Source: Candidatus Zhuqueibacterota bacterium (lineage in GTDB: Bacteria > Zhuqueibacterota > Zhuqueibacteria > Oceanimicrobiales > Oceanimicrobiaceae). From it: 64,000 nucleotides of DNA. The translations under genes and the position numbers were made by a program. Below are positions 1 through 64,000 of the stretch, piece by piece. Within the stretch, counting starts at the first letter, position 1. Each line of letters starts with the position of its first letter. The notes under the pieces are model-generated. The model did not search any database and was not told the DNA's origin. It saw only the letters and a list, made by a program, of their open reading frames with translations. The stretch covers positions 29,297 to 93,296 of the forward strand of contig JAJDAD010000009.1 in NCBI GenBank assembly GCA_029262055.1. Reading direction: 5' to 3'.

Positions 1-2
1 AC

Positions 3-539
3 GTGTTTCCGTACGATTTTTTCAGTCAGTGTTTTAACTACCGCGACTATTTTGACCTGGTCACGTTGGGCCTGAAAAACGGCGACAACGTGGAGCCCAA
101 ACTAGTTCAACTTATTCTCGCGGCCCTGCATAACTATCTTGGGCAATACGAACCTGAGGTGGGGCTTTTTGAACGTGCAGTCGAGCTCGATCCGGCCTTT
201 CCATTGTTTAAGCTGAATCTGGCCACTGCGCTCCTGAATCGTGGTAATTATGACGACCTGGTGAAGGCGCGCAGCCTGCTCACCGAGCTTGCCGAAGAAA
301 CCTGGTTGTTCCGGCAGGCCTACGCCTTGCTGGTGTATTTCTGGCCGGATGAAGTTGCGACAGCACCCGATTTAAAGAAAGTACACCTGGTCGCTCAGCG
401 TGCCCAGAACTCAGTGAGTGAGACACCCCTGCATCATCCTTTTGATAGCTGGGATTCCATGCACCTCAGGCCGCGCGAGCAGAAGAGGCAGAAGGCCAAA
501 TCCAACGGCAAGATCGATGCGCGAGTGGTGCCGCAATAG
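3..539 (+). CDS. C-terminal fragment of a TPR-like repeat protein (5' end outside window)
   Basis: ORF is open to the window edge. Helical-repeat text ERAVELDPAFPLFKLNLATALLNRGNYDDL resembles TPR. No catalytic motif seen. Confidence 0.45.
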   Translation: MFPYDFFSQCFNYRDYFDLVTLGLKNGDNVEPKLVQLILAALHNYLGQYEPEVGLFERAVELDPAFPLFKLNLATALLNRGNYDDLVKARSLLTELAEETWLFRQAYALLVYFWPDEVATAPDLKKVHLVAQRAQNSVSETPLHHPFDSWDSMHLRPREQKRQKAKSNGKIDARVVPQ

Positions 540-610
540 GGCGTCCATCTGAGGGTGTTTTTGACCTGATGGGTCGCACAACGGACTGTCGAAACTGAAG
601 GAGGCATAAA

Positions 611-1540
611 ATGAAGATACTCGTAACTGGCGGCGCAGGGTATGTTGGCAGTAATCTCGTGCCAAAGCTGCTTGCCAGCGGCCACAAGGTGCGGGTGCTG
701 GACAACCTGATGTACAATGGTTATAGCCTGCTACCTTACTTTGGCGATGAGAATTTTGAGTTTGTCAAAGGAGATGTCCTGGACGCAGATGTTGTGCGCA
801 AATGCACGCACGACGCCGACATTATTATCCACCTGGCAGCCATCGTGGGATATCCGGCCTGCAAAAAGGATCCGAACCTGGCAAAAGACGTAAATGTGTT
901 CGGCACCCGGCTGGTCGACAAACATCGGAGCAAGAGCCAGCCTGTTTTCTACGCTTCCACCGGCAGCAACTACGGTGCGCTTGTCGGTGACATCTGCACC
1001 GAGGAGACACCCCTGAATCCATTGACGATTTACGGTACCACCAAGACGGAAGCCGAGCAAATGCTGCTCGACTCGGGCAGTGTGGTCTGTTATCGTTTTG
1101 CCACGGCGTTTGGCCTGTCACCGCGTATGCGGCTGGACTTGCTGATCAATGATTTTGTCTACCAGGCAGTCAAGAAGCGCAATTTGATTCTATATGAGAA
1201 AACGTACAAACGGACTTTTGTGCACGTGCGCGACATGGTGCGTTGCTTCCTGTTTACCATCGAGAATTACGACAAGATGGAGAATCAGGTCTACAACGTC
1301 GGCTCCAACCAGTTGAACTACAGCAAGGAAGAAGTGGCCCTGCTCATCAAAGAGAAGATCGATTTTTACCTGCACTTTGCGGATATCGGCAAAGATGAGG
1401 ACCAGCGCAACTACGAGGTCTCGTACGAGAAGATCAGCAAACTCGGCTTTGAAACGAGCATTACCGTCGATCAGGGCATCGATGAACTGATCAGGGCCTA
1501 CGAGCTAATCGATATCAAAAATCCATTCAGCAACATTTGA
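611..1540 (+). CDS. NAD-dependent sugar-nucleotide epimerase/dehydratase (extended SDR)
   Basis: N-terminal Rossmann motif MKILVTGGAGYVGSNL. An SDR-like YxxxK (YGTTK) lies mid-protein. AGGAGG-like RBS (gaaggagg) upstream. Confidence 0.85.
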   Translation: MKILVTGGAGYVGSNLVPKLLASGHKVRVLDNLMYNGYSLLPYFGDENFEFVKGDVLDADVVRKCTHDADIIIHLAAIVGYPACKKDPNLAKDVNVFGTRLVDKHRSKSQPVFYASTGSNYGALVGDICTEETPLNPLTIYGTTKTEAEQMLLDSGSVVCYRFATAFGLSPRMRLDLLINDFVYQAVKKRNLILYEKTYKRTFVHVRDMVRCFLFTIENYDKMENQVYNVGSNQLNYSKEEVALLIKEKIDFYLHFADIGKDEDQRNYEVSYEKISKLGFETSITVDQGIDELIRAYELIDIKNPFSNI

Positions 1541-1547
1541 GGCAATC

Positions 1548-2501
1548 ATGGCATTTTGGACCAACAAGCGCGTAGTGGTTACGGGTGGCGCCGGTTTTCT
1601 CGGTAGCTTTGTTGTCGACAAGTTGCGCACGGCAGGGGCTCAGGTGTTTGTGCCGCGCAAGCGTGATTTCAACTTTGTACACCTGAGCGACGCGCAAAGG
1701 TGCTTTCAGGAGCAGAAGCCGGAGGTCGTGATTCACGCTGCAGCCTACTACGGCGGGATCTGGATCAACCAGGTGCACCCGGGGAAGATCTACTTCGAGA
1801 ACCTGATCATGGGAGCAAATGTCATCGAAGCCGCCCGCCTGGCCAACGTGCAGAAGTTTGTCGGCATTGGTACCGCTTGTTCCTACCCCGGCTATCTCGA
1901 AGGAGAGCTGAAGGAGGAAAACCTCTGGGACGGCCCGCTGCACGACAGCGTGCGCAACTACGGCTTAACCAAAAAGATGATGGCGGTGCAGTGCTGGGCC
2001 TATCGCAAACAGTACGACTTCAACGGCATCCACCTGATCCTGACAAATCTGTACGGCCCTGGTGACTCCTACAACCCGGAGCGCTCCCACGTAGCAGCCG
2101 CCCTGGTGCGCAAATTTGTGGAAGGCAAGCTGCAGAATTCTCCCACGGTCGAGGTCTGGGGTACGGGCAAGCCGATTCGGGAATTCCTTTACGTTGAAGA
2201 TTGCGCCGAAGCCATCGTGCGCGCCGCTGAAAAATATGATGATGTCACACCGCTGAATATCGGCACCGGAGTCGGTACGTCGATTAAGGAGTTGGCGGAA
2301 ACGACGATGTCGGCGACAGGATACGAAGGCGAAATAGTCTGGAATTCGGACAAGCCGGACGGTCAGTTCAAGAAGATTCTGGACGTCAGCAGAATGGCTG
2401 AAGCCCTCGACTGGCAGGCGCCAACCGACCTGCACTCAGGGTTGGTCAGGACAGTGCAATGGTACTTGCAGAACAAAGAGGAAGCCGACAAGAAATGGTG
2501 A
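1548..2501 (+). CDS. fcl: GDP-L-fucose synthase family 3,5-epimerase/4-reductase
   Basis: VVVTGGAGFLGS, TNLYGPGDSY, SHVAAALVRKF, VEVWGTGKPIREFLYVED and KPDGQFKKILDVSRM align block by block with E. coli Fcl as I recall it. Confidence 0.7.
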   Translation: MAFWTNKRVVVTGGAGFLGSFVVDKLRTAGAQVFVPRKRDFNFVHLSDAQRCFQEQKPEVVIHAAAYYGGIWINQVHPGKIYFENLIMGANVIEAARLANVQKFVGIGTACSYPGYLEGELKEENLWDGPLHDSVRNYGLTKKMMAVQCWAYRKQYDFNGIHLILTNLYGPGDSYNPERSHVAAALVRKFVEGKLQNSPTVEVWGTGKPIREFLYVEDCAEAIVRAAEKYDDVTPLNIGTGVGTSIKELAETTMSATGYEGEIVWNSDKPDGQFKKILDVSRMAEALDWQAPTDLHSGLVRTVQWYLQNKEEADKKW

Positions 2502-2549
2502 TTGCCGCCAGAGAGCAATCGCTGTTAATCCGCTAACCGAGAAAGCAAT

Positions 2550-3599
2550 ATGGGTCGAGGTCCGACAGAGAAATACTATATAGAAATGAACGATGACTAT
2601 GTCGAAGGCAGCCTCACGTGCCTCAAACAGGAAGTCATCGAGCGTGAAATCAACACGGATTTTCCCCTCGTGTTGAATATCGAACCGACCAACGACTGCA
2701 ATCTGCGCTGCACGTTCTGTCCGCGCGATCAGACCGTGGCCATGCAAGGCACGCACTATCTGCCTCTGGCCACCTTCCAACGCATTGTCGATGAGGCTGT
2801 CGACTACCAGCAGCTCATCATGCTCAATCTGCACAAAGACGGGGAATCCCTGCTGCATCGCGAGCTGCCGGAAATGATCGACTACGCCAAAAAGCGGAAT
2901 GTCGCCAAGACCGTGCACATGAACACGAATGGCACTTTGCTGCACACCGACACCGCCAAGGCCATTCTGACAGCAGGCATCGACGACGTAACCGTCAGCA
3001 TCGATGCGGCCACGGCCGGGACCTACCGGACCTTGAAACAAAGCAGAGGGTTTGACCATCTCGACCGCAGCGTGGAATCTTTCATCGATTACAGAAACAA
3101 GATCGGCGGACATACCACCATCCGCGTCAAGATCATGGAGTTTGACCAGGTCAGTGAGGAGGAGATCGAGGCCTTTCGCACGCGCTGGACCGGCGTAGCC
3201 GACCAGGTGCAGGTGACCGGCGTGCACACCTGGAGCGGCGCCATCACAGATTTGGAGATCACGGATGAGACTTCTCCGACTCGTTACCCGTGCGCGATAC
3301 TGTGGTATGCGCTGGCAGTCAACTGCAACGGTAAAGTCTCGATCTGTAATCTTGACTGGAACTACTCCGGCGTTGTCGGCGACCTCGCACAGCAGAGTTT
3401 GCACCAGATCTGGAACGGCTTGCCCATGCGGAAAATTCGGCAGGCCCATCTTGACGGTGATTGGGGTTGTGTATCTGCCTGCAAGGAATGCGTCGTCTGG
3501 GTCAGCGTCGGTGATATGTTGCCCCACCTGCGCGCCCGGAATGAGTTCTTACCGGTTGCGAGAATCGAAAACGAGAAGCTGAGTCTGGTACAAGGATGA
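2550..3599 (+). CDS. Radical SAM enzyme with Cys-rich C-terminal (SPASM/twitch-like) domain
   Basis: CNLRCTFC (CX3CX2C) near the N-terminus. C-terminal Cys cluster YPCAILWY..NCNGKVSICNLDW..WGCVSACKECVVW. Confidence 0.8.
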   Translation: MGRGPTEKYYIEMNDDYVEGSLTCLKQEVIEREINTDFPLVLNIEPTNDCNLRCTFCPRDQTVAMQGTHYLPLATFQRIVDEAVDYQQLIMLNLHKDGESLLHRELPEMIDYAKKRNVAKTVHMNTNGTLLHTDTAKAILTAGIDDVTVSIDAATAGTYRTLKQSRGFDHLDRSVESFIDYRNKIGGHTTIRVKIMEFDQVSEEEIEAFRTRWTGVADQVQVTGVHTWSGAITDLEITDETSPTRYPCAILWYALAVNCNGKVSICNLDWNYSGVVGDLAQQSLHQIWNGLPMRKIRQAHLDGDWGCVSACKECVVWVSVGDMLPHLRARNEFLPVARIENEKLSLVQG

Positions 3600-3605
3600 T
3601 AATTC

Positions 3606-4691
3606 ATGAATAGAAGTGAGAGAAACTTTCTAGCGCCGCTCAAAAAAAACCGGCGCAACAAGACGTTTGTCATTGCAGAGGCAGGCGTTCACCACGGTGG
3701 CAGCCTTGAGGTGGGCAAAAAGCTTATCACCGCGGCAGCCAGTGCCGGTGCTGACGCCATCAAGTTTCAAACCTACAAGGCCGAGACGCTGGTGACACGC
3801 TGGGCAGCGCAGTACTGGCAAAGCGACACGGTGCCTGAAGCAGGTCCATCAGGTCAGGCCACGCAATTTGATTATTTTAAGAAGCGCGATTCGTTTGGTC
3901 CGGAGGAGTATGCCGAGCTGAGCCGGTACGCCGCGGAAGTGGGCATCCACTTTTCATCAACGCCCTTCGACCGGCAGTCGGTTGAGTGGCTCACACAGTT
4001 GGACGTACCGTTCTGGAAAATCGCTTCGGCGGACCTGGACAACTTTCCTTTGCTGGCGCAAGTGGCCCGTACCGGGAAGCCCGTCATTCTCTCTACCGGA
4101 GCTTCATATCTCAGGGAAGTTGACGAATCGGTGCGCTTCCTGCGGGCGGAGGGGGTCGCGGATTTAGCCCTTATGCACTGCAACCTGGCTTACCCGACGC
4201 CAAACAACGAAGCCAATCTGGGAAGAATCGCACTGCTGAGAGGGCAGTTCCCGGATTTGGTCATCGGTTACTCCGACCACACCATCCCGGATGAACATGT
4301 CACCGTTCCGGTGGCCGCCGTGACCCTGGGTGCGGAGATTATCGAGAAACACTTCACGTTGGACCGTTCGCTGCCTGAGGACGATCATTACCACTCAGTC
4401 AACCCGGTTCTTTTGCGTAGCATGATTCAACAAATCGAGACAGTGGAACAGGCAACCGGGATGCAGGCCGAGATAACCCCGTCCGAAGCGCCGGCGCGCC
4501 AGCAAGCCCGGCGCAGCCTGGTGGCGAACGAAGATATTGCCAGCGGTCAGGTTTTGACCCGCGACCTCCTGGTTGCCAAACGGCCCGGTGGCGGCATCTC
4601 GCCGAAAGAGCTGGATCACATTTTGGGCAAACGCACCAAAGTGCACATCGTCAAGGACGATTTCGTGCTTCCGGATGCTCTGGAACAGTAG
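3606..4691 (+). CDS. NeuB-family nonulosonic acid (sialic/legionaminic/pseudaminic-type) synthase
   Basis: FVIAEAGVHHGGSLEVGKKLI..GADAIKFQTYK and IGYSDHT motifs. C-terminal SAF-like segment RRSLVANEDIASGQVLTRDLL. Confidence 0.85.
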   Translation: MNRSERNFLAPLKKNRRNKTFVIAEAGVHHGGSLEVGKKLITAAASAGADAIKFQTYKAETLVTRWAAQYWQSDTVPEAGPSGQATQFDYFKKRDSFGPEEYAELSRYAAEVGIHFSSTPFDRQSVEWLTQLDVPFWKIASADLDNFPLLAQVARTGKPVILSTGASYLREVDESVRFLRAEGVADLALMHCNLAYPTPNNEANLGRIALLRGQFPDLVIGYSDHTIPDEHVTVPVAAVTLGAEIIEKHFTLDRSLPEDDHYHSVNPVLLRSMIQQIETVEQATGMQAEITPSEAPARQQARRSLVANEDIASGQVLTRDLLVAKRPGGGISPKELDHILGKRTKVHIVKDDFVLPDALEQ

Positions 4692-4705
4692 CCGGGGAGC
4701 CCGAA

Positions 4706-5368
4706 ATGAAAGTAAGCGTTGTCATCCCAACCTTCAATTACGACAAATATATCGCCCGCGCGATCCGAAGCTGCATCGAACAGTCTTTCCCGAAAGATGA
4801 GTTTGAGATTGTGGTGGTGAACGACGGCAGCAGCGACGTCACCCGGTACATTCTGCAGTCGTACGGCCATTGGATTACGGTGGTGGAGCACGAGGTAAAC
4901 CGGGGACTTCCGGAAGCGCGTAACGCCGGCATTGCGCGGGCGCGCGGCGAGTTTATCGTCAACCTGGACGCCGACGATTACCTGCACCGCAACTTTTTAG
5001 AAATCTGTCACCTGCACATGACTTTTAATGAGTGCGACGCGGTTGCCTCCGATTACTACCTGGTCGATGACAACGAGGCGTTTGTGGAGCGGATGACGGT
5101 GGCGCAAAAGCCCATCGCCTGCGGCATCATGTTCAGAAAGGAGCAGATGCAAGATGTCGGCCTGTACGATACGGCGTTGCACATTGGCGAGGACGTGGAC
5201 TTTCGTATACGCTTTGAACGTGCTTACAACATTGACACCATCAACCTGCCGCTCTATCGTTACCGGATGCACAAGAAAAGTCTGACCTCGGATCCGGCTT
5301 TGAATCAGAAGTATCTGGCAAAAGTGGCGCTCAAACATCAATGCGAGGTAAAGCACACATATGACTGA
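4706..5368 (+). CDS. Family 2 glycosyltransferase
   Basis: VSVVIPTFNYDKYI..VVNDGSSD..NLDADDYL (GT-A fold with DxD). Confidence 0.8.
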   Translation: MKVSVVIPTFNYDKYIARAIRSCIEQSFPKDEFEIVVVNDGSSDVTRYILQSYGHWITVVEHEVNRGLPEARNAGIARARGEFIVNLDADDYLHRNFLEICHLHMTFNECDAVASDYYLVDDNEAFVERMTVAQKPIACGIMFRKEQMQDVGLYDTALHIGEDVDFRIRFERAYNIDTINLPLYRYRMHKKSLTSDPALNQKYLAKVALKHQCEVKHTYD

Positions 5369-6134
5369 TGGGGCAACGTTGCGGAACGGCAAAAAGGTCA
5401 CAGCTATAATTCAGGCGCGCATGGGATCGACCCGGTTGCCCGGCAAATCCCTGGCCCTGATTGCCGGCCGGCCCATGTTGGCGCACATTATTGAACGCGT
5501 GCGACAGAGCCAGGTCGTCGATGACATCATGGTGGCAACCAGCGATCTGGTAGAGGACGACCTGCTGGCTGCGTTGGCCCGGGATTGTGGCGTCAGGGTA
5601 TTTAGAGGTGATCCGGATAATGTGCTCGACCGTTTTTATCAGGCTGCAAAACAAAGCCTGGCCGGAGTCATCGTTCGTGTCACCGGTGACGATCCTTTCA
5701 AGGATCCGGAAGTGCTGGATTTGATCGCGACAAAATTACTGCTGAATCCCGATTTGGACTACGTGAGCAATACCATCGAACCAAGCTATCCGCTAGGTCT
5801 GGATGTTGAGGCTTTTACCTTCGACGCACTGGCAAGAACGCAGCGTGAAGCCAGTACACATTATGAGCAGGAGCATGTGACACCGTACATCTGGCAGAAT
5901 ACGACAAAGTTCAAGATACGCAATGTTGCTTCCGGAGATGATTTCTCCGATCTGCGCTGGACCGTGGATTATCCGGCGGACCTGGAATTTGCGCGGGCTG
6001 TTTACGGGAGGTTGTACCGCGGAAGTGTTTTTACGATGCAGGATATTTTGACCCTGCTCGCGCTCGAGCCGGCACTCAGCGCCATCAACCAGCCGGCTCG
6101 TTTGGTACAAGCCGATTTTCAAGAGGCCGGCTGA
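5361..6134 (+). CDS. Cytidylyltransferase (CTP_transf_3 / SpsF-FlmC-like; candidate CMP-sugar synthetase)
   Basis: AIIQARMGSTRLPGKSLALIAGRPML motif. Start overlaps the stop of the preceding gene. Confidence 0.75.
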   Translation: MTDGATLRNGKKVTAIIQARMGSTRLPGKSLALIAGRPMLAHIIERVRQSQVVDDIMVATSDLVEDDLLAALARDCGVRVFRGDPDNVLDRFYQAAKQSLAGVIVRVTGDDPFKDPEVLDLIATKLLLNPDLDYVSNTIEPSYPLGLDVEAFTFDALARTQREASTHYEQEHVTPYIWQNTTKFKIRNVASGDDFSDLRWTVDYPADLEFARAVYGRLYRGSVFTMQDILTLLALEPALSAINQPARLVQADFQEAG

Positions 6135-6135
6135 G

Positions 6136-7320
6136 ATGATCCTGGAACGCATCGGCAAGAAGGAAAAGGAGTATGTCCGGCAGGTGCTGGCCTCGCAGTT
6201 CAGGTCGTCGGCCGGCAGTGAGATGACCGGCCGCCTGGAAGCAGCCTTTGCAGCCCGGTTTGGAGTAGACTACGCGGTGTCATTCATTAATGGCACCGCC
6301 ACATTGCACGCGGCCCTGGCCGCCGCGGGCGTGCAACCCGGCGACGAAGTCATCGTTCCGCCTTTGACCATGGCGAGCACGGCGTTCGCGGTTCTGCACG
6401 CCGATGCCATTCCTGTCTTCGCCGATGTCGACCCCGGCACCTGGACCCTTAGCCCTGAATCCATAAAGCGCGAGATAACAGCTAAGACAAGAGCTATCAT
6501 CCCGGTTTCACTTTACGGACTTGCTCCGGACATGCCGGCTATTATGGAAATTGCTGCGCGCCACAATCTATTCGTCCTGGAAGATGCAGCGCAATGTTTT
6601 CTCGGCTTTTGTCACGGACGAGTCGTGGGTAGCATCGGCCATGCCGCGAGCTTTAGCTTTCAAAGCTCAAAACATCTGGCCAGCGGCGAAGGCGGCATGA
6701 TCATCACTGCTAACCGCGAGCTTGCACTCAGAATCAGGCGTTTCAACAGTCTGGGATACAAGGCCGTGGGCGGCGCCGCAGCGCACGGCAAGATCTGCAA
6801 GGAAATGATCCAGGAGCCCGGTTACGAACGACATGCGTCCGTCGGCTGGAATTACCGCATGCCGGAACTTTGTGCGGCGGTGGCGTTGGCGCAACTTGAG
6901 CGCATCGATGATTTTGTCGAAATGCGCCGGAGCGTGGCCGGCTTGTTTGCTGAGGCGATCAAGGATTGTAGCTGGCTCACGCCACAAAGAGTGACGGCGG
7001 ATTACCAGCATGCCTACTGGTCGTACGCGTTGCGACTGGGCGAAGACGTGCCGTTTAGCTGGCAGGAGTTCCGGGACAAATATTCTGAACTGGGTGGTGA
7101 CGGCATTTACGGCGCATGGCAGTTGACCTACTTGGAGCCTGCGCTGCGCGGATTGCGGCTGCATCCGGACCAGTCGCAGCAATTCTCACAGGGTCTCTGT
7201 CCCGTTGCCGAAGCGCTGCAACCGCGATTGCTGCAGTTTAAGACCAACTATTTTGATTTAGATCTCGCTGGCAGAAAGGCCGACGCCTTGCAGGCGACGA
7301 TCTCATTCTTTGGCGCTTGA
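6136..7320 (+). CDS. DegT/DnrJ/EryC1/StrS-family PLP aminotransferase
   Basis: INGTATLHAALAA, DAAQ, and SFQSSKHLASGEGG (PLP lysine context). Confidence 0.85.
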   Translation: MILERIGKKEKEYVRQVLASQFRSSAGSEMTGRLEAAFAARFGVDYAVSFINGTATLHAALAAAGVQPGDEVIVPPLTMASTAFAVLHADAIPVFADVDPGTWTLSPESIKREITAKTRAIIPVSLYGLAPDMPAIMEIAARHNLFVLEDAAQCFLGFCHGRVVGSIGHAASFSFQSSKHLASGEGGMIITANRELALRIRRFNSLGYKAVGGAAAHGKICKEMIQEPGYERHASVGWNYRMPELCAAVALAQLERIDDFVEMRRSVAGLFAEAIKDCSWLTPQRVTADYQHAYWSYALRLGEDVPFSWQEFRDKYSELGGDGIYGAWQLTYLEPALRGLRLHPDQSQQFSQGLCPVAEALQPRLLQFKTNYFDLDLAGRKADALQATISFFGA

Positions 7321-7323
7321 AAG

Positions 7324-8202
7324 ATGACAACAACAGAGAAGTCAGAATCGGCTCCGGCTGTTTCTTCGATGCCGATTTCAGTAGTCGTCTGCACCCTTAA
7401 CGAAGCGTTTAACATAGAAGAGTGTTTGGATTCAGTGAAAGCAAATCACCCGCGAGAAATCCTGGTTATCGATGCGCAAAGCGAAGACTTTACGGCTCGC
7501 AAAGCCAGAAACAAAGGTGCGGCGGTAACCCGGTGCGCCCGGAAAGGCTTGGCGTATCAACGTTATCTGGGGACAGAAAAAGCCTCACAGCCCTACGTCG
7601 CTTTTGTGGATGCAGATGATGTTCTGGACGAGGATTGTCTGCACCGCCTTTTGCTGGATCTGGAGGGAAATGACTGTGCCGCCGTGCAGGCAATCTCGCG
7701 GTCATACTCGCAACAGACCTACTGGGAAAGGGCGATGGAATCTCTGAATTATTTGCACTCGCGCAAGCCTGGGCCGAGCCGTATGGTTGGCCGGCCGGCA
7801 TTATACAGGAGAGACGTGTTGCGGCAAGTCGGTATCGATAAAGAGTGGGGTCGAATCGGCAACGAAGATACAGACCTGGCCATCCGTTACGAACTGCACG
7901 ACAAAAAGATGTGGATCGGATCCGGCTACTCTTCGCGCAAACATGCCCGGTCATTGCGGGAGTGGTTGCCGAAATGGCAGAAGTACGGTAGAGGGGACGC
8001 CAAATTAATGGTCAAGTACCCGGGCAAGCGCCGCTCGATTCTGCACCACCAATTGATCAACTACCCGGTCATCCTTTCCCTCGAAGCGCTGCGCAAGGGC
8101 TGCGCGCGATACGTGCCATTCTATATCTTATTTGGGTGGATGAGATTTTTTTTCATGATGGGTGAGTTTCTCTCCCCGAAAGGTAGCGCATGGCAAGAAT
8201 AG
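7324..8202 (+). CDS. Family 2 glycosyltransferase
   Basis: ISVVVCTLNEAFNIEECL..VIDAQSED..FVDADDVL. Confidence 0.75.
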   Translation: MTTTEKSESAPAVSSMPISVVVCTLNEAFNIEECLDSVKANHPREILVIDAQSEDFTARKARNKGAAVTRCARKGLAYQRYLGTEKASQPYVAFVDADDVLDEDCLHRLLLDLEGNDCAAVQAISRSYSQQTYWERAMESLNYLHSRKPGPSRMVGRPALYRRDVLRQVGIDKEWGRIGNEDTDLAIRYELHDKKMWIGSGYSSRKHARSLREWLPKWQKYGRGDAKLMVKYPGKRRSILHHQLINYPVILSLEALRKGCARYVPFYILFGWMRFFFMMGEFLSPKGSAWQE

Positions 8203-9788
8203 CGTTTGTCGACAGCATGGCGGTAGAAAAACTGGGCGTCATTTACCTGAGTTCAGCCCTGAAAGAATGCGGCCATGAGGTTGAGATTTTTTTGCAGCCG
8301 CTGGAGGCTGATTTTGTGGAACGCATCGCGCAGTTTCAGGCTGACGTTGTCGCTTTTGGATCTTTCATCGGCCAGGAGCCGGATGTCATCGACCTATTCT
8401 CTGCAATCAAGGCTCGTATCAAGGATATCAAGACCGTACAGGGTGGTCCCTCCACCATGATTTATTCGGACTTGATCTATCATCCGGTGGTAGATTTTGT
8501 CCTGAAGGGTGACGGCGAAGAGACATTGCCGGCACTGCTGCGTTCTCTGGATGACCGTATCCCGCCGCCAGCCATTCCGGGCCTGCTGTGGCAGGAGGAA
8601 GGCCAGGTTATCGAGAATCCGGGTGCGGCGCTCATCACCGATTTTAACTGTTATCCGCCGGCTGATCGCGACCTGCACATGAAATATGACAGCTTGCGGT
8701 CCAGCAGGACCAAGCCCTTTCTGATGACCAGGGGCTGCCCGTTTCCCTGTACCTTTTGCGGCACGGCTACTTTAAACAAGATTTTCAAAAAGGAAAAGGG
8801 GCTGCATTTTCGCTACGGCGATGGGGAGCGGACAATTGCCGAACTGGAGTACGTCAAACAAAACTACGGGCTGGAGTGGGTACAATTCCACGACGCGACA
8901 TTCAATGCCCATCCCAAGTTTGCCATGAAGTTCCTTGAGCTGTATGCCTCCCGGGACTTGCCACCTTTCATCTGCAATGTACGCTCGGAAAGTGTGAGTG
9001 AGGATCTGGTGCGGCTATTCAAGGAGGCGCGCTGCGACCGGGTCACTATGGGGATTCAGAGCGGGTCACAGAGAATCAGAAGAGAGCTGTCCGGCCGCAG
9101 GACACAGACGGACGAGAATATTCTGTACGCCTGCAAGCTCTTCAAGAAATACGGAATTCGCGTCAATATCGATTTGATTTTCGGCTGGCCGGGCGAAACC
9201 ATCGCGGAAGGCCTGGAGACCATAAGCTTCGCGCGCAAGGCGCAAGTAGATAAGGTCAACAACAATGTCATGATTTATTATCCGGATGCGCCCATCACCA
9301 GAACGGCGGCGGAACAAGGGTTTCTGGCCAAATTCCCTGACGTTTTTGAAGTGGCGCGCTTGTCAAATCCTTTGCACTCCCGCCTTTTGAAAACACCGGA
9401 TATTCAGAAACTGGTCAACCTGGACAAGTTGGCCCACTATTTTATCAGGAGTCGCGTTTTGGCGTGGCCGCCCATCAGAGACATCCTGCTGGGATTTAAG
9501 CCGAACCGGTTTTTCTATTTCCTGAAAAATCTTCCGGCATTGCGCGTCTCGATGAAGTACGATGCCCGGAGTTTCAAAGAAAAATTAAATATGATTCGCG
9601 GCTACATCGATGCAATCTTGCAGATGGATGAGAATCTCACAACTGCCGCTGCCAGAGCTGAACAAGCCGGGGCAGCGGTGCAGGCCTGCAAACAGGCCGG
9701 CAACAGCGGGACCGATGTGCAGGTGGTAGATGCTCTCGTTACGTCAAGGAAGGTTGTTGATGAAAGCCTGGTCAGTAAGCTGATCTGA
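8190..9788 (+). CDS. B12-binding-domain radical SAM enzyme (class B-like)
   Basis: N-terminal flavodoxin/B12-like segment MARIAFVDSMAVEKLGVIYLSSALKECGHEV. TRGCPFPCTFCGT (CX3CX2C). Confidence 0.8.
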   Translation: MARIAFVDSMAVEKLGVIYLSSALKECGHEVEIFLQPLEADFVERIAQFQADVVAFGSFIGQEPDVIDLFSAIKARIKDIKTVQGGPSTMIYSDLIYHPVVDFVLKGDGEETLPALLRSLDDRIPPPAIPGLLWQEEGQVIENPGAALITDFNCYPPADRDLHMKYDSLRSSRTKPFLMTRGCPFPCTFCGTATLNKIFKKEKGLHFRYGDGERTIAELEYVKQNYGLEWVQFHDATFNAHPKFAMKFLELYASRDLPPFICNVRSESVSEDLVRLFKEARCDRVTMGIQSGSQRIRRELSGRRTQTDENILYACKLFKKYGIRVNIDLIFGWPGETIAEGLETISFARKAQVDKVNNNVMIYYPDAPITRTAAEQGFLAKFPDVFEVARLSNPLHSRLLKTPDIQKLVNLDKLAHYFIRSRVLAWPPIRDILLGFKPNRFFYFLKNLPALRVSMKYDARSFKEKLNMIRGYIDAILQMDENLTTAAARAEQAGAAVQACKQAGNSGTDVQVVDALVTSRKVVDESLVSKLI

Positions 9789-9815
9789 AATATGCCGACT
9801 TAGGAGAATGAGAAA

Positions 9816-10988
9816 GTGAGTCAACCCCCGGATTATTCCAACAAAGTCGTGGTCGAGTCGTGCCCGGTTTGTGGTTCTGCTGCCAATGAGTTTTGCCAGG
9901 ACAGGCTGCTTCTGCCGCAAAAGGATGGCGATAAACACTACCGCTTGCGGGTTGCCCGTTGCGGCGCTTGCGGACATCATTATCAGACGCTGCTTTGGAC
10001 CGAAGCGCAGCTGCGGACCTACTACCAGTCTGAGACGACCTACTATCGTCCGGACCACTCAGAGATTCCGCCGCCGTCTCGGGCTCGTTTCAACTCAGTT
10101 TTGGCAGACCTTGCGCCGCATCTGCAGTCTGATTGGACCCACTTGGATGTTGGCGGGTACTCCGGGCATTTTTCCCGCTTTATGCGCTCGCATTGTGGCT
10201 CCTCTTTCTGCCTGGACGTTTGCGACCATCTGCAGCATGCAGTCGAGAACGACGTACAGGTGATCAGCAAGACTCTGAGCGACCTCGCGGCCTGCAATCC
10301 TGACCCAGCCTTCGATCTCATTACGCTAAATCATACACTCGAGCATCTTGGCGACCTCGAGGCAGCGCGCGACAGCGTTTGCAAGCTGCTAAGGGCGCGT
10401 GGATATTTGTTCATCGAGGTACCATACGAGCTCGAGGACGACGAGTCGATCATCGACTACACGTTGGATCACACGCATTACTTTACCCTGAATAGTCTGC
10501 ACACCTTCCTGGCCGGACACTTCGAAGTCCTGAGTCTGAAGCTGCACCGCTACCATAAGCGTGTCGATGTTGGCCAAGGATTTGCCCTCAAAGCCGTTGT
10601 TCGTAAAAGAGAGCAGGTCCGTGAGCAATCACACAGCAGAAATGGTGAGCGAGGGCGTGCAATCGTCAAAGCCATCGAAGCCCGTATCGCCGATTCACCC
10701 GAAGTCTACGTTTGGGGGTCAGGCTATCACACTCGCCTGTTGTTCTCCATGTCAAATCTTGTGCATGAAAAGACGACGACTTTGATTGATTCTGACAAAA
10801 GCCGGCAGGGCCGGACTGTCTTTGGCAAAAAAGTAGTGCATCCGTCGGCGCTGGAGAAAAGCGAGCAAGGGTGTCTGGTGATCTCATCTTACGATTATTG
10901 CGATGAGATCGAGGAGATAGCGCAGTCCTTTTTTCATCCTGATAATATCGTGAACCCCTATTCATGTCAGCAAGAGCATCTGCAATGA
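9816..10988 (+). CDS. SAM-dependent methyltransferase with N-terminal Zn ribbon (NDP-sugar C-methyltransferase-type architecture)
   Basis: GTG start with AGGAGA 8 nt upstream. CPVCGS..CGACGH Zn ribbon. LDVGGYSGHF motif I. C-terminal VYVWGSGYHTRLL Rossmann-like tail. Confidence 0.7.
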   Translation: MSQPPDYSNKVVVESCPVCGSAANEFCQDRLLLPQKDGDKHYRLRVARCGACGHHYQTLLWTEAQLRTYYQSETTYYRPDHSEIPPPSRARFNSVLADLAPHLQSDWTHLDVGGYSGHFSRFMRSHCGSSFCLDVCDHLQHAVENDVQVISKTLSDLAACNPDPAFDLITLNHTLEHLGDLEAARDSVCKLLRARGYLFIEVPYELEDDESIIDYTLDHTHYFTLNSLHTFLAGHFEVLSLKLHRYHKRVDVGQGFALKAVVRKREQVREQSHSRNGERGRAIVKAIEARIADSPEVYVWGSGYHTRLLFSMSNLVHEKTTTLIDSDKSRQGRTVFGKKVVHPSALEKSEQGCLVISSYDYCDEIEEIAQSFFHPDNIVNPYSCQQEHLQ

Positions 10989-11050
10989 GCCGAGGTCGAT
11001 TGCGCCGGCAAACCATCCCGGAGGGAGGCAAGAACAAAGAGGATTGCCAG

Positions 11051-12145
11051 ATGATGCAGGTTGCACATCATTCGCCGGTGGCGGAGCCGGTGCAATCGAA
11101 CATGCTAACGGATTTACAGCAGGACCTACGCCACACTGTTTGCCGCGTCCTGGGCAGTGTTTCTTCCGCGGAAATCGGTAGGGGCGCCGGACTTGGGCAG
11201 ACGCCAGGCTGGGATTCTATCAAACACATGGAGCTTATGCTGGTCCTTGAGGAAGAGTACGATGTAGCTTTGTCTTCCGAGTCTGTGGTTCACATGATGA
11301 CGTTTGAGGGCATCTGTGCGATGGTGCAGGATGGCGTGGGCGGAACCGGAACAACCACGGGCTTTGCAGAAGAGGATTTTGCAGAGGCCCTGGAAGAAGT
11401 GGGCCTCGCCGCGGGGGACCATGTTTTTGTGCAAAGTTCGGTCGCTACCTTTGGCCAGGTACAGAACCCACTGCCGACCTTCCAAAACGCTTTCCAGCGG
11501 GTGCTCGGTGCGGACGGCACCCTGGCTGTCCCAACTTTCAATTTCGGGTTCACCCGCGGGGAGAATTTTGATCTGTATGAGACCGAAGCGGAGACCGGCG
11601 TCTTCGCGGAACACATCCGGACACTACCCGGCGCGAAACGGTCGCAGCACCCGCCCTTCCATTCCGTTGCCGCCATCGGAAAACACGCTGAGACGCTGGC
11701 GAGGGCCAGGGGTAATTCCAGTTTCGATCGGGATTCGGTTTTCGGCAAGATGTACGACTTGGACTTTAAGGTTTGCATGTTCGGCACTAGTTTGCGGCAC
11801 AACACGTTCTTTCACTATGTTGAGGAGCAGGCCGGCGTGCCGTATCGTTTCTTCAAGACCTTTACTGCCACGGTAACTTCACCCGCCGGCAAAGAAACGC
11901 GCTCATACGATTACTTCGCCAGGTTCCCTGAACCCGCTATCGCGACGGACTTTCACGGCATAGGTGAACAACTGCTCGCGGAATTTGACGGGCGCAAGAC
12001 AACAGTGGGGAACGGCCCGATCTACCTGTTCCCGGCGCGTGCTTTTGTCGATATGCTGTCGTCCTGCCTGTCGCAAAGCCCGGATTTCCTGGTGGCCGAG
12101 TCGGACAAATGGAAAGTCCGCGAGAAAGCCTGGTGCCGGAAATGA
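11051..12145 (+). CDS. Fusion of an acyl/peptidyl carrier domain and an AAC(3)-family N-acyltransferase domain
   Basis: Carrier motif GWDSIKHMELMLVLEEEY (Ser codon at 11216-11218). AAC(3)-like GDHVFVQSSVATFG..GTLAVPTFNF..RSQHPPFHSVAAIG. ATG at 11051 has AGAGGA upstream; the track ORF starts at 10964. Confidence 0.7.
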   Translation: MMQVAHHSPVAEPVQSNMLTDLQQDLRHTVCRVLGSVSSAEIGRGAGLGQTPGWDSIKHMELMLVLEEEYDVALSSESVVHMMTFEGICAMVQDGVGGTGTTTGFAEEDFAEALEEVGLAAGDHVFVQSSVATFGQVQNPLPTFQNAFQRVLGADGTLAVPTFNFGFTRGENFDLYETEAETGVFAEHIRTLPGAKRSQHPPFHSVAAIGKHAETLARARGNSSFDRDSVFGKMYDLDFKVCMFGTSLRHNTFFHYVEEQAGVPYRFFKTFTATVTSPAGKETRSYDYFARFPEPAIATDFHGIGEQLLAEFDGRKTTVGNGPIYLFPARAFVDMLSSCLSQSPDFLVAESDKWKVREKAWCRK

Positions 12146-13716
12146 GCGCGTCCCACAAGACCCCCATCGAGTTTTTTGCCGGGCAGGCTGCCGAGCACCC
12201 TGGCGCCGTGGCAGTCATCTGCGACGGGAAAGGACTGACTTTTCGGGAGCTGGACCTGCTTTCCAACCGGATGGCGCGCTTCCTGCGGGCTCGCGGCGTC
12301 CGGCGGACCGAGCCCATTGCCATCCTTGCGAATAAAAATTTGCAAACGGTCGTCTCCATCCTGGCGGCCTGGAAGATCGGTTGTCCATACGTTCCCCTGG
12401 ACATCGAAGCACCTGGTCGGCGCATTCGTCACTTTCTGGATGTCTGTGCGGCGCGTTTTGCGGTGGTAGACGCGAATAAGTTTTCCCAGTGGCCTGAGAC
12501 TCTTTTGGAACGGCAGGAGTGTTTGGTGCTGGGGGAGAAACCGGATGAGCCGAGAGGGCATGAATTCTACCTGTCCGATCTCCCGGATTATTCTGAGGCT
12601 CCGCTCGACAGCGGCCACACGCCGGATGAGCTGGCTTATGTGATTTTCACTTCCGGCTCCACGGGTCTTCCAAAAGGCGTAATGATCAGCACCGGGAATC
12701 TGGCACATTTTATCCACTGGTGCGCTTGCACGCTTGCGATCGAGCCGCATGCCCGGGCTTTGAATATCGCCAACTTTTCTTTCGACCAGTCGGTCATGGA
12801 CCTGGCATTCATGCTCGGGTGCGGTGCGGAGCTGCATCTGTACGCAGCCTTGAAACATCCACTGGTGCTGGCGGATTACATTCGCGAACAAGCGATTCAG
12901 GTTCTTTCCACTGTGCCGACCATATTTAGCATGCTGCTCGACTCCCGCTACAATCTAAGCCCCGCTGCATTTGCTTCGCTGGAGACGTTGTTTATCGGGG
13001 GCGCCGCGTGTCCTCCCGGGTACTTGCAGCAATTCAATGAAAAAATGCCGGGCGCTGAGGTTTACAATATTTACGGTCCGACCGAGGCGACGGTGTATTG
13101 TGCGTACCACAAGTTTACGCCAAGCGAGTTGCGAAACGGGGTTGTCGACGTGCCGCTCGGTAAGCCGCTTCCCAATCACAGCCTGTGCCTTATCGACGAC
13201 AGACAGCAGCCCGTGCGCCAGCGGGGCGAGCTGGTGGTCCATGGGCCGCAAGTGATGGTCGGATACTGGCAGCAAGAGGAATTCACCCGGAGTGCTTTTG
13301 TCGAGGTGCAGGGTCAGGACGGCAAGGGATACCGCACGGGCGACATTGTCCGCGAGGGTCCGAACGGAGAATTGTACTTTGCAGGCCGGGCCAATGACAC
13401 CATCAAGTCAGGTGGCCATCGCATCGATCTGCATGAAGTCGAGGAAGCCATGCTGCAGAGCAAAGGTGTTGCCGCCGCCGTTGTCGTAGCGGTTCCGGAT
13501 CCACTTCTGGAGAACCGGCTCATGGCCTTCGTAACCGGCGCCGGTGGCGGACAGCCCGCAATTGAGGGGATTCAGCAAGGCTGTTCCGCGAACCTCCCCG
13601 GTTATATGGTGCCGGAAAAGATAACGGTTGTTGAGGAATTCCCTTTAAATTCCTCCGGAAAAATCGATAAGAAGAGGCTGATCAGTGACTTTGAGCGCGG
13701 CGACAACAGAAGATAG
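12142..13716 (+). CDS. DltA-like stand-alone adenylation enzyme (amino acid--carrier protein ligase)
   Basis: FTSGSTGLPKGV, FSFDQSVMDL, NIYGPTEATV, YRTGD, GRANDTIKSGGHRIDLHEVE, SSGKIDKKRL. ATGA overlap with the upstream stop; the track ORF starts at 12109. Confidence 0.85.
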   Translation: MSASHKTPIEFFAGQAAEHPGAVAVICDGKGLTFRELDLLSNRMARFLRARGVRRTEPIAILANKNLQTVVSILAAWKIGCPYVPLDIEAPGRRIRHFLDVCAARFAVVDANKFSQWPETLLERQECLVLGEKPDEPRGHEFYLSDLPDYSEAPLDSGHTPDELAYVIFTSGSTGLPKGVMISTGNLAHFIHWCACTLAIEPHARALNIANFSFDQSVMDLAFMLGCGAELHLYAALKHPLVLADYIREQAIQVLSTVPTIFSMLLDSRYNLSPAAFASLETLFIGGAACPPGYLQQFNEKMPGAEVYNIYGPTEATVYCAYHKFTPSELRNGVVDVPLGKPLPNHSLCLIDDRQQPVRQRGELVVHGPQVMVGYWQQEEFTRSAFVEVQGQDGKGYRTGDIVREGPNGELYFAGRANDTIKSGGHRIDLHEVEEAMLQSKGVAAAVVVAVPDPLLENRLMAFVTGAGGGQPAIEGIQQGCSANLPGYMVPEKITVVEEFPLNSSGKIDKKRLISDFERGDNRR

Positions 13717-15067
13717 AACAGATCAGTGCGAGTACATTGTGCCCGTATCCGGTCCTGTTCTTGATGAACAGGCGTCCATGCAGGAAATGATCGAGGCGGT
13801 CTGGTCGCTGCCGCGGGATATTATTTCGGACGGCTACGATGCAGCGTTGTCGATTCTGGCCGACGTCGTCCCGATGCAGATTCATGAATACCCGACCGGG
13901 ACTGAGTGCTTCACCTGGACGATTCCTGAAAAATGGACGTGCGATGAAGCGTATCTGGAGACATTGTCGGGACAGCGGCTGTTTTGCTACGCGGATAACC
14001 CATTACATGTTGTGTCTTATTCGTTGCCATTTGAGGGCGCGGTTTCACGGCAAGAGCTGTTTGCCCACTTGCACACGCACCCGAAAATCCCGGAGGCCGT
14101 ACCGTTTGTCTTCAAATACTACAAGCGGGACTGGGGCTTGTGCTGCTCGCGCAACTTGAAAAATGAGTTGCAGGAAGACCGGTACCGTGTGGTCATAAAG
14201 AGCCGGTTTACGGCGGGGACACTGAAAGTCGGAGAAGTGATCGTACCCGGAGAAACGGAGGACTGTGTTGTACTCTGTGCGCACTTATGCCATCCGGCAA
14301 TGGTCAATGACGGTCTCAGCGGCGTGGCTGTTGGCCTCGAAGTGCTGCGCGAACTGCTGAAGCGCCGCGGCCTGCGCTATACCTATCGTCTCCTGATCGT
14401 CCCCGAGACCATCGGCTCACTGGCGTACCTGAGCCGGAACGAGCACCTGATTCCGAAAATGAAGGCCGGTTTGTTCCTGGAGGCACTGGGTCTGGAGAAC
14501 CCGCACGCCCTGCAACTATCCCATTACGGCGATACGGCAGCAGACCTGTGTTTCCGGCTGGCACTCGATGAGCACGACCCGGATAGCTGGACTGCACCAT
14601 CCTGGGGCGTAATCTGTAATGATGAGCGACAGTTCAATGCGCCCGGCATCCGGGTGCCGATGCTATCGCTATCCCGGGTCCGGCACCGATCAGAGCCGGA
14701 TGGCCCATACCGGGAGTACCACTCAAGTCACGACACACCGGCGATTGTCTCATATGCGAGCCTGTCGGATTCGGCACAAGTGGTTCTGGAAATGCTGGAA
14801 ACCTTCGAGGCGGACCAGCTACCACTGAACAAGTTTAAGGGGGAGATTTTTTGTTCCGGATATGACATCGACTTTGATTTTGCCAATGACCCGGAGGACA
14901 GCATGTTGCTTTTTGAGGTAATGTTCCAGACTGATGGCACGCTGACGATTGCACAGATTGCCGCTAAAACCGGCAGGCCGTTTGCGAAGGTAAAGCGGAT
15001 CATCGACCAGTTTCACCGGCATGGTCTGGTGGATTATGTCCAGGCTCAAGCGGAATCAAGCTTATGA
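13685..15067 (+). CDS. Aminopeptidase-like (M28-like) DUF4910-type protein with C-terminal winged-helix-like tail
   Basis: PRDIISDGYDAALSIL..MQIHEYPTGTECFTWTIPEKW matches my recollection of the DUF4910/DUF2172 polysaccharide-locus family. The start may instead be the ATG at 13778. Confidence 0.6.
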   Translation: MTLSAATTEDRTDQCEYIVPVSGPVLDEQASMQEMIEAVWSLPRDIISDGYDAALSILADVVPMQIHEYPTGTECFTWTIPEKWTCDEAYLETLSGQRLFCYADNPLHVVSYSLPFEGAVSRQELFAHLHTHPKIPEAVPFVFKYYKRDWGLCCSRNLKNELQEDRYRVVIKSRFTAGTLKVGEVIVPGETEDCVVLCAHLCHPAMVNDGLSGVAVGLEVLRELLKRRGLRYTYRLLIVPETIGSLAYLSRNEHLIPKMKAGLFLEALGLENPHALQLSHYGDTAADLCFRLALDEHDPDSWTAPSWGVICNDERQFNAPGIRVPMLSLSRVRHRSEPDGPYREYHSSHDTPAIVSYASLSDSAQVVLEMLETFEADQLPLNKFKGEIFCSGYDIDFDFANDPEDSMLLFEVMFQTDGTLTIAQIAAKTGRPFAKVKRIIDQFHRHGLVDYVQAQAESSL

Positions 15068-16029
15068 ATCCCAGTGCCACCCAATCCCACTTGCACCTGG
15101 TGCGAGAGGCTCGCAGTAACGGGCAAATCACCAGAGCTCTCGGCCACTTGACCCGGGCCCTTAAACTGAACCCGCAAGACCAGGAGCTGCGCTCAGAGTT
15201 GGACGAGCTGGTCGGACAAATCGGTCAGGTGGATGCGCTTGCGCAGAAGTTGCACCGGCATGTCTGCACTCCGGTTCACATAATCCAGCAAGAGCCGGAA
15301 CTGGCCGTGGTCGCTCACAACATGCCGGTTGTTGTTTTCAATGCGTTGCCAAAGTCTGCCAGCGACTACATATCGGATGCGCTTGCGAAAGGGCTGAATC
15401 TGGACGATTATTTTGCTGTCACCGGTGTTTTCCCGAATAAGCTTTTACGGCGTGACGCCATGGCAAATGTCAAGGCCGGTGCCCTGCTTTATGACCACGT
15501 GGATGCGGCCGGGTTCAACCAGATTTTGCTAAGCCAGTATGTCGATCGCATGATTGTGCACGTTCGCGATCCGAGACAGGCGCTTGTTTCCTGGACGCAC
15601 CACTTCCGCCAAAGATACGAAAACAGGGACGAAGTGTTGGCGTTTTATCAATTCTGCCCGGATTACTATTCCTGGTCTTTTGAACGACAACTCGACTGGC
15701 AAATCGAGCACTACTTCCACCATTTTGTTGACTGGATTACCGGTTGGCTGGACGCGGACGAGAACCCCGGGTTCAAGCCTGCAATCTTGTTCTCAACCTT
15801 CGAGACCTTCCGGACTGACCCGCGCAAGTATTTCGAGGGGATATTGAAATTCTATGACATCGCCCCGGAGCGCTTCTCGTTCCCGGAAGTGACGCATCCA
15901 AGCCGGGAGCATTTTCGGCAAGGAAGCATGAACGAGTGGCAGCGCGTCTTTACGAACGCACAAATTGACAAGACTTCGGCCATGCTGCGTGGGCGGATAG
16001 CACCGACGTTCGGGTGGGATGTCGGTTAG
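15064..16029 (+). CDS. Sulfotransferase-family protein (divergent PAPS loop)
   Basis: NALPKSASDY (compare PKSGTTW), VHVRDPRQALVSWTHH, HFRQGSMNEWQRVF. ATGA overlap with the upstream gene. Confidence 0.6.
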   Translation: MNPSATQSHLHLVREARSNGQITRALGHLTRALKLNPQDQELRSELDELVGQIGQVDALAQKLHRHVCTPVHIIQQEPELAVVAHNMPVVVFNALPKSASDYISDALAKGLNLDDYFAVTGVFPNKLLRRDAMANVKAGALLYDHVDAAGFNQILLSQYVDRMIVHVRDPRQALVSWTHHFRQRYENRDEVLAFYQFCPDYYSWSFERQLDWQIEHYFHHFVDWITGWLDADENPGFKPAILFSTFETFRTDPRKYFEGILKFYDIAPERFSFPEVTHPSREHFRQGSMNEWQRVFTNAQIDKTSAMLRGRIAPTFGWDVG

Positions 16030-17876
16030 TTCCACGGACCAGGACATGGATTAAGAACATGCAATTAACTCAGAATACCCTGCAGACGTTGGCCCAGGAC
16101 AGACCCCTGGTGACGAATGAGCTCATCGAACCGAATGATTACTACGGGCATGCGACGCTCATCAAGAAGTATGCCGGGTACGCCAATGACTACCAGACCA
16201 AAACTGCCATCGAGCACGGCGTCTACTACCATCAGGGCGGGTTTGACGTCGAGTACCGGGCACCGTTGCCGGCCATTATGTGTCCATCGCCGCAAAGATA
16301 TGATGCGCTCAGGGAAGTGACAAACAAAGCGCTGTTTGCAATCGGCCCTTTGATAAATTACTCCCCGAGTCATCTGACCGGCGAGGCACGCAGCGACGAA
16401 GAGCGGCGCCTGCAAAAAAATCTACTGGTCTTCCCTGCCCATTCTACGCACTGGATTCATACCAAATTCGACATCCAGACGCTTTGTCGGACTTTGGAGA
16501 ATTTGGGTAAGGAGTTTGATACCATTCGTATCTGTCTGGGCTGGAAAGATGTATTGCGCGGTGCTGCCACTGAATACCTGCAACACGGCTTCGAATGTGT
16601 CACCGCCGGGCACATGTTTGACCCGGAATTCTTGCCAAGATTGCGCGGTCTGATCGAGACAGCGACGGTTACCTGCTCCAATCAAATCGGTACGCACATT
16701 GGGTACTGTATCGCTTTGGGGAAGCCGCACTTCCTGATCGATATGAAAATCGATTTGACCGCTGACACCGCAGAATTTCGGGAAGAGATCGAACGTGGCC
16801 TTGCCGAGTTGCACAAGGTGCCGCCGGAGCTGTACACAGCATTCTCGGAAGTGAGGGATGATATCAGTACAAGTCAGCAGGAGGTCATTGCCAGGTACTG
16901 GGGGCTTCCCGAGCGCAGGACGCCGACCGAACTTCGAACTCTGCTGCAGGTCGCCGAGGACATGTACCAGCGCGGACCTGAGTTTTTTATGTCTGACAAC
17001 GATTTTCAAGCCGAACAGGCATTGGAATATCTAAGCACAAACAGAGCGGCGCTGGCGCTGAGTTTGTTAACGCAGTATCGTCCTCATGCCGCAGGGCAGG
17101 GCCACCGTAACGTTCTGAGAGTTTGCGACATTCCGGTGGCGTCTTATCCAAGGTCGGGCAATACCTGGATGCGGTTCTTGCTCGCTGATTTGATCCAGCA
17201 GTTGCACGGCATCGAGACAAGCACAATTCTTCCCATCGACCAGGAGCGCATTGTACCCAACTTGCATGACGAAAAAATACCCGGCGTCGATGCGAGAATC
17301 AGATTGCCGTACCGTCTGGTCAAGACACACGAGCTGTTTAATCCCACGCCGGCAAAGACCATCTATCTGTTCAGGCAAGCCGAGGACAGCCTGTGTTCCC
17401 ATTACTACTTCCACCTGCGCTACGATGGGCTGAAAGAAGCGGCTGCCGCCGGAATCGATGCCTTTTGCCTGCAGCACCTGGCAGACTGGTGCGCGCATCT
17501 CAATTCATATATCGCAGCGAAGAACACAGAAGGGGCCGAGGTCCTGTTCCTATCCTATGAAGCCATGAGCGCTGATGCGGCACTCGCCCTGCAAAGCGTC
17601 TGCGCTTTCTTGAATTTGCCTGCAACAGATAGGCAGATAGCCCGGGCTGTTGAGAACCACTCTTTCCAAAAGCATCGCCGTGCTGAGGAAGATAAAGGCA
17701 ATGTCGGGAAGATTTACGCCAACCATTTTTTCCGGACCGGATGTGTCGGTAGCGGCGAGCAGGAGTTAAGCCGGGAAACCCTGCAGCAAATCAGGTCTGA
17801 AGCTGACCGCGTCTATCGGGAGGCGGTGCAACTACAGCCTGACTTTGGGCAAGTGCCGGCTTTATCTGTATCATGA
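16014..17876 (+). CDS. Two-domain protein: ~350-aa N-terminal domain of unknown function plus C-terminal sulfotransferase
   Basis: SYPRSGNTWMRFLLADL (5'-PSB loop, ~17141-17190), LVKTHE, FFRTGCVGSGEQELS. I do not recognise the N-terminal domain. Alternative start at 16059. Confidence 0.7.
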   Translation: MGCRLVPRTRTWIKNMQLTQNTLQTLAQDRPLVTNELIEPNDYYGHATLIKKYAGYANDYQTKTAIEHGVYYHQGGFDVEYRAPLPAIMCPSPQRYDALREVTNKALFAIGPLINYSPSHLTGEARSDEERRLQKNLLVFPAHSTHWIHTKFDIQTLCRTLENLGKEFDTIRICLGWKDVLRGAATEYLQHGFECVTAGHMFDPEFLPRLRGLIETATVTCSNQIGTHIGYCIALGKPHFLIDMKIDLTADTAEFREEIERGLAELHKVPPELYTAFSEVRDDISTSQQEVIARYWGLPERRTPTELRTLLQVAEDMYQRGPEFFMSDNDFQAEQALEYLSTNRAALALSLLTQYRPHAAGQGHRNVLRVCDIPVASYPRSGNTWMRFLLADLIQQLHGIETSTILPIDQERIVPNLHDEKIPGVDARIRLPYRLVKTHELFNPTPAKTIYLFRQAEDSLCSHYYFHLRYDGLKEAAAAGIDAFCLQHLADWCAHLNSYIAAKNTEGAEVLFLSYEAMSADAALALQSVCAFLNLPATDRQIARAVENHSFQKHRRAEEDKGNVGKIYANHFFRTGCVGSGEQELSRETLQQIRSEADRVYREAVQLQPDFGQVPALSVS

Positions 17877-18015
17877 AGAGACTTCCCTGACTTCCTCATA
17901 TTATGTTTCGGCAACAGGTTCAATCCCGCTGATGACGGTGTCGATATCAATTGAAAGCGGAATTTCCTCCGAATACCTCGACTAAGACTTTGACTGAAAG
18001 AATGAGCCTCCCGCG

Positions 18016-20850
18016 ATGAAAAGAATACTCCACGTTATCAGCAGTTTGGGCCCGGGCGGCGCTTCGCGCGCAGCCATCGCTATCGCCAAATACTCATCCC
18101 GACTCGAGACAATTCGTCATAGCATCGTTTCCCTACAGGATCCGACTCCCGAAGCTGTCGATCTGGCAGGTGAAGCCGGCATGAATTTTATCCGTTCTTC
18201 TGACCCGAAGGATATTCGGTATGAAATTGAAAAGGCCGATATCGTGCACCTGCATTGGTGGAATTGTCCGAAAGTGATGGAATGGATGTTATCCGATCTC
18301 CCGGAGATGAGAATGCTGGTTTGGTTTCATATCGCAGGTGATTCATCGCCACAGGTCATTACCGACGAAGTGGTTGAGTACGCTGACATGGCATTGGCCA
18401 GCAGCCCACAATCCTATCGCTGTGGCGCTTTCAGTCGTCTGCCGGAACAGGTGCGGCGAGAAAAGACCGACATGGTTTACGACGCAGCAGATTTTCACCG
18501 TTTGCAGGGTTTCTCCCCCAAGAGCCATACGGGGTTCAACGTCGGCTACATCGGGACGGTGGATTTTATCAAAATGCATCCTGACTATGTGAAAATGAGC
18601 GCAGCTGTCGACATTCCCGGCGTCAATTTCATAGTCTGCGGTATGGGGCATACGGACGTGATCGAGCAGCAGGCGCAGCAGCTCGGAGCTGCACAACGTT
18701 TCGACGTGCGCGGGTACGTTCCCGACATTATCCCTGTCCTGGAAATCCTCGACGTCTATGGCTATCCGCTCTGCGAGGAAACATACGCTTCCGGCGAATT
18801 GAACCTGCAGGAGGTGATGCTGGCCGGCGTGCCGCCGGTGGTCTTCCCTTATGGTGGCATCAAAGATCTGGTACAGCATGAAGAAACCGGGTTGGTCGTC
18901 AACAGCAGCACAGAGTACAAAGAAGCTATCGAATACTTGCATCACAATCCCGAAGTGCGCGCCCAATTGGGTCAAAATGCCATGAAATATGCGCAGCGCG
19001 TTTTTGGCGCTGAGAACGCAGCCCACAAGTTGAATCCGATCTATGAGCGCATGATGCAACAGCCTAAGCGGAAGCGTATCCTTAGCGGCAGCTTTGTGCA
19101 GCACAATGGCCTTACTGCCGAGGAATCTGGCGCGCAGGGCGGTGCCGAACTGTTCATTCAATCCCTGGCGGATGCGACCACGAGCAGCATCTTTGACACG
19201 AGCCTTAACGGCTCTGACCCGGAAGAGGTGATAGCAAGCGATGAAAAGATCGTCGCGGCCTCCCACGTTCTGGTTCACAATGGCCTGCGACCCTATAGTA
19301 GCTATTTTGAAAAGGATGGTGCCCTGCATTTCTGGAACGGCCTTGCATTCTACGGCAACGGGGAGTACGATGAGGCGGTACAGGAGTTCGCGCAGGCCAT
19401 CGCACACGGCTGCCGGCACTGGCGGGTCAAAATGTTTCTTGCCCTGGCCAGTTTGAAAGGCGAGGGTACCGCCGCTCAGCCGCTGCAAACGACAGGCGGC
19501 TCAGACTCCAAATCCGCTCAGTGGCTTCATGAGCTACAGCGCCAGGCCCAAGGGTTTCACCACGATTCTACGCCGGGGAGTGAGCAGCCGGACCTAAACG
19601 GGAAACAGGTAGCCGGACAGGAGAAAGAGCAGGCACAAACTGACTCTTCACCTGTGGTGGCTCCCGAGTCAATCCCGGACCAAGCGCCACTGGTGACGGC
19701 AATCGTTTCTGCTTATAACTCCGAACGTCATATGCGAGGCTGCCTGGACGACCTTACGGCACAGACAATTTCTGATCGACTCGAAATCGTTGTTGTTGAC
19801 AGTGGCTCCCCGCAAAACGAAGCGGAGATAGTCCGGGAATACCAGCAAAAGCATCCTAATATCAAATATATCAGAACCGATGAGCGCGAAAGCGTCTACG
19901 CTGCCTGGAACCGGGCAATTCAGGTGGCCCGGGGACAGTTCATCACAAATGCCAATACGGATGATCGCCACCGCAGGGATGCCTATGAGCAAATGGTGGA
20001 CGTGTTGAATCAGCGGCCCGCGGTTGCTCTGGCTTACGCCAACGTCTACATCACCAAAACCGATAATGAGACATTTGAACAGCACACCCGCACCGGTATG
20101 TTTCGCTGGCACGATTTTGATCGCGCCAAACTGCTGGAGGGGTGCTTTATGGGACCGCAACCCATGTGGCGCCGCAGTCTGCACGAACAATACGGATACT
20201 TCGACGATAGCCTCGAGTCGGCTGGCGACTGGGAATTTTGGCTGCGCATCGCCGAGACTGAGACATTTTTCCACATAGATGAATTTCTCGGTTTGTATCT
20301 TGAGTCGCCGAGCGGCATTGAGCACCGGGATTTGCAGCTTTCAGCCAAAGAGGGCAAGGCGATCCAGCAAAAGTACCGTCGGCGGCGTGCACGAAAGTTG
20401 GACGACCTGCTGCAAAGCAGTCGCGACCACATCGACAGCGGTCACTTATTGGAGGGTCTTACGACGCTGTCACAGCTCCTGTATCTGGAACCTGAGCACT
20501 TTGCCGGCCTGTGTTTGGTGGGCGATGTTTGCCTGCAGCAAGGCAATTTGCTGGAAGCCGAGACCGTTTGGAAGCAGGCCCTGGCTTTAAAGCCCGACAA
20601 CAGCGAGCTGCTGGAGAAGATCGCCAAACTCTCGCCGAACGCAAAGTCCGATTTATCCGACCGGTTGGGGCTTGCCAGATCCATGATTCGGAGCGGAAAG
20701 CTCCTCAGGGGATTGGAAGTCTTATCGAGTGTCCTCGAAACATCGCCGCAAAACCGCGAGGCGCTGGCTCTGATGGCGGACGTGTACAACCGGCTGGGCA
20801 AACACGATGATGCTCAGCAGGTCTTACAGCTTGCCGAATTTGCCCATTAG
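18016..20850 (+). CDS. Multidomain glycosyltransferase: GT1 (GT-B) + TPR-like + GT2 (GT-A) + C-terminal TPR
   Basis: N-terminal MKRILHVISSLGPGGASR..ETYASGELNLQEVMLAGVPPV (GT1). VTAIVSAYNSERHM..VVDSGSPQNE..NTDD (GT2, ~19690-20350). C-terminal TPR text LLEAETVWKQALALKPDNSELL. Confidence 0.8.
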   Translation: MKRILHVISSLGPGGASRAAIAIAKYSSRLETIRHSIVSLQDPTPEAVDLAGEAGMNFIRSSDPKDIRYEIEKADIVHLHWWNCPKVMEWMLSDLPEMRMLVWFHIAGDSSPQVITDEVVEYADMALASSPQSYRCGAFSRLPEQVRREKTDMVYDAADFHRLQGFSPKSHTGFNVGYIGTVDFIKMHPDYVKMSAAVDIPGVNFIVCGMGHTDVIEQQAQQLGAAQRFDVRGYVPDIIPVLEILDVYGYPLCEETYASGELNLQEVMLAGVPPVVFPYGGIKDLVQHEETGLVVNSSTEYKEAIEYLHHNPEVRAQLGQNAMKYAQRVFGAENAAHKLNPIYERMMQQPKRKRILSGSFVQHNGLTAEESGAQGGAELFIQSLADATTSSIFDTSLNGSDPEEVIASDEKIVAASHVLVHNGLRPYSSYFEKDGALHFWNGLAFYGNGEYDEAVQEFAQAIAHGCRHWRVKMFLALASLKGEGTAAQPLQTTGGSDSKSAQWLHELQRQAQGFHHDSTPGSEQPDLNGKQVAGQEKEQAQTDSSPVVAPESIPDQAPLVTAIVSAYNSERHMRGCLDDLTAQTISDRLEIVVVDSGSPQNEAEIVREYQQKHPNIKYIRTDERESVYAAWNRAIQVARGQFITNANTDDRHRRDAYEQMVDVLNQRPAVALAYANVYITKTDNETFEQHTRTGMFRWHDFDRAKLLEGCFMGPQPMWRRSLHEQYGYFDDSLESAGDWEFWLRIAETETFFHIDEFLGLYLESPSGIEHRDLQLSAKEGKAIQQKYRRRRARKLDDLLQSSRDHIDSGHLLEGLTTLSQLLYLEPEHFAGLCLVGDVCLQQGNLLEAETVWKQALALKPDNSELLEKIAKLSPNAKSDLSDRLGLARSMIRSGKLLRGLEVLSSVLETSPQNREALALMADVYNRLGKHDDAQQVLQLAEFAH

Positions 20851-21079
20851 TTTCTTACCAACATTTCTCACTTCGGATAAAAGGTCATTCTGAACGCAAA
20901 TTGACGGATTGTTCAGTCAAGAAATCCATTGCAGCGCGAAGGATCTTCGAGTGGGTGGGAGATTCTTCGCACACAGTTGGTCCCGGGCACAAACACAGAA
21001 TTCGGCACCGCGTGCTTAGAATGACTTCTAAATAATTGTTTAGAAGGTAGATATACAAGTGAGAAATGTAAGTTTCTTA
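20849..21079. repeat. MITE-like / structured element: 9-bp direct repeats flanking 12-bp terminal inverted repeats and nested internal inverted repeats
   Basis: Direct repeat AGTTTCTTA at 20849-20857 and 21071-21079. ACATTTCTCACT (20861-20872) versus AGTGAGAAATGT (21058-21069). Inner pairs: GTCATTCT/AGAATGAC, GCGAAGGATCT/AGATTCTTCGC, CTTCTAAA/TTTAGAAG. Confidence 0.4.
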
Positions 21080-21271
21080 GCTTTCTGATAAACGCGGGAG
21101 CACCGGAGTTCTATTCAGCAATCGCTCTTGATGTTGCAGTTGTGTCTGTGTCTGGCCGGGGTTCTCCAAGAGGAGAGTCTCTCTGACGATGGGTGAATGT
21201 TTGATTTGGGCGGACAGTTAGAGCCCGTGGGGTTCAGTTTCGATATTCTAGGACTTTTTTGGAGGGAAGTA

Positions 21272-21298
21272 GCAAGATAGATTCGTCCTTTCCGATAA
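21272..21298 (+). promoter_or_regulatory. Candidate sigma-28 (FliA)-type promoter upstream of fliS
   Basis: gCAA-N15-TCCGATAA versus consensus TAAA-N15-GCCGATAA. Lies ~60 nt upstream of the fliS ATG. Confidence 0.4.
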
Positions 21299-21359
21299 TC
21301 AGAGTAGAAAAACCCTCCAGGACGGAGTACCCCCGGAAAAAACAGTCAAGGAGCGCTAA

Positions 21360-21698
21360 ATGGTAGATCAGCAAAGTCTATATAACACCAAACGAGCAAG
21401 CAATCCTTATGTTGCGCAAACCGTTCGAACGGCGTCTAAAGAAAAATTGATTCTAATGCTCTATCAGCTTGGTTGTCAAGCTTGTGCCAGGCATGACGCG
21501 GCGAAGGCTAATCGTGTGTTGTCCGAGCTGATCGCGGCCCTTAACTTCGAATACCGCGAAATGGCCATCAGGTTTTTTGACCTGTACCGCTACGCGCTCG
21601 ACGAAGTCAATGCAGGAAGGTTTACCGAAGCACAGAATATTCTTAAGTCTCTCAGTACAATGTGGGATGGTGCTTTGGTAAGTTGTCCTAAGCAGTAA
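21360..21698 (+). CDS. fliS: Flagellin-specific export chaperone FliS
   Basis: NPYVAQTVRTASKEKLILMLYQ..LIAALNFEYREMAIRFFDLYRYALDEV..LSTMW fits the FliS pattern. AAGGAG RBS. Confidence 0.85.
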   Translation: MVDQQSLYNTKRASNPYVAQTVRTASKEKLILMLYQLGCQACARHDAAKANRVLSELIAALNFEYREMAIRFFDLYRYALDEVNAGRFTEAQNILKSLSTMWDGALVSCPKQ

Positions 21699-21712
21699 CG
21701 ATAGGTGAAAAA

Positions 21713-23203
21713 ATGGGCATCGACCTTTTCGTAAATCCTAACTCTTCCATAGAAGCCTTTATTGAAACGACATTGCGGCTGGAGGCCAGGCCCAGGTTTG
21801 CCCTGCTGGACCGCAAGGAATTGTTTACCAACCGTGGGAAGGCGCTCACGGACCTGGAGTCTAAACTGTCGAAACTCCATTCTCTCGCCAAACGCCTGAC
21901 CGATCCTATTACGGACCACTTCAGCGCCAAGTCGGCCGCCGCAAGTGACGCCGACAAGTTTACGGCCACGGCGGACTCCGGTGCTCTGGTGGGAAATCAT
22001 GATGTTGAAATCGTTCGGCTGGCGACTTCGGACACACGGGTTTCGCAGCAGTACACTTCTACATCGACTGACCTACGCAGTTTTTTTGACACCAATGGTA
22101 GCCAGACTTTTCAAATTGATGTGGGACATCCCATCACTGGAGACAGCAGTAACCGCGTTTCGATCTCGGTGACTGTTAATCCTGTCGGCGTTGACAACGA
22201 CTCGATCATGGATGCGATTGCGCTCGCCGTGAACGATGCCATGAGCGCTGCAGTGACGGCAGGTACCATAAAAGCCGACGAAAAGGCCTCGGCTTCGGTT
22301 GTGCATGAGACCGGTGGCACCAGCAGGATGATCTTTAAGAGTGCCAAGTCGGGCTTTGCGAACCGCCTTACCTTCACCGATTCGGCCAACAGTCTGCTAT
22401 CAACGACCCAAATCAGCACCAACGCCGCAACGTCCGGCACGTCCGGTGGTTATGTCACCACCGTCGGGACATCAGCTTCTGACAGCCAACTGAACTCGGA
22501 ATTGAAGGTCGATGGCTTGACATTTTATCGTGACGGCAACAGTATCAACGACATTCTCGATGACGTTACCTTGACGCTAAAAGACGTCACGACCACCACC
22601 GAGAGCCTTGAAATCAAAGTTGATACTGAAAAAGTAAAAGCAGAGTTAGAGGATATCATCGGGGCTTACAATGATGTGATTTCCTTTATCCGGTCGCAGA
22701 CAGGGGTGGATGCTGACACTAACACGCGTGGAGCCCTGGCCGGCGACAGCACCTACCGTGGCTTAAGGTCAACGTTGCGCAACGTCTTTACCGGCCTTAT
22801 TTCTTCTGTCGCTTCCGGAAATCCTGGGTCTGTGTTTGACATTGGCATAACCTCAAGCAATGATGGTACGCTCAGTATTTCCGATACGGCTGAGTTTGAA
22901 GCAGCTTTGACGGATGGGGCCGACCGGGTTTCGGATGTGTTCAATTCGTCCAACGGAATTGCCACGCAATTGAAGTCTCTGCTTGAAACGTATGTCAAGG
23001 TTGGCGGTGTTATCGATGATAGTCAAAGAAGCCTCGATGATCGTACACGAACAATCGATCGCCGGGTTTCCACTTTCGATGCGCGCCTGGCGAGGAGGGA
23101 AGTTGAACTCCGGGACAGGTTTGCCAGAATCCAGGGAGCCTCACAGGCTTTTGGTGCGCAACTGTCGGCATTTAACAGCATATTTTCAAGCTTTAGATTT
23201 TAA
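21713..23203 (+). CDS. fliD: Flagellar filament cap protein FliD (hook-associated protein 2)
   Basis: N-terminal heptad region (RPRFALLDRKE..LESKLSKLHSLAKRL). Ser/Thr-rich centre. C-terminal LDDRTRTIDRRVSTFDARLARREVELRDRFARIQ. Confidence 0.85.
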   Translation: MGIDLFVNPNSSIEAFIETTLRLEARPRFALLDRKELFTNRGKALTDLESKLSKLHSLAKRLTDPITDHFSAKSAAASDADKFTATADSGALVGNHDVEIVRLATSDTRVSQQYTSTSTDLRSFFDTNGSQTFQIDVGHPITGDSSNRVSISVTVNPVGVDNDSIMDAIALAVNDAMSAAVTAGTIKADEKASASVVHETGGTSRMIFKSAKSGFANRLTFTDSANSLLSTTQISTNAATSGTSGGYVTTVGTSASDSQLNSELKVDGLTFYRDGNSINDILDDVTLTLKDVTTTTESLEIKVDTEKVKAELEDIIGAYNDVISFIRSQTGVDADTNTRGALAGDSTYRGLRSTLRNVFTGLISSVASGNPGSVFDIGITSSNDGTLSISDTAEFEAALTDGADRVSDVFNSSNGIATQLKSLLETYVKVGGVIDDSQRSLDDRTRTIDRRVSTFDARLARREVELRDRFARIQGASQAFGAQLSAFNSIFSSFRF

Positions 23204-23211
23204 GGTTACCG

Positions 23212-23604
23212 ATGCGAAATCTTGAGGACAGGCAAGTGGCTATCGAGCAGGACCTGCGTGCCATTCTTTCCCTTACCAGGGAAACCAGGCGCCTGTTTGA
23301 GGAAGAGAGTTTTGAGCGGCTGTTTGCGGAGATTGCGCAGCGCGACGAGAAACTGCGGGCGCTTGCGCAAGAAATTGAGAAACTTGACGATGATGAGAGG
23401 GCGTGCCTGTTTGATCGAAAGCCATTACGTGATTTGATTCAACAGATCAAAACAATGGATGTTGATAACATGGAGGTTATCAATCTCGCTCTGACCAGCA
23501 TCTCTGATTCGATTGTTGAAATAGGACAGAAGCGAAAGGTAATTAAGGATTGGCGAAACGTGTCGTCTGCAAGAGCGAAGCAATTAATCGACTTTACTTA
23601 CTAG
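23212..23604 (+). CDS. Small helical protein, possible flagellar export chaperone (FlgN/FliT-like)
   Basis: Call rests only on position between fliD and flgM, its size (130 aa) and coiled-coil-like composition. Confidence 0.3.
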   Translation: MRNLEDRQVAIEQDLRAILSLTRETRRLFEEESFERLFAEIAQRDEKLRALAQEIEKLDDDERACLFDRKPLRDLIQQIKTMDVDNMEVINLALTSISDSIVEIGQKRKVIKDWRNVSSARAKQLIDFTY

Positions 23605-23652
23605 TCAGGAGAGTCATGTTGGTTAAGTTAGAATAACCTTACAGGCAATGTT

Positions 23653-24003
23653 ATGAAGATCCAAGATATTTACGGTCCAAATTCTCCGGGACGAACTGAT
23701 AAATCGTCCAGCGCGATAAGAGAGACAAAGGTCCAGAAGAAGAAAGAGCAAAATCAGGCTGCCGCCGGCAACAAAGTCGATCAGGTCGAGATTTCAAGCG
23801 AAGCAAAGGAGCTTCAGAAATCTTCCAGTGAGCCTGCGGTTGCACGAGATTTGCTGTCAAATCTTCCTTCGACCCGGGCACATGTGATTTACGAAGCCTT
23901 GGCTAAGATCAAAGCAGGCTTGTATTCCAGTGACGAAATTGCCGAAGAGGCTGCTGCAAAGCTTCTTGGCAACGGTGAACTGGACGATTTGATTCGGCCC
24001 TGA
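23653..24003 (+). CDS. flgM: Anti-sigma-28 factor FlgM
   Basis: 116 aa. Disordered Lys/Ser-rich N-terminal half. C-terminal KIKAGLYSSDEIAEEAAAKLL resembles the FlgM sigma-binding helix. Flagellar context. Confidence 0.6.
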   Translation: MKIQDIYGPNSPGRTDKSSSAIRETKVQKKKEQNQAAAGNKVDQVEISSEAKELQKSSSEPAVARDLLSNLPSTRAHVIYEALAKIKAGLYSSDEIAEEAAAKLLGNGELDDLIRP

Positions 24004-24488
24004 GCTAGGCCCGGCTCAAGAAACGCGTTCCCATCTATCCGGGAAAACAACCCGTTTTCTCCAGCGGTTTCGTACGTCTTGTTTGATTCTCTCACCCGCT
24101 CTTAAGATCCCCAACTCAGCTCACATTGTCAAAGTCTCGAGCTACTCTTCTCCGGAAGTGGTTGTCCCTTGTTTTGTGGTGTTTCAGCTACAAGCTAAGT
24201 GGCGTTAGCCTGTGGGTATTGTCAGTGTTAGATTTTGGAAGGAAGTGTTATGGCAATAGCGGCCGAATGCAGGTGCGGACTATGCGTTTGCTGCCCCAAA
24301 AGGCTGATATACTGAGTCCTCGCGGGCAGACTGCGCTGCCTCTTCTTTGGAAGCCACCGATTCGCTGACTTGCAACTATGGTGTGACGGCGTTCGTCAGA
24401 GCGCCGGCTTCAGCCAGGTTTCGTTGCCGCTGCCAGGACCATCGTCTGGCCGAACGGTGGAGATCCGGGTGCCCTTTCTTCAGGCGGA

Positions 24489-24845
24489 TTAGGACACTTC
24501 TTTGGCTATTTCTGACTTGACGATTTGAAATTCGTCCGCGATGCTGCTCATGAGAGCGGCGGCTTCGCTTAACTCATCTTTTTTGCCGAGTTCTTCTAAC
24601 TGCCGGAAAAGGGTCGCTATCCTGGGTGCGCCGATATTGCCGCTGGCTCCTTTCAACGTATGAGCTGTCTTGACGACGGTGACTTCGTCCTCGCTATTGA
24701 TAGCCTGCGAGAGATCTTCCAGGCTACAGTGCGTGCTGGTGATATATTCAAGAAGCAAGTCTTTGAGGAAATCCGGGTCTTCTTCGTCTGCCAGCTCTCG
24801 CAGTGCTTCAATGACTTCGGGGTCTAGCGGTGTTTGTTCAGACAT
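24489..24845 (-). CDS. Stand-alone histidine phosphotransfer (Hpt) protein
   Basis: HTLKGASGNIGAP motif; 118 aa. Confidence 0.85.
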   Translation of the reverse strand: MSEQTPLDPEVIEALRELADEEDPDFLKDLLLEYITSTHCSLEDLSQAINSEDEVTVVKTAHTLKGASGNIGAPRIATLFRQLEELGKKDELSEAAALMSSIADEFQIVKSEIAKEVS

Positions 24846-24869
24846 TGTGATGCCTCATTATTGGGTCCA

Positions 24870-26078
24870 TTAGGTTAGTTCCAAAGCCAACAGAGAGATG
24901 TCATCATTCAGGGTCGCCTCACCGGCCCACTGCTCTACTTTTTCGACGGCCCTGGATAGGCTTTGGTTAAGGGGAATCTCCAGGTCGTCAGTCAAAGACC
25001 GGACAAAGCGTTCTGTCGTAAACTGTTCCTGGTTCGGGTTTATCGCTTCATTAATTCCATCGGAGTAAATAAAAAGCCGGTCACCCGCATTGAGCCTAAC
25101 GGTTCGCTCCTCATATTGGAACTCTTCGGAGAAGCCGATTGGTAAACCCGTGTTATCAAACGACTCAGGCTTGCCGTTCTTGAATAGAATAGAATTCGGG
25201 TGACCTGCTGACACAAAAGTAAATTCTTTCGTTTCAATATTCAGAATACCGTAAATAATGGTAAAGTATTGGCCTGATTCTATGTCAATCGCAAATTGAC
25301 GATTGAGTTTGTCGGCCACTTCCGCGGGAGAACTGATACGGTAAGTGCCGGGCGTTTCACCTTTTTTTCGCAGAATGTTCGAGTCCTCGGCACCTAGTGA
25401 CAAGATTCGGCTCAATGTGACGGACAGCAAAGCTGCGCTGACGCCATGGCCGCTTACGTCCAGCAAGTAAAGAGCGAGGTGTTTTTCGTCCAGGGGGAAA
25501 ACATTCAGGGTGTCGCCGGCCAGCTCATCGCACGGTTTGTACAGCCATTCAATATTGAGGTCCGGGACCTGCGGGATATCATTGGGCAGGAGTGTTTGCT
25601 GAATCCTGGCAGCCGCCTGCAAGTCGTGCTTCATGCTGGCATTGACTCTCTGCAGGCCTTGGTTGGCGGTCTCTAGCAATCTCGCTTTCTCCTGCAAATT
25701 TTCTTCCAGTCTCAGAATTCTCTCTCCGGACTGCAGGCGGGCCAGCAGTTCGTTCTTGTCGAACGGCTTGGTCAAGTAGTCGTCAGCGCCCGCCTCCATT
25801 CCTGCCACGATATCCTGAGTCTCTGATTTTGCCGTTAGCAAGATGGTGAAAACATAGCTGCCGGTGTCTTTTAGGCGTAGCCGCTTGACCACTTCGACAC
25901 CATCGAGACCAGGCATCATCCAGTCGAGAATTGCGAGAGGCGGCGCATCTTCACCCCGCAAAATCCGCCACGCGGTCAAGCCATCTGCCGCGCTGATAAC
26001 TTCATAATTAAGCCTGGTCAGAGTCTTTTCCAATATTTGACGCGAGACCGGCTCGTCGTCTGCCACAAGTACTTTCAT
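24870..26078 (-). CDS. Response regulator with PP2C/SpoIIE-type phosphatase output (RsbU/HsbR-like)
   Basis: MKVLVADDEPVSRQ..LDWMMPGLDG..TKPF receiver. Coiled coil. AARIQQTLLP..ELAGDTLNVF..LLDVSGHGVSAALL PP2C. ATGA overlap with the upstream gene. The track ORF extends to 26216. Confidence 0.85.
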   Translation of the reverse strand: MKVLVADDEPVSRQILEKTLTRLNYEVISAADGLTAWRILRGEDAPPLAILDWMMPGLDGVEVVKRLRLKDTGSYVFTILLTAKSETQDIVAGMEAGADDYLTKPFDKNELLARLQSGERILRLEENLQEKARLLETANQGLQRVNASMKHDLQAAARIQQTLLPNDIPQVPDLNIEWLYKPCDELAGDTLNVFPLDEKHLALYLLDVSGHGVSAALLSVTLSRILSLGAEDSNILRKKGETPGTYRISSPAEVADKLNRQFAIDIESGQYFTIIYGILNIETKEFTFVSAGHPNSILFKNGKPESFDNTGLPIGFSEEFQYEERTVRLNAGDRLFIYSDGINEAINPNQEQFTTERFVRSLTDDLEIPLNQSLSRAVEKVEQWAGEATLNDDISLLALELT

Positions 26079-26695
26079 GAAATCGCAGCTATTCTTTTTA
26101 CGAAAGTAATTCTGTTGCCTTTTGGGTTGAAGCGGACTTCGTCCATCAGGTTGTTGATAATCATCAAACCCATGCCATAGGCCGTCCCGGGAGCTTCGGA
26201 CGGGATGTTTGTGCAAGCAAAGCCGCTACCTTCATCTTCTACACTGAATTGTACCTGCCCGCTGCTGACCAGCAAGCTCATCTTCATCCGCCGTGCTGCA
26301 TATTTTGGCAGTTGCAGACGGGTGTCTTTGACGACTTCAAACTTCGTCGTAATACCGTCATCGGAGAATTCATCCTTCCACTCCGACTGCAATTCGAGAT
26401 TTCCGTGTTCGTGGGCATTTAACACTGCTTCCTCCAGCGCTATTGCAAGGTTGTGCATTTCCTCATCTGTGAGATTTGTGCGGCTTAACACCTCATGTAC
26501 TATGTCTTGTAAATGGCTGATGGACAATTCAGCTGATGTTAACCGGAAGTTCAACTTCACTTCGTTGACCACCTTGCAGGGCTCTTCCCTGGGCAGCGTC
26601 TCTTCCTGCTGAGTATCCACTTTGTTCAAGGCTGCTATCAAATCCTTTGCGCCAATCGGGTTCACAAGGTGGCCGCCGGCATAGTAAATCGACAC
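26075..26695 (-). CDS. RsbW/SpoIIAB-like serine kinase (HATPase_c_2) with N-terminal extension
   Basis: ALEEAVLNAHEHGN (N box), VEDEGSGF, GMGLMIINNLMDEV. The track start is GTG. The core begins near VKLNFRLTS, so the true start may be further downstream. Confidence 0.7.
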   Translation of the reverse strand: MSIYYAGGHLVNPIGAKDLIAALNKVDTQQEETLPREEPCKVVNEVKLNFRLTSAELSISHLQDIVHEVLSRTNLTDEEMHNLAIALEEAVLNAHEHGNLELQSEWKDEFSDDGITTKFEVVKDTRLQLPKYAARRMKMSLLVSSGQVQFSVEDEGSGFACTNIPSEAPGTAYGMGLMIINNLMDEVRFNPKGNRITFVKRIAAIS

Positions 26696-26746
26696 GAGCG
26701 CTATGACTTGTTCGTTTGATGCATAGTAAGTGACTGTCCAGAGCAG

Positions 26747-27619
26747 TCAGGCTGCGACGTTTTGCCAGACAGTGTGCGATTCTTTATTGGCATAGACTGT
26801 GACGTCCTGGATTCTGACTTGTTCGTACAGGTCGTCTAATCCCAGGATGACTTCAGAGCCACCAATCATGAGCAAGCCCCCGGGCATGAGCGTCTTGTGA
26901 ATATTTGTCAAAATCCGGGTTTTGGTCTCCGCGTCGAAGTAGATCAATACATTTCTGCAAAAAACAAGGTCAAACGGTCCCAGGCTGTAAGAATCTGCAT
27001 TCAGGCGGAAGGTGCTGAATTGTACCATGCGCCTGATTTCGCTCTTGATGTGCCATGTGTTGCCGTTTTGGTTAAAATACTTAGCCATATATCGTTCCGG
27101 CAGGCCACGACCCACTTCCAGGTGTGAGTATTCTCCTGTTTTGGCCTGGTTTATAACTTTCTGCGAGATATCGATGGCGTGTATGCAGACGTTCCAACCA
27201 TCAAACAAGCCAACTTCTTTCATCAACATGGCAATACTGTACGCTTCCTGTCCGGTTGAACAGGCGGCACACCATATGTTCAGAGTCTTGTTGTTCTTGC
27301 TGTCGGCAAGTCGGGGTAGAATCACTTTTTCCATTGCGGAGAACGGTTTTTGGTCACGGAACCATGAGGTCTCGTGGGTAGTCAGGGAGTCGATAACCAT
27401 GGTCTCAATCTGTGGCGCCTTCCCTGATAACGCCTGGAGTAGCTCGGCTATTGATGCATAGCCAGCGGTTCTACAGAGTGATGTGAGTCTCCCCTGCATC
27501 AGATATCGCTTTTCCGGCCCGAGGACTATGCCCGCATTTTTGTAAACATACCAGGCAATATACTCGACTTGCTCTGCTGATATCGTTGCGTCCGGAGCGC
27601 TGAGGTTGGAAATTTGCAT
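26747..27619 (-). CDS. cheR: Chemotaxis protein methyltransferase CheR (paralog 1)
   Basis: TSWFRDQKPF, LNIWCAACSTGQEAYSIAM, VFCRNVLIYFD. Confidence 0.9.
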   Translation of the reverse strand: MQISNLSAPDATISAEQVEYIAWYVYKNAGIVLGPEKRYLMQGRLTSLCRTAGYASIAELLQALSGKAPQIETMVIDSLTTHETSWFRDQKPFSAMEKVILPRLADSKNNKTLNIWCAACSTGQEAYSIAMLMKEVGLFDGWNVCIHAIDISQKVINQAKTGEYSHLEVGRGLPERYMAKYFNQNGNTWHIKSEIRRMVQFSTFRLNADSYSLGPFDLVFCRNVLIYFDAETKTRILTNIHKTLMPGGLLMIGGSEVILGLDDLYEQVRIQDVTVYANKESHTVWQNVAA

Positions 27620-28237
27620 GTCGCTCCTGGCTAGGCGTTGGCCACGATTCGGTTTTGTCCGACTAAGAGCCGAAAGAATTGCGAACGACGCTCTATCTTC
27701 TGTATGACAATGCCGGGTGTGAAGAGCTTCATGATATTATCGTCGAGCCTGCCGATTTATTTTGCCAATCTTCCGACCACCGTAATCAGCTGGTCCGGCT
27801 GAAACGTTTTAACCAGCCGGCCGTTCCTGCGGCCCGGCCCTGCTCATTTCTTCCGGGGTGCGACCCGGTAGTGAGGATTCTCGTTGTTGCAGCTGTGGCG
27901 CTAACCTGGGTCGTTACCTCCATGTTTTCGCATTCTCCTTTTCAGAGTTTAGAAGAGTACCAGATCGTCTCCGTGCTGCGGCACTGGCATTTCAGGGCTG
28001 GTGCCTTTATTACTATCGTCAGGGTGTAGGTTGAATTTGAAGGAAATCTCCCTCAAATCCGGAAATCTGGCATAATTTCATTCGCGCACCAATGCCCCTG
28101 GACTAATGACCCTGGAAGAGATTCATGACAGAAATTAACCTGGAGCGCCGGCCGTTGGTTTGATTCGGAAGGCTTGCCCCCAATGACTCTTGAATCGGTA
28201 AATTTGACCTCGTCTTAAATCTTGATCAGTAAAGAGG

Positions 28238-28263
28238 TCAAAAAAATACAATGTGTCCGATAA
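28238..28263 (+). promoter_or_regulatory. Candidate sigma-28-type promoter upstream of the cheA operon
   Basis: TCAA-N14-TCCGATAA. The 11-mer TCCGATAATCA (28256-28266) is identical to the one at 21291-21301. Confidence 0.35.
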
Positions 28264-28489
28264 TCAAACTGTAGCACCACAACAGATGCCCGGACAGACG
28301 TGCGTTTCACGCGCTGTCGTTTCCAGTCAAAGGTTGTAAAGATAGTAAGCGGGTCGTCGATGCAAAGGAGAGGGTTGGTGGGGCGTTGACCTTTATCAGC
28401 CCTTGGTAACCACCGGGTGTTAGTGGGCGAGCCCTCCCATCCGTACGACGCTTTCACAGAACATATCCACAATGACAAGGAAGAACTTT

Positions 28490-30853
28490 ATGCCGGATGT
28501 AGAACAGCAGGAATTGCTGCTTGCATTTGTTGAGGAGGGGTATGAGTTGCTGGACGAATCCGAACCATTGCTCATCGAATTGGAGGCGACGTCAAATGAG
28601 TCTGGTGAAGTCGACTACGAAGTGCTCAATACGATTTTCCGCCTTTATCACTCGCTAAAGGGTGGGGCCGGGTTCCTTGATTTGGACACTGTAGGGAAAG
28701 TCACTCATGAGGCTGAGACACTTCTTGATTTGTTTCGTAAAGGTAAAGGTTCTATAGAAGGCGACCACATTGACCTGTTGAACCGGAGCTGTGATTTCTT
28801 AAGAAATTTGCTCGAAAACATCGAGGTGAAATTTTCAGATGAAGGATTTGCCGAGCAAGCCAACGCGATCATAGCTTCCCTGCGAGAGAAGATTGCAGCA
28901 ATCACTGGTGAGGGGTCAGCCGCCACCGCGCAAACTGGTGCCGAGCTTCGACGGGAGGTAGCTGAAGACGCAACCTCGGATCAGCCCGAAGATGAAGGTG
29001 CCGCCGAAGTTCCTCAACTCACAATCACGCCTGAAATGGTGGAGCAATTCGTGGCAGAATCTGAGGACCTGCTCGGTGAAACCGAGGAAGCTTTTCTGGC
29101 TCTCGATAAGGATTCCGGCAATTCAGAACAGCTTGATGGTGCGTTTCGGTCTCTGCACAGCTTCAAAGGCAACGCCGGCTTTCTCGGTTACGCTGACCTG
29201 GAAAAACTCAGCCATCAGGCTGAAACCATACTTGACAAGGTTCGGATGGGTGAGATCAGAGGCAATAGTGAACTTTTTTCCCTGCTGCTGGAGATAGTCG
29301 ATTTTCTTGAGGATGGTGTCAAGCAGGTTGCCCGGGGCGAGCAGCCCAGCATCCCGGCTGCTAACGGACTTGTCAGCCTGATGCAGGACGCGGTCAAGAA
29401 ATTCAGTTCAAACACTTCGGCGGGTCCGGCAGAGCCGACAAAGGAAGAAGTGAACGACCCCAAGGCCGAGGAAGCAACAGTCGTGGCCGAGCCTGAACCA
29501 CCGGTGAAAGCTGTTCCTGCAAAAGAATCTGAGCCCCAGGCACAACCTGCTGCCAAGTCGACAGCCGTGCAGAGTGCAAAGACACACGAGAAACCCGCAC
29601 CGGCCGGCAAGGCCGCTGCCCAGCGGCAATCGATCCGCGTTGATGTTGACAAGCTGGAAATCCTCCTGGACCTGGTAGGTGAGTTGGTCATTGCTGAGGC
29701 CATGGTGGCGCAGAATCCGGATCTGGTGGACTTGGATGTTTCGCTGGAGAATTTTGAAAAGTCGTCCATGCATTTGAACAAGATAACCAGGGATCTGCAA
29801 GACGTCGCAACCAAGATTCGCATGGTGCCGCTCTCGGCAAGTTTTCGCCGGATGATTCGATTGGTACGGGACCTGGCGCGCAAGACAGGTAAGAAGGTTG
29901 ATTTCAAAATCGTCGGAGAACATACCGAGGTCGACAAAACCGTTATTGAGCAGATCGCCGATCCTCTCGTTCACATTATTCGCAACTCTATTGACCACGG
30001 AATTGCGACGCCGGCCAATCGTCGGGAATTAGGGAAACCCGAGGTAGGAAAATTGACTCTCGAAGCGAAGTATGTGGGCGGAGAAGTATGGATTTCCGTT
30101 TCCGATGACGGCATGGGATTGAATCGTGAAATGATACTAAGGAAGGCGATCGAGAAGGGCCTGGTCGAGGGCGATGGCTCTGCTTTGCCGAATGAAGAGG
30201 TGTGGCCACTGATTTTTCAGCCGGGTTTTTCTACGGCCGCTAAGGTTACGGATTTGTCCGGCCGTGGTGTGGGGATGGATGTTGTTCGCCGCAACATCGA
30301 GAACATCCGAGGGAAGGTAGATATCAAAAGCACCGAGGGTGAGGGCAGTGAGGTCATTCTTCGGATTCCGCTCACGCTGGCCATCATCGACGGTATGATC
30401 ACCAGGGTTGGGGCGAGTCGCTATATCATACCCATCCTTGCCATCAAGGAAACCCTGCGAGCCAACCCGGACGATATTACCAGGACCATGGATGGTCAGG
30501 AAATTATCAGGATTCGAGACGGCTTCTACCCAGTGATTAGAGTACACGAATTGTACGGCACCAAATCCGAGTACGTAAATTTGCCGGACGGCATTATTGT
30601 CGTAGTCGAAAGCGACGGCAAGAGGGTTTGCCTCTTTGTCGATGAATTAATCGCGCAACAGCAAGTCGTGATCAAGGGGTTATCAGAATATGTTGGCAAA
30701 GTCTCGGCGATCTCCGGATGTACGATCCTCGCTGACGGCACCGTTTGTCTCATCGTCGATATTGGCGGTCTTATCGCCGCAACTGAAAGCGGCGAGAAAA
30801 TGATCGCCGGTCCAACTGTTGTTGATGAAGAAATGGAAAATGTATCGGCCTAG
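28490..30853 (+). CDS. cheA: Chemotaxis histidine kinase CheA with two tandem Hpt (P1) domains
   Basis: YHSLKGGAGFL (His codon 28649-28651) and LHSFKGNAGFLG (His codon 29156-29158). Pro/Ala/Glu-rich linker. Dimerisation domain, HATPase (DDGMGL, GRGVGMDVV) and CheW-like domain. AAGGAAG RBS before the ATG at 28490; the track start is 28472. Confidence 0.9.
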   Translation: MPDVEQQELLLAFVEEGYELLDESEPLLIELEATSNESGEVDYEVLNTIFRLYHSLKGGAGFLDLDTVGKVTHEAETLLDLFRKGKGSIEGDHIDLLNRSCDFLRNLLENIEVKFSDEGFAEQANAIIASLREKIAAITGEGSAATAQTGAELRREVAEDATSDQPEDEGAAEVPQLTITPEMVEQFVAESEDLLGETEEAFLALDKDSGNSEQLDGAFRSLHSFKGNAGFLGYADLEKLSHQAETILDKVRMGEIRGNSELFSLLLEIVDFLEDGVKQVARGEQPSIPAANGLVSLMQDAVKKFSSNTSAGPAEPTKEEVNDPKAEEATVVAEPEPPVKAVPAKESEPQAQPAAKSTAVQSAKTHEKPAPAGKAAAQRQSIRVDVDKLEILLDLVGELVIAEAMVAQNPDLVDLDVSLENFEKSSMHLNKITRDLQDVATKIRMVPLSASFRRMIRLVRDLARKTGKKVDFKIVGEHTEVDKTVIEQIADPLVHIIRNSIDHGIATPANRRELGKPEVGKLTLEAKYVGGEVWISVSDDGMGLNREMILRKAIEKGLVEGDGSALPNEEVWPLIFQPGFSTAAKVTDLSGRGVGMDVVRRNIENIRGKVDIKSTEGEGSEVILRIPLTLAIIDGMITRVGASRYIIPILAIKETLRANPDDITRTMDGQEIIRIRDGFYPVIRVHELYGTKSEYVNLPDGIIVVVESDGKRVCLFVDELIAQQQVVIKGLSEYVGKVSAISGCTILADGTVCLIVDIGGLIAATESGEKMIAGPTVVDEEMENVSA

Positions 30854-30898
30854 ACGAAGGTTCAAAAGTAGTTTGCAGAACAATCAAAGAGGTGACCA

Positions 30899-31429
30899 AT
30901 GGCAAGCCAAGATGCTCAGACCGAAGATGCTCTGGATATCATCGATGCGGACACAATCGTCGAAGATACTCAGCACGGTAAATACCTGACCTTTAAGTTA
31001 GGAAATGAGGAATACGGCATCGGTATTCGCGATGTAACCGAAATCATCGGTATTCAGAAAATTACCGAATTGCCGGATACTCCTCCATTTGTCAAAGGTG
31101 TAATGAACTTACGCGGTAGGGTTATTCCTGTGCTTGATGTCCGCCTGCGCTTTCATCTGGAAGGGACCGAATACAATGATCGCACCTGTACCGTTGTGGT
31201 TAACATCAAGAATAATTCAGTTGGCCTTATTGTCGACACGGTTTCGGAAGTGATAGATATTCCGGATGATTGTGTAGAAGAAGCGCCAAAAGTAAAAAAC
31301 AGTCCAAGTGCCCGTTATATCCAGGGGCTTGGCAAGGTTGGCGATAAGGTCAAAATTCTTTTGGACACACAAAAACTACTTTTTGAAAACGAGGTAGACC
31401 AGTTGTCGGAATCTCTGAGTTCCAATTAA
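30899..31429 (+). CDS. cheW: Chemotaxis coupling protein CheW
   Basis: YLTFKLGNEEYGIGI..VKGVMNLRGRVIPVLDVR..VGLIVDTVSEV. Confidence 0.9.
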   Translation: MASQDAQTEDALDIIDADTIVEDTQHGKYLTFKLGNEEYGIGIRDVTEIIGIQKITELPDTPPFVKGVMNLRGRVIPVLDVRLRFHLEGTEYNDRTCTVVVNIKNNSVGLIVDTVSEVIDIPDDCVEEAPKVKNSPSARYIQGLGKVGDKVKILLDTQKLLFENEVDQLSESLSSN

Positions 31430-31587
31430 TACCAATCGTTCGGGTGATCTTCAGATCATGGGTGTCTTTGGCAGCTTTAGTTTTCGACCGGTGCACAAAG
31501 GCGTCTCCCGAAGCGACCTTGAGTATCTACGAGAGTTCGTAACTTAATCGATGACATGTTATTATTAACTTCTAGTGAAGGGAAACT

Positions 31588-33621
31588 ATGCAAAAGCAAG
31601 AAAACCTGACTCTTCAATACAAAATTACCGAGATTAATCTGGAGGCACGGCGGGAGTTTATCCGGCTGGGTGAAAAAGACCGAAAGATTCTCATCAGCCT
31701 GATTCCCTGGGCGAAAAAAGTAGCACCTGTTTTAGCGAAGGAATTCTATGACTGGCAGTTTTCATTTGGTCCTACCCGGCAATTTTTTGAAAAATATGCT
31801 ACGGAGCGGGGCGTATCCCTTTTCGCTTTACGTGAAACTCTCGAAAACGCCCAGGCAGGATATCTTCTGTCAATCTTTACCGAGGCCAGCAAGAATTGGG
31901 GCGTGTCATATTTTGAGGGAAGATTGCATATTGGCATGATCCATGACAGAATTAATCTTCCACAAAAATGGTACATGGGATCGTATGCCGAATACCAATA
32001 CCTGACCCGAAAACACCTCCGAAAGTCCTTTAGGTTTTCAAGTTTTTTTTCCGGAAAGATTGCACGTGCAGAAGAAGCCATTTTCAAAGTTTTCAATTAT
32101 GATCAGCAGGCGATCTGTGATTCCTTCTTGTTGAACACGTTTGAGTCATTAGGGTTGAGTGTGGAAGACATTGAAACAACGGGAAGTGCTGATAGGACGG
32201 AACATGTTGATCAGATTAAATTCGCATCAACTACCCTTCTGGAACAGGCCCAGGTGATTTCTGAGCAGCGCCTAAATGATAAGGTGCTCGAAACCAAGGT
32301 TGCAGGCACACTTGGCGCTGCCTTTGAAAAGATGGCGCATAATCTGCGGGAAAATCACGAAGAAATGCAGGCTGCCATGACGCAAATAGAGGCCAATATG
32401 AAGGTAGCTCAAAGTGTTGTTGATGAGGTAAATCGGGTAGCGGATTTACTCAGGGAAGGTAAGTTAAGCGAACGCGCTCATGCTGGTGATGCGTCCGGCG
32501 CGTTCAAGCAATTGGTAGATAGTTTTAATGCCGCAATTGACAATATTCTTGTACCAATAGCTGAGGCGCTTACAGTCCTGGAAAGGATGGCAGGCGGAGA
32601 TTTGACAAATGGGATTGCAGGTGAGTTTAAGGGTGATCATGCCAAGATAAAAATTGCCGTGAACAAAACGCTTGATTCCCTCAACGATATTCTAGGACAA
32701 GTCTGGGCCTCGGTTGACCAGGTTGCCACTGGTGCGGGTGAGGTCTCAAGCGCCAGCCAGACCCTCTCCGATGGCGCGACCAAACAGGCCAGCTCCCTGG
32801 AGCAGACAACCGCTTCCATGCAGGAGATTGCTGCGCAGACCAGGCAGAACGCCGAAAACGCCGAGCAGGCTAATCAACTTGCAACCGCGGCGCGCAAGGG
32901 AGGCGAGGATGGTACCGGACAGATGAAAATGATGCTGGTGGCGATGGAGGATATCAATAAATCTTCCGATGAGATTTCAAAGATTATCAAATCCATCGAT
33001 GAAATCGCGTTTCAAACTAACTTGTTGGCGCTCAATGCTGCGGTTGAAGCTGCCCGGGCCGGCGTGCACGGCAAAGGTTTTGCGGTGGTAGCGGAAGAAG
33101 TCCGCAACCTGGCACAACGCAGCGCCAAAGCTGCTCAGGAAACGACGCAGTTGATTGAAGGTTCAGTCAAAGACGTTGCAAACGGGTCGAAATTAGCGAA
33201 CCAAACTTCCAAGGCACTGGACGAAATTGTCTCAGGCGTGGCCAAAGTCACCGACCTGGTAGGTGAAATCGCCAGCGCATCGAAGGAACAATCGCTCGGC
33301 ATCGAGCAGGTCAGCCAGGGGCTGGGCCAAATTGATAACGTCACCCAGGCCAATACAGCGAGCGCCGAGCAGAGCGCCGCAGCTTCTGAAGAGCTGTCAG
33401 GCCAGGCAGATCAGGTGAAGCACATGTTGGGCCAGTTCAGGCTTAGAAACGGCGGGAGAGTGGCCACGTCACCTTCGCCCGCAATCAAGGTCGTGGACAT
33501 ACCAAAGCCTGTCGCGGCTAACGGTGATGGCTGGGGAGAAGGCCCGGCGGAATCCGGCAATTCGACATCGATTTCGGATGACGTTATTGCGCTGGATGAT
33601 GATGATTTTGGTGGGTTCTAG
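31588..33621 (+). CDS. Soluble methyl-accepting chemotaxis protein with N-terminal protoglobin (globin-coupled sensor) domain
   Basis: No TM segment. [52 protein letters not shown] resembles HemAT-type sensors. C-terminal [21 protein letters not shown] signalling hairpin. Confidence 0.8.
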
Positions 33622-33927
33622 TACCATGTCGCTGAAAGTAAATCGCAAAACGGGTGATCGCAGGGGTTAACTCTGGAGTTGTCGGCAGCCTGATTGGTGA
33701 TTGATCGACATTTATGAGGCATGTTTATAGGTAGTGTCATTCCATTCGTTTTTCAGTTGAGGAATCTGGAACAGAAGGTTTGGCATTTAACAGCAAAGTC
33801 TTAAGGATGATTGAACTGTGCGGTTCCAGAATTCTCCCGTTGTCGAAAATGACAGCAAAGGTGTTTCGGTCGAACACTAATTGATAATCATTGAGATAAT
33901 CAAAATGAATCATAAGCAGGTGGGTTT

Positions 33928-36522
33928 ATGAAATCGATAAGAATCAAGCTGGTGGTTCTCCTTCTGGCACTCGCCTTGGTACCGCTTCTTGTCAGCAGTT
34001 GGTACAATCTAAGCAACAACACGGCTATGCTGGAAAAGAACATCTCCGAGCACATGCTATCGATTGCCAATGTGAAGCAAAGCTCACTCGATAATCACAT
34101 AAAGTTGGTGGCTGACAACGCCAGTGCCCTGGCTGGTACGGATGCAGTCCAAGAGATGCTCGACTCAGAGGCGTCGAACGCTGAGTTTTCACAGACCCCG
34201 GAATATCAGGCTGCTTACGATTTGCTCCTCAATTACCAAGAATCGCACTGGGGTGTTTTCCATCATGTAATGATTGCGGACCCAGATGGTACAGTAGTGC
34301 TCAGCCCCGGGCATAATAATTCCTCAAAAGCACACTTGGAGCAAGCGTTTTCAGAATATAAGTATTTCAAGCCGGCATTGACAGAGCCGCAAGTAACTGA
34401 TTTTTTTGGATTCGTTGAGAAGGATCACTTTCATCAGTTGTACCTGCAGCCGATCAAGAATGGTGCGGGTGAGGCCTTGGGCGTCCTGATTTTTGAAATA
34501 GAGATTGCCCATCTCAAGAAGCTTCTCTCTGATAGTTTTGAACTTGGTGAATCGGGCAGGATTTTTCTGACCACCCTCGAAGGTGTTGAAGTTGTCAAAT
34601 CAAAGGAAGATTTGAAACCGGCCTTGAACAACGATAGCATGATGGCCGCAATAAAGGAAGGCTACGCTATTGGGAAAACCCTGAACCGGGATGGTAAGGA
34701 GGTCTTTAGTATCTATTTAAGTCAGCCTGAATACCCATGGGTTTTAACCGTTGAGATAGATCACGATGAAGTTTTTCAGGCCGTTTCTAAGGCGAAAGCA
34801 GCGTTTTTTGTCACATTGGTCATAGTAACAACCCTTATTCTCTTCGTCGGAATCTTGGCCAGCCGGAAAATTGCGGACCCAGTCATTCAAATGGCCAGCG
34901 TGGCGGAGAGGATTTCAGCAGGAGACCTGGAGCAGCAAATCAACTACCAGTCTGCGGACGAAATCGGCGGTCTGGCCCACTCTTTCCACAAAATGGTAGA
35001 GACTTTGAAGGAGAAGGCAGAGGTCGCCAGGAAAATTTCCAAGGGGATTGTAGATGTTGAGATCGAGAAATCATCGGAAGCGGATGTTCTTGGCCAGGCC
35101 ATGATAGAAATGAAAGACTCTTTGAAAGCTAAAGTGGAGGCAGCTAATCAGGTAGCTGCGGGCAATCTTGACACTAAAGTAGAAGTCGTGTCCAAAGATG
35201 ATGTCCTTGGTGTCGCCATGGTAGCAATGGTTAATAGTCTACAGGCAAGCCGAGAAGAAGTGGATGCGGCCAAGGCGAAAGTGGAGACCAATTTAGAGGT
35301 AGCACAGAGCGTGGTGGCCGAAGTAAACCGGGTTGCCGGCCTTCTGGAGGAGGGTCACTTAAAAGAACGTGCAGCCGTGGACGATGCAGAGGGCGCATAT
35401 CGGCAATTAGTGGACGGCTTTAATCAAGCGATAGACAATATTCTAAAACCCGTCAATGATGCAGTTGTATGCTTGGCGAAAATGGCTAAAGGTGATCTGA
35501 GGACCTCTATGAACAGGGATTATAAAGGAGATCACGCCCAAATGGCTGACACCTTGACCCATACTCTGGATTCCTTTAACGAAATCCTAGGACAGGTTTG
35601 GGTTTCGGTCGACGAGGTCGCCGCTGGCGCCAGTCAAGTATCCAGTGCAAGTCAGGCCCTCTCCGGTGGCGCTACCAAGCAAGCCAGCTCCATGCAGCAG
35701 ACAACCGCCACTATGCAGGAGATTTCTGCTCAGACTAAACAGAACGCGGAGAACGCAGAACAGGCCAATCAACTTGCAGCCGCTGCCCGTAATGAAGGTG
35801 AAGGTGGTACCGAGCAGATGAAGAAGATGCTGCTTGCCATGAAGGATATAAACAAATCCTCTGACAGGATTTCGAAGATTATCAAGTCTATCGATGAAAT
35901 CGCGTTCCAAACTAACTTGCTGGCGCTCAATGCTGCGGTTGAAGCAGCCAGAGCCGGTGTGCATGGCAAAGGCTTTGCCGTCGTAGCTGAGGAAGTTCGT
36001 AACTTGGCGAAACGCAGCGCCGATGCCGCCCGGCAAACGACCCAATTGATCGAAGGCTCTGTCAAAGACGTTGCGAACGGCTCCAAGCTGGCTGACCAGA
36101 CAGCCAAAGCTCTTGGTGAGATTGTCAATGGCGTTGCAAAAGTCACTGACCTTGTTGCAGAGATCGCGAGCGCTTCCAGTGAACAGGCACTCGGGATTGA
36201 GCAGGTGAGCCAGGGGTTGAGTCAAATTGACAGCGTTACCCGGGCCAATACAGCCAACGCCGAGCAAAGTGCTGCGGCCTCCGAAGAACTATCCGGTCAG
36301 GCAGCTCAAGTGAAGCGGATGTTGAGCCGGTTTCAGCTAAGAAGCGGTGCGAGGGCGGCTTTGTCTCAACGGGTACTACCAGTTACTGTGGTCGACAGAC
36401 CAGGGTCGATTGCAGATGGAGACGAAGGGTCATGGGGAGCGACTCCAGCTCAACCAGCGGGTAGTGATTCTCCATCGGCCGATTTCATCGCGCTGGATGA
36501 CGATGACTTTGGTGAATTTTAA
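33928..36522 (+). CDS. Transmembrane methyl-accepting chemotaxis protein (Cache-like periplasmic sensor, poly-HAMP)
   Basis: N-terminal [19 protein letters not shown], ~270-aa extracytoplasmic domain, second [50 protein letters not shown] plus two HAMP-like repeats. MCP signalling domain. Confidence 0.9.
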
Positions 36523-36698
36523 GTAGCATTTGAGAAATCAGGAATTGTTGCCGACAACAGTTTAATATGAGGTCAACCAAGGCAGGCCAGATACTCACTA
36601 TCAACCGGGCTTGCCTTACCTTTTCTAAAAATCTCAATTTGTGACAGTGCCCTGAGGATAGCGTACATGTTATACATGGCCTAAGGACAGGAGGTTAA

Positions 36699-37529
36699 GT
36701 GGCAATCGCATTGTCAGACAAGGAGTTTCGGCTCATTAGGGATTTTGTTTATGAGCGGTTTGGCATTAACCTGACCGAGCAAAAACGGCCATTGATGGCT
36801 GGACGCCTGCAGTCTGTTCTACAAAAGCTCCGGCTTACTTCCTTCAAGGCTTACTACGATTATTTGTTGCAGGAACCTGGCGGTGAAGGACTGACCACGC
36901 TGGTTAACCGCATTTCAACCAACCATACTTTTTTTTACCGGGAGCCGGCGCACTTTGAGTTTTTGCAGCAGGAAGTGTTACCGAAGCACATGGAGAGTGC
37001 CAAACGAACAGGTAATAAGAAGTTGCGTATCTGGTGTGCCGGTTGCTCTAGTGGCGAGGAACCCTATACGCTGTCAATGGTATTACGTGAATACCTGCGT
37101 GGCGAGCTAGATTCCTGGGACATTGGTATCCTTGCCACCGACATTTCAGGGCGGGTGCTTCAGATTGCCCAACATGGAATCTACACCGAAGATAGTTTGT
37201 CTCATCTGCCAAAACCATATAGGCAACGCTACTTCAAGCGCACTGAAGCCGGCTCTTGGGCAGTTGTTGATTCGATAAAAGGGATGGTGGTTTTCAGGAA
37301 ATTCAATTTGATGCGCCGTACATTTCCTTTTAACGGAAAGTTCGACGTCATTTTTTGCCGCAATGTCATGATCTACTTCGATAAGGCAACTCGCAGCGCA
37401 CTTGTAGAGCGCTTTTACAAGTGCACTGAGCGCGGCGGATATTTGTTTGTCGGCCATTCTGAAACGTTGGGACGGGGTGAGTGCTTTTACGAATATCGAA
37501 AGCCTGCCACCTACAGAAAGGAGCACTAG
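36699..37529 (+). CDS. cheR: Chemotaxis protein methyltransferase CheR (paralog 2)
   Basis: GTG start. TNHTFFYREPAHF, LRIWCAGCSSGEEPYTLSM, IFCRNVMIYFD. Confidence 0.9.
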   Translation: MAIALSDKEFRLIRDFVYERFGINLTEQKRPLMAGRLQSVLQKLRLTSFKAYYDYLLQEPGGEGLTTLVNRISTNHTFFYREPAHFEFLQQEVLPKHMESAKRTGNKKLRIWCAGCSSGEEPYTLSMVLREYLRGELDSWDIGILATDISGRVLQIAQHGIYTEDSLSHLPKPYRQRYFKRTEAGSWAVVDSIKGMVVFRKFNLMRRTFPFNGKFDVIFCRNVMIYFDKATRSALVERFYKCTERGGYLFVGHSETLGRGECFYEYRKPATYRKEH

Positions 37530-37532
37530 TCA

Positions 37533-38588
37533 TTGAGCAAAAAAATCAAAGTCCTGATTGTTGATGATTCCGCCCTGGTCCGGCAAATTCTGACTCAAGG
37601 TTTGAGCAAAGATCCCGAAATAGAGGTAGTAGGCACTGCCTCAGACCCCTATATAGCCCGCGATAAAATCCTGACGCACCAGCCGGACGTTGTGACGCTG
37701 GATGTTGAGATGCCACGGATGGACGGGGTGCAATTCTTAAAGAGATTGATGCCACAGCACCCGATTCCGGTCCTTATGGTAAGTTCCCTGACTGAACGCG
37801 GGAAGGAGACTACCATGCAAGCACTGGAAGCGGGAGCCATCGACTTTGTTACGAAACCGAGCAGCAACATCGGGCAAGGCCTTAGCGCCATGCTGGTTGA
37901 ACTGCAAAACAAAGTCAAGTTAGCATCCCGAGCTAACGTTAGACATTGGAAAAAGGCTAACTTTGAGATCAGACGACTACAAAAAGAGGGAAGCCATTCC
38001 CTGGCTGAGTCAACCGACAAGGTCATCGCTATCGGTGCCTCAACAGGCGGCACGGAGGCCATTCGGCATATTCTACAGCAGTTGCCGGCCGATACACCCG
38101 GGATTGTGGTAGTGCAACACATGCCACCAGGTTTCACAAATATGTTTGCGAAGCGTTTGGACCAACTCAGTGCGATGAAGGTGAAAGAAGCTGTTTCAGG
38201 TGATAGAGTACTGCGCGGCTGTGTCCTGATTGCACCCGGCGATTATCACATGTGTGTAAAAAGATCGGGTGGCACCTATCGCGTGGACTGTTGGCAGGGA
38301 GATAAGGTCTGTGGGCACCGGCCCTCAGTGGACGTTCTGTTTCGTTCTGTGGCCGAGGCTGCCGGGGTGAACGCGCTTGGCGTTCTGCTAACCGGCATGG
38401 GGCAGGATGGCGCGGAGGGTATGTTGGCAATGCGCCGCGAGGCAGCGCATACTTTAGCGCAAGATGAAAAGACATCGGTGGTATATGGGATGCCAAAGGT
38501 CGCCAAGGAAATAGGCGGTGTAGAGGTGGTCGTCCCGATTCAGGAAATGGCACGTTCAATCATAGCATTGTTGCCGGAGAAGAACTGA
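37533..38588 (+). CDS. cheB: Chemotaxis response regulator protein-glutamate methylesterase CheB
   Basis: Receiver IKVLIVDDSALVRQ..LDVEMPRMDG. Esterase IGASTGGTEA..HMPPGFT..GMGQDGA. Confidence 0.9.
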   Translation: MSKKIKVLIVDDSALVRQILTQGLSKDPEIEVVGTASDPYIARDKILTHQPDVVTLDVEMPRMDGVQFLKRLMPQHPIPVLMVSSLTERGKETTMQALEAGAIDFVTKPSSNIGQGLSAMLVELQNKVKLASRANVRHWKKANFEIRRLQKEGSHSLAESTDKVIAIGASTGGTEAIRHILQQLPADTPGIVVVQHMPPGFTNMFAKRLDQLSAMKVKEAVSGDRVLRGCVLIAPGDYHMCVKRSGGTYRVDCWQGDKVCGHRPSVDVLFRSVAEAAGVNALGVLLTGMGQDGAEGMLAMRREAAHTLAQDEKTSVVYGMPKVAKEIGGVEVVVPIQEMARSIIALLPEKN

Positions 38589-39070
38589 TGGAAGTTGTCT
38601 ATGTAGGCGTGGGCGAGTACGCTACGTCCAAGAAGCCCGGGGACGTGGTTAAGACCCTCGCCCTCGGTTCTTGCGTTGCTGTCATAGCCCTGGACCCCCG
38701 CACTCGTGTCGTGGGTTTGTTACATGTCGCTCTTCCCGATTCATCAATCAACAAGAAGAGAGCGTTGGAACGGCCGGGAATGTTCGCTGATACCGGCACT
38801 GAAATCTTGCTGGAAAGTATGAAGAAACACGGATATGATGGCAGCCGACTAACCATCAAACTTGCCGGAGGCGCTTCTATCATGGATCCCAACAACACAT
38901 TCAATATTGGTAAGCGCAACATTCTCTCGGTAAAGAAGGCTCTGTGGCGGGTTAAGCTCGGGGCCATTTCCGAACATGTCGGCGGCAATATCAGTCGCAG
39001 CGTTTCCGTCGATGTCAACAGCGGTAAGGTGATGGTGAGTTCGCCTGGAAGGGGAGAATGGCCACTATGA
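38588..39070 (+). CDS. cheD: Chemoreceptor glutamine deamidase CheD
   Basis: LALGSCVAVIALDP..GLLHVALPDS..FNIGKRNI. Confidence 0.85.
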   Translation: MEVVYVGVGEYATSKKPGDVVKTLALGSCVAVIALDPRTRVVGLLHVALPDSSINKKRALERPGMFADTGTEILLESMKKHGYDGSRLTIKLAGGASIMDPNNTFNIGKRNILSVKKALWRVKLGAISEHVGGNISRSVSVDVNSGKVMVSSPGRGEWPL

Positions 39071-39936
39071 GCGCCCTTGAGATGATTGCTAAACGTGTCG
39101 AGGAAAAACCCATCCCATCCCAGGTTGCATTCGAGCTCCTGAAGATTATTGACGACGAAGATCATTCGATGCGGCAAGTGATTCAACTTGTCGAAAACGA
39201 CGCGTCACTCACAACTGAAGTTCTCAAGGTAGCCAACACTGCCACCTACCGCCGTGGGGAGCCGATTTCAACCATAAATCGGGCCGTAATGCTGCTGGGC
39301 GAGATGATGGTGGTCGGCGTCTCGATTTGTGCTTCATCATCTATTGTTTTTCACTCCGCGTTGGAGGGCTATGATAGCGAACGCGGTGAAATGTGGGATC
39401 ACTCGCTTCGCTCGGCCATCGCCGCGCGTGAACTCTCCAAGTACGCAAAACGGAAGATCTCCCCCGGGTTGGCCTTCACCGCCGGCCTGTTACATGACAT
39501 CGGGAAATCAGTGCTTTCCGAGTTCCTGGTCGGCAGCTCTGAGAAACTAACTCAGCAGTGCGAAAGCGGTGAAGTGGCCGATTACCTCGAAGCAGAAAGA
39601 ACATTGGTGGGAACGGACCACGCACAAATCGGTTATGCACTCGCGAAACAGTGGTCTTTGCCCGACGTCTTGGCCGCCGCAATTCGGGACCACCATGTGC
39701 CGGCAAAGGCTGATGAAAACCATCGCGCCCTGGTTTATACTGTCCATCTTAGCGACCTTGTCTCAATGCTGGGAGGAGCGGGAACAGGCTCTGACGCGCT
39801 CGCCTATTCAATGGACGACAACTACCAGGACTATATTAGCATCAGTCGCGACGAGTTACCTCTTCTTTTGCTGAATGTTCAGGAGGAGTTTCTGAAAATC
39901 AAAAAATTCTTTACCCAGCCTGCGAAGGTGGCCTGA
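39058..39936 (+). CDS. HDOD domain protein
   Basis: LKIIDDEDHSMRQVIQLVENDASLTTEVLKVANTATY..AGLLHDIGKSVL. Confidence 0.8.
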   Translation: MATMSALEMIAKRVEEKPIPSQVAFELLKIIDDEDHSMRQVIQLVENDASLTTEVLKVANTATYRRGEPISTINRAVMLLGEMMVVGVSICASSSIVFHSALEGYDSERGEMWDHSLRSAIAARELSKYAKRKISPGLAFTAGLLHDIGKSVLSEFLVGSSEKLTQQCESGEVADYLEAERTLVGTDHAQIGYALAKQWSLPDVLAAAIRDHHVPAKADENHRALVYTVHLSDLVSMLGGAGTGSDALAYSMDDNYQDYISISRDELPLLLLNVQEEFLKIKKFFTQPAKVA

Positions 39937-40325
39937 TGATTCAAAACATAATCATAGCAGACGATTCGTCAACAGCCCGCATGATCATCAGGCGATGCCT
40001 CGAGATCGCTGGATGCATCGATGCCACTTTTTTTGAGGCTGCAGACGGCGAGCAGGCACTGGCGCTGGCAAAAGATAAGGCAATCGATCTCCTGGTAACG
40101 GATCTCAATATGCCGAACATGGATGGCCGGACGCTGTTGAAAAGAGTCAAGTCGAGTCCCAAACTCACCACGGTTCCGGTCATTGTTGTTTCGAGCGCCA
40201 GCAATGAGGCGGTTGAGAAAAGCCTGCTGGAGGAAGGCGCCCTGACTGTGGTCAAGAAGCCAGTCTCACCGGCAACAGTAGCAAGCGCCCTGGAAACGTT
40301 AACCGATGATAACCAATGGGGTTGA
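39936..40325 (+). CDS. Single-domain response regulator (CheY-like)
   Basis: IIIADDSSTARMII..LVTDLNMPNMDG..VVKKP. Confidence 0.85.
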   Translation: MIQNIIIADDSSTARMIIRRCLEIAGCIDATFFEAADGEQALALAKDKAIDLLVTDLNMPNMDGRTLLKRVKSSPKLTTVPVIVVSSASNEAVEKSLLEEGALTVVKKPVSPATVASALETLTDDNQWG

Positions 40326-40825
40326 TCGATATGAATGACAGTCAGAAAGAGTTAACGGCTTCATTGACCGCTGCCATCTCCGAAACCATGGAAAATATGA
40401 CGTTTGAAGAGATAGAGGTGCTTGTCGACACAAAAAAAGGCTCGAGCGTTTATCAGGAAAGTATGTGGGCAACCCTGCCTGTGCTCAGACCACTGGCGGG
40501 CAGGATAGCACTGGAAATCCCAACGAGTTACGGCAAGTGCTTAACCGAAGCACTTGCCGGGGATTCAGAGAATGAAGTCTGTTGCGAAGCCATAGGCGAT
40601 GTTCTTGGCGAAATCATCAATACCATTGCAGGACGCTTTATCAGTCGACTATTGCCCCCAACCGAAGAGTTTGAGCTAGGCTTACCTGAAACCGGTCAAG
40701 GTGAACTTGCCGGCGCGGATGAGGCTGTCACTTCTATTTTGCTAAGTGTCGGAGGGCACTGTATCAAAACTAGTGTCTCAGGTGCCGACTTTTGGGATTT
40801 TTCAAACAGTAAGAGAAGGAACTGA
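40316..40825 (+). CDS. CheX/CheC-superfamily-like protein
   Basis: AAISETMENMTFEE and LGEIINTIAGRF resemble CheX motifs. Alternative start at 40331 (MNDSQ). Confidence 0.5.
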   Translation: MGLIDMNDSQKELTASLTAAISETMENMTFEEIEVLVDTKKGSSVYQESMWATLPVLRPLAGRIALEIPTSYGKCLTEALAGDSENEVCCEAIGDVLGEIINTIAGRFISRLLPPTEEFELGLPETGQGELAGADEAVTSILLSVGGHCIKTSVSGADFWDFSNSKRRN

Positions 40826-40826
40826 C

Positions 40827-41174
40827 ATGAAAATACTCATAGTTGATGACTCAGCCGTTATGCGTAAGATCGTTACACGAGCCCTGAATGAGGGCGGGCA
40901 TACTGATATCGTCGAAGCCGGCAATGGCCAGGAGGCCCTGGACCAGGCAGGCGATGTTGACATTGTTTTTACCGACTGGAATATGCCGGTCATGGATGGC
41001 CTTACCTTTGTTAAAGAGTTGCGGAAATCTTCGAATGTGCCGGTTGTGATGATCACCACTGAGGGGGGACAGGCACAGGTCCTGGACGCGATGCGGAATG
41101 GTGTTAACGACTACGTTGTGAAACCATTCAAACCAAGCGTCCTTTTGGGTAAGGTCGAGAACCTGATTAAATAA
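40827..41174 (+). CDS. cheY: Chemotaxis response regulator CheY
   Basis: MKILIVDDSAVMRKI..FTDWNMPVMDG..MITTEG..YVVKPF. The track ORF extends upstream to 40746. Confidence 0.9.
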   Translation: MKILIVDDSAVMRKIVTRALNEGGHTDIVEAGNGQEALDQAGDVDIVFTDWNMPVMDGLTFVKELRKSSNVPVVMITTEGGQAQVLDAMRNGVNDYVVKPFKPSVLLGKVENLIK

Positions 41175-41206
41175 GGAGACGCCTGCTAAGATAGGAGCTT
41201 TTCGGT

Positions 41207-41707
41207 ATGAGTGAAAACATTGTTATAAAAGAGAATCTGATACAGGATTTTATAGACTCGACCTCGGAGGTTTTGTCAACGATGGCCGCCATTGATGTGG
41301 AGCCGAAGGGATACCGGGAGGTGAGAAGTGATACTAATAACGCTGGGACTACTGTCTGCATGGACATCACGGGTGTCATCGGGTTTTCCGGTGGCAGACA
41401 AGGCTCGATTCTTGTCACCCTGTCCGAACAAATTGCTATGAGTGCGGTTGGTGGGATGCTTGGCACGGCTCTCGAGGAAATGGACGCGGACGTCACGGAC
41501 GGTGTCGGTGAACTGGTCAATATGATTGCGGGGGGCGCAAAAACAAAAATTCAGCAAAAGGGGTTTGACTTTGAGTTGTCGATTCCCAATACGATCATGG
41601 GGGCCAACCACCAGATTACTGGTCCTGCCGCATCGTCAAGAACGCGACTGGATTTTGGAACGCCTGCAGGCGACTTTTTTGTCGAAGTTCATTTGAAGCA
41701 AGAGTAA
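41207..41707 (+). CDS. cheX: CheY-P phosphatase CheX
   Basis: FIDSTSEVLSTMA..ITGVIGFSGGRQGSILV..GELVNMIAGGAK. Confidence 0.75.
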   Translation: MSENIVIKENLIQDFIDSTSEVLSTMAAIDVEPKGYREVRSDTNNAGTTVCMDITGVIGFSGGRQGSILVTLSEQIAMSAVGGMLGTALEEMDADVTDGVGELVNMIAGGAKTKIQQKGFDFELSIPNTIMGANHQITGPAASSRTRLDFGTPAGDFFVEVHLKQE

Positions 41708-41744
41708 TACCTGGCAGCGAGCATGAATCTAAACGGCTTCAAGC

Positions 41745-42122
41745 ATGGGCAAGAAAAAAAAGATACTGATAGTTGACGACGATTATTCTTCAAGACGGTT
41801 ACTGGAAAGAATAATCCGTTCTCACTTCAAATGCGACGTCATGCAGGCCAAAGAGGGATCCGAAGCCCTGCAAGCAATGTTCATGGACCGTCCGGACCTG
41901 GTTGTCCTCGATTTACATATGCCGTTTATGAATGGCGTGCAGGTTTTGGAGGCCGTAAAAGAAAGCTCTGCGCTTCGCGAAATCCCGATTATCGCCTGTA
42001 CTGGCGTAAGTAATGATAGCCTGGTAAGGAAGGTTCTACAATACGGCGTGAAAAGCTATTTGGTCAAACCCGTAGAACCGAATACAGTAATTGAGAAGAT
42101 CACGATGGTTCTTGAATCATAA
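41745..42122 (+). CDS. Single-domain response regulator
   Basis: KKILIVDDDYSSRRLL..VVLDLHMPFMNG..YLVKP. Confidence 0.85.
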   Translation: MGKKKKILIVDDDYSSRRLLERIIRSHFKCDVMQAKEGSEALQAMFMDRPDLVVLDLHMPFMNGVQVLEAVKESSALREIPIIACTGVSNDSLVRKVLQYGVKSYLVKPVEPNTVIEKITMVLES

Positions 42123-42133
42123 GGTACTTTTGA

Positions 42134-43108
42134 ATGGCCGATATTCTCTCGCAAAACGAAATAGATGCGCTGCTTTCTCAAAACCAGGACGATACGGATG
42201 ATCATAGGGAAAAGAGTCGTCGTAAGGAAAAGGCAGTTTTTACCTACAATTTTCGCCGACAGAAAAAGTTCAACAAGAGTGATTTTGTACTACTAGAGAG
42301 CATCCACAAGCGCTTTCTGCGTAATATCGAGGTTACTCTGACCAACGTTCTGACGACCCCGGTCATGGCAACTCTGGCGGCTGCAACCGAATTGTCTTAC
42401 AGCGACTGCATGGAGTCATTTTCCTCGCCCACCTGTATCTATATATTGAACATAAATAAAGGTAAGGGAAGATTTATCTTGGAAATCGACCCGAACTTCG
42501 CCTTTTTCGTGATCGATCGCATCCTGGGTGGCAGCTCCAAGGACATTCATGCCATGGACCGGGAGTTGAGTTTGATCGAGGAAAAAATCATGCAACGGGT
42601 GGTCCATATCATAAACCAGGACTTGGCGGATGCGTGGTCGCGCGTCGAAGCACTTGAGATCGGCACGGAGGGGTTCTACGCTCAACCGGATTATGTCCAG
42701 GTTCTAAGCAGTACGGATTCTGTTATTCTGGTTTCGATGGACATTCGTAGTTCAGATAAGACATTGGGGTATATGAACCTCTGTTTGCCGAGCACAGTCC
42801 TGGAAGCCTTAATGCTAAAGTACGACAATAGCAAAGATACTACACGCAGCGTCCAGCAGTCCGAAGATGACCGTAATAATATTGAAAAACGTGTGCGTAG
42901 CTCAGTGTTGCCTCTCCGCGCTATCTTGGGTGAAACCTCAATGAAAATTGCGGATGTCATGAACCTGGATGACGGGGATGTTATTTACCTGAATTCAGAG
43001 GTCAGCAAGGCGGTGGATGTTTATGTCGGAGATCTGCGCCTGTTTAAGGCTATGCCTGTACGAAAACGAAATACCATGGCAGTGAAGATATCCGATGTCT
43101 TGCGGTAG
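42134..43108 (+). CDS. fliM: Flagellar motor switch protein FliM
   Basis: N-terminal CheY-P-binding peptide MADILSQNEIDALLS. Middle CheC-like domain. C-terminal FliN-like LDDGDVIYLNSEVSKAVDVYVGDLRLF. Confidence 0.9.
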   Translation: MADILSQNEIDALLSQNQDDTDDHREKSRRKEKAVFTYNFRRQKKFNKSDFVLLESIHKRFLRNIEVTLTNVLTTPVMATLAAATELSYSDCMESFSSPTCIYILNINKGKGRFILEIDPNFAFFVIDRILGGSSKDIHAMDRELSLIEEKIMQRVVHIINQDLADAWSRVEALEIGTEGFYAQPDYVQVLSSTDSVILVSMDIRSSDKTLGYMNLCLPSTVLEALMLKYDNSKDTTRSVQQSEDDRNNIEKRVRSSVLPLRAILGETSMKIADVMNLDDGDVIYLNSEVSKAVDVYVGDLRLFKAMPVRKRNTMAVKISDVLR

Positions 43109-43281
43109 GCTTGGCGTGCTGCGGCGAGGCCGGCCCTAACTGGTATAGACATGAACTCAGCGGTAAGATAACGACTCGTCCCCGGCCGCGTGCATTGTTC
43201 TTGCAGCGGCAGAGAATCCTTCCCCCCCCATAAGGTCATTTTCCAGTTTTTAAGTCAAAAATGCTTGATTCACAGGGTGTG

Positions 43282-43305
43282 TTTGTTTAGGTTGTTCTAA
43301 ACAAA
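43282..43305. promoter_or_regulatory. Perfect palindrome, candidate operator of the adjacent regulator
   Basis: TTTGTTTAG-gttgtt-CTAAACAAA, ending 10 nt upstream of the GTG at 43316. Confidence 0.4.
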
Positions 43306-43315
43306 GTTAACCTTC

Positions 43316-43849
43316 GTGGCTGACAAGAGACCTGTTTGTCAAGATATGCAAGATATGATAGAGGATAAGAAACGCGATCTCGCGGATTCTGTCGGTGAGT
43401 TTATTAAGTACTGGGGCTTTAAAGAGGTGCACGGCAAGATCTGGATTCATGTCTATCTGTCGGATGCCCCGGTGACCGCCAAAGAGCTGACAACGAGCCT
43501 CGGCGTGACCAAGGGGTTGGTGAGTACGGCCTTGTCTGAGATGCTTGCTTACCGGGTCGTTGAGAAGGTCAGTTTAGGGGATGCCCGCTCACCGGGGTAT
43601 CAATCCAATACGGACTTGATGCAGGTGATTTTCAATATATTGCGCAATCGTGAGTTAAAACTAACAAATCGGATTCAGAGCAATATTGAGGCATTACGCG
43701 AAGAAATAGACCCGAGTTCACCGCATCTGGAAAAAGTAGATAGATTACACGAAATGACGACCTTTGCAGTCGACAGCCTCAGCAGGTTGCTGCATACCGA
43801 GACAATTCCCACAAAAAGACTGAGAACGCTGATGCGGCTCATGTCTTAA
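43316..43849 (+). CDS. GbsR/MarR-type winged-helix transcriptional regulator
   Basis: FIKYWGFKEVHGKIWIHVYLSDAPVTAKELTTSLGVTKGLVSTALSEMLAYRVVEKV fits the GbsR-family pattern. The track start is GTG; in-frame ATGs lie at 43346 and 43355. Confidence 0.6.
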   Translation: MADKRPVCQDMQDMIEDKKRDLADSVGEFIKYWGFKEVHGKIWIHVYLSDAPVTAKELTTSLGVTKGLVSTALSEMLAYRVVEKVSLGDARSPGYQSNTDLMQVIFNILRNRELKLTNRIQSNIEALREEIDPSSPHLEKVDRLHEMTTFAVDSLSRLLHTETIPTKRLRTLMRLMS

Positions 43850-43890
43850 ATGCGGCACGCTTCGTGCTTCATTAATCCGAGAAGGCCATA

Positions 43891-45150
43891 TTGATGAATT
43901 TGTTTAAAGCCCTTGATTTTTCTGTCATCCCAGCCCACGCGTACCATGCCGCACTTGCATGTGGCTTACCTCTCGCCATCTGGCGCCATCCCGGCGCGAG
44001 CGAAGCTCAGACTGTTGTTGCATTTGGAGGTGATGTCGGTACCGGCCCTGTGGATTTCTGCGACGGAAACCCAGGTTTTGTTTTTTCTCAGTTTACGAAT
44101 AGTCCGGGCCAGGGGTTTTTTATTGACGCTGATTTCTGTAGCTACGGAAAGGACGGGTTTGTTTGTAACCGGGATAGCAACGGACGGAGCACCGGCGGCG
44201 AGTTTCTCGACATGCTGCGGCAATACAGGCAACGTCCTGTTGACGCGCCCCATTCCTGGTACGAGAGTTCGGGTCTACCGCCTGCAATAGTCTCCACCGC
44301 TGAGGCGACATTCTGTGAGTGGGTGGAGAGAGTCTTGGAGAGGATCAGGGACGGCGACCTGAGCAAAGTCGTCTTGTCCCGTGTTCAGGAGTGTGAGCTC
44401 GCACTGGATTTTCACCCGCTGGCGTTGTTTCGTAAGCTGTGCACTGCCTACCGTACAGCGTTTGTCTCCCTGGTGGCGATTCCTGGTATAGGGACCTGGG
44501 TTGGCGCTACCCCCGAACTGCTCGCCAGCTTGAAGGATGACACCTTCACAACAGTGGCTTTGGCCGGAACCCGACCTGTTGCTCCCGAATCCGACAAGTG
44601 GTCGGGCACCTGGCACGAAAAGGAAATTGTCGAGCAGGCCATGGTGAGCGAATTTATCCGCGACTGCTTTGTCGCGCAAGGTATATTTGATTTTTCTGAA
44701 ACCGGGACAGAGACGGCGCGGATAGGCGACTTGCTTCATCTGCAGACCGGGTTCACCTTACGCAATGCTTCCAGGTATGCCGGCGCAGAGCTGCAGAGGT
44801 TCTTGACAGCGCTGCACCCGACTCCGGCAGTCTGCGGTGTCCCCAAGGCCGGCGCTCTGGACTACATTGCGAGCATTGAAGACCACGACCGTCAATTCTA
44901 CGCCGGCTATCTCGGGCCGGTCAATCTGAATCGAGAGTCGCAGCTTTTCGTGAATCTGCGCTGCCTGCAAATGCACGGCCAGTCAGCGGTTCTTTACGCT
45001 GGTGGCGGGATCACGGTCGATTCTGTTCCCGAACGAGAATGGCTTGAGACCGAGCTTAAACTGGACGCACTTCTGCGTTTCCTGGGGCCGGGACGGCAGT
45101 CCAGCATAGCCGGCAGAGATCAGGCCGCGGAATTGCTTTGTTATGACTGA
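43891..45150 (+). CDS. menF: Isochorismate synthase
   Basis: GATPELL, LAGTRP, LHPTPAVCGVPK, YAGYLGP, YAGGGITVDSVPEREWLETELK. men operon context. Confidence 0.8.
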   Translation: MMNLFKALDFSVIPAHAYHAALACGLPLAIWRHPGASEAQTVVAFGGDVGTGPVDFCDGNPGFVFSQFTNSPGQGFFIDADFCSYGKDGFVCNRDSNGRSTGGEFLDMLRQYRQRPVDAPHSWYESSGLPPAIVSTAEATFCEWVERVLERIRDGDLSKVVLSRVQECELALDFHPLALFRKLCTAYRTAFVSLVAIPGIGTWVGATPELLASLKDDTFTTVALAGTRPVAPESDKWSGTWHEKEIVEQAMVSEFIRDCFVAQGIFDFSETGTETARIGDLLHLQTGFTLRNASRYAGAELQRFLTALHPTPAVCGVPKAGALDYIASIEDHDRQFYAGYLGPVNLNRESQLFVNLRCLQMHGQSAVLYAGGGITVDSVPEREWLETELKLDALLRFLGPGRQSSIAGRDQAAELLCYD

Positions 45151-46846
45151 CGTCAAGCAGAGTATCTTTGACATCGCCGAGATTTCCCGCTCCATGGGAG
45201 TGCGAAATGCGATTGTTTCTCCCGGTTCGCGCTCTGCGCCACTTACCCTGGCATTTGTACGCCATCCCGGCATAACGTGCCGTGCCGTCGTCGATGAACG
45301 TTCGGCTGCGTTCGTGGCGCTCGGTATTGCCAGGCAAACCCAAAGCCCCGTTGCAGTGATTTGTACCTCCGGCACAGCGGCCCTTAACCTGGCTTCCGCG
45401 GTGGCCGAGGCCTTTTTTCAGCAAATACCGTTGCTGGTGCTAACTGCGGACCGGCCGCCTGAGTGGATCGCCCAGAATGATGGGCAAACAGTCTTTCAAC
45501 GAAACCTGTATGGCGACAATTGTCGAGGGTATTTTGAACTCCCGGTGGACTACGATCATCCGGACGCGAAATGGCAGATTCGGCGCACGCTCTCAGATGC
45601 AATCAATTGCGCAACTGACAGCGTGCCGGGCCCGGTACACGTAAATGTGCCATTGCGCGAGCCGCTTTATCCCGGGACTCCGTTTACCTACTCGCAAGGT
45701 ATTCGGACCATTACAGCAGCTTCGTCCGAGCGTCGACTGCCGGACAGCGAGTGGGACCAACTGCTGGACATCTGGAACAGTTGTGATCAAAAACTCATCG
45801 TCGCCGGCCTGCAGGCTCCGGATGCCGGTTTAAACCGCAGAATCGAGGCTTGTCTCGGCAAAGCTGATGTGGTCTTGTTGGGAGATGTCGTTTCCAACTG
45901 CAAGCAGGATCCGGAAATTTACCACTACGACGCGATTCTGCACTCCGGCTCGGAGGCCTTGCTGAAGAGTCTGAAACCCGATCTGCTGCTCACCTTCGGT
46001 GGCCCGGTGGTTTCGAAATCTCTGAAGCAGTTCCTGCGCAAGTATACACCGGAGTATCACTGGCACCTGCAGTTTGAGAGTAAGTCCATCGACCCGTTCC
46101 AGTCTCTTACCACAATTCTGCCGGTGTCACCCGATTATTTTTTCGAGAGCCTTGCAACTGAATTGATGGCTCCATTTCCCGTGCGGAAGTATCGCGGCAA
46201 GTGGCTGCGCGCGCAAAGGTTTGCCAGCGACCTGGTTCGGGCTTTCTTAGACCAGGCGGAAATGTCCGAGATTCTTGCCATGGCCGAGGTCTTGGATGTC
46301 ATACAACCAGAGAGCGTTCTGCACCTGGGGAATAGCGCAATCGTCAGATTGGCAAGTTTTGTAGGGCAACGACAAGCAGAGGGATTGACGGTCTATTCTA
46401 ACCGTGGGACCAATGGCATCGATGGGACCCTGAGTAGCGCAGTTGGTGCGGCTCTGTCAACCTCGCGGCTTACCACGGTTATTTTGGGTGATCTGTCTTT
46501 TTTTTACGATCGAAACGCTTTGTGGCAGGCCGAGTTGCCGCCTAATTTGCGGATCATCGTTTTCAACAATCACGGCGGCGGGATTTTTCGTGTTCTGGAT
46601 GGCAGCAAGGAGATGCCCGAGCTGGAGTCATTCTTCGAAGTCAGTCACAGCCTGTCAGCGAAGAATACGGCCCTGGACCACGGAGTGAAGTACTCTACCT
46701 GTGACTCCATCGAGGCTTTGCGCGAAGAACTGCCCGGCTTTTTCGACACGGGCAAAGGCCCGGGGTTGTTGGAAGTACAATTTGACCGGGCCGGTAATGC
46801 CGAAACTTTTCTAAATTTCAAAGCTTTGTTAAGGGAGATTTCATGA
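45143..46846 (+). CDS. menD: 2-succinyl-5-enolpyruvyl-6-hydroxy-3-cyclohexene-1-carboxylate synthase
   Basis: [14 protein letters not shown]; ThDP motif [20 protein letters not shown]. Confidence 0.9.
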
Positions 46847-47670
46847 CTGAAAACGAAATACAGTGGTCAACCATAAAGGAGTTCGAGGATATCCTTTTTA
46901 CCTTCAATGACGGCATCGCAAAAATCAGCATCAACCGCCCCGGTGTGCACAACGCTTTTCGGCCAAAGACTGTTTTTGAGCTTGCTGAGGCGTTCGAGCT
47001 GGCACGGCAAAACCCGGACGTCGGGGTGGTGATCTTGACCGGCGAAGGCGGCAAAGCTTTTTGCAGCGGCGGTGATCAAAATGTCAGGAATGTTGGTGGC
47101 TATGTCGGTTCGGACGGCGTACCGCGTCTGAATATTCTGGACGTCCAGAAGCAGATCCGTTCGATTCCCAAGCCGGTCGTGGCTATGGTTGCAGGCTGGG
47201 CAATTGGCGGCGGCCACGTGCTGCATGTTGTTTGCGACCTGACGGTTGCTGCTGACAATGCGCGGTTCGGCCAGACCGGCCCGAATGTCGGAAGCTTTGA
47301 CGGCGGCTTCGGCGCTTCATTTCTCGCGCGTATCGTCGGACAAAAGAAGGCGCGCGAAATTTGGTACTTGTGCGATCAGTACGATGCCGCGGAGGCGCTG
47401 CAGATGGGACTTGTTAACAAGGTCGTGCCGCTTGCCGAGTTGGAGAAAGAGACTGTCCGGTGGTGCCGGAAGATCCTGACCAAATCGCCGCTTGCGCTCC
47501 GCATGCTGAAGTCTTCGTTCAATGCTGAGCTGGATGGACAGGCTGGCCTGCAGGAGCTTGCCGGCAATGCCACCCTGCTTTATTATCTGACCGAAGAGGC
47601 CAATGAAGGCCGCAAGGCGTATGTTGAAAAACGTAAGCCGGATTTTTCCAAATTTCCGCGCTTTCCATAA
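46843..47670 (+). CDS. menB: 1,4-dihydroxy-2-naphthoyl-CoA synthase
   Basis: Crotonase fold. [53 protein letters not shown]. Confidence 0.95.
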
Positions 47671-47679
47671 GGCCACAGG

Positions 47680-48567
47680 ATGGTGAACATTGCAAATGTC
47701 AGTGCCTGGTTTTCTGCTTTTCGACTGCGGACGTTACCGCTAGCGGTCGCCAGTATTTCTCTGGGCAGCTTCCTGGCCGCTGCTGAGGACTCATTCCAGT
47801 GGCAGGTCTCGCTGCTGGCTCTGTTGACGGCCTTCTTACTACAGATTCTGTCAAATCTTGCCAACGACTACGGCGACTCGGTCCACGGTGCAGACAGCGA
47901 GCGCAGGGTCGGTCCGCAACGTGCGACTCAGTCCGGCCGAATCACCTCTCGTCTCATGCGTGCTGCGGTATTGGTCCTTGTCGGGTTATGCCTGGCATCC
48001 GGTTACCTGCTTATCAGAGGAGAGAGTTACGTTTTCCACGTTTCCGGTTTGGCGGCAATTGCCGCTGCTGTGGCCTACACAGTGGGTCCGCGGCCGTACG
48101 GTTATGTCGGGCTTGGCGATCTGTTTGTTTTTCTGTTTTTTGGTATTGTCGGCGTGTGCGGCAGCTATTATCTGCACACGCACAGGCTCAATCTCCTAAC
48201 CCTTCTGCCGGCAGTATCCTGCGGTGTTTTTTGCGTCGCCGTTCTCAATATCAACAATCTGCGCGACATGACATCCGACCAGTTGGCCGGGAAGATAACG
48301 ATGGCGGTCAGGCTTGGCGGTTACAAGGCACGGATTTATCATTGGATTCTTCTGCTGGTTGGTTTGGGATCTGCTAGCGCTTATATCTTTTTGACCTACA
48401 AAACCGCCTGGCAGTGGCTGTTTCTTGCTGTCGTACCTCTGCTGTTGCGCAACGGCCGGGGTATTTTTTCTCAGCAGGATGCTACGCTCCTTGACCCGTA
48501 TCTCAAACAAATGGCCTTGACCACTCTGCTGTTCAGTTTTCTGTTCGGGGCCGGTATGCTGCTTTGA
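47680..48567 (+). CDS. menA: 1,4-dihydroxy-2-naphthoate polyprenyltransferase
   Basis: UbiA family. NLANDYGDSVHGAD and NNLRDMTSD. Multiple TM helices. Confidence 0.9.
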   Translation: MVNIANVSAWFSAFRLRTLPLAVASISLGSFLAAAEDSFQWQVSLLALLTAFLLQILSNLANDYGDSVHGADSERRVGPQRATQSGRITSRLMRAAVLVLVGLCLASGYLLIRGESYVFHVSGLAAIAAAVAYTVGPRPYGYVGLGDLFVFLFFGIVGVCGSYYLHTHRLNLLTLLPAVSCGVFCVAVLNINNLRDMTSDQLAGKITMAVRLGGYKARIYHWILLLVGLGSASAYIFLTYKTAWQWLFLAVVPLLLRNGRGIFSQQDATLLDPYLKQMALTTLLFSFLFGAGMLL

Positions 48568-49640
48568 AACCCGTTCGACTTGAAGTCGCAAAAGTTACAC
48601 TCGATCTCGTGCGGCCCATGGGCACATCGCGCGGCGTGCTGCACAAGCACGATTCCTATCTGCTGGCTGCCTTCGATGATGCGGGGAATTATGGATTGGG
48701 CGAGTGTGCGCCTCTGCCCGGATTGAGCATCGACGACCGGCCTGATTTGGAGCAGCATCTTGGTTATGTTTCCCAACAACTCAAGCACGGCGCCCTGCTA
48801 AGCGATTTGGACCTGAAGGAATGGCCGGCGGTTCGCTTCGGTTTAGAGAGCAGTTTGTTGGACCTTGAGCACGGTGGCCGCCGAATGTTCTATCCCTCCG
48901 CTTTTGCACGTGGACAGGACTCTATCGCCACCAACGGCCTCATCGTAATGGCAGACGTGGAGGATATGCGGCAGCAGGTCTCGGCTAAAGTTGCCGCGGG
49001 CTTCTCCTGCATTAAATTGAAAGTGGGGGCGCTGGACTTCGAAAGCGAGTGCCGGCTACTGTTTGAAATCCGTAGAGAATACCCGTTTCCGGAAATCGAG
49101 TTGCGTCTGGATGCGAATGGTGCATTCTCAGCGTCGTCGGCCCTGGAAAAACTGAATGCTCTCTCCAGGTTTCAGGTGCATTCTATCGAACAACCTGTAA
49201 GGCCCGGGAACCGGGAGGCGCTGCATGAGATTTGCCGGATGAGTCCAATCCCCATCGCGCTTGATGAGGAATTGATCGGCGTGTCTGGACTTTCCGAAAA
49301 ACGAGCATTGCTCGAGGACGTTTTGCCGCAGTTTGTTATTTTAAAGCCAACTCTTCTCGGGGGTCTGCAGGCTGCCAGTGAATGGGTGGAGTTGGCAAGA
49401 ACACTGGGGATCGGCTATTGGGTGACTTCCGCCCTTGAGTCCAATGTGGGGCTCAATGTCCTGTGTCAGTGGGCCGCTGTGTTAAGCGGCACGTTGACGC
49501 AAGGTCTGGGAACCGGACTGCTCTATAAGCACAACTGGCCGGGTCCGGTTAAGCTGGAAGGCGGGCGCCTGTTCTTCGAGGCTGGTTTTGCAGAGCCCCC
49601 GAAAACCTCCCTCCAGGATTTTCTGAGGAGCTGGCGATGA
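48564..49640 (+). CDS. menC: o-Succinylbenzoate synthase (enolase superfamily)
   Basis: KLKVG, LRLDANGAF, IEQP, ALDEEL. men operon context. Confidence 0.8.
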   Translation: MKPVRLEVAKVTLDLVRPMGTSRGVLHKHDSYLLAAFDDAGNYGLGECAPLPGLSIDDRPDLEQHLGYVSQQLKHGALLSDLDLKEWPAVRFGLESSLLDLEHGGRRMFYPSAFARGQDSIATNGLIVMADVEDMRQQVSAKVAAGFSCIKLKVGALDFESECRLLFEIRREYPFPEIELRLDANGAFSASSALEKLNALSRFQVHSIEQPVRPGNREALHEICRMSPIPIALDEELIGVSGLSEKRALLEDVLPQFVILKPTLLGGLQAASEWVELARTLGIGYWVTSALESNVGLNVLCQWAAVLSGTLTQGLGTGLLYKHNWPGPVKLEGGRLFFEAGFAEPPKTSLQDFLRSWR

Positions 49641-50767
49641 AGGCAGACTTCGAACTCCGGTTGGCGGATAAAGCGTACGATACCGACTGGTTCCGTTCAC
49701 ATTTCCCCAATTGCAGTCCCCGGGACTTTGATGAAAATGAATTCGCTGTCTTGAACTTCTGCAGTGAATGGCTAAGCGGGAAACCGCATTTTTCCGTACA
49801 AACATCCGGTTCGACCGGTAAACCGCGTCCGATTCTGCTGTCGCGGCAACAGATGATAAACAGCGCCAAATTGACCCGGCGGGCACTCGGGTTGAAATCG
49901 GGGGATCATGCGTTGTTGTGCCTGTCGCCAGCGCACATCGCAGGAAAAATGATGTTGGTTAGAGCGTTGGAGATCGGACTGGCAATCACGGCCGTCACAG
50001 CCGGCCGCAATCCGTTTGACAGCTATCCGCCCGAAGAAGTCCCGTGCTTCGACTTTGCCGCATTCGTGCCGCTGCAATTGCGGACTATTATCGAACGTGG
50101 TGGAGTCGGCCTGGAGCGGGTGGATGCAATGAAGGCTGTCCTGGTTGGAGGCGCCGAGCTGCCGGCCGGCTTCGATGACCTTTTGCAGGAACTGCAAGCG
50201 CCGCTTTACCAGACGTTTGGCATGACCGAGACCTCGACTCACATCGCGCTCAGGCGTCTCAACGGTGCTGCTGCGTCTGACTCATATAAAGTACTACCCG
50301 GAATTACAGTTGCCCGGGATGCCCGTGGATGTTTGACCATCAAGGGTTCGGTGACAGATGATAGAACAGTCGTGACAAACGATGTCGTTGAGTTTGAAGC
50401 GGATGGGTCTTTTAGGTGGCGCGGTCGTTTCGACAACGTGATCAATTCGGGCGGGATCAAGGTGCAGGCCGAGCACGTAGAGCAGGTCATCGCAGAGGTG
50501 TTGCAAGAGGTGTCTACGAAGTTCGCAACAGCGGAGTTTTTTGTGGCGGGAGTTCCCGCTCCCGATGTTGGCGAGCAGGTGGCAGTCTTCTTTGAAACCG
50601 ATGAACTCTCCGTTTCGGACACCGATCACCTGCGCGACCTGCTCAGCAACAGGCTTTCCCGTTACGAAATCCCCAGGTTGTTTCGGTCTACCCGCCGATT
50701 TTCCCGCACTCCGACTGCCAAGCTGGATCGGAAAGCAACGATTTCCGCGGTTCTCTGCGACGACTAA
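49637..50767 (+). CDS. menE: o-Succinylbenzoate--CoA ligase (short form)
   Basis: TSGSTGKPRPILLS, TFGMTET, WRGRFDNVINSGGIKVQAEHVE, TAKLDRK. men operon context. Confidence 0.8.
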   Translation: MKADFELRLADKAYDTDWFRSHFPNCSPRDFDENEFAVLNFCSEWLSGKPHFSVQTSGSTGKPRPILLSRQQMINSAKLTRRALGLKSGDHALLCLSPAHIAGKMMLVRALEIGLAITAVTAGRNPFDSYPPEEVPCFDFAAFVPLQLRTIIERGGVGLERVDAMKAVLVGGAELPAGFDDLLQELQAPLYQTFGMTETSTHIALRRLNGAAASDSYKVLPGITVARDARGCLTIKGSVTDDRTVVTNDVVEFEADGSFRWRGRFDNVINSGGIKVQAEHVEQVIAEVLQEVSTKFATAEFFVAGVPAPDVGEQVAVFFETDELSVSDTDHLRDLLSNRLSRYEIPRLFRSTRRFSRTPTAKLDRKATISAVLCDD

Positions 50768-52209
50768 TTCTGTCGCATCGCTCCGACAATATCGGCTGAA
50801 CGATTGCCATTCGGGCTGGTCACGGATATTGTGACCGTGGTAGACGTCCCTTCAATGTCCTCGGGTTTGGAATTGGTCAACCTGAAAGAAAATTCTGTCG
50901 CGCCCGGGCCGCGGGCCTGTGTGTCCTCGAGAACGACACGGGAGTCACCGGTGACTGAGCCATTATTGGCGCCAATGGTTATGGTGGTGCCCGGTGCTAA
51001 AGGGTTGTTGTTTTGATCTGAAACCGTGAACGAAAAGTCTTGTGAGTCATCGGGCCCCAGGTCAAATGTGGTTGGTGTGATTCCCCTAATTTGGGTGACG
51101 CCCGAGAACAACACGACTGTTTCAGCGTAAATGAACTGCTGATTTTCGTCGATGGTTTGTGCTGTGACCAGGGCAAAGCCTGGCTCCGCAAAGTAGGCAG
51201 GTAGCGAGCCCGGTGGCGTGACTCTAAGAGAGCTGAAGTCGATACCCTGTGGCTTGGGGTTGGCCGCAAGCAGGCTGGCGGAGGCTCTCCCCAGGTCATC
51301 GGTTGTAGCTGAGCCAGCGATGATCCCCCCGCTGGTTTGAAATTGCACGGCAGTCCCGCGCGGGACAGGATTTGAAAACTTGTCACCGACAAAGGCCGTA
51401 ATAGAGTTCGTAATTCCAAAAATGTTGAATCCGGGAAAGTTGAGGCTTTCGGACACAACGGAGAAATGAGCTGCATCCGGCAATGTGCTGTGAATGGCGA
51501 CTGGGACGGGTTCCGAGAATACCGACAGGCCAAGAATCTCGGCAACGATCTGGACGGTGCCGGCTATCGTGCCACTGTTGACAGTGGTGCGAACGCGGCC
51601 GTTGTTGTCGGTCTGTACCGAGTCCGGCGCGACAAACTCGCCGCCCCCGGGACCACTGGCGATCAGAAAACAGACTTTTGCGCTGTGAGCCAAATCTATC
51701 GGTGTGCCGGTTGAGTCCCGCACCTCAAACGTCAGATTGGATGTTTCGTTGGCTCCTGAGCCTTTTATGGCAATGTTGCTGGTTTCGATTTCCACTAACA
51801 CGACATTCGAGGCAAAACCGCTGGCGCTGTTGGGTCCGCCAACTTGCGTGAGTCGCGTGTCCGGCACAACGGTGATCTCGCCCTGCTTGATGGCGACATT
51901 CACAAACTCTGCCTCATGAGCTGACTCGGTAAATGACAATCTGACCAGAATCGTGGTGGAGTCGGACAGGTCGACCTCGAAGCTGTACTTGCCCTCAGTA
52001 TCTGTGGATGCAGTTTCTGGAAAGGACGCGGACCGGACCAGCACACCTTCTACTCCCCTTAACGACAGCGAGTCGACGACACGGCCTTCTATGATCGCTG
52101 CGCCGCTCGGCGCCAATGGTGAATCGGTGCAGCGCTGCAAAAGAAAAAGCGAGCAGAACGCCATAACGAGGGAGATAATGGGCTGGGCGGAGATTGCGGG
52201 GGTCTTCAT
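50764..52209 (-). CDS. Exported protein with carboxypeptidase-regulatory-like and bacterial Ig-like repeats
   Basis: Signal-like MKTPAISAQPIISLVMAFCSLFLL. IIEGRVVDSLSLRGVEGVLV..TDTEGKYSF. Repeated beta-rich T/S/G/V segments. The track ORF starts at 52257. Confidence 0.55.
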   Translation of the reverse strand: MKTPAISAQPIISLVMAFCSLFLLQRCTDSPLAPSGAAIIEGRVVDSLSLRGVEGVLVRSASFPETASTDTEGKYSFEVDLSDSTTILVRLSFTESAHEAEFVNVAIKQGEITVVPDTRLTQVGGPNSASGFASNVVLVEIETSNIAIKGSGANETSNLTFEVRDSTGTPIDLAHSAKVCFLIASGPGGGEFVAPDSVQTDNNGRVRTTVNSGTIAGTVQIVAEILGLSVFSEPVPVAIHSTLPDAAHFSVVSESLNFPGFNIFGITNSITAFVGDKFSNPVPRGTAVQFQTSGGIIAGSATTDDLGRASASLLAANPKPQGIDFSSLRVTPPGSLPAYFAEPGFALVTAQTIDENQQFIYAETVVLFSGVTQIRGITPTTFDLGPDDSQDFSFTVSDQNNNPLAPGTTITIGANNGSVTGDSRVVLEDTQARGPGATEFSFRLTNSKPEDIEGTSTTVTISVTSPNGNRSADIVGAMRQN

Positions 52210-52368
52210 AACGTTTCCGGTGGTTAAGGCATAAAGTCCGTTTAGACATATATTCATTCGTGACTAAAACATTTTACACGCTAACCGGATGATTCGCAGA
52301 TGGCAGGGAATATTTGTTTTGAAAGTGTTTTTCGGATGAAATGATGACCGAGGAGGCGGGCGCAGAGG

Positions 52369-53118
52369 CTATTTGGTGCCGGCGTGAATGGAGATACCGC
52401 CGAGCAGGTAGCTCTGCCAATGGACATCGCGCAGTCCGGCTTTAAGCAGACGTTCCCTAAACTCGTCGGGAGAGAGGAAGGTCATGGTCGTTTCGCAGAG
52501 ATAGTGGAATGGGGAGGATTTACCCGTGGCCAACCGTCCGATGGTGGGCATGACTTTACTCATGTGCAGTTTGAAAAAGAGGCGCAAGACGGCATTTCGT
52601 GGCCGGCTGAGCTCCAGAATGGCAAACCTTCCCCCTGGTTTTAGAACACGGTGGATTTCGCTCAGGACGTCGTCGAGAAAGTGAAAGACGTTCCTCATGG
52701 CGAAACCACTAACGACGCCGTCCAGCGACTGGTCGCAGAACGGCAACAAGTGCGCACTTCCCTGTGCAAATTGGACTTTCCCTATTTGCCCGTTCATGGT
52801 TGGTTCTATTACTTTGTTTTGTGCGTGCAGCAACATCTGGTGCGAGATATCAAAAGCATAAACCCGCGTTGCCCCGTTCACCAGGGCTGAGCGTGCCAGG
52901 TCGCCCGTGCCCGTCGCCAGGTCCAGGATTGACCCGGAGGCTCTGTCTCCCAGAAGTTTGATTGTCTGGCGGCGCCAGGCCTCATCCTGAAAAAAACTCA
53001 CCCAGCGGTTAAATCGATCATAGCCGGGCGCCAGGGTGTCGAACAGGTTCGTGACGTATGCCTGGCGTTCTTCCCCGTCCGGATGAGTGTGCTGTAGATT
53101 GGCGAAAGGCGACTTCAT
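52369..53118 (-). CDS. menG: Demethylmenaquinone/ubiquinone methyltransferase
   Basis: FDTLAPGYDRFNRWVSFFQDEAWRR..ILDLATGTGDLA..LKPGGRFAILE (UbiE/MenG pattern). The track ORF uses a TTG at 53178. Confidence 0.85.
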   Translation of the reverse strand: MKSPFANLQHTHPDGEERQAYVTNLFDTLAPGYDRFNRWVSFFQDEAWRRQTIKLLGDRASGSILDLATGTGDLARSALVNGATRVYAFDISHQMLLHAQNKVIEPTMNGQIGKVQFAQGSAHLLPFCDQSLDGVVSGFAMRNVFHFLDDVLSEIHRVLKPGGRFAILELSRPRNAVLRLFFKLHMSKVMPTIGRLATGKSSPFHYLCETTMTFLSPDEFRERLLKAGLRDVHWQSYLLGGISIHAGTK

Positions 53119-53267
53119 ATTTCCCTGGGTTTTGTGGTTCAAAACAGGGAATGTCGCGATAAACTCTGGAATTAGCAACCCATTTTTTTGCCCAGTTCTC
53201 TCAATGCCGGTCGTGGCACTGGAGTGGGATCGGTGTTCTCGGTGAGTAATTATTTCCTGGTGTTGCG

Positions 53268-54476
53268 TTAGAGTGAGCCTGCGAGCAGAGGGTTGGATTT
53301 GCTTAGGGATAGACCTGAGGTGGCGTCTACCGGTTCCGGTTGTGCCGGGTAGAAGCCGGCTTTTATGGCGTAAATATCACGCTGCGTGATGTTGAGCCGC
53401 TCGAGCCGATAGCGAAACTTGCCGCGGTTTATGCGCAGAAAGCGAGCAGCTCTGGAGACATTCCCTTCTGCCTTTTCGAGGGCGCTGAGGATGATGTTTC
53501 TTTCTATTTCCTCGAGGGGGATTCCCTCGTCAGGAATCTGGAACCGCTCAAATCCGGACGGAATGTTTGACGCCTCATTCACTTCGGTGACCTTTGTCGG
53601 CATCACTGGCGCAGGCGTCGGTTGCAGCGGTATGGGCTGCGCCGGCAGCGGTTGGACCGGCGTCACCTGCACTGGTGTCGCTTGCACCGGCCCGTTGTCT
53701 ACGACCAGATGCCGTGCCTCTATCCATTCGTCGGCCTCGACCAATACCGCACGTTCGAGGGTGTTTTTGAGTTGCCGTACGTTGCCCGGCCATTCATAGT
53801 TAAGGACAAAGTCAGTGGCCGAGGGATCGAGGCCCTTTATGCTGCGGGAATGTTCCTTGTTAAACTGTTCGATAAAGTAGGTTGCCAAAACCAGTGCATC
53901 ACCCGAACGGGACCGCAGAGGGGGCATGAAGATCTGGCAGACATTCAAACGGTAGTAGAGATCCTCGCGAAAGGTTCCCTGCCGGACTGCTTTAGTCAAA
54001 TCGATGTTTGTGGCAGCCACGATCCGTGGTGAGACATTTATTTCTTCCAGTCCGTTAATTCGGCGAAACCTCTTGTTTTCGACGGCTTTTAGCAGCTTAG
54101 CTTGGAAGCTGAGGGTAATGGTGCCAATTTCATCGAGAAAAATGGTGCCGCCATTGGCCAGTTCAAACAAACCCTGCTTACGGGCATTGGCGCCGGTAAA
54201 AGCGCCCTTTTCATAGCCAAACAATTCGGACTCCAGGAGATTTTCCGGGATGGCGCCACAATTGATATCGACGAACGGTTGGCTTGCGGAACTGCTGCAA
54301 TTATGGATAAGGCGGGCGATCACCTCTTTGCCGGTTCCACTTTCACCAATAATCAGCGTCGTAATGGCGGGATTTCGGGCGATCTTTTCAGCAGTTTGAA
54401 CAACGCTCTTAAGTTCAGGCGATGTGCCGATTATGCCGTACTTGCTATGCGAGTTGTTGCTTGCCACAGATGTCAT
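53268..54476 (-). CDS. Sigma-54-dependent transcriptional activator lacking an N-terminal sensory domain
   Basis: AAA+ begins at ~residue 14. GESGTGKE, GAFTGA (54189-54206), FLDEIG. Pro/Gln-rich linker (53598-53693). C-terminal Fis-type HTH GNVSRAARFLRINRGKFRYRL. Confidence 0.9.
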   Translation of the reverse strand: MTSVASNNSHSKYGIIGTSPELKSVVQTAEKIARNPAITTLIIGESGTGKEVIARLIHNCSSSASQPFVDINCGAIPENLLESELFGYEKGAFTGANARKQGLFELANGGTIFLDEIGTITLSFQAKLLKAVENKRFRRINGLEEINVSPRIVAATNIDLTKAVRQGTFREDLYYRLNVCQIFMPPLRSRSGDALVLATYFIEQFNKEHSRSIKGLDPSATDFVLNYEWPGNVRQLKNTLERAVLVEADEWIEARHLVVDNGPVQATPVQVTPVQPLPAQPIPLQPTPAPVMPTKVTEVNEASNIPSGFERFQIPDEGIPLEEIERNIILSALEKAEGNVSRAARFLRINRGKFRYRLERLNITQRDIYAIKAGFYPAQPEPVDATSGLSLSKSNPLLAGSL

Positions 54477-54530
54477 TCGTTACCATGTTAGTGCGTCTGG
54501 GAGTGACTACACCCGTCGTTTCTATGTCTA

Positions 54531-54559
54531 ATATCGGCCAATAGTGACACAAATCTTAG
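54531..54559 (-). promoter_or_regulatory. Candidate sigma-28-type promoter upstream of the sigma-54 activator gene
   Basis: Minus strand reads TAAG-N16-GCCGATAT, ~55 nt upstream of the ATG at 54476. The spacer is 1 nt longer than consensus. Confidence 0.3.
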
Positions 54560-54656
54560 CTGAGTTGGCCGCTTCCGGCCTGGCCCGCGGTTTTGTTCTC
54601 AGAGAGTCACCACAATTGGTGTGTATCTCTCAACTGCGCTGCGAGATTGTCGGCAT

Positions 54657-55526
54657 TCATTTCCACACGGATGTGAACAGGGACTGCAACTTTTCACCAA
54701 CCAGATTGACGCTGGTCACCGCCAGCAATATAAAGAGGCCCGGGAAAGTCGATATCCACCAGGCCCTAAACAGAACATGGCGTCCGTCCTGAATGATATT
54801 GCCCCAGCTGGCGTCGGGCGGCTGGACGCCTAAACCGAAAAAGCTAAGAGCCGACTCCAGCAAGATGATTTCGCCAACCTTGAATGTAGCCGCCACAATT
54901 ACCGGACCGAGAGCGTTCGGCATAATATGCTTCACCAGAATGCGGGCATGACTATAGCCAAGCGCTTTGGTGGCGAGAATGAACTCCCGCTCTTTTAATG
55001 ACAAAGTCTCAGCCCGGACAATTCTAGCGCTCTCCATCCAACCTGTCAGGCTGAGGATGGGAATCAGGTACCAATGATTCATGTCAAACAAAGCGATGAC
55101 CGTGATGGTCAGGAAAACGGCCGGAAAGGCGAGCAGGAAATCAAGGAATCGCATCATAAAAGCATCCACGATGCCACCGGCATAACCTGCAATTGTGCCG
55201 TAGGCGAGGCCGATAGTCATGGACAGTAGAACGACGGATAACGCAATAATCAATGAAATACGCCCACCGTTGAGCACACGACTGAAGACATCGCGGGCAA
55301 ATTTGTCAGTCCCGAAGGGGTGTTCCGGCGATGGCGCCAGGTAGCGTTCTGTGAGCAGGTCCCCTTGGTCGGTGGGTGAATGTTCTACGAGAAGTGGCCC
55401 GAGAGTGACCACGGCAGCTAGTACAACCATCAACAGGAGGCCCAGTTTTAGCGACCCTCTGAGTTTTTTCTCAGGGATGATGTTTGGGATAGACTCTATA
55501 AGTATGGCCGGTTCCGCAGAATTCAC
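54657..55526 (-). CDS. ABC transporter permease (DppC/OppC-type)
   Basis: Six predicted TM segments. ATKALGYSHARILVKHIMPNALGPVIV (EAA-like loop). Confidence 0.85.
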   Translation of the reverse strand: MNSAEPAILIESIPNIIPEKKLRGSLKLGLLLMVVLAAVVTLGPLLVEHSPTDQGDLLTERYLAPSPEHPFGTDKFARDVFSRVLNGGRISLIIALSVVLLSMTIGLAYGTIAGYAGGIVDAFMMRFLDFLLAFPAVFLTITVIALFDMNHWYLIPILSLTGWMESARIVRAETLSLKEREFILATKALGYSHARILVKHIMPNALGPVIVAATFKVGEIILLESALSFFGLGVQPPDASWGNIIQDGRHVLFRAWWISTFPGLFILLAVTSVNLVGEKLQSLFTSVWK

Positions 55527-55533
55527 AGTTCAG

Positions 55534-56517
55534 TTATCCTTGCTCATTCAGAAGGCGAATTCGGGGATCAATCAACGCGTACAGCATGTCGGAGATCTGG
55601 TTGCCAATGACAACCGCCATGGCCGTGATGAAAGTGCTGGCCAGGATGAGCGGAAAGTCATGCGTAAAAACAGCATTAATGGTCAGCTTGCCGATTCCGG
55701 GCCAGGCAAATATTTGTTCGGTGATGACGGCTCCGCCCAGCAGGAAAGGCAGGTATAGACCTAACAGAGTAATTGTCGGTAACAGGGCATTGCGCAACGC
55801 ATATTTAAACAGAAGTCTGGCAGGCCGAAGACCGTATGCGCGGGCGGTTCGAATGTAATCCTGCTGCAGCACGTCAACCAGGCTGCTCCTGACAAATCTG
55901 GCGGTGTATGCGGAGAACGGGATACTCAGGACTGCGGCCGGCAGAACAAGATGGCGCAGTCTATCCCAAAACAGAACCAGGCCCTGTCCCTCCAGACTGA
56001 GGGACTGCATTTGACTTGACGGCAGCCACATCAGTCTAAGGGAGAAGACCATAATCGCCATCAAAGCCAGCCAGAATCCGGGGACAGAGTAAAAAAACAG
56101 CAGAATGGCATTGATTGCTTTGTCCGTACGACTGCCATATTTGAGCGCCATCAGAACGCCAAGGTTGATTCCCAGGATCAACTGCAGCAGAAAGACGGTG
56201 CCTGTCAGTTGCAGGGTATTGGGGATGGCTTCACCCAGAATGTCTGTAACCGGTCGGTTGTGGACGAATGAAATGCCAAAATTACCGCTGGCGAACTGTT
56301 TCAGCCACAGCAGGTACTGCTGCCAGAGAGCCTGATCCAATCCCATCTGTCGGCGAATATTGCTGATGGTTTCCGGGTCGATGTCAGGCCTGATGTATAA
56401 AGAGGTGGGGTCCCCGGGCGCCAGGTGAATGATGAAAAACGTGATGGTCAACACGCCCCAGGCGATGATCACGGATTGCAGTGTTCTTCTTAGAAAGTAT
56501 CTTGCCATAGAAATCAT
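55534..56517 (-). CDS. ABC transporter permease (DppB/OppB-type)
   Basis: MARYFLRRTLQSVIIAWGVLTITFFIIHLAPGDP; YIRTARAYGL. Confidence 0.85.
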   Translation of the reverse strand: MISMARYFLRRTLQSVIIAWGVLTITFFIIHLAPGDPTSLYIRPDIDPETISNIRRQMGLDQALWQQYLLWLKQFASGNFGISFVHNRPVTDILGEAIPNTLQLTGTVFLLQLILGINLGVLMALKYGSRTDKAINAILLFFYSVPGFWLALMAIMVFSLRLMWLPSSQMQSLSLEGQGLVLFWDRLRHLVLPAAVLSIPFSAYTARFVRSSLVDVLQQDYIRTARAYGLRPARLLFKYALRNALLPTITLLGLYLPFLLGGAVITEQIFAWPGIGKLTINAVFTHDFPLILASTFITAMAVVIGNQISDMLYALIDPRIRLLNEQG

Positions 56518-57525
56518 TCACCGGTCAACAATTGCAGTGCACCGACTTTCAGAGTCTTCAACAAGGTTGGTTCCGTCTAAATGACAGGCGACCGTGTGGT
56601 CGGGATTGATCACCCGCAGGTGCGGTTTCTCAGAGCTACAGACAGCTCCGACCGAGGGACATCTGTTTGCAAAGCGGCAGGCGTTTTCTGGTTCCTGGAT
56701 TTGCGCGGATGGTCCGGGCTGGTGATACACTTTTTGCGGCGTCAGGTTGGCCGCTTGCACCAGCAATCTCGTATAGGGATGTGCCGGCGAGGTGAGCAGT
56801 GACGTAACATTCGCAAGCTCAGCCAGTTCACCCTTATACAAGACCGCCGTGCGGTCTGCTATTTGGGAAACTACACCAAGGTCGTGTGTGATCAAGAGCA
56901 GGGTAATGCCGCGATTTGCCTGCAAATTTCTGAGCAGCGTTAAGATGCTGCTCTTGGTAGCGGCATCCAGGCTGGATGTGGGCTCATCAGCTACCACAAA
57001 AATGGGGTCGGTGGCCAGGGCTCGCGCTATGGCGACCCGCTGCCGCTGGCCGCCGCTCAGCTCGTGTGGAAATCGAGCGTGGTAGCTCGAACCCAACTCA
57101 ACGGAATCCAATAGTTCATCAACTCTCCTGGTTGTTTGAGCCTTGGTCAAGCTACTGTGTACCTGAAGAACCTCAGACAGACAGGAACCGATGGTTTGCC
57201 GCGGATTGAATGCGGTGCCATGGTTTTGAAAGACGATTTGAAGTTGCGGCCGCAGGTGGCGGAACTGTTTTTCCGACATTTGCAGAATATCTAGGCCGTT
57301 ATGGTAGATTTGTCCGCTGTCCGGCTTGACCAGTCGTACCAGTGAGCGCCCCAGAGTGGTCTTGCCGCTGCCTGATTCACCGACCACGGCCAGGCATTCC
57401 CCTTGCATTATTTCGAGTGAGAAATTGTGCAATGCCTTGACCGGGAGAGCTTTTTTGCCGGAGAACATCCTGTTTCTGTGACCGTACTCCTTGCACAGGT
57501 TTTTGACTTTAAGCAGGGGCTGCAA
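56518..57525 (-). CDS. ABC transporter ATP-binding protein (DppF/OppF-type)
   Basis: GESGSGKTT, LSGGQRQRVAIARAL, VVADEPTSSLD. C-terminal Cys-rich oligopeptide-type extension. Confidence 0.9.
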   Translation of the reverse strand: MQPLLKVKNLCKEYGHRNRMFSGKKALPVKALHNFSLEIMQGECLAVVGESGSGKTTLGRSLVRLVKPDSGQIYHNGLDILQMSEKQFRHLRPQLQIVFQNHGTAFNPRQTIGSCLSEVLQVHSSLTKAQTTRRVDELLDSVELGSSYHARFPHELSGGQRQRVAIARALATDPIFVVADEPTSSLDAATKSSILTLLRNLQANRGITLLLITHDLGVVSQIADRTAVLYKGELAELANVTSLLTSPAHPYTRLLVQAANLTPQKVYHQPGPSAQIQEPENACRFANRCPSVGAVCSSEKPHLRVINPDHTVACHLDGTNLVEDSESRCTAIVDR

Positions 57526-58366
57526 TCGCGACCTGCCCTGGCTCTGTTGCAGAGCCCTCAGTTGGAATTGCCAGCATGGAATCTACCAGCCTCCGGGTGC
57601 ACTGATTTTGCGGATTGCGCAAGAGGTCCGCAGTATTGCCGGATTCTACGATTTGCCCATTTTCCATCACAAGCAGTGATTCGGCCAGCATTTGTACGAC
57701 CTGCAGATCGTGGCTGATGACAAGCATGGCAATTTTCTGTTCCTGTTGAAGTTTCCGCAGCAATGACAGGATTTGCATTTGCGTCACGACGTCCAGCGCA
57801 GTTGTCGGTTCGTCCGCGATAAGGAGTTTTGGCCCACAACTCAAAGCCATTGCTATCATGACTCGTTGCGCGATGCCGCCGCTGAGTTGATGGGGATAAG
57901 ACATGTAAACCTGCGCGGGGTCGGCGAGGCCTGTACGTTCGAAAAGAGCAAGGATGCGCTCTTTTGCTTGTGTTGAGTTAAGACTGAGGTGTGTCTTAAC
58001 AACATCAAAGATCTGGTCGCCCACACGAAAGACCGGATTTAAGGCAGGCTGCGGGTCTTGAAATATGATGCTGATTTCGCGACCCCGTACGCTGCGCAGA
58101 GCCTTGCCGGGGTCGACACACAGGTTTCGCTCAGCAAACCATATTTCTCCTGCCGCCAGACTCACGTCCTTTGGTAGAAGGCCAAGCAGGGCGAGTGCCG
58201 TGAGGGTTTTGCCCGAGCCGGAAGGACCAACCAATGCGGTACTCCGTTCGGGATGAAGCGCAAACGAGACGTTCCTGACTATCGGGAAACAAGCTGCGGG
58301 AGAGAGGATTTCGATGCAAAGATCATTGACCTGCAGAAGGGGGCGAGAGCTGGCTTGCTTCATCAC
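57509..58366 (-). CDS. ABC transporter ATP-binding protein (DppD/OppD-type)
   Basis: [36 protein letters not shown]. Confidence 0.9.
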
Positions 58367-58408
58367 AACACAAGCTGACGGTTTAGCTCTTGCACACGAC
58401 TGGAAGAC

Positions 58409-58804
58409 TCAGTTTGCTAGAGAAAGCTGCTCGAATTTGAGTAGGGTGTCGCCGAGCCTGATAACGCAGCCATCACATAGCGGCGTTGCTTCGGTGACTT
58501 TCTCGCCATTTACAAAAACACCATTGCGGCTGTGGCGGTCCTGAATTTTGAAGATCTCATTCTCGTACAGAATCGAGGCGTGTTTGTTCGAAATATGTTC
58601 GTCACCCAGAACAATTATGTTGCCACAGTCGTGTCCGATTGTCGTGCGCCCGTTGCGCAGGACAAACAGGGCTCCTTCCGGCTCCCCTTCTACCACGGAC
58701 AACCGGGCTTTGATCTCACTGGCCGGCTTCATCCTTGAGCCACATTGCGTGCAAAAATTATGAGCTGTGCGTGACTGCGAACCGCAGGACTTACAAATCG
58801 TCAT
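58409..58804 (-). CDS. Zinc-ribbon + FHA domain protein
   Basis: CKSCGS-x11-CTQCG, then TTIGHDCGNIIVLGDEHISNKHASI..SRNGVFVNGEKV (FHA). Confidence 0.8.
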   Translation of the reverse strand: MTICKSCGSQSRTAHNFCTQCGSRMKPASEIKARLSVVEGEPEGALFVLRNGRTTIGHDCGNIIVLGDEHISNKHASILYENEIFKIQDRHSRNGVFVNGEKVTEATPLCDGCVIRLGDTLLKFEQLSLAN

Positions 58805-58833
58805 TGTTCTACTCCGAGCTTACTGTGGGAAAG

Positions 58834-59127
58834 TCATGGCTCATCAACGCGTGCGTCTGCTAACGCTTTCCGCGACTTTTCATATAGTTCGCGGGCTTGA
58901 GTGTGTTCCGGGTGTTCTTTCAGGACATTCTCAAAGATCTGCTTGGCCGCCGCATACTTGCCTTCGTTATAGTACACGATTGCCAAATCGAAACGGATAT
59001 CCTGGACCTTCAAGTCCTGACGCGTCACAAAGTCGCTGTCGTTTTGTACGGTCAAATTATAGCCGCAAAATCCACAAAACCGGTCCCCGTTCGCGCCTCC
59101 AGTTCCACATCTTGGACAGATGTTCAT
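58834..59127 (-). CDS. Zinc-ribbon + TPR small protein
   Basis: MNICPRCG-x10-CGFCG, then LAIVYYNEGKYAAAKQIFENVLKEHPEH. AAGGAA RBS before the ATG at 59127. The track ORF uses a TTG at 59163. Confidence 0.6.
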   Translation of the reverse strand: MNICPRCGTGGANGDRFCGFCGYNLTVQNDSDFVTRQDLKVQDIRFDLAIVYYNEGKYAAAKQIFENVLKEHPEHTQARELYEKSRKALADARVDEP

Positions 59128-59164
59128 TTTTTGATTCCTTTTTGAAATAGATTGTGCTGGCAAA

Positions 59165-62100
59165 TTACCTTTTGTTGACTCCGGCTTTCGTCTTCACTCC
59201 AGAAGATATTTTGTCATCAACAACTATCACCGTTTCAGGCAGGATCTGGTCAAGAATCTCCAAGATTTCACTAGCTTTTGATTTTAACCCCAGTTCCGTG
59301 CAAAGCGACAGTGAGTTTTCGTAGTATTGTCTTGCGGTCTCACTGTCATTTTTGTTTTGGGCAAGCTCGGCATATGCGCTGTAACATTCGGCGAGACCTT
59401 CTTTGTAAGCAAGGCTCTCATTGATGTCGATGCTCATCTTCAGGAACTTTTCCGCCTTGGAATATTGTTCGCGGGCGCTGTAGATTAACCCCCAAATGTG
59501 ATAGACCTCAGCGACATTTAACGTATCGTCCGCGCTCTTGAAGAACTTTAAGGCCTTTTCAGAATAGCTTTTTGCCTGCTCAAGGTCCTTGTTTTGTTTG
59601 ACTAAGGTTTTTCCCAGATTCATCATGGCCAGTGCCCGCAAGGGCCTGTCATTTATGTCTTCTGCCAGTTTCACGCAGCGCTCAAACGCCGAGACTGCAC
59701 CGCCCCATTCGCATTTATCCATCAGGGTCATTCCGATGTTATGGTAGATGCGACCCTGGTCCTGTTCACACTTTTCTTTGGTTTCGTAGATTTCGAGCGC
59801 GCTCTCATAGTTCGCCATCGCCTCGTCGTGCCGCCCGCGGATGTTCGCAATAATTCCGAGGTTGGTCAATGCGTGTGCCCTTTCTGCTTTGGCCGACTCT
59901 TCACCCGAAGCGCCTTCGAGCACTTCCCGAAAATAAGTGGCGGCAGTGCTGTAGTCACCTTTGTGGAAATAGATGAGCCCAAGGTTGTTCAGAGCTCGCC
60001 TCAGGATTGCCGCCAGATTTTCTGCCTTGGCGATTCTCAGGCAGCTTTCGTAACTCTTACGCGATGCATCCCAATCTGCTAGCTTCCCCTGGATTCGGCC
60101 GATAGACAACAGGGCATTGGCCTCCGCTGAATTGCTGTCGGCTTGCTTTGCGAGCCGCAAACTGGTTTTGAACGCGGCCAGGCTGTCCTCCGGGCGACCG
60201 GTTTCCTCGTAACAGACTCCCAGCCTTTCGTGCAACTCCACTTCATTCAGGGATTCTGGCAAATTGACACCGGACTCGGTCATTGAGTCGAGGAAGTTTT
60301 CGAAAAACAAGCTCGATTCCCGATAAGCATTCAGGGTAAATGCACGCACACCCGCTTCGTACAAGAAGGGAGTCGCTTCGGAGTGATTGCCGCCGCGGCG
60401 CAAATGGTCAGCGACCTCGCCAACATAGGAGCCCAGGTCTGTTCCGTACATCGCCTGTAGCTCGGCGGCTATCATGAGATGGTACTCACGCCTCAGGGCA
60501 GCCGGGATATCGTTGTACAGCAAGTCGCGCAACATCGGATGTTCGAACTGAAAGCCGTGCTCATTGCTCGATATTATCTGCAATTCGCGCTCAATCCGTT
60601 GAAAATCTTTGAGGAGTTTCAGTTTCTTCTCTTCCAGTACTTTGGCTAAAACAGAGGCGTCCACCTTATAACCTTGTACGGCAGCAACCTGTAGCAACTC
60701 CTGTTCTTGCTCATCCAGACCACTGATACGGCGCAGGAAAATGTCTTCGATTCTGTCGGGCACAGCAGGACTAAAATCTTGATCCTTGTTCTGCCATGTC
60801 CCTTCGTCCTGGAAGATTACTTCGTCGTCCTGCAACTGCTTCAGAGTCTCTGTCACAAAGAACGGGTTGCCCTTGGTCTCATCAAACAATGAGTCATAAA
60901 ACCGGTCGGTAAACAAATTGGGAGAGTACTTTTTGTCGACCAACATTGTGCAACTCTCTTTGTCGAACTTTTCCAGGTCCAGCTGGACGTAGTTGCCTTC
61001 GCGACGTACGCGGGCAAGGGTATTAAGCAATTTCCCCGGCTTGCCATGCTTTCTTAGATCATAACGGTCCGTCCGGCTTATGCCGAGCATGAGGATGGCT
61101 TCCTTGCCTACGTAGCGGGAGAGATAATGGAACAGACGCAAGCTCGCTTCGTCGGCCCACTGGATGTCATCGAGGATGAGCAAGACCGGCCGGTACTCTG
61201 ACAGCGTCTTGACAAATTGGTAGATACCCTCGTTGAGGTTGGGATCGCTGCTTGCCTCCGGGCCACCGCCGATGGGACCGCCAAAGCTGGTCGTAAAGCG
61301 TTCGCTGAATTCCAACAGAAAGGGCACTCGTTCCCGTACCATTTCCTTCATCTCCTGCCGCTTGTCTTCCGGCAAGCTGTGGCTGTCCCTGCTAAAGAAA
61401 GAGCGCAGGGCATCTATGTACGGCAGATACGCATCCATCCCCTCCTGGTACAAACATGCCCCGTACAGAACGCAGGCACCATTCATCTGAGCATACTTCT
61501 TGAACCGGTTTGCCAGCGTGCTCTTGCCAACCCCGGCTTCTCCCATTAGAATGACCGTCTGGCCAACGCCCTGCTTTGCTTTCTGGTACAAGCTTACCAG
61601 CTTTTTTAGCTCAGGCCGACGACCGATGAATACCGGGCGCCCACCGGGGAGGTTTTGTCTTTCTTCGTCCAGGTTATTTTCGGAATCGAGCAATCCGTCG
61701 ATGTTGACCTGCGGCGTCCGTGTCTGCTGGCTCACCGAGCGCAGAGCCTCCGCAAACTCATCTGCTGAATGCCACCTTTCTTCCTTCTGTTTGTCGATTG
61801 CCTTCAGGACAACATCATCCAGGGCACTCTTGACCTGGGAGTTGTAATGTGAGGGTGGAATTGGATCTTCATTCAACTGATTATAGAGGATCGCTGCGGG
61901 GGAGTCGCTCGTAAACGGTAGCCTACCCGTCAACATCTCGTACAACACGATACCCGCCGCATAGATGTCACAGCGGGTGTCCACGGCTTCACCCAACAAT
62001 TGTTCAGGGGCCATGTACTGAACGGTCCCTACCACGTCTCCGGCCATGGTCAGGCCCTGTTTGGCCAGAGTTTTTGCGACCCCGAAATCGAGGACTTTTA

Positions 62101-62530
62101 CGAGATCCTGTGTCGTGACGAGAATATTTTCGGACTTGATGTCACGGTGGATGATTTCAAAGTTATGGGCGTGTTGCAGGGCGCTGAGGACCTGTTGGCT
62201 GAAGTCAATGGCACGTTCCGGGCTCATTATTTCTTCCCGCCGCACTATGGTTGTGAGGGGCAGTCCTTCAACGAATTCCATCACGATATAGCGGCCCAGT
62301 TTGACCTTCCCTATTTCATGGATGGTCACGATATTCGGATGCACTGATCTTGCGAGCAGCCTTGCCTCACGCATGAAACGGGCATCATTGGCCTCGTCAT
62401 CCATGAGGTGGCGATGCATGATTTTTACCGCGACATCTCGTTCAAGAGTCGTGTCGAAGCCCCTATAGACTTCGCCCATTCCCCCGGTTCCCAATTTTTC
62501 ACCCAGCCGATAGTGCTTAATTTTTTTCAT
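59165..62530 (-). CDS. Ser/Thr protein kinase fused to AAA(+)/STAND-type ATPase and TPR array
   Basis: LGTGGMGEVY..VAVKIM..HRDIKSENILV..DFGVAK. P-loop GEAGVGKST. About 400 aa of C-terminal TPR. Confidence 0.9.
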   Translation of the reverse strand: MKKIKHYRLGEKLGTGGMGEVYRGFDTTLERDVAVKIMHRHLMDDEANDARFMREARLLARSVHPNIVTIHEIGKVKLGRYIVMEFVEGLPLTTIVRREEIMSPERAIDFSQQVLSALQHAHNFEIIHRDIKSENILVTTQDLVKVLDFGVAKTLAKQGLTMAGDVVGTVQYMAPEQLLGEAVDTRCDIYAAGIVLYEMLTGRLPFTSDSPAAILYNQLNEDPIPPSHYNSQVKSALDDVVLKAIDKQKEERWHSADEFAEALRSVSQQTRTPQVNIDGLLDSENNLDEERQNLPGGRPVFIGRRPELKKLVSLYQKAKQGVGQTVILMGEAGVGKSTLANRFKKYAQMNGACVLYGACLYQEGMDAYLPYIDALRSFFSRDSHSLPEDKRQEMKEMVRERVPFLLEFSERFTTSFGGPIGGGPEASSDPNLNEGIYQFVKTLSEYRPVLLILDDIQWADEASLRLFHYLSRYVGKEAILMLGISRTDRYDLRKHGKPGKLLNTLARVRREGNYVQLDLEKFDKESCTMLVDKKYSPNLFTDRFYDSLFDETKGNPFFVTETLKQLQDDEVIFQDEGTWQNKDQDFSPAVPDRIEDIFLRRISGLDEQEQELLQVAAVQGYKVDASVLAKVLEEKKLKLLKDFQRIERELQIISSNEHGFQFEHPMLRDLLYNDIPAALRREYHLMIAAELQAMYGTDLGSYVGEVADHLRRGGNHSEATPFLYEAGVRAFTLNAYRESSLFFENFLDSMTESGVNLPESLNEVELHERLGVCYEETGRPEDSLAAFKTSLRLAKQADSNSAEANALLSIGRIQGKLADWDASRKSYESCLRIAKAENLAAILRRALNNLGLIYFHKGDYSTAATYFREVLEGASGEESAKAERAHALTNLGIIANIRGRHDEAMANYESALEIYETKEKCEQDQGRIYHNIGMTLMDKCEWGGAVSAFERCVKLAEDINDRPLRALAMMNLGKTLVKQNKDLEQAKSYSEKALKFFKSADDTLNVAEVYHIWGLIYSAREQYSKAEKFLKMSIDINESLAYKEGLAECYSAYAELAQNKNDSETARQYYENSLSLCTELGLKSKASEILEILDQILPETVIVVDDKISSGVKTKAGVNKR

Positions 62531-62567
62531 GATGAGGATTCGCTTAATCCGCCTACGTTACTTGCAT

Positions 62568-63866
62568 TCATCCCTGAATCGGTGTCACATCCACTGTATC
62601 CTTCTCTGTCCTTGGGAGTTTCGTCGCTGCCGGCTTATCCAGTACTTGCAGTTCGCCGTAGAGCCTCTGCGCCTGCGTTTCGATGGCATCTGCCTCTGCG
62701 GTTCGCCCTTGCTCGGCAAGCATTCTGGCGTACGCCTCGTAACAATTGGCCAGTCCAAGCGGTACCCTAAACTGTTTATACAAACCAGCACTTTGTTTAA
62801 AAAAAATCTCGGCCGCGGTAACGTTGCCGTTGAGCCAAAATATGCGGGCCAGCAGGACATTGGTTTTTGCGATACCGATTGGATTGCTAAGGGAGACGAC
62901 AGTCTCAAGGGCGCGGGCACAAGTGTTGACTGCCATGGGTAGATCGCCGGTTTTGGTGTACATTTCAGCTTTGTTGGAGTAAACGAACGCGAGCAGCGGA
63001 AAATTTGCTATCTCCTGGCAAAGCTGCAGGGCTTTTTCGAAATAATAGCCCGACTGCCCATACTCGCCCCGGTGCAGGTGTACAACTCCGAGATTATTCA
63101 TGCATTCCGCAGCGCCGTGATGGTCCTGGATTGTCTGAAAGTCGATGAGAGCTTTCTGAAAGTGCCTGAAGGCCGAATCATGGTCGCCTTGCATCCGGCG
63201 AATGATTCCCAAATGGTTGCTGACTACTGCTTTACTGCGAATGTCACTAATGCGGCCGGTTTTATGTAAAGCGCCTTCGAAAATGTCTTCGGCTGTGGCA
63301 TACTCACCTTTGCGGTAGGCAATTTTCGCCAGTTCGATTTCACCTAAGACCGCCTCGCTGTGATTGCCGGCGCTTTCCAGCTTTTCGATGGCCGAAAGCA
63401 GGAGTGTTTCCGCTCGTTGCCAATTACCCTTGCCGGATTCGATCCGGGCGATTCGATACTCAATTTGGCCCTGACGTGAATAGTCCTGCAGCCCCTGAGC
63501 CAATGCCAGGGCATCCTGGTAGTTCTTCAGCGCGGCCTCATAATTTGCCAGATTTTCATAGGTCTCGCCCAGAACGAAGATAAAATTAACATGCTGGACC
63601 TTGCTCAGAGTTGTGGTCTTAGCATTCTGAAAGGCTTGGAGCGCGAGATCGATGTGACCACTTGCTTTTTCAAGAGAATCGGTATCAATGTCGGCAAATG
63701 TACCGGTGCGATTATCCGCGCGCTGGGATGCAAGTCTCCTGATGGTCGCGCGGATCAATTCAACTTCGCGACCTTGATGCAGGCCGGCTCCATCAGAACC
63801 TTCAATGAAAAGCGCACTCATCTCCTGCAAATAGTTATCAATGGCTATGCTGCTATCCTTAATCAA
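62568..63866 (-). CDS. TPR repeat protein
   Basis: Repeated A..Y...AL.I motifs throughout. TTG start overlaps the upstream stop. Confidence 0.7.
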   Translation of the reverse strand: MIKDSSIAIDNYLQEMSALFIEGSDGAGLHQGREVELIRATIRRLASQRADNRTGTFADIDTDSLEKASGHIDLALQAFQNAKTTTLSKVQHVNFIFVLGETYENLANYEAALKNYQDALALAQGLQDYSRQGQIEYRIARIESGKGNWQRAETLLLSAIEKLESAGNHSEAVLGEIELAKIAYRKGEYATAEDIFEGALHKTGRISDIRSKAVVSNHLGIIRRMQGDHDSAFRHFQKALIDFQTIQDHHGAAECMNNLGVVHLHRGEYGQSGYYFEKALQLCQEIANFPLLAFVYSNKAEMYTKTGDLPMAVNTCARALETVVSLSNPIGIAKTNVLLARIFWLNGNVTAAEIFFKQSAGLYKQFRVPLGLANCYEAYARMLAEQGRTAEADAIETQAQRLYGELQVLDKPAATKLPRTEKDTVDVTPIQG

Positions 63867-64000
63867 AACTCTCCTCGTTGCGTTTCGATGCCTGCGAGCG
63901 TTCTGGCATCCGATTCTTCAAATTCGGCCAGCTCTTTTGCTATAGCCTCAACTTTGTCCTTGATATGCAGTTGCTGGTAAGACGCCAGGGCTTTCTCCAG
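63863..64000 (-). CDS. C-terminal fragment of an upstream (probably TPR-like) protein, truncated by the window edge
   Basis: Minus-strand frame open from 64000 reads LEKALASYQQLHIKDKVEAIAKELAEFEESDARTLAGIETQRGEF-stop. Not in the ORF track because it is short. Confidence 0.4.
   Translation of the reverse strand: MEKALASYQQLHIKDKVEAIAKELAEFEESDARTLAGIETQRGEF

Follow-up and report, generated by a model that had tools for sequence, protein, structure and literature searches.

A putative carrier-dependent N-acylation cassette in a nonulosonic acid and flagellin glycosylation operon of a Zhuqueibacterota bacterium

Genomic context

We identified three overlapping genes encoding a fused acyl carrier protein (ACP) and AAC(3)-type N-acyltransferase (NAT), an adenylation ligase, and a zinc hydrolase-like DUF4910 protein in a 64,000-nucleotide stretch of a Candidatus Zhuqueibacterota contig (the window). 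All three open reading frames (ORFs) were confirmed on the forward strand, and chance ORFs are ruled out by the many homologues of each protein and the conserved arrangement. The features of the locus are listed below.

611..7320, + strand: nonulosonic acid (NulO) pathway genes (Pfam), which would supply the presumed acceptor
8190..9788, + strand: B12-binding radical SAM enzyme (Pfam), conserved upstream companion
9816..10988, + strand: SAM-dependent methyltransferase (Methyltransf_23; Pfam), variable companion
11051..12145, + strand: ACP-AAC(3) fusion, 364 aa (Pfam Antibiotic_NAT, 5e-40)
11090..11341, + strand: predicted acyl carrier domain, aa 14-97 (profile against PDB ACPs, Pfam PP-binding, AlphaFold)
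11333..11362, + strand: Gly/Thr-rich linker GVGGTGTTTG between carrier and transferase (sequence)
11369..12130, + strand: AAC(3)-fold (Antibiotic_NAT) N-acyltransferase domain (Foldseek; catalytic-residue alignment)
12142..13716, + strand: stand-alone NRPS-type adenylation enzyme, 524 aa (TIGR01733 above cut-off)
13685..15067, + strand: DUF4910/DUF2172/wHTH protein of the CA_C2195/Cj1295 family (Pfam; 3K9T match)
15064..16029 and 16014..17876, + strand: two sulfotransferase-domain proteins (Pfam Sulfotransfer_1)

The trio lies inside a NulO and flagellin glycosylation operon, 5' of fliS and fliD, that is tightly packed (intergenic spacing of -32 to +62 nt across 611-17876). The NulO region encodes two epimerase/dehydratases, a radical SAM/SPASM protein, NeuB, a GT2 protein, a CMP-transferase and a DegT aminotransferase (Pfam). 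The unit that travels together exceeds three genes. The B12-radical SAM gene, possibly encoding a tailoring methylase, is found directly 5' of the fusion in loci L001, L002 and L003 (6e-233); L078 has a weaker match. A Methyltransf_23 gene adjoins the cassette in L001, L078 and L079, and two NAT-methyltransferase fusions were found (P0122 and P0166). The sulfotransferase pair directly follows the trio in the same operon (15064..17876), and sulfotransferases also occur 3' of the cassette in L001, L002 and L078.

The ACP-AAC(3) fusion protein

The preliminary description read the first ORF as a phosphopantetheine-type carrier motif joined to an AAC(3)-fold domain; both parts were confirmed, and the serine codon lies exactly where that description put it. 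The motif GWDSIKHMEL occupies aa 53-62, with the Ser56 codon (TCT) at 11216-11218. Ser56 is the predicted phosphopantetheine site, and the surrounding W-D-S-x-K-H-M-E is invariant (alignments A1 and A3). Taken alone, the window fusion scores just below the Pfam PP-binding cut-off (17.6-19.3 bits against 20.8). However, a 23-sequence carrier profile, 21 members of which match PP-binding, retrieves more than 100 solved ACPs (best 2LML, 6.5e-12) and aligns Ser56 with their phosphopantetheine serine. The AlphaFold model of the fusion (pLDDT 91, pTM 0.78) places carrier helices at residues 14-34, 56-70, 76-81 and 85-97, with Ser56 beginning helix 2, while the linker lacks secondary structure and has lower pLDDT. 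Both domains are kept in nine fusion orthologues of 46-55% identity. We class the fused segment as a true ACP domain, an assignment that is solid at the profile level though weak from the single sequence.

The Antibiotic_NAT match covers aa 127-339, and Foldseek searches with the transferase domain return AAC(3)-IIIb (6mb9, 9e-21) and FrbF (3sma, 7e-20). The catalytic motif Thr252-x2-His255-x2-Glu258 is encoded at 11804-11824. In an alignment with meta-AAC0038, His255 and Glu258 fall on the catalytic His168 and Glu171, and Thr252 falls on Thr165 (roles from PMC8956665). The catalytic His and Glu are kept in all 21 ACP-fused and all 14 DUF4910-fused homologues, and the domain is predicted to be catalytically intact.

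The fusion shares its fold and Thr/His/Glu motif with the AAC(3) enzymes and FrbF (PMC8956665), and like them would N-acylate an amino sugar or amine. However, the characterized enzymes are single-domain proteins that use acetyl-CoA, whereas the fusion brings its own carrier domain; its relatives are joined to ligases, E2 domains, FkbH, DUF4910 or a PPTase. Membership in Antibiotic_NAT would suit an aminoglycoside-resistance gene lying here by chance, but we consider the likelihood of this negligible: the protein scores 97 bits against an NCBIfam AAC_3 cut-off of 270, has about 25% identity to resistance enzymes, and is ACP-fused, coupled in translation to a ligase, and conserved within nonulosonate/flagellin operons. 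In agreement with the preliminary description, we found no paper characterizing a carrier-dependent AAC(3)-family enzyme.

The adenylation ligase

The ligase ORF overlaps the fusion by ATGA at 12142-12145, as noted previously and as read directly here. Translation could alternatively begin at an in-frame ATG at 12109. The preliminary description reported all NRPS A-domain core motifs; motifs A3-A10 are present, and the protein passes the amino acid adenylation model TIGR01733 (336 bits, curated cut-off 317). The earlier wording, 'very close to' DltA, was too strong. DltA models, whose cut-offs are 476-560 bits, give the ligase 261-269 bits, and identity is 33% to Bacillus subtilis DltA and 31% to GrsA-PheA. 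In the PDB, the ligase matches NRPS A domains about as well as it matches DltA. We rejected DltA orthology and specificity on the basis of these model scores and this identity; the ligase is best classed as a generic stand-alone NRPS A domain.

Binding-pocket residues were extracted against 1AMU with verified numbering. Asp215 and Lys507 correspond to PheA Asp235 and Lys517, and the specificity code is DQMSFGIVYK. This code is conserved in 13 ligase orthologues (40-54% identity), and DQMSFG(I/M)VYK is invariant across cassette loci despite ligase identities of 46-52%. The pocket-based prediction proposed at the outset gave a conserved code, but one that matches no known specificity code. Four of ten positions match Gly-type codes, which hints at a small neutral amino acid, possibly glycine as the leading guess.

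It is conceivable, though very improbable, that the ligase activates a fatty, hydroxy or aryl acid and that the module installs an ordinary acyl group. General acyl-CoA ligase models do score well (PRK06187, 268 bits), and the ACP/FabG/AMP-ligase cassettes of other flagellin islands are thought to handle fatty acids (PMC7874193, PMC4875605). However, the amino acid adenylation model is the only one above its curated cut-off, the closest structures are NRPS A domains, and all orthologues keep the equivalents of Lys517 and of Asp235, the residue of PheA-type domains to which the alpha-amino group binds.

The DltA/DltC system resembles the cassette in that a free-standing adenylation enzyme charges a dedicated small carrier with an amino acid and a cell-surface glycopolymer is decorated. 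However, the DltA code is DLMTMCTVAK and the cassette has neither DltB nor DltD. Additionally, transfer by the cassette would give a cytoplasmic amide on a sugar amine, whereas D-alanylation of teichoic acids forms an ester outside the membrane.

The DUF4910 protein

The third ORF matches DUF4910 (1e-67), DUF2172 (9e-28) and, weakly, M28 and wHTH models (Pfam), as well as the crystal structure 3K9T (1e-68). Translation may in fact begin at the ATG at 13778, a start that fits the length of homologues. In a residue-by-residue alignment with 3K9T, with roles assigned from PMC4000134, the zinc ligands are His203, Asp209 and His346, while Ala205 and Pro240 stand where M28 enzymes have their catalytic Asp and Glu; a single His/Asp/His zinc site remains, as in CA_C2195 (PMC4000134). 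We rejected a functional M28 aminopeptidase on account of these replacements. The M28-like character first ascribed to the protein holds as far as the weak M28 match, but the suggested trimming or editing of the product is without support since the catalytic residues are lost. A de-N-acetylase or partner is more likely than a trimming peptidase. As no clear general base can be recognized in DUF4910, hydrolase activity would be putative (PMC4000134).

Conservation of the cassette and domain fusions

The fusion, the overlapping ligase and the adjacent DUF4910 gene occur together in six of six metagenomic fusion-bearing loci (the window, L001, L002, L077, L078 and L079), the outcome of a comparison of genomes and neighbours that the preliminary description had suggested. 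Among 223 collected homologues, 21 are ACP-NAT fusions. When 1.84 billion proteins were searched exhaustively, about 13-16 of the 150 best representatives had this architecture.

Other fusions join the same components. One protein (P0147) combines A-domain, PP-binding and NAT, and another (P0283) joins NAT to a ligase whose code, DQLSIGLVYK, belongs to the same family as that of the window ligase. Locus L010 encodes a lipoyl-E2-ACP-NAT protein with an E1 gene upstream, and P0210 and P0088 join NAT with FkbH/HAD. NAT-DUF4910 fusions number 14 proteins, to which P0124 adds a NAT-DUF4910-PPTase fusion. In 9 of 14 genome loci the NAT and DUF4910 genes are direct neighbours, and NeuB and CMP-transferase often accompany them; in Campylobacter the pair is found with FabH, a ketoreductase and a small ORF that carries a DSL motif. 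Since independent fusions link every pair of components, a carrier-fed AAC(3) transferase appears strongly supported by comparative genomics.

Comparison with known systems

In butirosin biosynthesis (BtrI/BtrJ/BtrH/BtrG) and lipid A biosynthesis (LpxD), an ACP-held acyl or aminoacyl group is moved to an amino-sugar amine. However, the transferase folds (a papain-like N-terminal domain in BtrH, a left-handed beta-helix in LpxD), loading enzymes and targets differ from those of the cassette.

The flagellin islands of Aeromonas and Enterobacteriaceae contain an ACP / 3-oxoacyl-ACP reductase / AMP-ligase cassette (PMC7874193, PMC4875605) whose ACP belongs to the same WDS(L/I)KHME family as the window carrier. 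Of 57 genome loci, 29 have a stand-alone ACP of this family next to a homologous ligase. However, the Aeromonas and Enterobacteriaceae cassettes have a free ACP and an intervening SDR, their ligase carries the code DNFF(I/V)GVCIK, and the neighbouring transferase is built of hexapeptide repeats (LbH) and does not have the AAC(3) fold.

The association of DUF4910, NAT and ACP is not new, having been described in 2014 (Das et al. 2014, PMC4000134) and being present at Cj1295/Cj1296 of Campylobacter jejuni, where Cj1295 has a genetic phenotype. Clostridium acetobutylicum CA_C2195, the protein of crystal structure 3K9T, has the same three domains, zinc site and loss of M28 catalytic residues as the window protein, and the CA_C2195-CA_C2199 neighbourhood, whose function was proposed from context only, likewise contains aminosugar NATs and an ACP (PMC4000134). 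However, its aminoacyl ligase is of the ATP-grasp type, NAT occurs there fused to HAD, and neither an ACP-NAT fusion nor an A-domain ligase is present.

C. jejuni needs Cj1295 to make the N5 di-O-methylglyceroyl variant of pseudaminic acid (PMC3068675), and a strain lacking the FkbH gene cj1302 is without this sugar (PMC7099621). Strain 11168 still makes the Cj1295-dependent sugar although its AAC(3) gene Cj1296/7 is out of frame, so at least that paralogue is dispensable in this strain (PMC6003734). As in the window, Cj1295 adjoins the AAC(3)-type Cj1296/7 in a pseudaminic/legionaminic flagellin island with acyl-carrier machinery nearby, a layout also found in Campylobacter loci L011 and L012. 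The neighbouring C. jejuni genes include the FkbH-domain cj1302 and annotated ACP genes. However, the Campylobacter ACP is a separate small gene, its carrier is fed hydroxy-acyl groups by FkbH or FabH/KR-type enzymes instead of by an amino-acid adenylating enzyme, and the NAT genes are phase-variable, with one a pseudogene in strain 11168.

Proposed mechanism

We propose, with moderate confidence, that the cassette is an ACP-dependent N-acylation module that puts an aminoacyl group on a flagellin-glycan nonulosonic acid or its nucleotide-sugar precursor. The route from carrier to AAC(3) domain to sugar amine in cis was already suggested in the preliminary description, and the synteny, intact catalytic residues and independent fusions argue for it. 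Ser56 would be primed by a cellular PPTase, and the A domain would adenylate one specific alpha-amino acid and thioesterify it to the phosphopantetheine arm. The tethered group might be modified by the B12-radical SAM and SAM-dependent methyltransferases encoded alongside the trio. The Thr252/His255/Glu258 machinery would then deprotonate the sugar amine, which would attack the thioester on the enzyme's own carrier in place of acetyl-CoA. DUF4910 would be an obligate partner of the NAT clade, and we infer that it most likely frees the acceptor amine by stripping the resident N-acetyl group (an 'N-acyl swap'). The Campylobacter genetics of Cj1295 and cj1302, and the lack of any second N-acyltransferase in the islands of the window, L001 and L002, also favour such a module; the dispensable Cj1296/7 paralogue of strain 11168 and the sub-threshold PP-binding score of the window ACP speak against it.

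All AAC(3) enzymes characterized so far, and FrbF, take acetyl-CoA, which speaks against a carrier-fed transferase and for a reversal of roles, in which DUF4910 is the transacylase for the carrier-bound aminoacyl group and the AAC(3) domain a plain N-acetyltransferase. Transacylation by DUF4910 was proposed by Das et al. 2014 (PMC4000134). The target of the AAC(3) domain would be the amino acid alpha-amine, tethered or transferred, or the sugar 4-amino group in place of PseH/LegH. N-acetyl-aminoacyl groups are known on nonulosonic acids. Additionally, NAT-DUF4910 pairs occur in L006, L007, L009, L013 and L014 with no ACP or ligase nearby, so the clade is not uniformly carrier-dependent, and the window island has no PseH/LegH-type gene. 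However, ACP is fused to NAT and never to DUF4910 in the sample of 223, and the carrier also receives acyl groups without any amine that could be acetylated (the E1/E2 oxo-acid system of L010, the FkbH glyceryl loaders P0088 and P0210, and FabH/KR in Campylobacter), where the NAT must act on the sugar. We judge this reversal quite unlikely.

An unlikely though credible alternative keeps the carrier-fed chemistry and moves it to an earlier step, with the fusion replacing PseH/LegH. The target would be the 4-amino group of the DegT-made NDP-4-amino-4,6-dideoxyhexose, later N7 of the nonulosonate, and DUF4910 would do something other than deacetylation, such as acting as a structural partner, hydrolysing nucleotide sugars or proofreading the product. 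DegT, NeuB and the CMP-transferase are present. Neither the 17 genes of the window island nor L001 and L002 include a second N-acyltransferase; these islands have no PseH/LegH-type gene, GNAT or hexapeptide N-acetyltransferase, and no recognizable PseG/LegG. However, an early step leaves unexplained why DUF4910 is consistently fused to or adjoining the NAT clade. The sole genetic datum, that for Cj1295, concerns the N5 acyl variant, which by established pathway logic can be made only if the original acetyl group of GlcNAc is removed.

Genomic context of the cassette

We identified three consecutive open reading frames (ORFs) on the + strand, as the preliminary description had read them. They encode a fusion of an acyl carrier protein (ACP) to an AAC(3)-fold (Antibiotic_NAT) N-acyltransferase domain (NAT), a stand-alone adenylation enzyme (the ligase) and a DUF4910 protein; together they are referred to here as the cassette. 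The expected ATGA overlap between fusion and ligase is found at 12142-12145, where the ligase ORF begins, and the third ORF overlaps the ligase by 32 nt if a GTG start is used. Between 611 and 17876 all genes share one strand, with intergenic gaps of -32 to +62 nt, and therefore read as one operon. This operon is a flagellin glycosylation island.

Features of the island in 5' to 3' order (window coordinates)
5' part: two sugar epimerase/dehydratases; radical SAM/SPASM protein (2550-3599, between the epimerases and NeuB); NeuB; GT2; CMP-sugar synthetase; DegT aminotransferase; second GT2
8190-9788: B12-binding radical SAM enzyme, then a methyltransferase
11051-12145, +: fusion, 364 aa; the C-terminal 240 residues are Antibiotic_NAT (Pfam 5e-40)
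12142-13716, +: ligase, AMP-binding enzyme (Pfam 7e-82)
13685-15067, +: third protein; DUF4910, DUF2172, weak M28 and weak winged helix (Pfam)
15064-16029 and 16014-17876: two sulfotransferase-domain proteins directly downstream of the cassette, one with an N-terminal TPR-like segment
18016-20850: GT1+GT2+TPR protein, 944 aa, probably the flagellin glycosyltransferase
3' end: fliS, fliD and a FlgM-like gene

The remainder of the window carries chemotaxis genes, fliM and menaquinone genes. Homologues of the radical SAM/SPASM protein are present in two of the retrieved loci (L-numbers), the nonulosonate loci L010 (17027-18253) and L077 (5189-6292), and the islands L001, L002 and L020 end with much larger GT1+GT2+TPR proteins (1800-2300 aa).

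The fusion protein

The carrier motif that had been noticed in front of the AAC(3) domain is present: GWDSIKHMEL occupies residues 53-62, the Ser56 codon is TCT at 11216-11218, and Antibiotic_NAT follows. From the sequence alone the N-terminus scores 17.6-19.3 bits against PP-binding, below the Pfam cut-off of 20.8, and this sub-threshold score was followed up with a family profile and a structure model. The pattern W-D-S-x-K-H-M-E is invariant in nine orthologous fusions (46-55% identity) and also marks a family of free-standing proteins of 75-90 aa found at 57 genome loci; Ser56 is invariant in the alignments A1 and A3. A 23-sequence family profile matches more than 100 solved ACPs (top match 2LML, 6.5e-12; E. 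coli AcpP, about 1e-8) and aligns Ser56 to their phosphopantetheine (DSL) serine. Individually, 21 of the 23 profile members match PP-binding in Pfam. An AlphaFold model of the fusion built with 72 homologues (pLDDT 91, pTM 0.78) consists of four helices, a Gly/Thr linker and the transferase. The carrier helices span residues 14-34, 56-70, 76-81 and 85-97, and Ser56 opens helix 2. Profile and model together point to a real carrier domain with Ser56 as its predicted phosphopantetheine site. A homologue in which NAT-DUF4910 is joined to a PPTase domain (P0124) lends indirect support to the predicted modification.

The NAT matches Antibiotic_NAT (PF02522; cut-off 25 bits) at residues 127-339 with a score of 137.9. 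Its Thr252, His255 and Glu258 align with Thr165, His168 and Glu171 of meta-AAC0038 (a Thr-x2-His-x2-Glu motif), in which the threonine stabilises the intermediate, the histidine is the general base and the glutamate activates the histidine (PMC8956665). The conserved glycines Gly210 and Gly245 align with Gly122 and Gly158 of the same enzyme. Judged by these alignments the transferase domain is CATALYTICALLY intact. Foldseek searches with the model retrieved AAC(3)-IIIb (E 9e-21, target-normalised TM 0.79-0.83) as well as meta-AAC0038, AAC(3)-IVa, FrbF, YokD and BA2930 (E about 1e-19 to 1e-20). A resistance-type AAC(3) is most unlikely by the NCBIfam AAC_3 model (NF033082), which gives 96.7 bits against an equivalog cut-off of 270; the AAC(3) subtype models give 22-58 bits against cut-offs of 420-675. 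Gln128 stands in place of His29 of meta-AAC0038 in nine close fusion orthologues and was considered as a marker of ACP-fused as opposed to unfused NATs. However, the histidine is kept in 12 more distant ACP fusions, and Gln128 is therefore not a marker.

The ligase and its substrate code

In line with the preliminary description, the ligase carries the NRPS adenylation core motifs A3-A10 (TSGSTGLPKG, FDQSV, NIYGPTE, YRTGD, GRANDTIKSGGHRI and SSGKIDKK), and it scores 336.1 bits against the amino acid adenylation model TIGR01733 (cut-off 317.4). However, the particular closeness to DltA did not hold, as the ligase reaches only 260.7 bits with the DltA model TIGR01734 (cut-off 559.85) and 268.9 with NF003417 (cut-off 476). 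In a PDB search the ligase resembles many NRPS A domains about as well as it does DltA; it is 33% identical to DltA of B. subtilis and 31% identical to GrsA-PheA. No DltB (MBOAT), DltC or DltD was found among the island genes scanned with Pfam.

Ten pocket residues were extracted after the PheA and DltA sequences had been verified against 1AMU and 3E7W. The codes are DQMSFGIVYK for the window ligase, DLMTMCTVAK for B. subtilis DltA and DAWTIAAICK for PheA; the window and DltA codes agree at four of ten positions, two invariant ones included. In the alignment to 1AMU, Asp215 corresponds to PheA Asp235, which contacts the alpha-amine, and Lys507 to Lys517, which contacts the carboxylate. As expected, their retention would fit an alpha-amino acid substrate. 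The code DQMSFG(I/M)VYK is common to 13 ligase orthologues and is found in all ligases behind ACP-NAT fusions. These ligases are only 46-52% identical and the code is constant, and therefore one specific substrate appears to be conserved.

The pocket lining is bulky and hydrophobic (Met, Phe, Ile/Met, Val, Tyr). Codes of related ligases grade via DQLSIGLVYK to DILS(C/I)GLIYK and resemble the glycine type. The textbook glycine code is DILQLG(L/M)IWK, and module 2 of LgrA has the Gly-type code DIANLCIIYK. The window code resembles Gly-type codes at four of ten positions, which is a weak hint of glycine or another small amino acid. The pocket prediction that had been proposed thus yields a conserved code and a faint indication of the substrate.

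Ligases with the code DQMSFGMVYK occur in cultured organisms, Pseudomonas sp. H3(2019) and an Endozoicomonas. The ligases of L080 (10001-11533; the Pseudomonas locus, VMSG01000002.1) and L081 are 45-47% identical to that of the window. Both lie in PKS-like clusters with a PPTase, an enoyl-CoA hydratase, a trans-AT-like acyltransferase and an RND efflux system, and L081 additionally encodes MbtH, a thioesterase and HMG-CoA synthase. These clusters apparently use the same amino acid as a building block. The PKS-like cluster has no known product, and so this route gave no substrate assignment for DQMSFGMVYK.

The DUF4910 protein

The third protein matches DUF4910 with 227.6 bits (cut-off 26.6), DUF2172 with 96.9 (27) and, weakly, HTH_47 with 20.9 (27.1). 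Its alignment to CA_C2195 (PDB 3K9T, 1e-68) extends through the winged helix to residue 449. By these matches it is a member of the DUF4910/DUF2172/HTH_47 family (PIRSF015244) that contains CA_C2195 and Cj1295 of Campylobacter jejuni. An M28-like aminopeptidase fold had been proposed. The M28 match is marginal (28.7 bits), and a single zinc site of His203, Asp209 and His346 is retained (3K9T alignment; roles from PMC4000134). Ala205 and Pro240 stand at the positions of the M28 catalytic Asp and general-base Glu, and the protein is therefore not a conventional aminopeptidase. In the DUF4910 family these positions are taken by Ser, Ala or Gly and by Pro. CA_C2195 likewise has a single zinc site and likewise lacks the M28 Asp and Glu (PMC4000134).

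Conservation of the cassette

The cassette recurs in the loci L001, L002, L077, L078 and L079, as a search of the kind suggested in the preliminary description showed. The ligase is directly downstream of the fusion, and overlaps it, in every retrieved locus with an orthologous fusion. The DUF4910 gene adjoins them, downstream in the window, L001, L002 and L078 and upstream in L077 and L079. All retrieved fusion loci are nonulosonate or flagellin islands; the loci with orthologous fusions come from metagenome assemblies, and a single genome-collection scan returned no close orthologue of the fusion.

Methyltransferase and sulfotransferase genes often lie beside the cassette. Sulfotransferases follow it in L001, L002 and L078 as well, which suggests that either the flagellin glycan or an acyl group is sulfated. 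In four loci a B12-radical SAM gene directly precedes the cassette; homologues of the window's enzyme are immediately 5' of the fusion in L001, L002 and L003 (6e-233), with a weaker match in L078. A possible role of this enzyme is C-methylation, either of the group on the carrier or of the sugar.

Domain fusions and loading systems

An exhaustive HMMER search of 1.84 billion representative proteins returned 4466 homologues. Architectures were counted in 223 classified homologues, the best-scoring ones of the family: 21 are ACP-NAT fusions, many only 27-37% identical to the window fusion, and 14 are NAT-DUF4910 fusions.

Further architectures in single homologues (Pfam)
P0147: AMP-binding, PP-binding and NAT in one chain
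P0124: NAT, DUF4910 and a 4'-phosphopantetheinyl transferase domain
P0210: NAT and FkbH
P0088: ACP-NAT and a HAD domain
P0136: MaoC and NAT
P0079: PP-binding and NAT

In P0283 the NAT is fused to a ligase of the window's code family. In L010 (6804-10993; Rhodospirillaceae MAG, PBNV01000031.1) an E1 gene with fused alpha and beta parts precedes a 739-codon ORF with a lipoyl domain, a 2-oxoacid dehydrogenase E2 catalytic domain, an ACP with an NWDSM motif and an AAC(3) domain. A DUF4910 gene is near, and the arrangement resembles an oxo-acid dehydrogenase coupled to a sugar N-acyltransferase that a carrier supplies. DUF4910 adjoins the NAT in nine of 14 NAT-anchored genome loci. In Campylobacter the NAT-DUF4910 pair is accompanied by FabH, a small ORF with a DSL motif and a ketoreductase (KR). 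The ORF between FabH and KR in Campylobacter L011 encodes 76 aa, matches the ACP profile weakly (E 0.003) and is a probable ACP because of its DSL motif and its position. In L008 no Pfam domain was found in the 912-codon open frame upstream of the NAT, which is probably not one gene.

These architectures suggest that at least four unrelated systems load the carrier, with the NAT as the constant element. It is difficult to account for such an arrangement if the NAT does not draw its acyl group from the carrier.

Proposed function

In many bacteria, pathogens included, flagella, capsules and S-layers are covered with nonulosonic acids (pseudaminic acid, legionaminic acid and relatives). Their N-acyl groups comprise acetyl, glyceroyl, hydroxybutyryl, alanyl, glutamyl and others, and determine how the sugars act as antigens, how phages and antibodies recognise them, and motility phenotypes. 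Little is known of the enzymes that attach acyl groups other than acetyl (PMC5378307).

Our best reading of the cassette, which we consider reasonably probable, is a five-step, carrier-fed aminoacylation of a sugar, in outline the route proposed in the preliminary description. Ser56 would be primed, and the ligase would load one small alpha-amino acid. The radical SAM and methyltransferase enzymes may tailor the tethered group, and the NAT would move it onto a sugar amine through the His255/Glu258 dyad. The free amine would be supplied by the DUF4910 protein through de-N-acetylation. This last step is the least secure. LmbE-type sugar deacetylases use a similar His/Asp/His zinc site, and we propose the step because of this LmbE-like site, the Cj1295 phenotype and the origin of N5 from the acetamido group of GlcNAc. 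Cj1295 is needed for N5-(2,3-di-O-methylglyceroyl) pseudaminic acid, and its discoverers proposed removal of the N5 acetyl group (PMC3068675). A strain with a pseudogene of cj1302, which encodes an FkbH domain, lacks that sugar (PMC7099621).

Three points speak against this carrier-fed reading: every characterised member of the NAT family depends on acetyl-CoA, several NAT-DUF4910 pairs lack a carrier in their vicinity, and Cj1296/7 is dispensable in C. jejuni 11168. The AAC(3) gene next to Cj1295 is a pseudogene in 11168 and intact in 12567, and has no function assigned (PMC6003734). In the main rival the roles are swapped, so that DUF4910 transfers the group and the NAT acetylates. The acetyl-CoA dependence of characterised enzymes would suit this. 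In a 2026 survey cj1295 still appears as a putative transferase (PMC13130089). Das et al., who linked DUF4910 to aminosugar NATs, an ACP and other sugar enzymes, suggested transacylation or deacylation (PMC4000134). Set against the carriers and loaders joined to the NAT itself, we regard the swapped roles as distinctly unlikely. The island contains no GNAT or hexapeptide N-acetyltransferase, and the fusion could also replace the missing PseH/LegH and acylate the DegT product. Given the recurrent DUF4910 partner, this seems rather unlikely.

Beyond the carrier-fed reading of the window itself, we entertain a broader proposal, which we hold as possible though somewhat short of an even chance. 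A large and so far uncharacterised AAC(3)/Antibiotic_NAT branch may consist of ACP-dependent N-acyltransferases that form, with the putative zinc enzyme DUF4910, a general 'N-acyl swap' machine, of which the window's version installs a glycyl or small aminoacyl group. An N-acetyl group would be removed and a carrier-borne acyl group installed instead, with a modular supply: aminoacyl from an A domain, glyceroyl from FkbH, hydroxybutyryl from FabH/KR, and oxo-acid-derived acyl from E1/E2. If so, the machine would account for a large share of the N-acyl diversity seen among bacterial nonulosonic acids, and the window's version would be the first carrier-fed enzyme of the AAC(3) fold. Flagellin of C. 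jejuni 12661 and 12664 is reported to carry pseudaminic acid glycans at an unexplained +15 Da relative to Pse5Ac7Ac and Pse5Ac7Am (PMC7099621). This is the mass of a swap of N-acetyl for N-glycyl, and an aminoacyl-carrier/NAT route may account for it, a suggestion of ours and not of the authors of that study.

Carrier-dependent N-acylation of amino sugars by enzymes of other folds, the DltA/DltC logic and the DUF4910-NAT-ACP neighbourhood are already known. Previously undescribed are an AAC(3)-fold enzyme that brings its own ACP and has an amino-acid adenylating enzyme dedicated to it, and the broader group of fusions that connects this fold with carrier chemistry. The preliminary description knew of no characterised carrier-fed AAC(3) transferase, and our literature search likewise found no characterised carrier-dependent Antibiotic_NAT enzyme. 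The Shewanella sfmABCDE paper was rejected as a precedent; it cites Cj1295 but deals with other genes. Modifying enzymes are not named in the Tannerella papers either.

A phenotype for Cj1295/DUF4910 dates from 2010 and a crystal structure from 2014, with the chemistry still unassigned. The analysis offers a testable assignment, with the AAC(3)-fold domain as an ACP-dependent N-acyltransferase, DUF4910 as its obligate partner and the ligase as the donor selector. The long-standing question of the origin of nonulosonate N-acyl diversity and the role of Cj1295/DUF4910 is thereby narrowed to a few direct experiments. The finding would also broaden the known chemistry of a fold that has been studied almost exclusively for its part in antibiotic resistance, suggest a possible origin of the resistance AAC(3)s and provide parts for glyco-engineering of N-acyl nonulosonates.

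Additional observations

A different recurrent cassette was found in L020 (9968-13212) and about 28 similar genome loci. It consists of a free ACP of the WDSLKHME type, a short-chain dehydrogenase, a ligase whose conserved code is DNFF(I/V)GVCIK, and a hexapeptide-repeat transferase; in most cases a DegT aminotransferase is close by. This cassette seems to correspond to orf1-3 of the Aeromonas flagellin islands.

Three other genes of the window were noted.

24870-26216, -: response regulator fused to a SpoIIE/PP2C phosphatase, beside the FlgM-like gene
31588-33621, +: protoglobin-coupled chemoreceptor
59165-62530, -: Ser/Thr kinase of 1121 aa with AAA_16 and TPR domains

Follow-up and report, generated by a model that had tools for sequence, protein, structure and literature searches.

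A partner-switching module without an adjacent STAS gene beside flagellar genes: probable remnant of an eroded chemosensory operon in a Candidatus Zhuqueibacterota bacterium

Introduction

In the HptB–HsbR–HsbA pathway of Pseudomonas aeruginosa and P. putida (PA3345–PA3347), a PP2C phosphatase is under the control of a receiver, which in turn is fed by an Hpt protein; an RsbW-like kinase opposes the phosphatase, and the output reaches FlgM (PMC6482189; bioRxiv 10.1101/2021.08.29.457346). The Pseudomonas gene neighbourhood hptB–hsbR–hsbA–cheR1–flgM, which the original prediction for the present DNA had cited, agrees with these two reports. Shewanella oneidensis possesses a chemotaxis-like cluster, che1, which carries a partner-switching regulator (CrsR) and a STAS antagonist (CrsA) along with CheA, CheY, CheW, CheR, CheD, CheB and MCPs (PMC9855816). 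LvrC of Leptospira interrogans (LIC11110; PDB 9qih; PMC13269768), a protein of about 300 aa, comprises a receiver and an RsbW-like Bergerat domain. Of note, the molecule is named SenB in PDB entry 9qih, the title of which reads LvrC.

The window analysed here is a stretch of 64,000 nucleotides from a Candidatus Zhuqueibacterota bacterium, in which a CheR, a kinase, a phosphatase and an Hpt protein are encoded together beside flagellar genes. It was compared with loci of relatives, which are denoted by L-numbers (L060, L053 and so on). We consider the cluster likely to be the downstream end, still intact, of a Che-type chemosensory/partner-switching operon eroded by deletions; the locus represents the decay of a circuit of known type, as opposed to a novel switch that dispenses with STAS.

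Layout of the cluster and its flagellar neighbour

The original prediction had placed a cheR, an RsbW-like kinase, a receiver-PP2C and an Hpt gene on the minus strand, and the ORFs and their Pfam domains were confirmed at these positions. The cheR gene (26747–27619; PF01739, E = 2e-58) is a paralogue of the type found in partner-switch Che operons. It is followed by a HATPase_c_2 kinase gene (26075–26695; PF13581, E = 2e-18), which encodes an RsbW/SpoIIAB/LvrC-like GHKL serine kinase/anti-sigma domain, and by a gene for a receiver (REC) plus SpoIIE/PP2C phosphatase (24870–26078; 402 aa from an ATG; PF00072, E = 5e-27; PF07228, E = 6e-42). The last gene, hpt (24489–24845; PF01627, E = 1e-12), encodes a single-domain Hpt protein of 118 aa with His62 in an HTLKG motif; such a stand-alone Hpt encoded with the module is also found in the HptB pathway. 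The kinase stop and phosphatase start codons overlap in an ATGA at 26075–26078, as had been foreseen, and the same coupling is present in L002 and L060. The assembly of the region was identical across Logan contigs from three runs. Scans of the minus strand for promoters, terminators and sigma-28 motifs gave no match above chance, and no sigma factor gene adjoins the module. Closer relatives were searched for in metagenome contigs, which were mostly short and yielded a best match of only 45% identity.

Convergent with the module lies a plus-strand ORF of 116 aa (23653–24003), a probable flgM. The predicted convergence on flgM holds in the sense that this ORF is probably FlgM by position and by sub-threshold profile match, with scores under the curated cut-offs of both Pfam (21 vs 25 bits) and TIGR03824 (27 vs 40.75 bits). 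It stands after fliS–fliD in the window as well as in L007 and L012, whose flgM orthologues are 68% and 56% identical, respectively. The module adjoins flgM in these three genomes, a link that is based on synteny within one lineage and on analogy with Pseudomonas. This adjacency is the sole pointer to a target of the module. The assignment of the locus to the general class of HptB–HsbR–HsbA, namely a partner-switching kinase/phosphatase pair with an Hpt input adjoining flgM, was likewise borne out.

The intact operon in relatives

The corresponding operon of Calditrichota/KSB1 runs STAS–CheY1–CheA~REC–CheW–MCP–CheY2–CheB–CheR–(78–86-aa membrane ORF)–REC~kinase–REC~PP2C, with an Hpt gene nearby. 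It is complete and STAS-headed in L008, L010, L013 and L060, and L017 carries the same operon on a contig that begins just past the STAS position. The complete operon of L060 is divergent from the main cheA–cheW–protoglobin–MCP operon, which is the position of the cluster in the window. The operon in L053 is also divergent from the main CheA and retains STAS, a C-terminal remnant of CheB, CheR, REC~kinase and REC~PP2C. The divergent flagellar che operon of the window begins with the main chemotaxis cheA (28472–30853, plus strand; assigned with Pfam), the product of which shares 65% identity with the main CheA proteins of L053 and L060; the genes for these face the reduced and the complete STAS-headed operon, respectively. 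The main cheA marks the conserved site at which the partner-switch operon is inserted. Other reduced forms adjoin flgM: L012 retains STAS and REC~kinase, and L007 retains the small ORF, a REC-less kinase and REC~PP2C, with no Che-operon remnants found in either locus.

Relative to the intact operon, the window retains the order CheR, kinase and REC-PP2C, whereas STAS, the CheA/CheW/MCP core, CheB, the conserved 78–86-aa membrane ORF and most of the kinase receiver are gone. The module CheR is 47–50% identical to the CheR of L008, L010, L011, L013, L016, L017, L053 and L060, compared with 33.6% to the main CheR of the window (36699–37529), and its changes relative to conserved positions are mostly conservative. 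It is a surviving part of the dedicated Che system, and the fact that both the window and L053, reduced independently, have kept it is compatible with an ongoing role.

Decay upstream of cheR

Two pseudogene fragments, colinear and in operon order, were detected on the minus strand upstream of cheR. The first (27691–27744) corresponds to the C-terminal ~18 residues of CheY2, which precedes cheB in intact operons. It matched CheY2 of L008, L011, L013, L017 and L060 in tblastn with 24.6–26.9 bits and 56–71% identity, compared with at most 16.5 bits for other receiver domains and 20.8 bits for the best of 300 shuffles. The second (27763–27902) corresponds to the C-terminal ~45 residues of CheY1, which follows STAS in intact operons, and contains a frameshift near 27810–27822; two colinear HSPs in different frames cover residues 77–109 and 105–124. 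These HSPs reached 28–33.5 bits and 48–74% identity, with matches only to CheY1 of L008, L010, L013, L017 and L060, compared with at most 21.6 bits for other receiver domains and 20.8 bits for the best of 300 shuffles. Each fragment thereby matches its own orthologous CheY class only, among about 75 receiver domains.

The remainder up to the divergent cheA (27903–28471), which is the expected STAS site, is non-coding; a STAS HMM and tblastn found no significant STAS remnant there, and there was no Rfam match. When the entire interval 27620–28471 was searched for remnants of STAS, CheA, CheW, MCP and CheB, none was found, the CheY fragments being the only traces. Because these are still about 48–74% identical to their orthologues, the deletions may be recent.

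A kinase that has lost its receiver

The kinase comprises 206 aa from a GTG; its start codon is uncertain, as the database gene call from 26665 gives 196 aa. Alignment placed the N-box at E89/N93/H97, the G1 box at D154–G156–G158 and the G2 box at G174–G176. The AF2 model has a core pLDDT of about 90, and Foldseek retrieved LvrC (9qih) as the top match (E = 2e-10, with a sequence identity of only about 20%), along with RsbW and SpoIIAB (E = 1e-7 to 1e-6). The window kinase is 34–45% identical to the kinases of orthologous operons. Its homologues are mostly REC~kinase fusions of ~300 aa, which form a widespread, uncharacterised family of 684 representatives at E ≤ 1e-10.

Kinases of the Calditrichota/KSB1 operons carry a receiver, and the window kinase does not. 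A weak vestige of it, spanning beta4–alpha5, was located at 26600–26746 on the minus strand; it begins just past the TGA of cheR, keeps to the frame of that gene and reaches into the N-terminal end of the kinase. Pairwise alignments match the window kinase from residue 6 onward to beta5–alpha5 of the receiver of REC~kinase homologues, at REC residues ~100–120, and in tblastn the match to the L060 REC~kinase continues upstream to the cheR stop and past it. The assignment of the vestige rests on these family-specific alignments, as a generic REC HMM matches the kinase N-terminus only marginally (E about 0.03).

The original prediction had interpreted the two genes as an HsbR orthologue split into translationally coupled halves. 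The locus does contain the same domain set (REC, PP2C and kinase), with Hpt, cheR and flgM nearby. However, the gene order, kinase then REC-PP2C, is the reverse of the domain order of HsbR, and the nearest relatives of the kinase are REC~kinases encoded apart from REC~PP2C in Calditrichota, KSB1 and other phyla. The family arrangement is REC~kinase followed by REC~PP2C as separate genes, often with a 4-nt overlap. As members of this family have one gene for each enzyme, the kinase gene being the upstream one, the locus is not regarded as a split HsbR, and loss of the receiver is the actual change. The best NCBIfam match of the phosphatase, RssB_Pseudo, is RssB-type and scores far under its cut-off (160 vs 700 bits), which further speaks against this interpretation; its best PDB match by sequence is RssB of P. 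aeruginosa (3eq2). A split HsbR is accordingly regarded as highly improbable.

Integrity of the surviving genes

The phosphatase retains the REC residues D7/D8, D52, T82 and K104, as well as the PP2C motifs DVSGHG, SAGH, YSDG and NDD. The REC-PP2C of the window is 49–56% identical overall to its orthologues (54–56% to those of L007, L008, L013 and L053), and it retains 127 of 140 orthologue-invariant positions. The Hpt is 40–43% identical to its counterparts in the L008 and L013 operons.

These data bear on whether the cluster might be a non-functional relic of an operon that is being lost, with no partner and no output, and with its four ORFs open only through the short time since the deletions. 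Such a state would be in line with the deletion of the operon head including STAS, with the loss of the kinase receiver and the adjacent small ORF, and with the good conservation of the CheY fragments: if the deletions are recent, the intact genes may merely not have decayed yet. Moreover, motif scans recognised no promoter upstream of cheR, and the related REC-less kinase of L007 lies on a very long branch. Against this, 3060 bp in four ORFs are free of stops and frameshifts, whereas the neighbouring 850 bp are devoid of coding capacity. Furthermore, the window kinase keeps all 23 family-invariant residues and has a short branch in the tree (0.36), REC, PP2C and Hpt retain their catalytic motifs, and comparable reduced modules persist in L053, L007 and L012. 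On balance, a dead relic appears unlikely, and the four survivors are probably still functional, acting on a STAS protein encoded elsewhere, as far as sequence conservation can indicate.

The missing STAS antagonist

As originally predicted, the 64-kb window contains no STAS ORF: practically every plausible ORF was searched with Pfam, with precomputed results used for its two MCPs, and none matched PF01740 or PF13466. When every window ORF of at least 50 aa was searched with an HMM built from the cognate STAS clade, the best E was 11. No cognate-clade STAS from the samples of the window was traced among the proteins retrieved by a word-based search of 5.8 billion proteins, a result that does not imply absence. 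The idea that the missing STAS is a design feature did not stand: relatives have a dedicated STAS clade at the operon head or beside the kinase, and the window has lost its operon head by deletion in situ, with pseudogene fragments of CheY left behind. The partner switch is without STAS because the STAS-bearing operon head was deleted.

The cognate clade, with the motif DL[ST]xVPxI[TS]S[ST]GIGK, has an invariant serine in ITSTGIGK and is always found beside these kinases or heading the operon; most members of the kinase family pair with it where enough context is available. This pairing argues against a STAS-independent module, in which the kinase would act mainly as an LvrC-like anti-sigma factor or directly on FlgM/FliA, and REC-PP2C would have another substrate. 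Such a module would fit the loci L007, L009, L014, L019 and L024, which have no STAS within 8–10 kb, and the adjacency to flgM in three genomes. However, the full retention of the ATP-binding motifs fits a working kinase, and the translational coupling of PP2C to the kinase is the hallmark of a phospho-STAS cycle; we regard STAS independence as quite improbable.

There is a related scenario, in which the kinase and the Hpt-controlled PP2C were rewired after losing their original STAS, so that they either target FlgM/FliA or some other non-STAS protein directly, in an LvrC-like anti-sigma mode, or have captured an orphan STAS encoded at the head of a type IX secretion cargo operon. We consider it rather unlikely. 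If rewiring were true, it would show that stand-alone HptB/HsbR-like modules beside flagellar genes can arise by erosion of chemosensory operons; if the orphan STAS were captured, this would couple flagellar/chemotaxis signalling to the export of surface proteins.

Proposed circuit and significance

Under the preferred reading of an eroded operon with functional survivors, the receiver-less kinase would constitutively phosphorylate a STAS protein, the gene for which must by now lie at another place in the genome. Hpt~P, supplied by hybrid kinases encoded elsewhere and possibly also by the neighbouring main CheA, would switch the phosphatase by way of the latter's own receiver. Because related modules adjoin flgM in three genomes, FlgM/sigma-28 may be affected by the output, as is the case for HsbA in Pseudomonas.

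This explanation removes an apparent anomaly, in that a STAS-less partner switch is accounted for by a deleted operon head. Several erosion states of one chemosensory/partner-switch operon are documented, mostly at a shared chromosomal site: L060 is complete, L053, L012 and L007 are reduced, and the window holds CheY fragments, CheR, kinase, phosphatase and Hpt. The series can inform studies of how chemotaxis-like pathways come apart and of the possible re-use of their output modules beside flagellar genes, as in Pseudomonas. In addition, the widespread REC~kinase family is now tied to the newly described LvrC and to one specific STAS clade.

Comparison with known systems

The module resembles HptB–HsbR–HsbA in its components and in that the genes lie downstream of cheR and in or beside flagellar genes. 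It differs in that HsbR is a single REC-PP2C-kinase polypeptide, whereas the window has two genes in the opposite order, and in that the kinase family of the window normally carries a receiver of its own. In addition, the STAS protein HsbA heads the Pseudomonas operon, whereas the STAS gene of the window is missing and only CheY fragments lie upstream.

The design of che1 matches that of the intact relatives L008, L010, L013 and L060, except that CrsR is a fused REC-PP2C-kinase, whereas the Calditrichota/KSB1 operons encode two receiver-bearing enzymes and begin with STAS. Unlike che1, the window retains only CheR and the enzymes.

Of the solved and characterised proteins, LvrC is the nearest relative to the kinase family, the profile of which matches it end to end (E = 3e-29), and it shares an extended HEHG..L.S.WK-type insertion after the N-box. 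Its N-terminal receiver is fused to the Bergerat domain, whereas the window has a homologous Bergerat domain but lacks the receiver. LvrC, moreover, receives its input from the LvrA/LvrB kinases, and no STAS, PP2C or Che operon is described for it (PMC13269768).

Finally, the RsbU/RsbV/RsbW and SpoIIE/SpoIIAA/SpoIIAB systems of Bacillus share the kinase fold, the SpoIIE-type PP2C and the separate kinase and phosphatase genes. The window differs from them in having no adjacent STAS or sigma factor gene, and its input would arrive via a receiver and Hpt instead of the RsbT/stressosome route of Bacillus.

Genomic context of the module

The region 24489–27619 contains four ORFs, all on the minus strand and in the same direction, in which Pfam domains identified CheR (290 aa), an RsbW-like HATPase_c_2 kinase (206 aa from a GTG start; 196 aa in the public gene call), a receiver (REC) joined to a SpoIIE/PP2C phosphatase (402 aa, ATG at 26078) and an Hpt protein (118 aa). 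As originally predicted, the kinase stop overlaps the phosphatase start in an ATGA. Of note, cheR and the kinase ORF share one reading frame, continued through 26600–26746, with only a TGA at 26747–26749 between them, whose read-through would yield a CheR–kinase fusion, possibly a mere by-product of deletion.

Convergent with the module, and preceded by fliS, fliD and a 130-aa ORF without annotation, is a 116-aa gene. Its proposed identity as flgM relies on FlgM matches below threshold, and orthologues occupy the equivalent position in two related loci, L007 (68% identity) and L012 (56%). The 130-aa ORF (23212–23604) matched no Pfam or NCBIfam family and is 24% identical to its L007 counterpart; judged by position, it may encode a FliT/FlgN-type chaperone. 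On the other side, an 850-bp gene-free gap separates cheR from the divergent flagellar chemotaxis operon, which comprises cheA, cheW, two MCP genes, a second cheR, cheB, an HDOD gene, cheY/cheX genes and fliM. The CheA of this operon (28472–30853, plus strand) carries two Hpt (P1) domains, found by Pfam as two stretches.

Elsewhere in the window, a large sugar-modification island (611–20850) lies directly upstream of fliS/fliD and encodes NeuB, a cytidylyltransferase, an aminotransferase, a radical SAM/B12 enzyme, two sulfotransferases, an AMP-ligase and a 944-aa GT4–GT2–TPR protein. Its likely role is to glycosylate flagellin, with a sulfated nonulosonic acid as a possible sugar; the large glycosyltransferase is also encoded at the equivalent place in L007 and L012. 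The che–fliM operon is followed (43891–50767) by genes with menaquinone-biosynthesis-type Pfam domains (chorismate-binding, TPP enzyme, enoyl-CoA hydratase, UbiA prenyltransferase, MR_MLE/MenC-like and AMP-binding). A Hanks-type Ser/Thr kinase of 1121 aa that also has AAA_16 and TPR domains (58409–62530, minus strand) and the adjoining 131-aa zinc-ribbon/FHA protein constitute a separate phospho-signalling pair.

A conserved STAS-headed operon in relatives

An exhaustive search retrieved 684 representatives of the kinase family at E ≤ 1e-10. These relatives are mostly ~300 aa long and combine this kinase domain with a receiver at the N-terminus, a length and layout shared by about three quarters of the top 150 of the 684. 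Inspection of gene neighbourhoods showed that Calditrichaceae, KSB1 and unclassified relatives share an operon, in the order STAS–CheY–CheA~REC–CheW–MCP–CheY–CheB–CheR–78–86-aa membrane ORF–REC~kinase–REC~PP2C; Hpt is encoded immediately after it in locus L013 and a few kb downstream in L008. The module corresponds to the distal genes of this operon: its CheR is 47–50% identical to the operon orthologues and only 34% to the main CheR of the window, with 49–56% for REC–PP2C, 34–45% for the kinase and 40–43% for Hpt. The 4-nt kinase/phosphatase overlap also occurs in L002 and L060.

The 78–86-aa ORF immediately precedes the REC~kinase gene (L008:9456–9695, L010:9433–9687, L013:9354–9590 and L007:7663–7923). 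Its product is predicted to be membrane-associated, shares the motif W..AF.I....IR[DN]T..Y...P[FY]..A[RK] and matched no Pfam family. Two further loci (L016:1450–3656 and L017:9596–11800) have two tandem REC~kinase paralogues after cheR, without a PP2C gene.

The STAS proteins of the relatives fall into a single clade, in which the serine of ITSTGIGK is invariant. In every context retrieved, their genes lie beside REC~kinase or head such a Che operon, so the normal substrate of the kinase family is a conventional STAS protein. Within the 64 kb, Pfam scans of essentially all plausible ORFs detected no STAS domain and an HMM of the cognate clade found nothing, which bears out the reported absence.

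Loss of the operon head

The related locus L060 has a complete STAS-headed operon, divergent from its main cheA–cheW–protoglobin–MCP operon, at the same chromosomal position as the module; the main CheA proteins are 65% identical. The "empty" 850-bp stretch of the window was found to hold three minus-strand pieces. Two colinear pieces in different frames (27902–27810 and 27822–27763) correspond to residues ~77–124 of CheY1, encoded next to STAS in intact operons, at 48–74% identity; the third (27744–27691) matches the last ~18 residues of CheY2, encoded just before CheB, at 56–71% identity. The pieces scored 25–33.5 bits, compared with a maximum of 20.8 bits among 300 shuffles, and, of the roughly 75 receiver domains available, each matched those of its own orthologous CheY class only, with the same result in the comparison with L060. 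CheY1 fragment, CheY2 fragment and cheR follow one another as in the operon, and the locus was assembled identically in contigs from three separate runs.

This arrangement is most simply read as successive in-situ deletions with three losses: STAS plus the start of CheY1; CheA, CheW, MCP plus the start of CheY2; and CheB. An additional deletion would have taken the small membrane ORF, for which a search of the window was negative, along with the first part of the kinase's receiver. At its N-terminus the kinase can still be aligned to receiver β5–α5 of its homologues, a weaker alignment runs upstream as far as the in-frame cheR stop codon, and a generic receiver HMM detected this vestige only marginally. 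The anomaly of a switch without STAS is explained. The module represents a degenerate form of a circuit type already known.

Erosion of this operon is recurrent. L053 lies divergent from a main CheA that shares 65% identity with that of the window. It retains CheR, REC~kinase and REC~PP2C together with STAS and a CheB C-terminal remnant, and represents an independent erosion; a called 93-aa ORF between its STAS gene and cheR (L053:6252–6572) overlaps the CheB remnant (tblastn E 2e-10). L012 has STAS and REC~kinase alone between cheA and flgM. L007 has the small membrane ORF plus REC~PP2C and a receiver-less kinase, convergent on flgM, and no STAS was found within 8 kb. The receiver-less kinases of L007 and the window cluster in the tree with moderate support (82/87), and their deletion boundaries are unlike.

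Functional state of the reduced module

Against a living remnant, conservation of the CheY fragments remains high, so the deletions may be recent, and no promoter was found for the module. However, its four ORFs are undisrupted over 3 kb beside DNA with no coding capacity left. The kinase keeps 23/23 residues invariant among 12 orthologues and the PP2C 127 of 140 invariant positions, and CheR substitutions are mostly conservative. The receiver (D52, T82, K104), PP2C, Hpt (H62) and ATP-binding motifs are present, and the AF2 kinase model has a confident Bergerat core, with LvrC, RsbW and SpoIIAB as best structural matches. We therefore favour a reduced switch that probably still works, with a predicted constitutive kinase, in which the phosphatase would be controlled by Hpt, perhaps also by the neighbouring CheA, and the STAS partner would be encoded elsewhere.

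Comparison with known systems

The locus provides a snapshot of a chemosensory operon being dismantled, with its output enzymes left standalone next to flagellar genes. The split of HsbR into two proteins invoked by the original prediction is not supported, since separate kinase and phosphatase genes are usual in the kinase family and in Bacillus, and their order is reversed relative to the HsbR domains. The logic of the module is similar to that of Pseudomonas HptB–HsbR–HsbA, whose genes lie downstream of cheR and in which unphosphorylated HsbA binds FlgM (PMC6482189; bioRxiv 10.1101/2021.08.29.457346). The Shewanella che1 locus, with CrsR/CrsA, is similar as well (PMC9855816).
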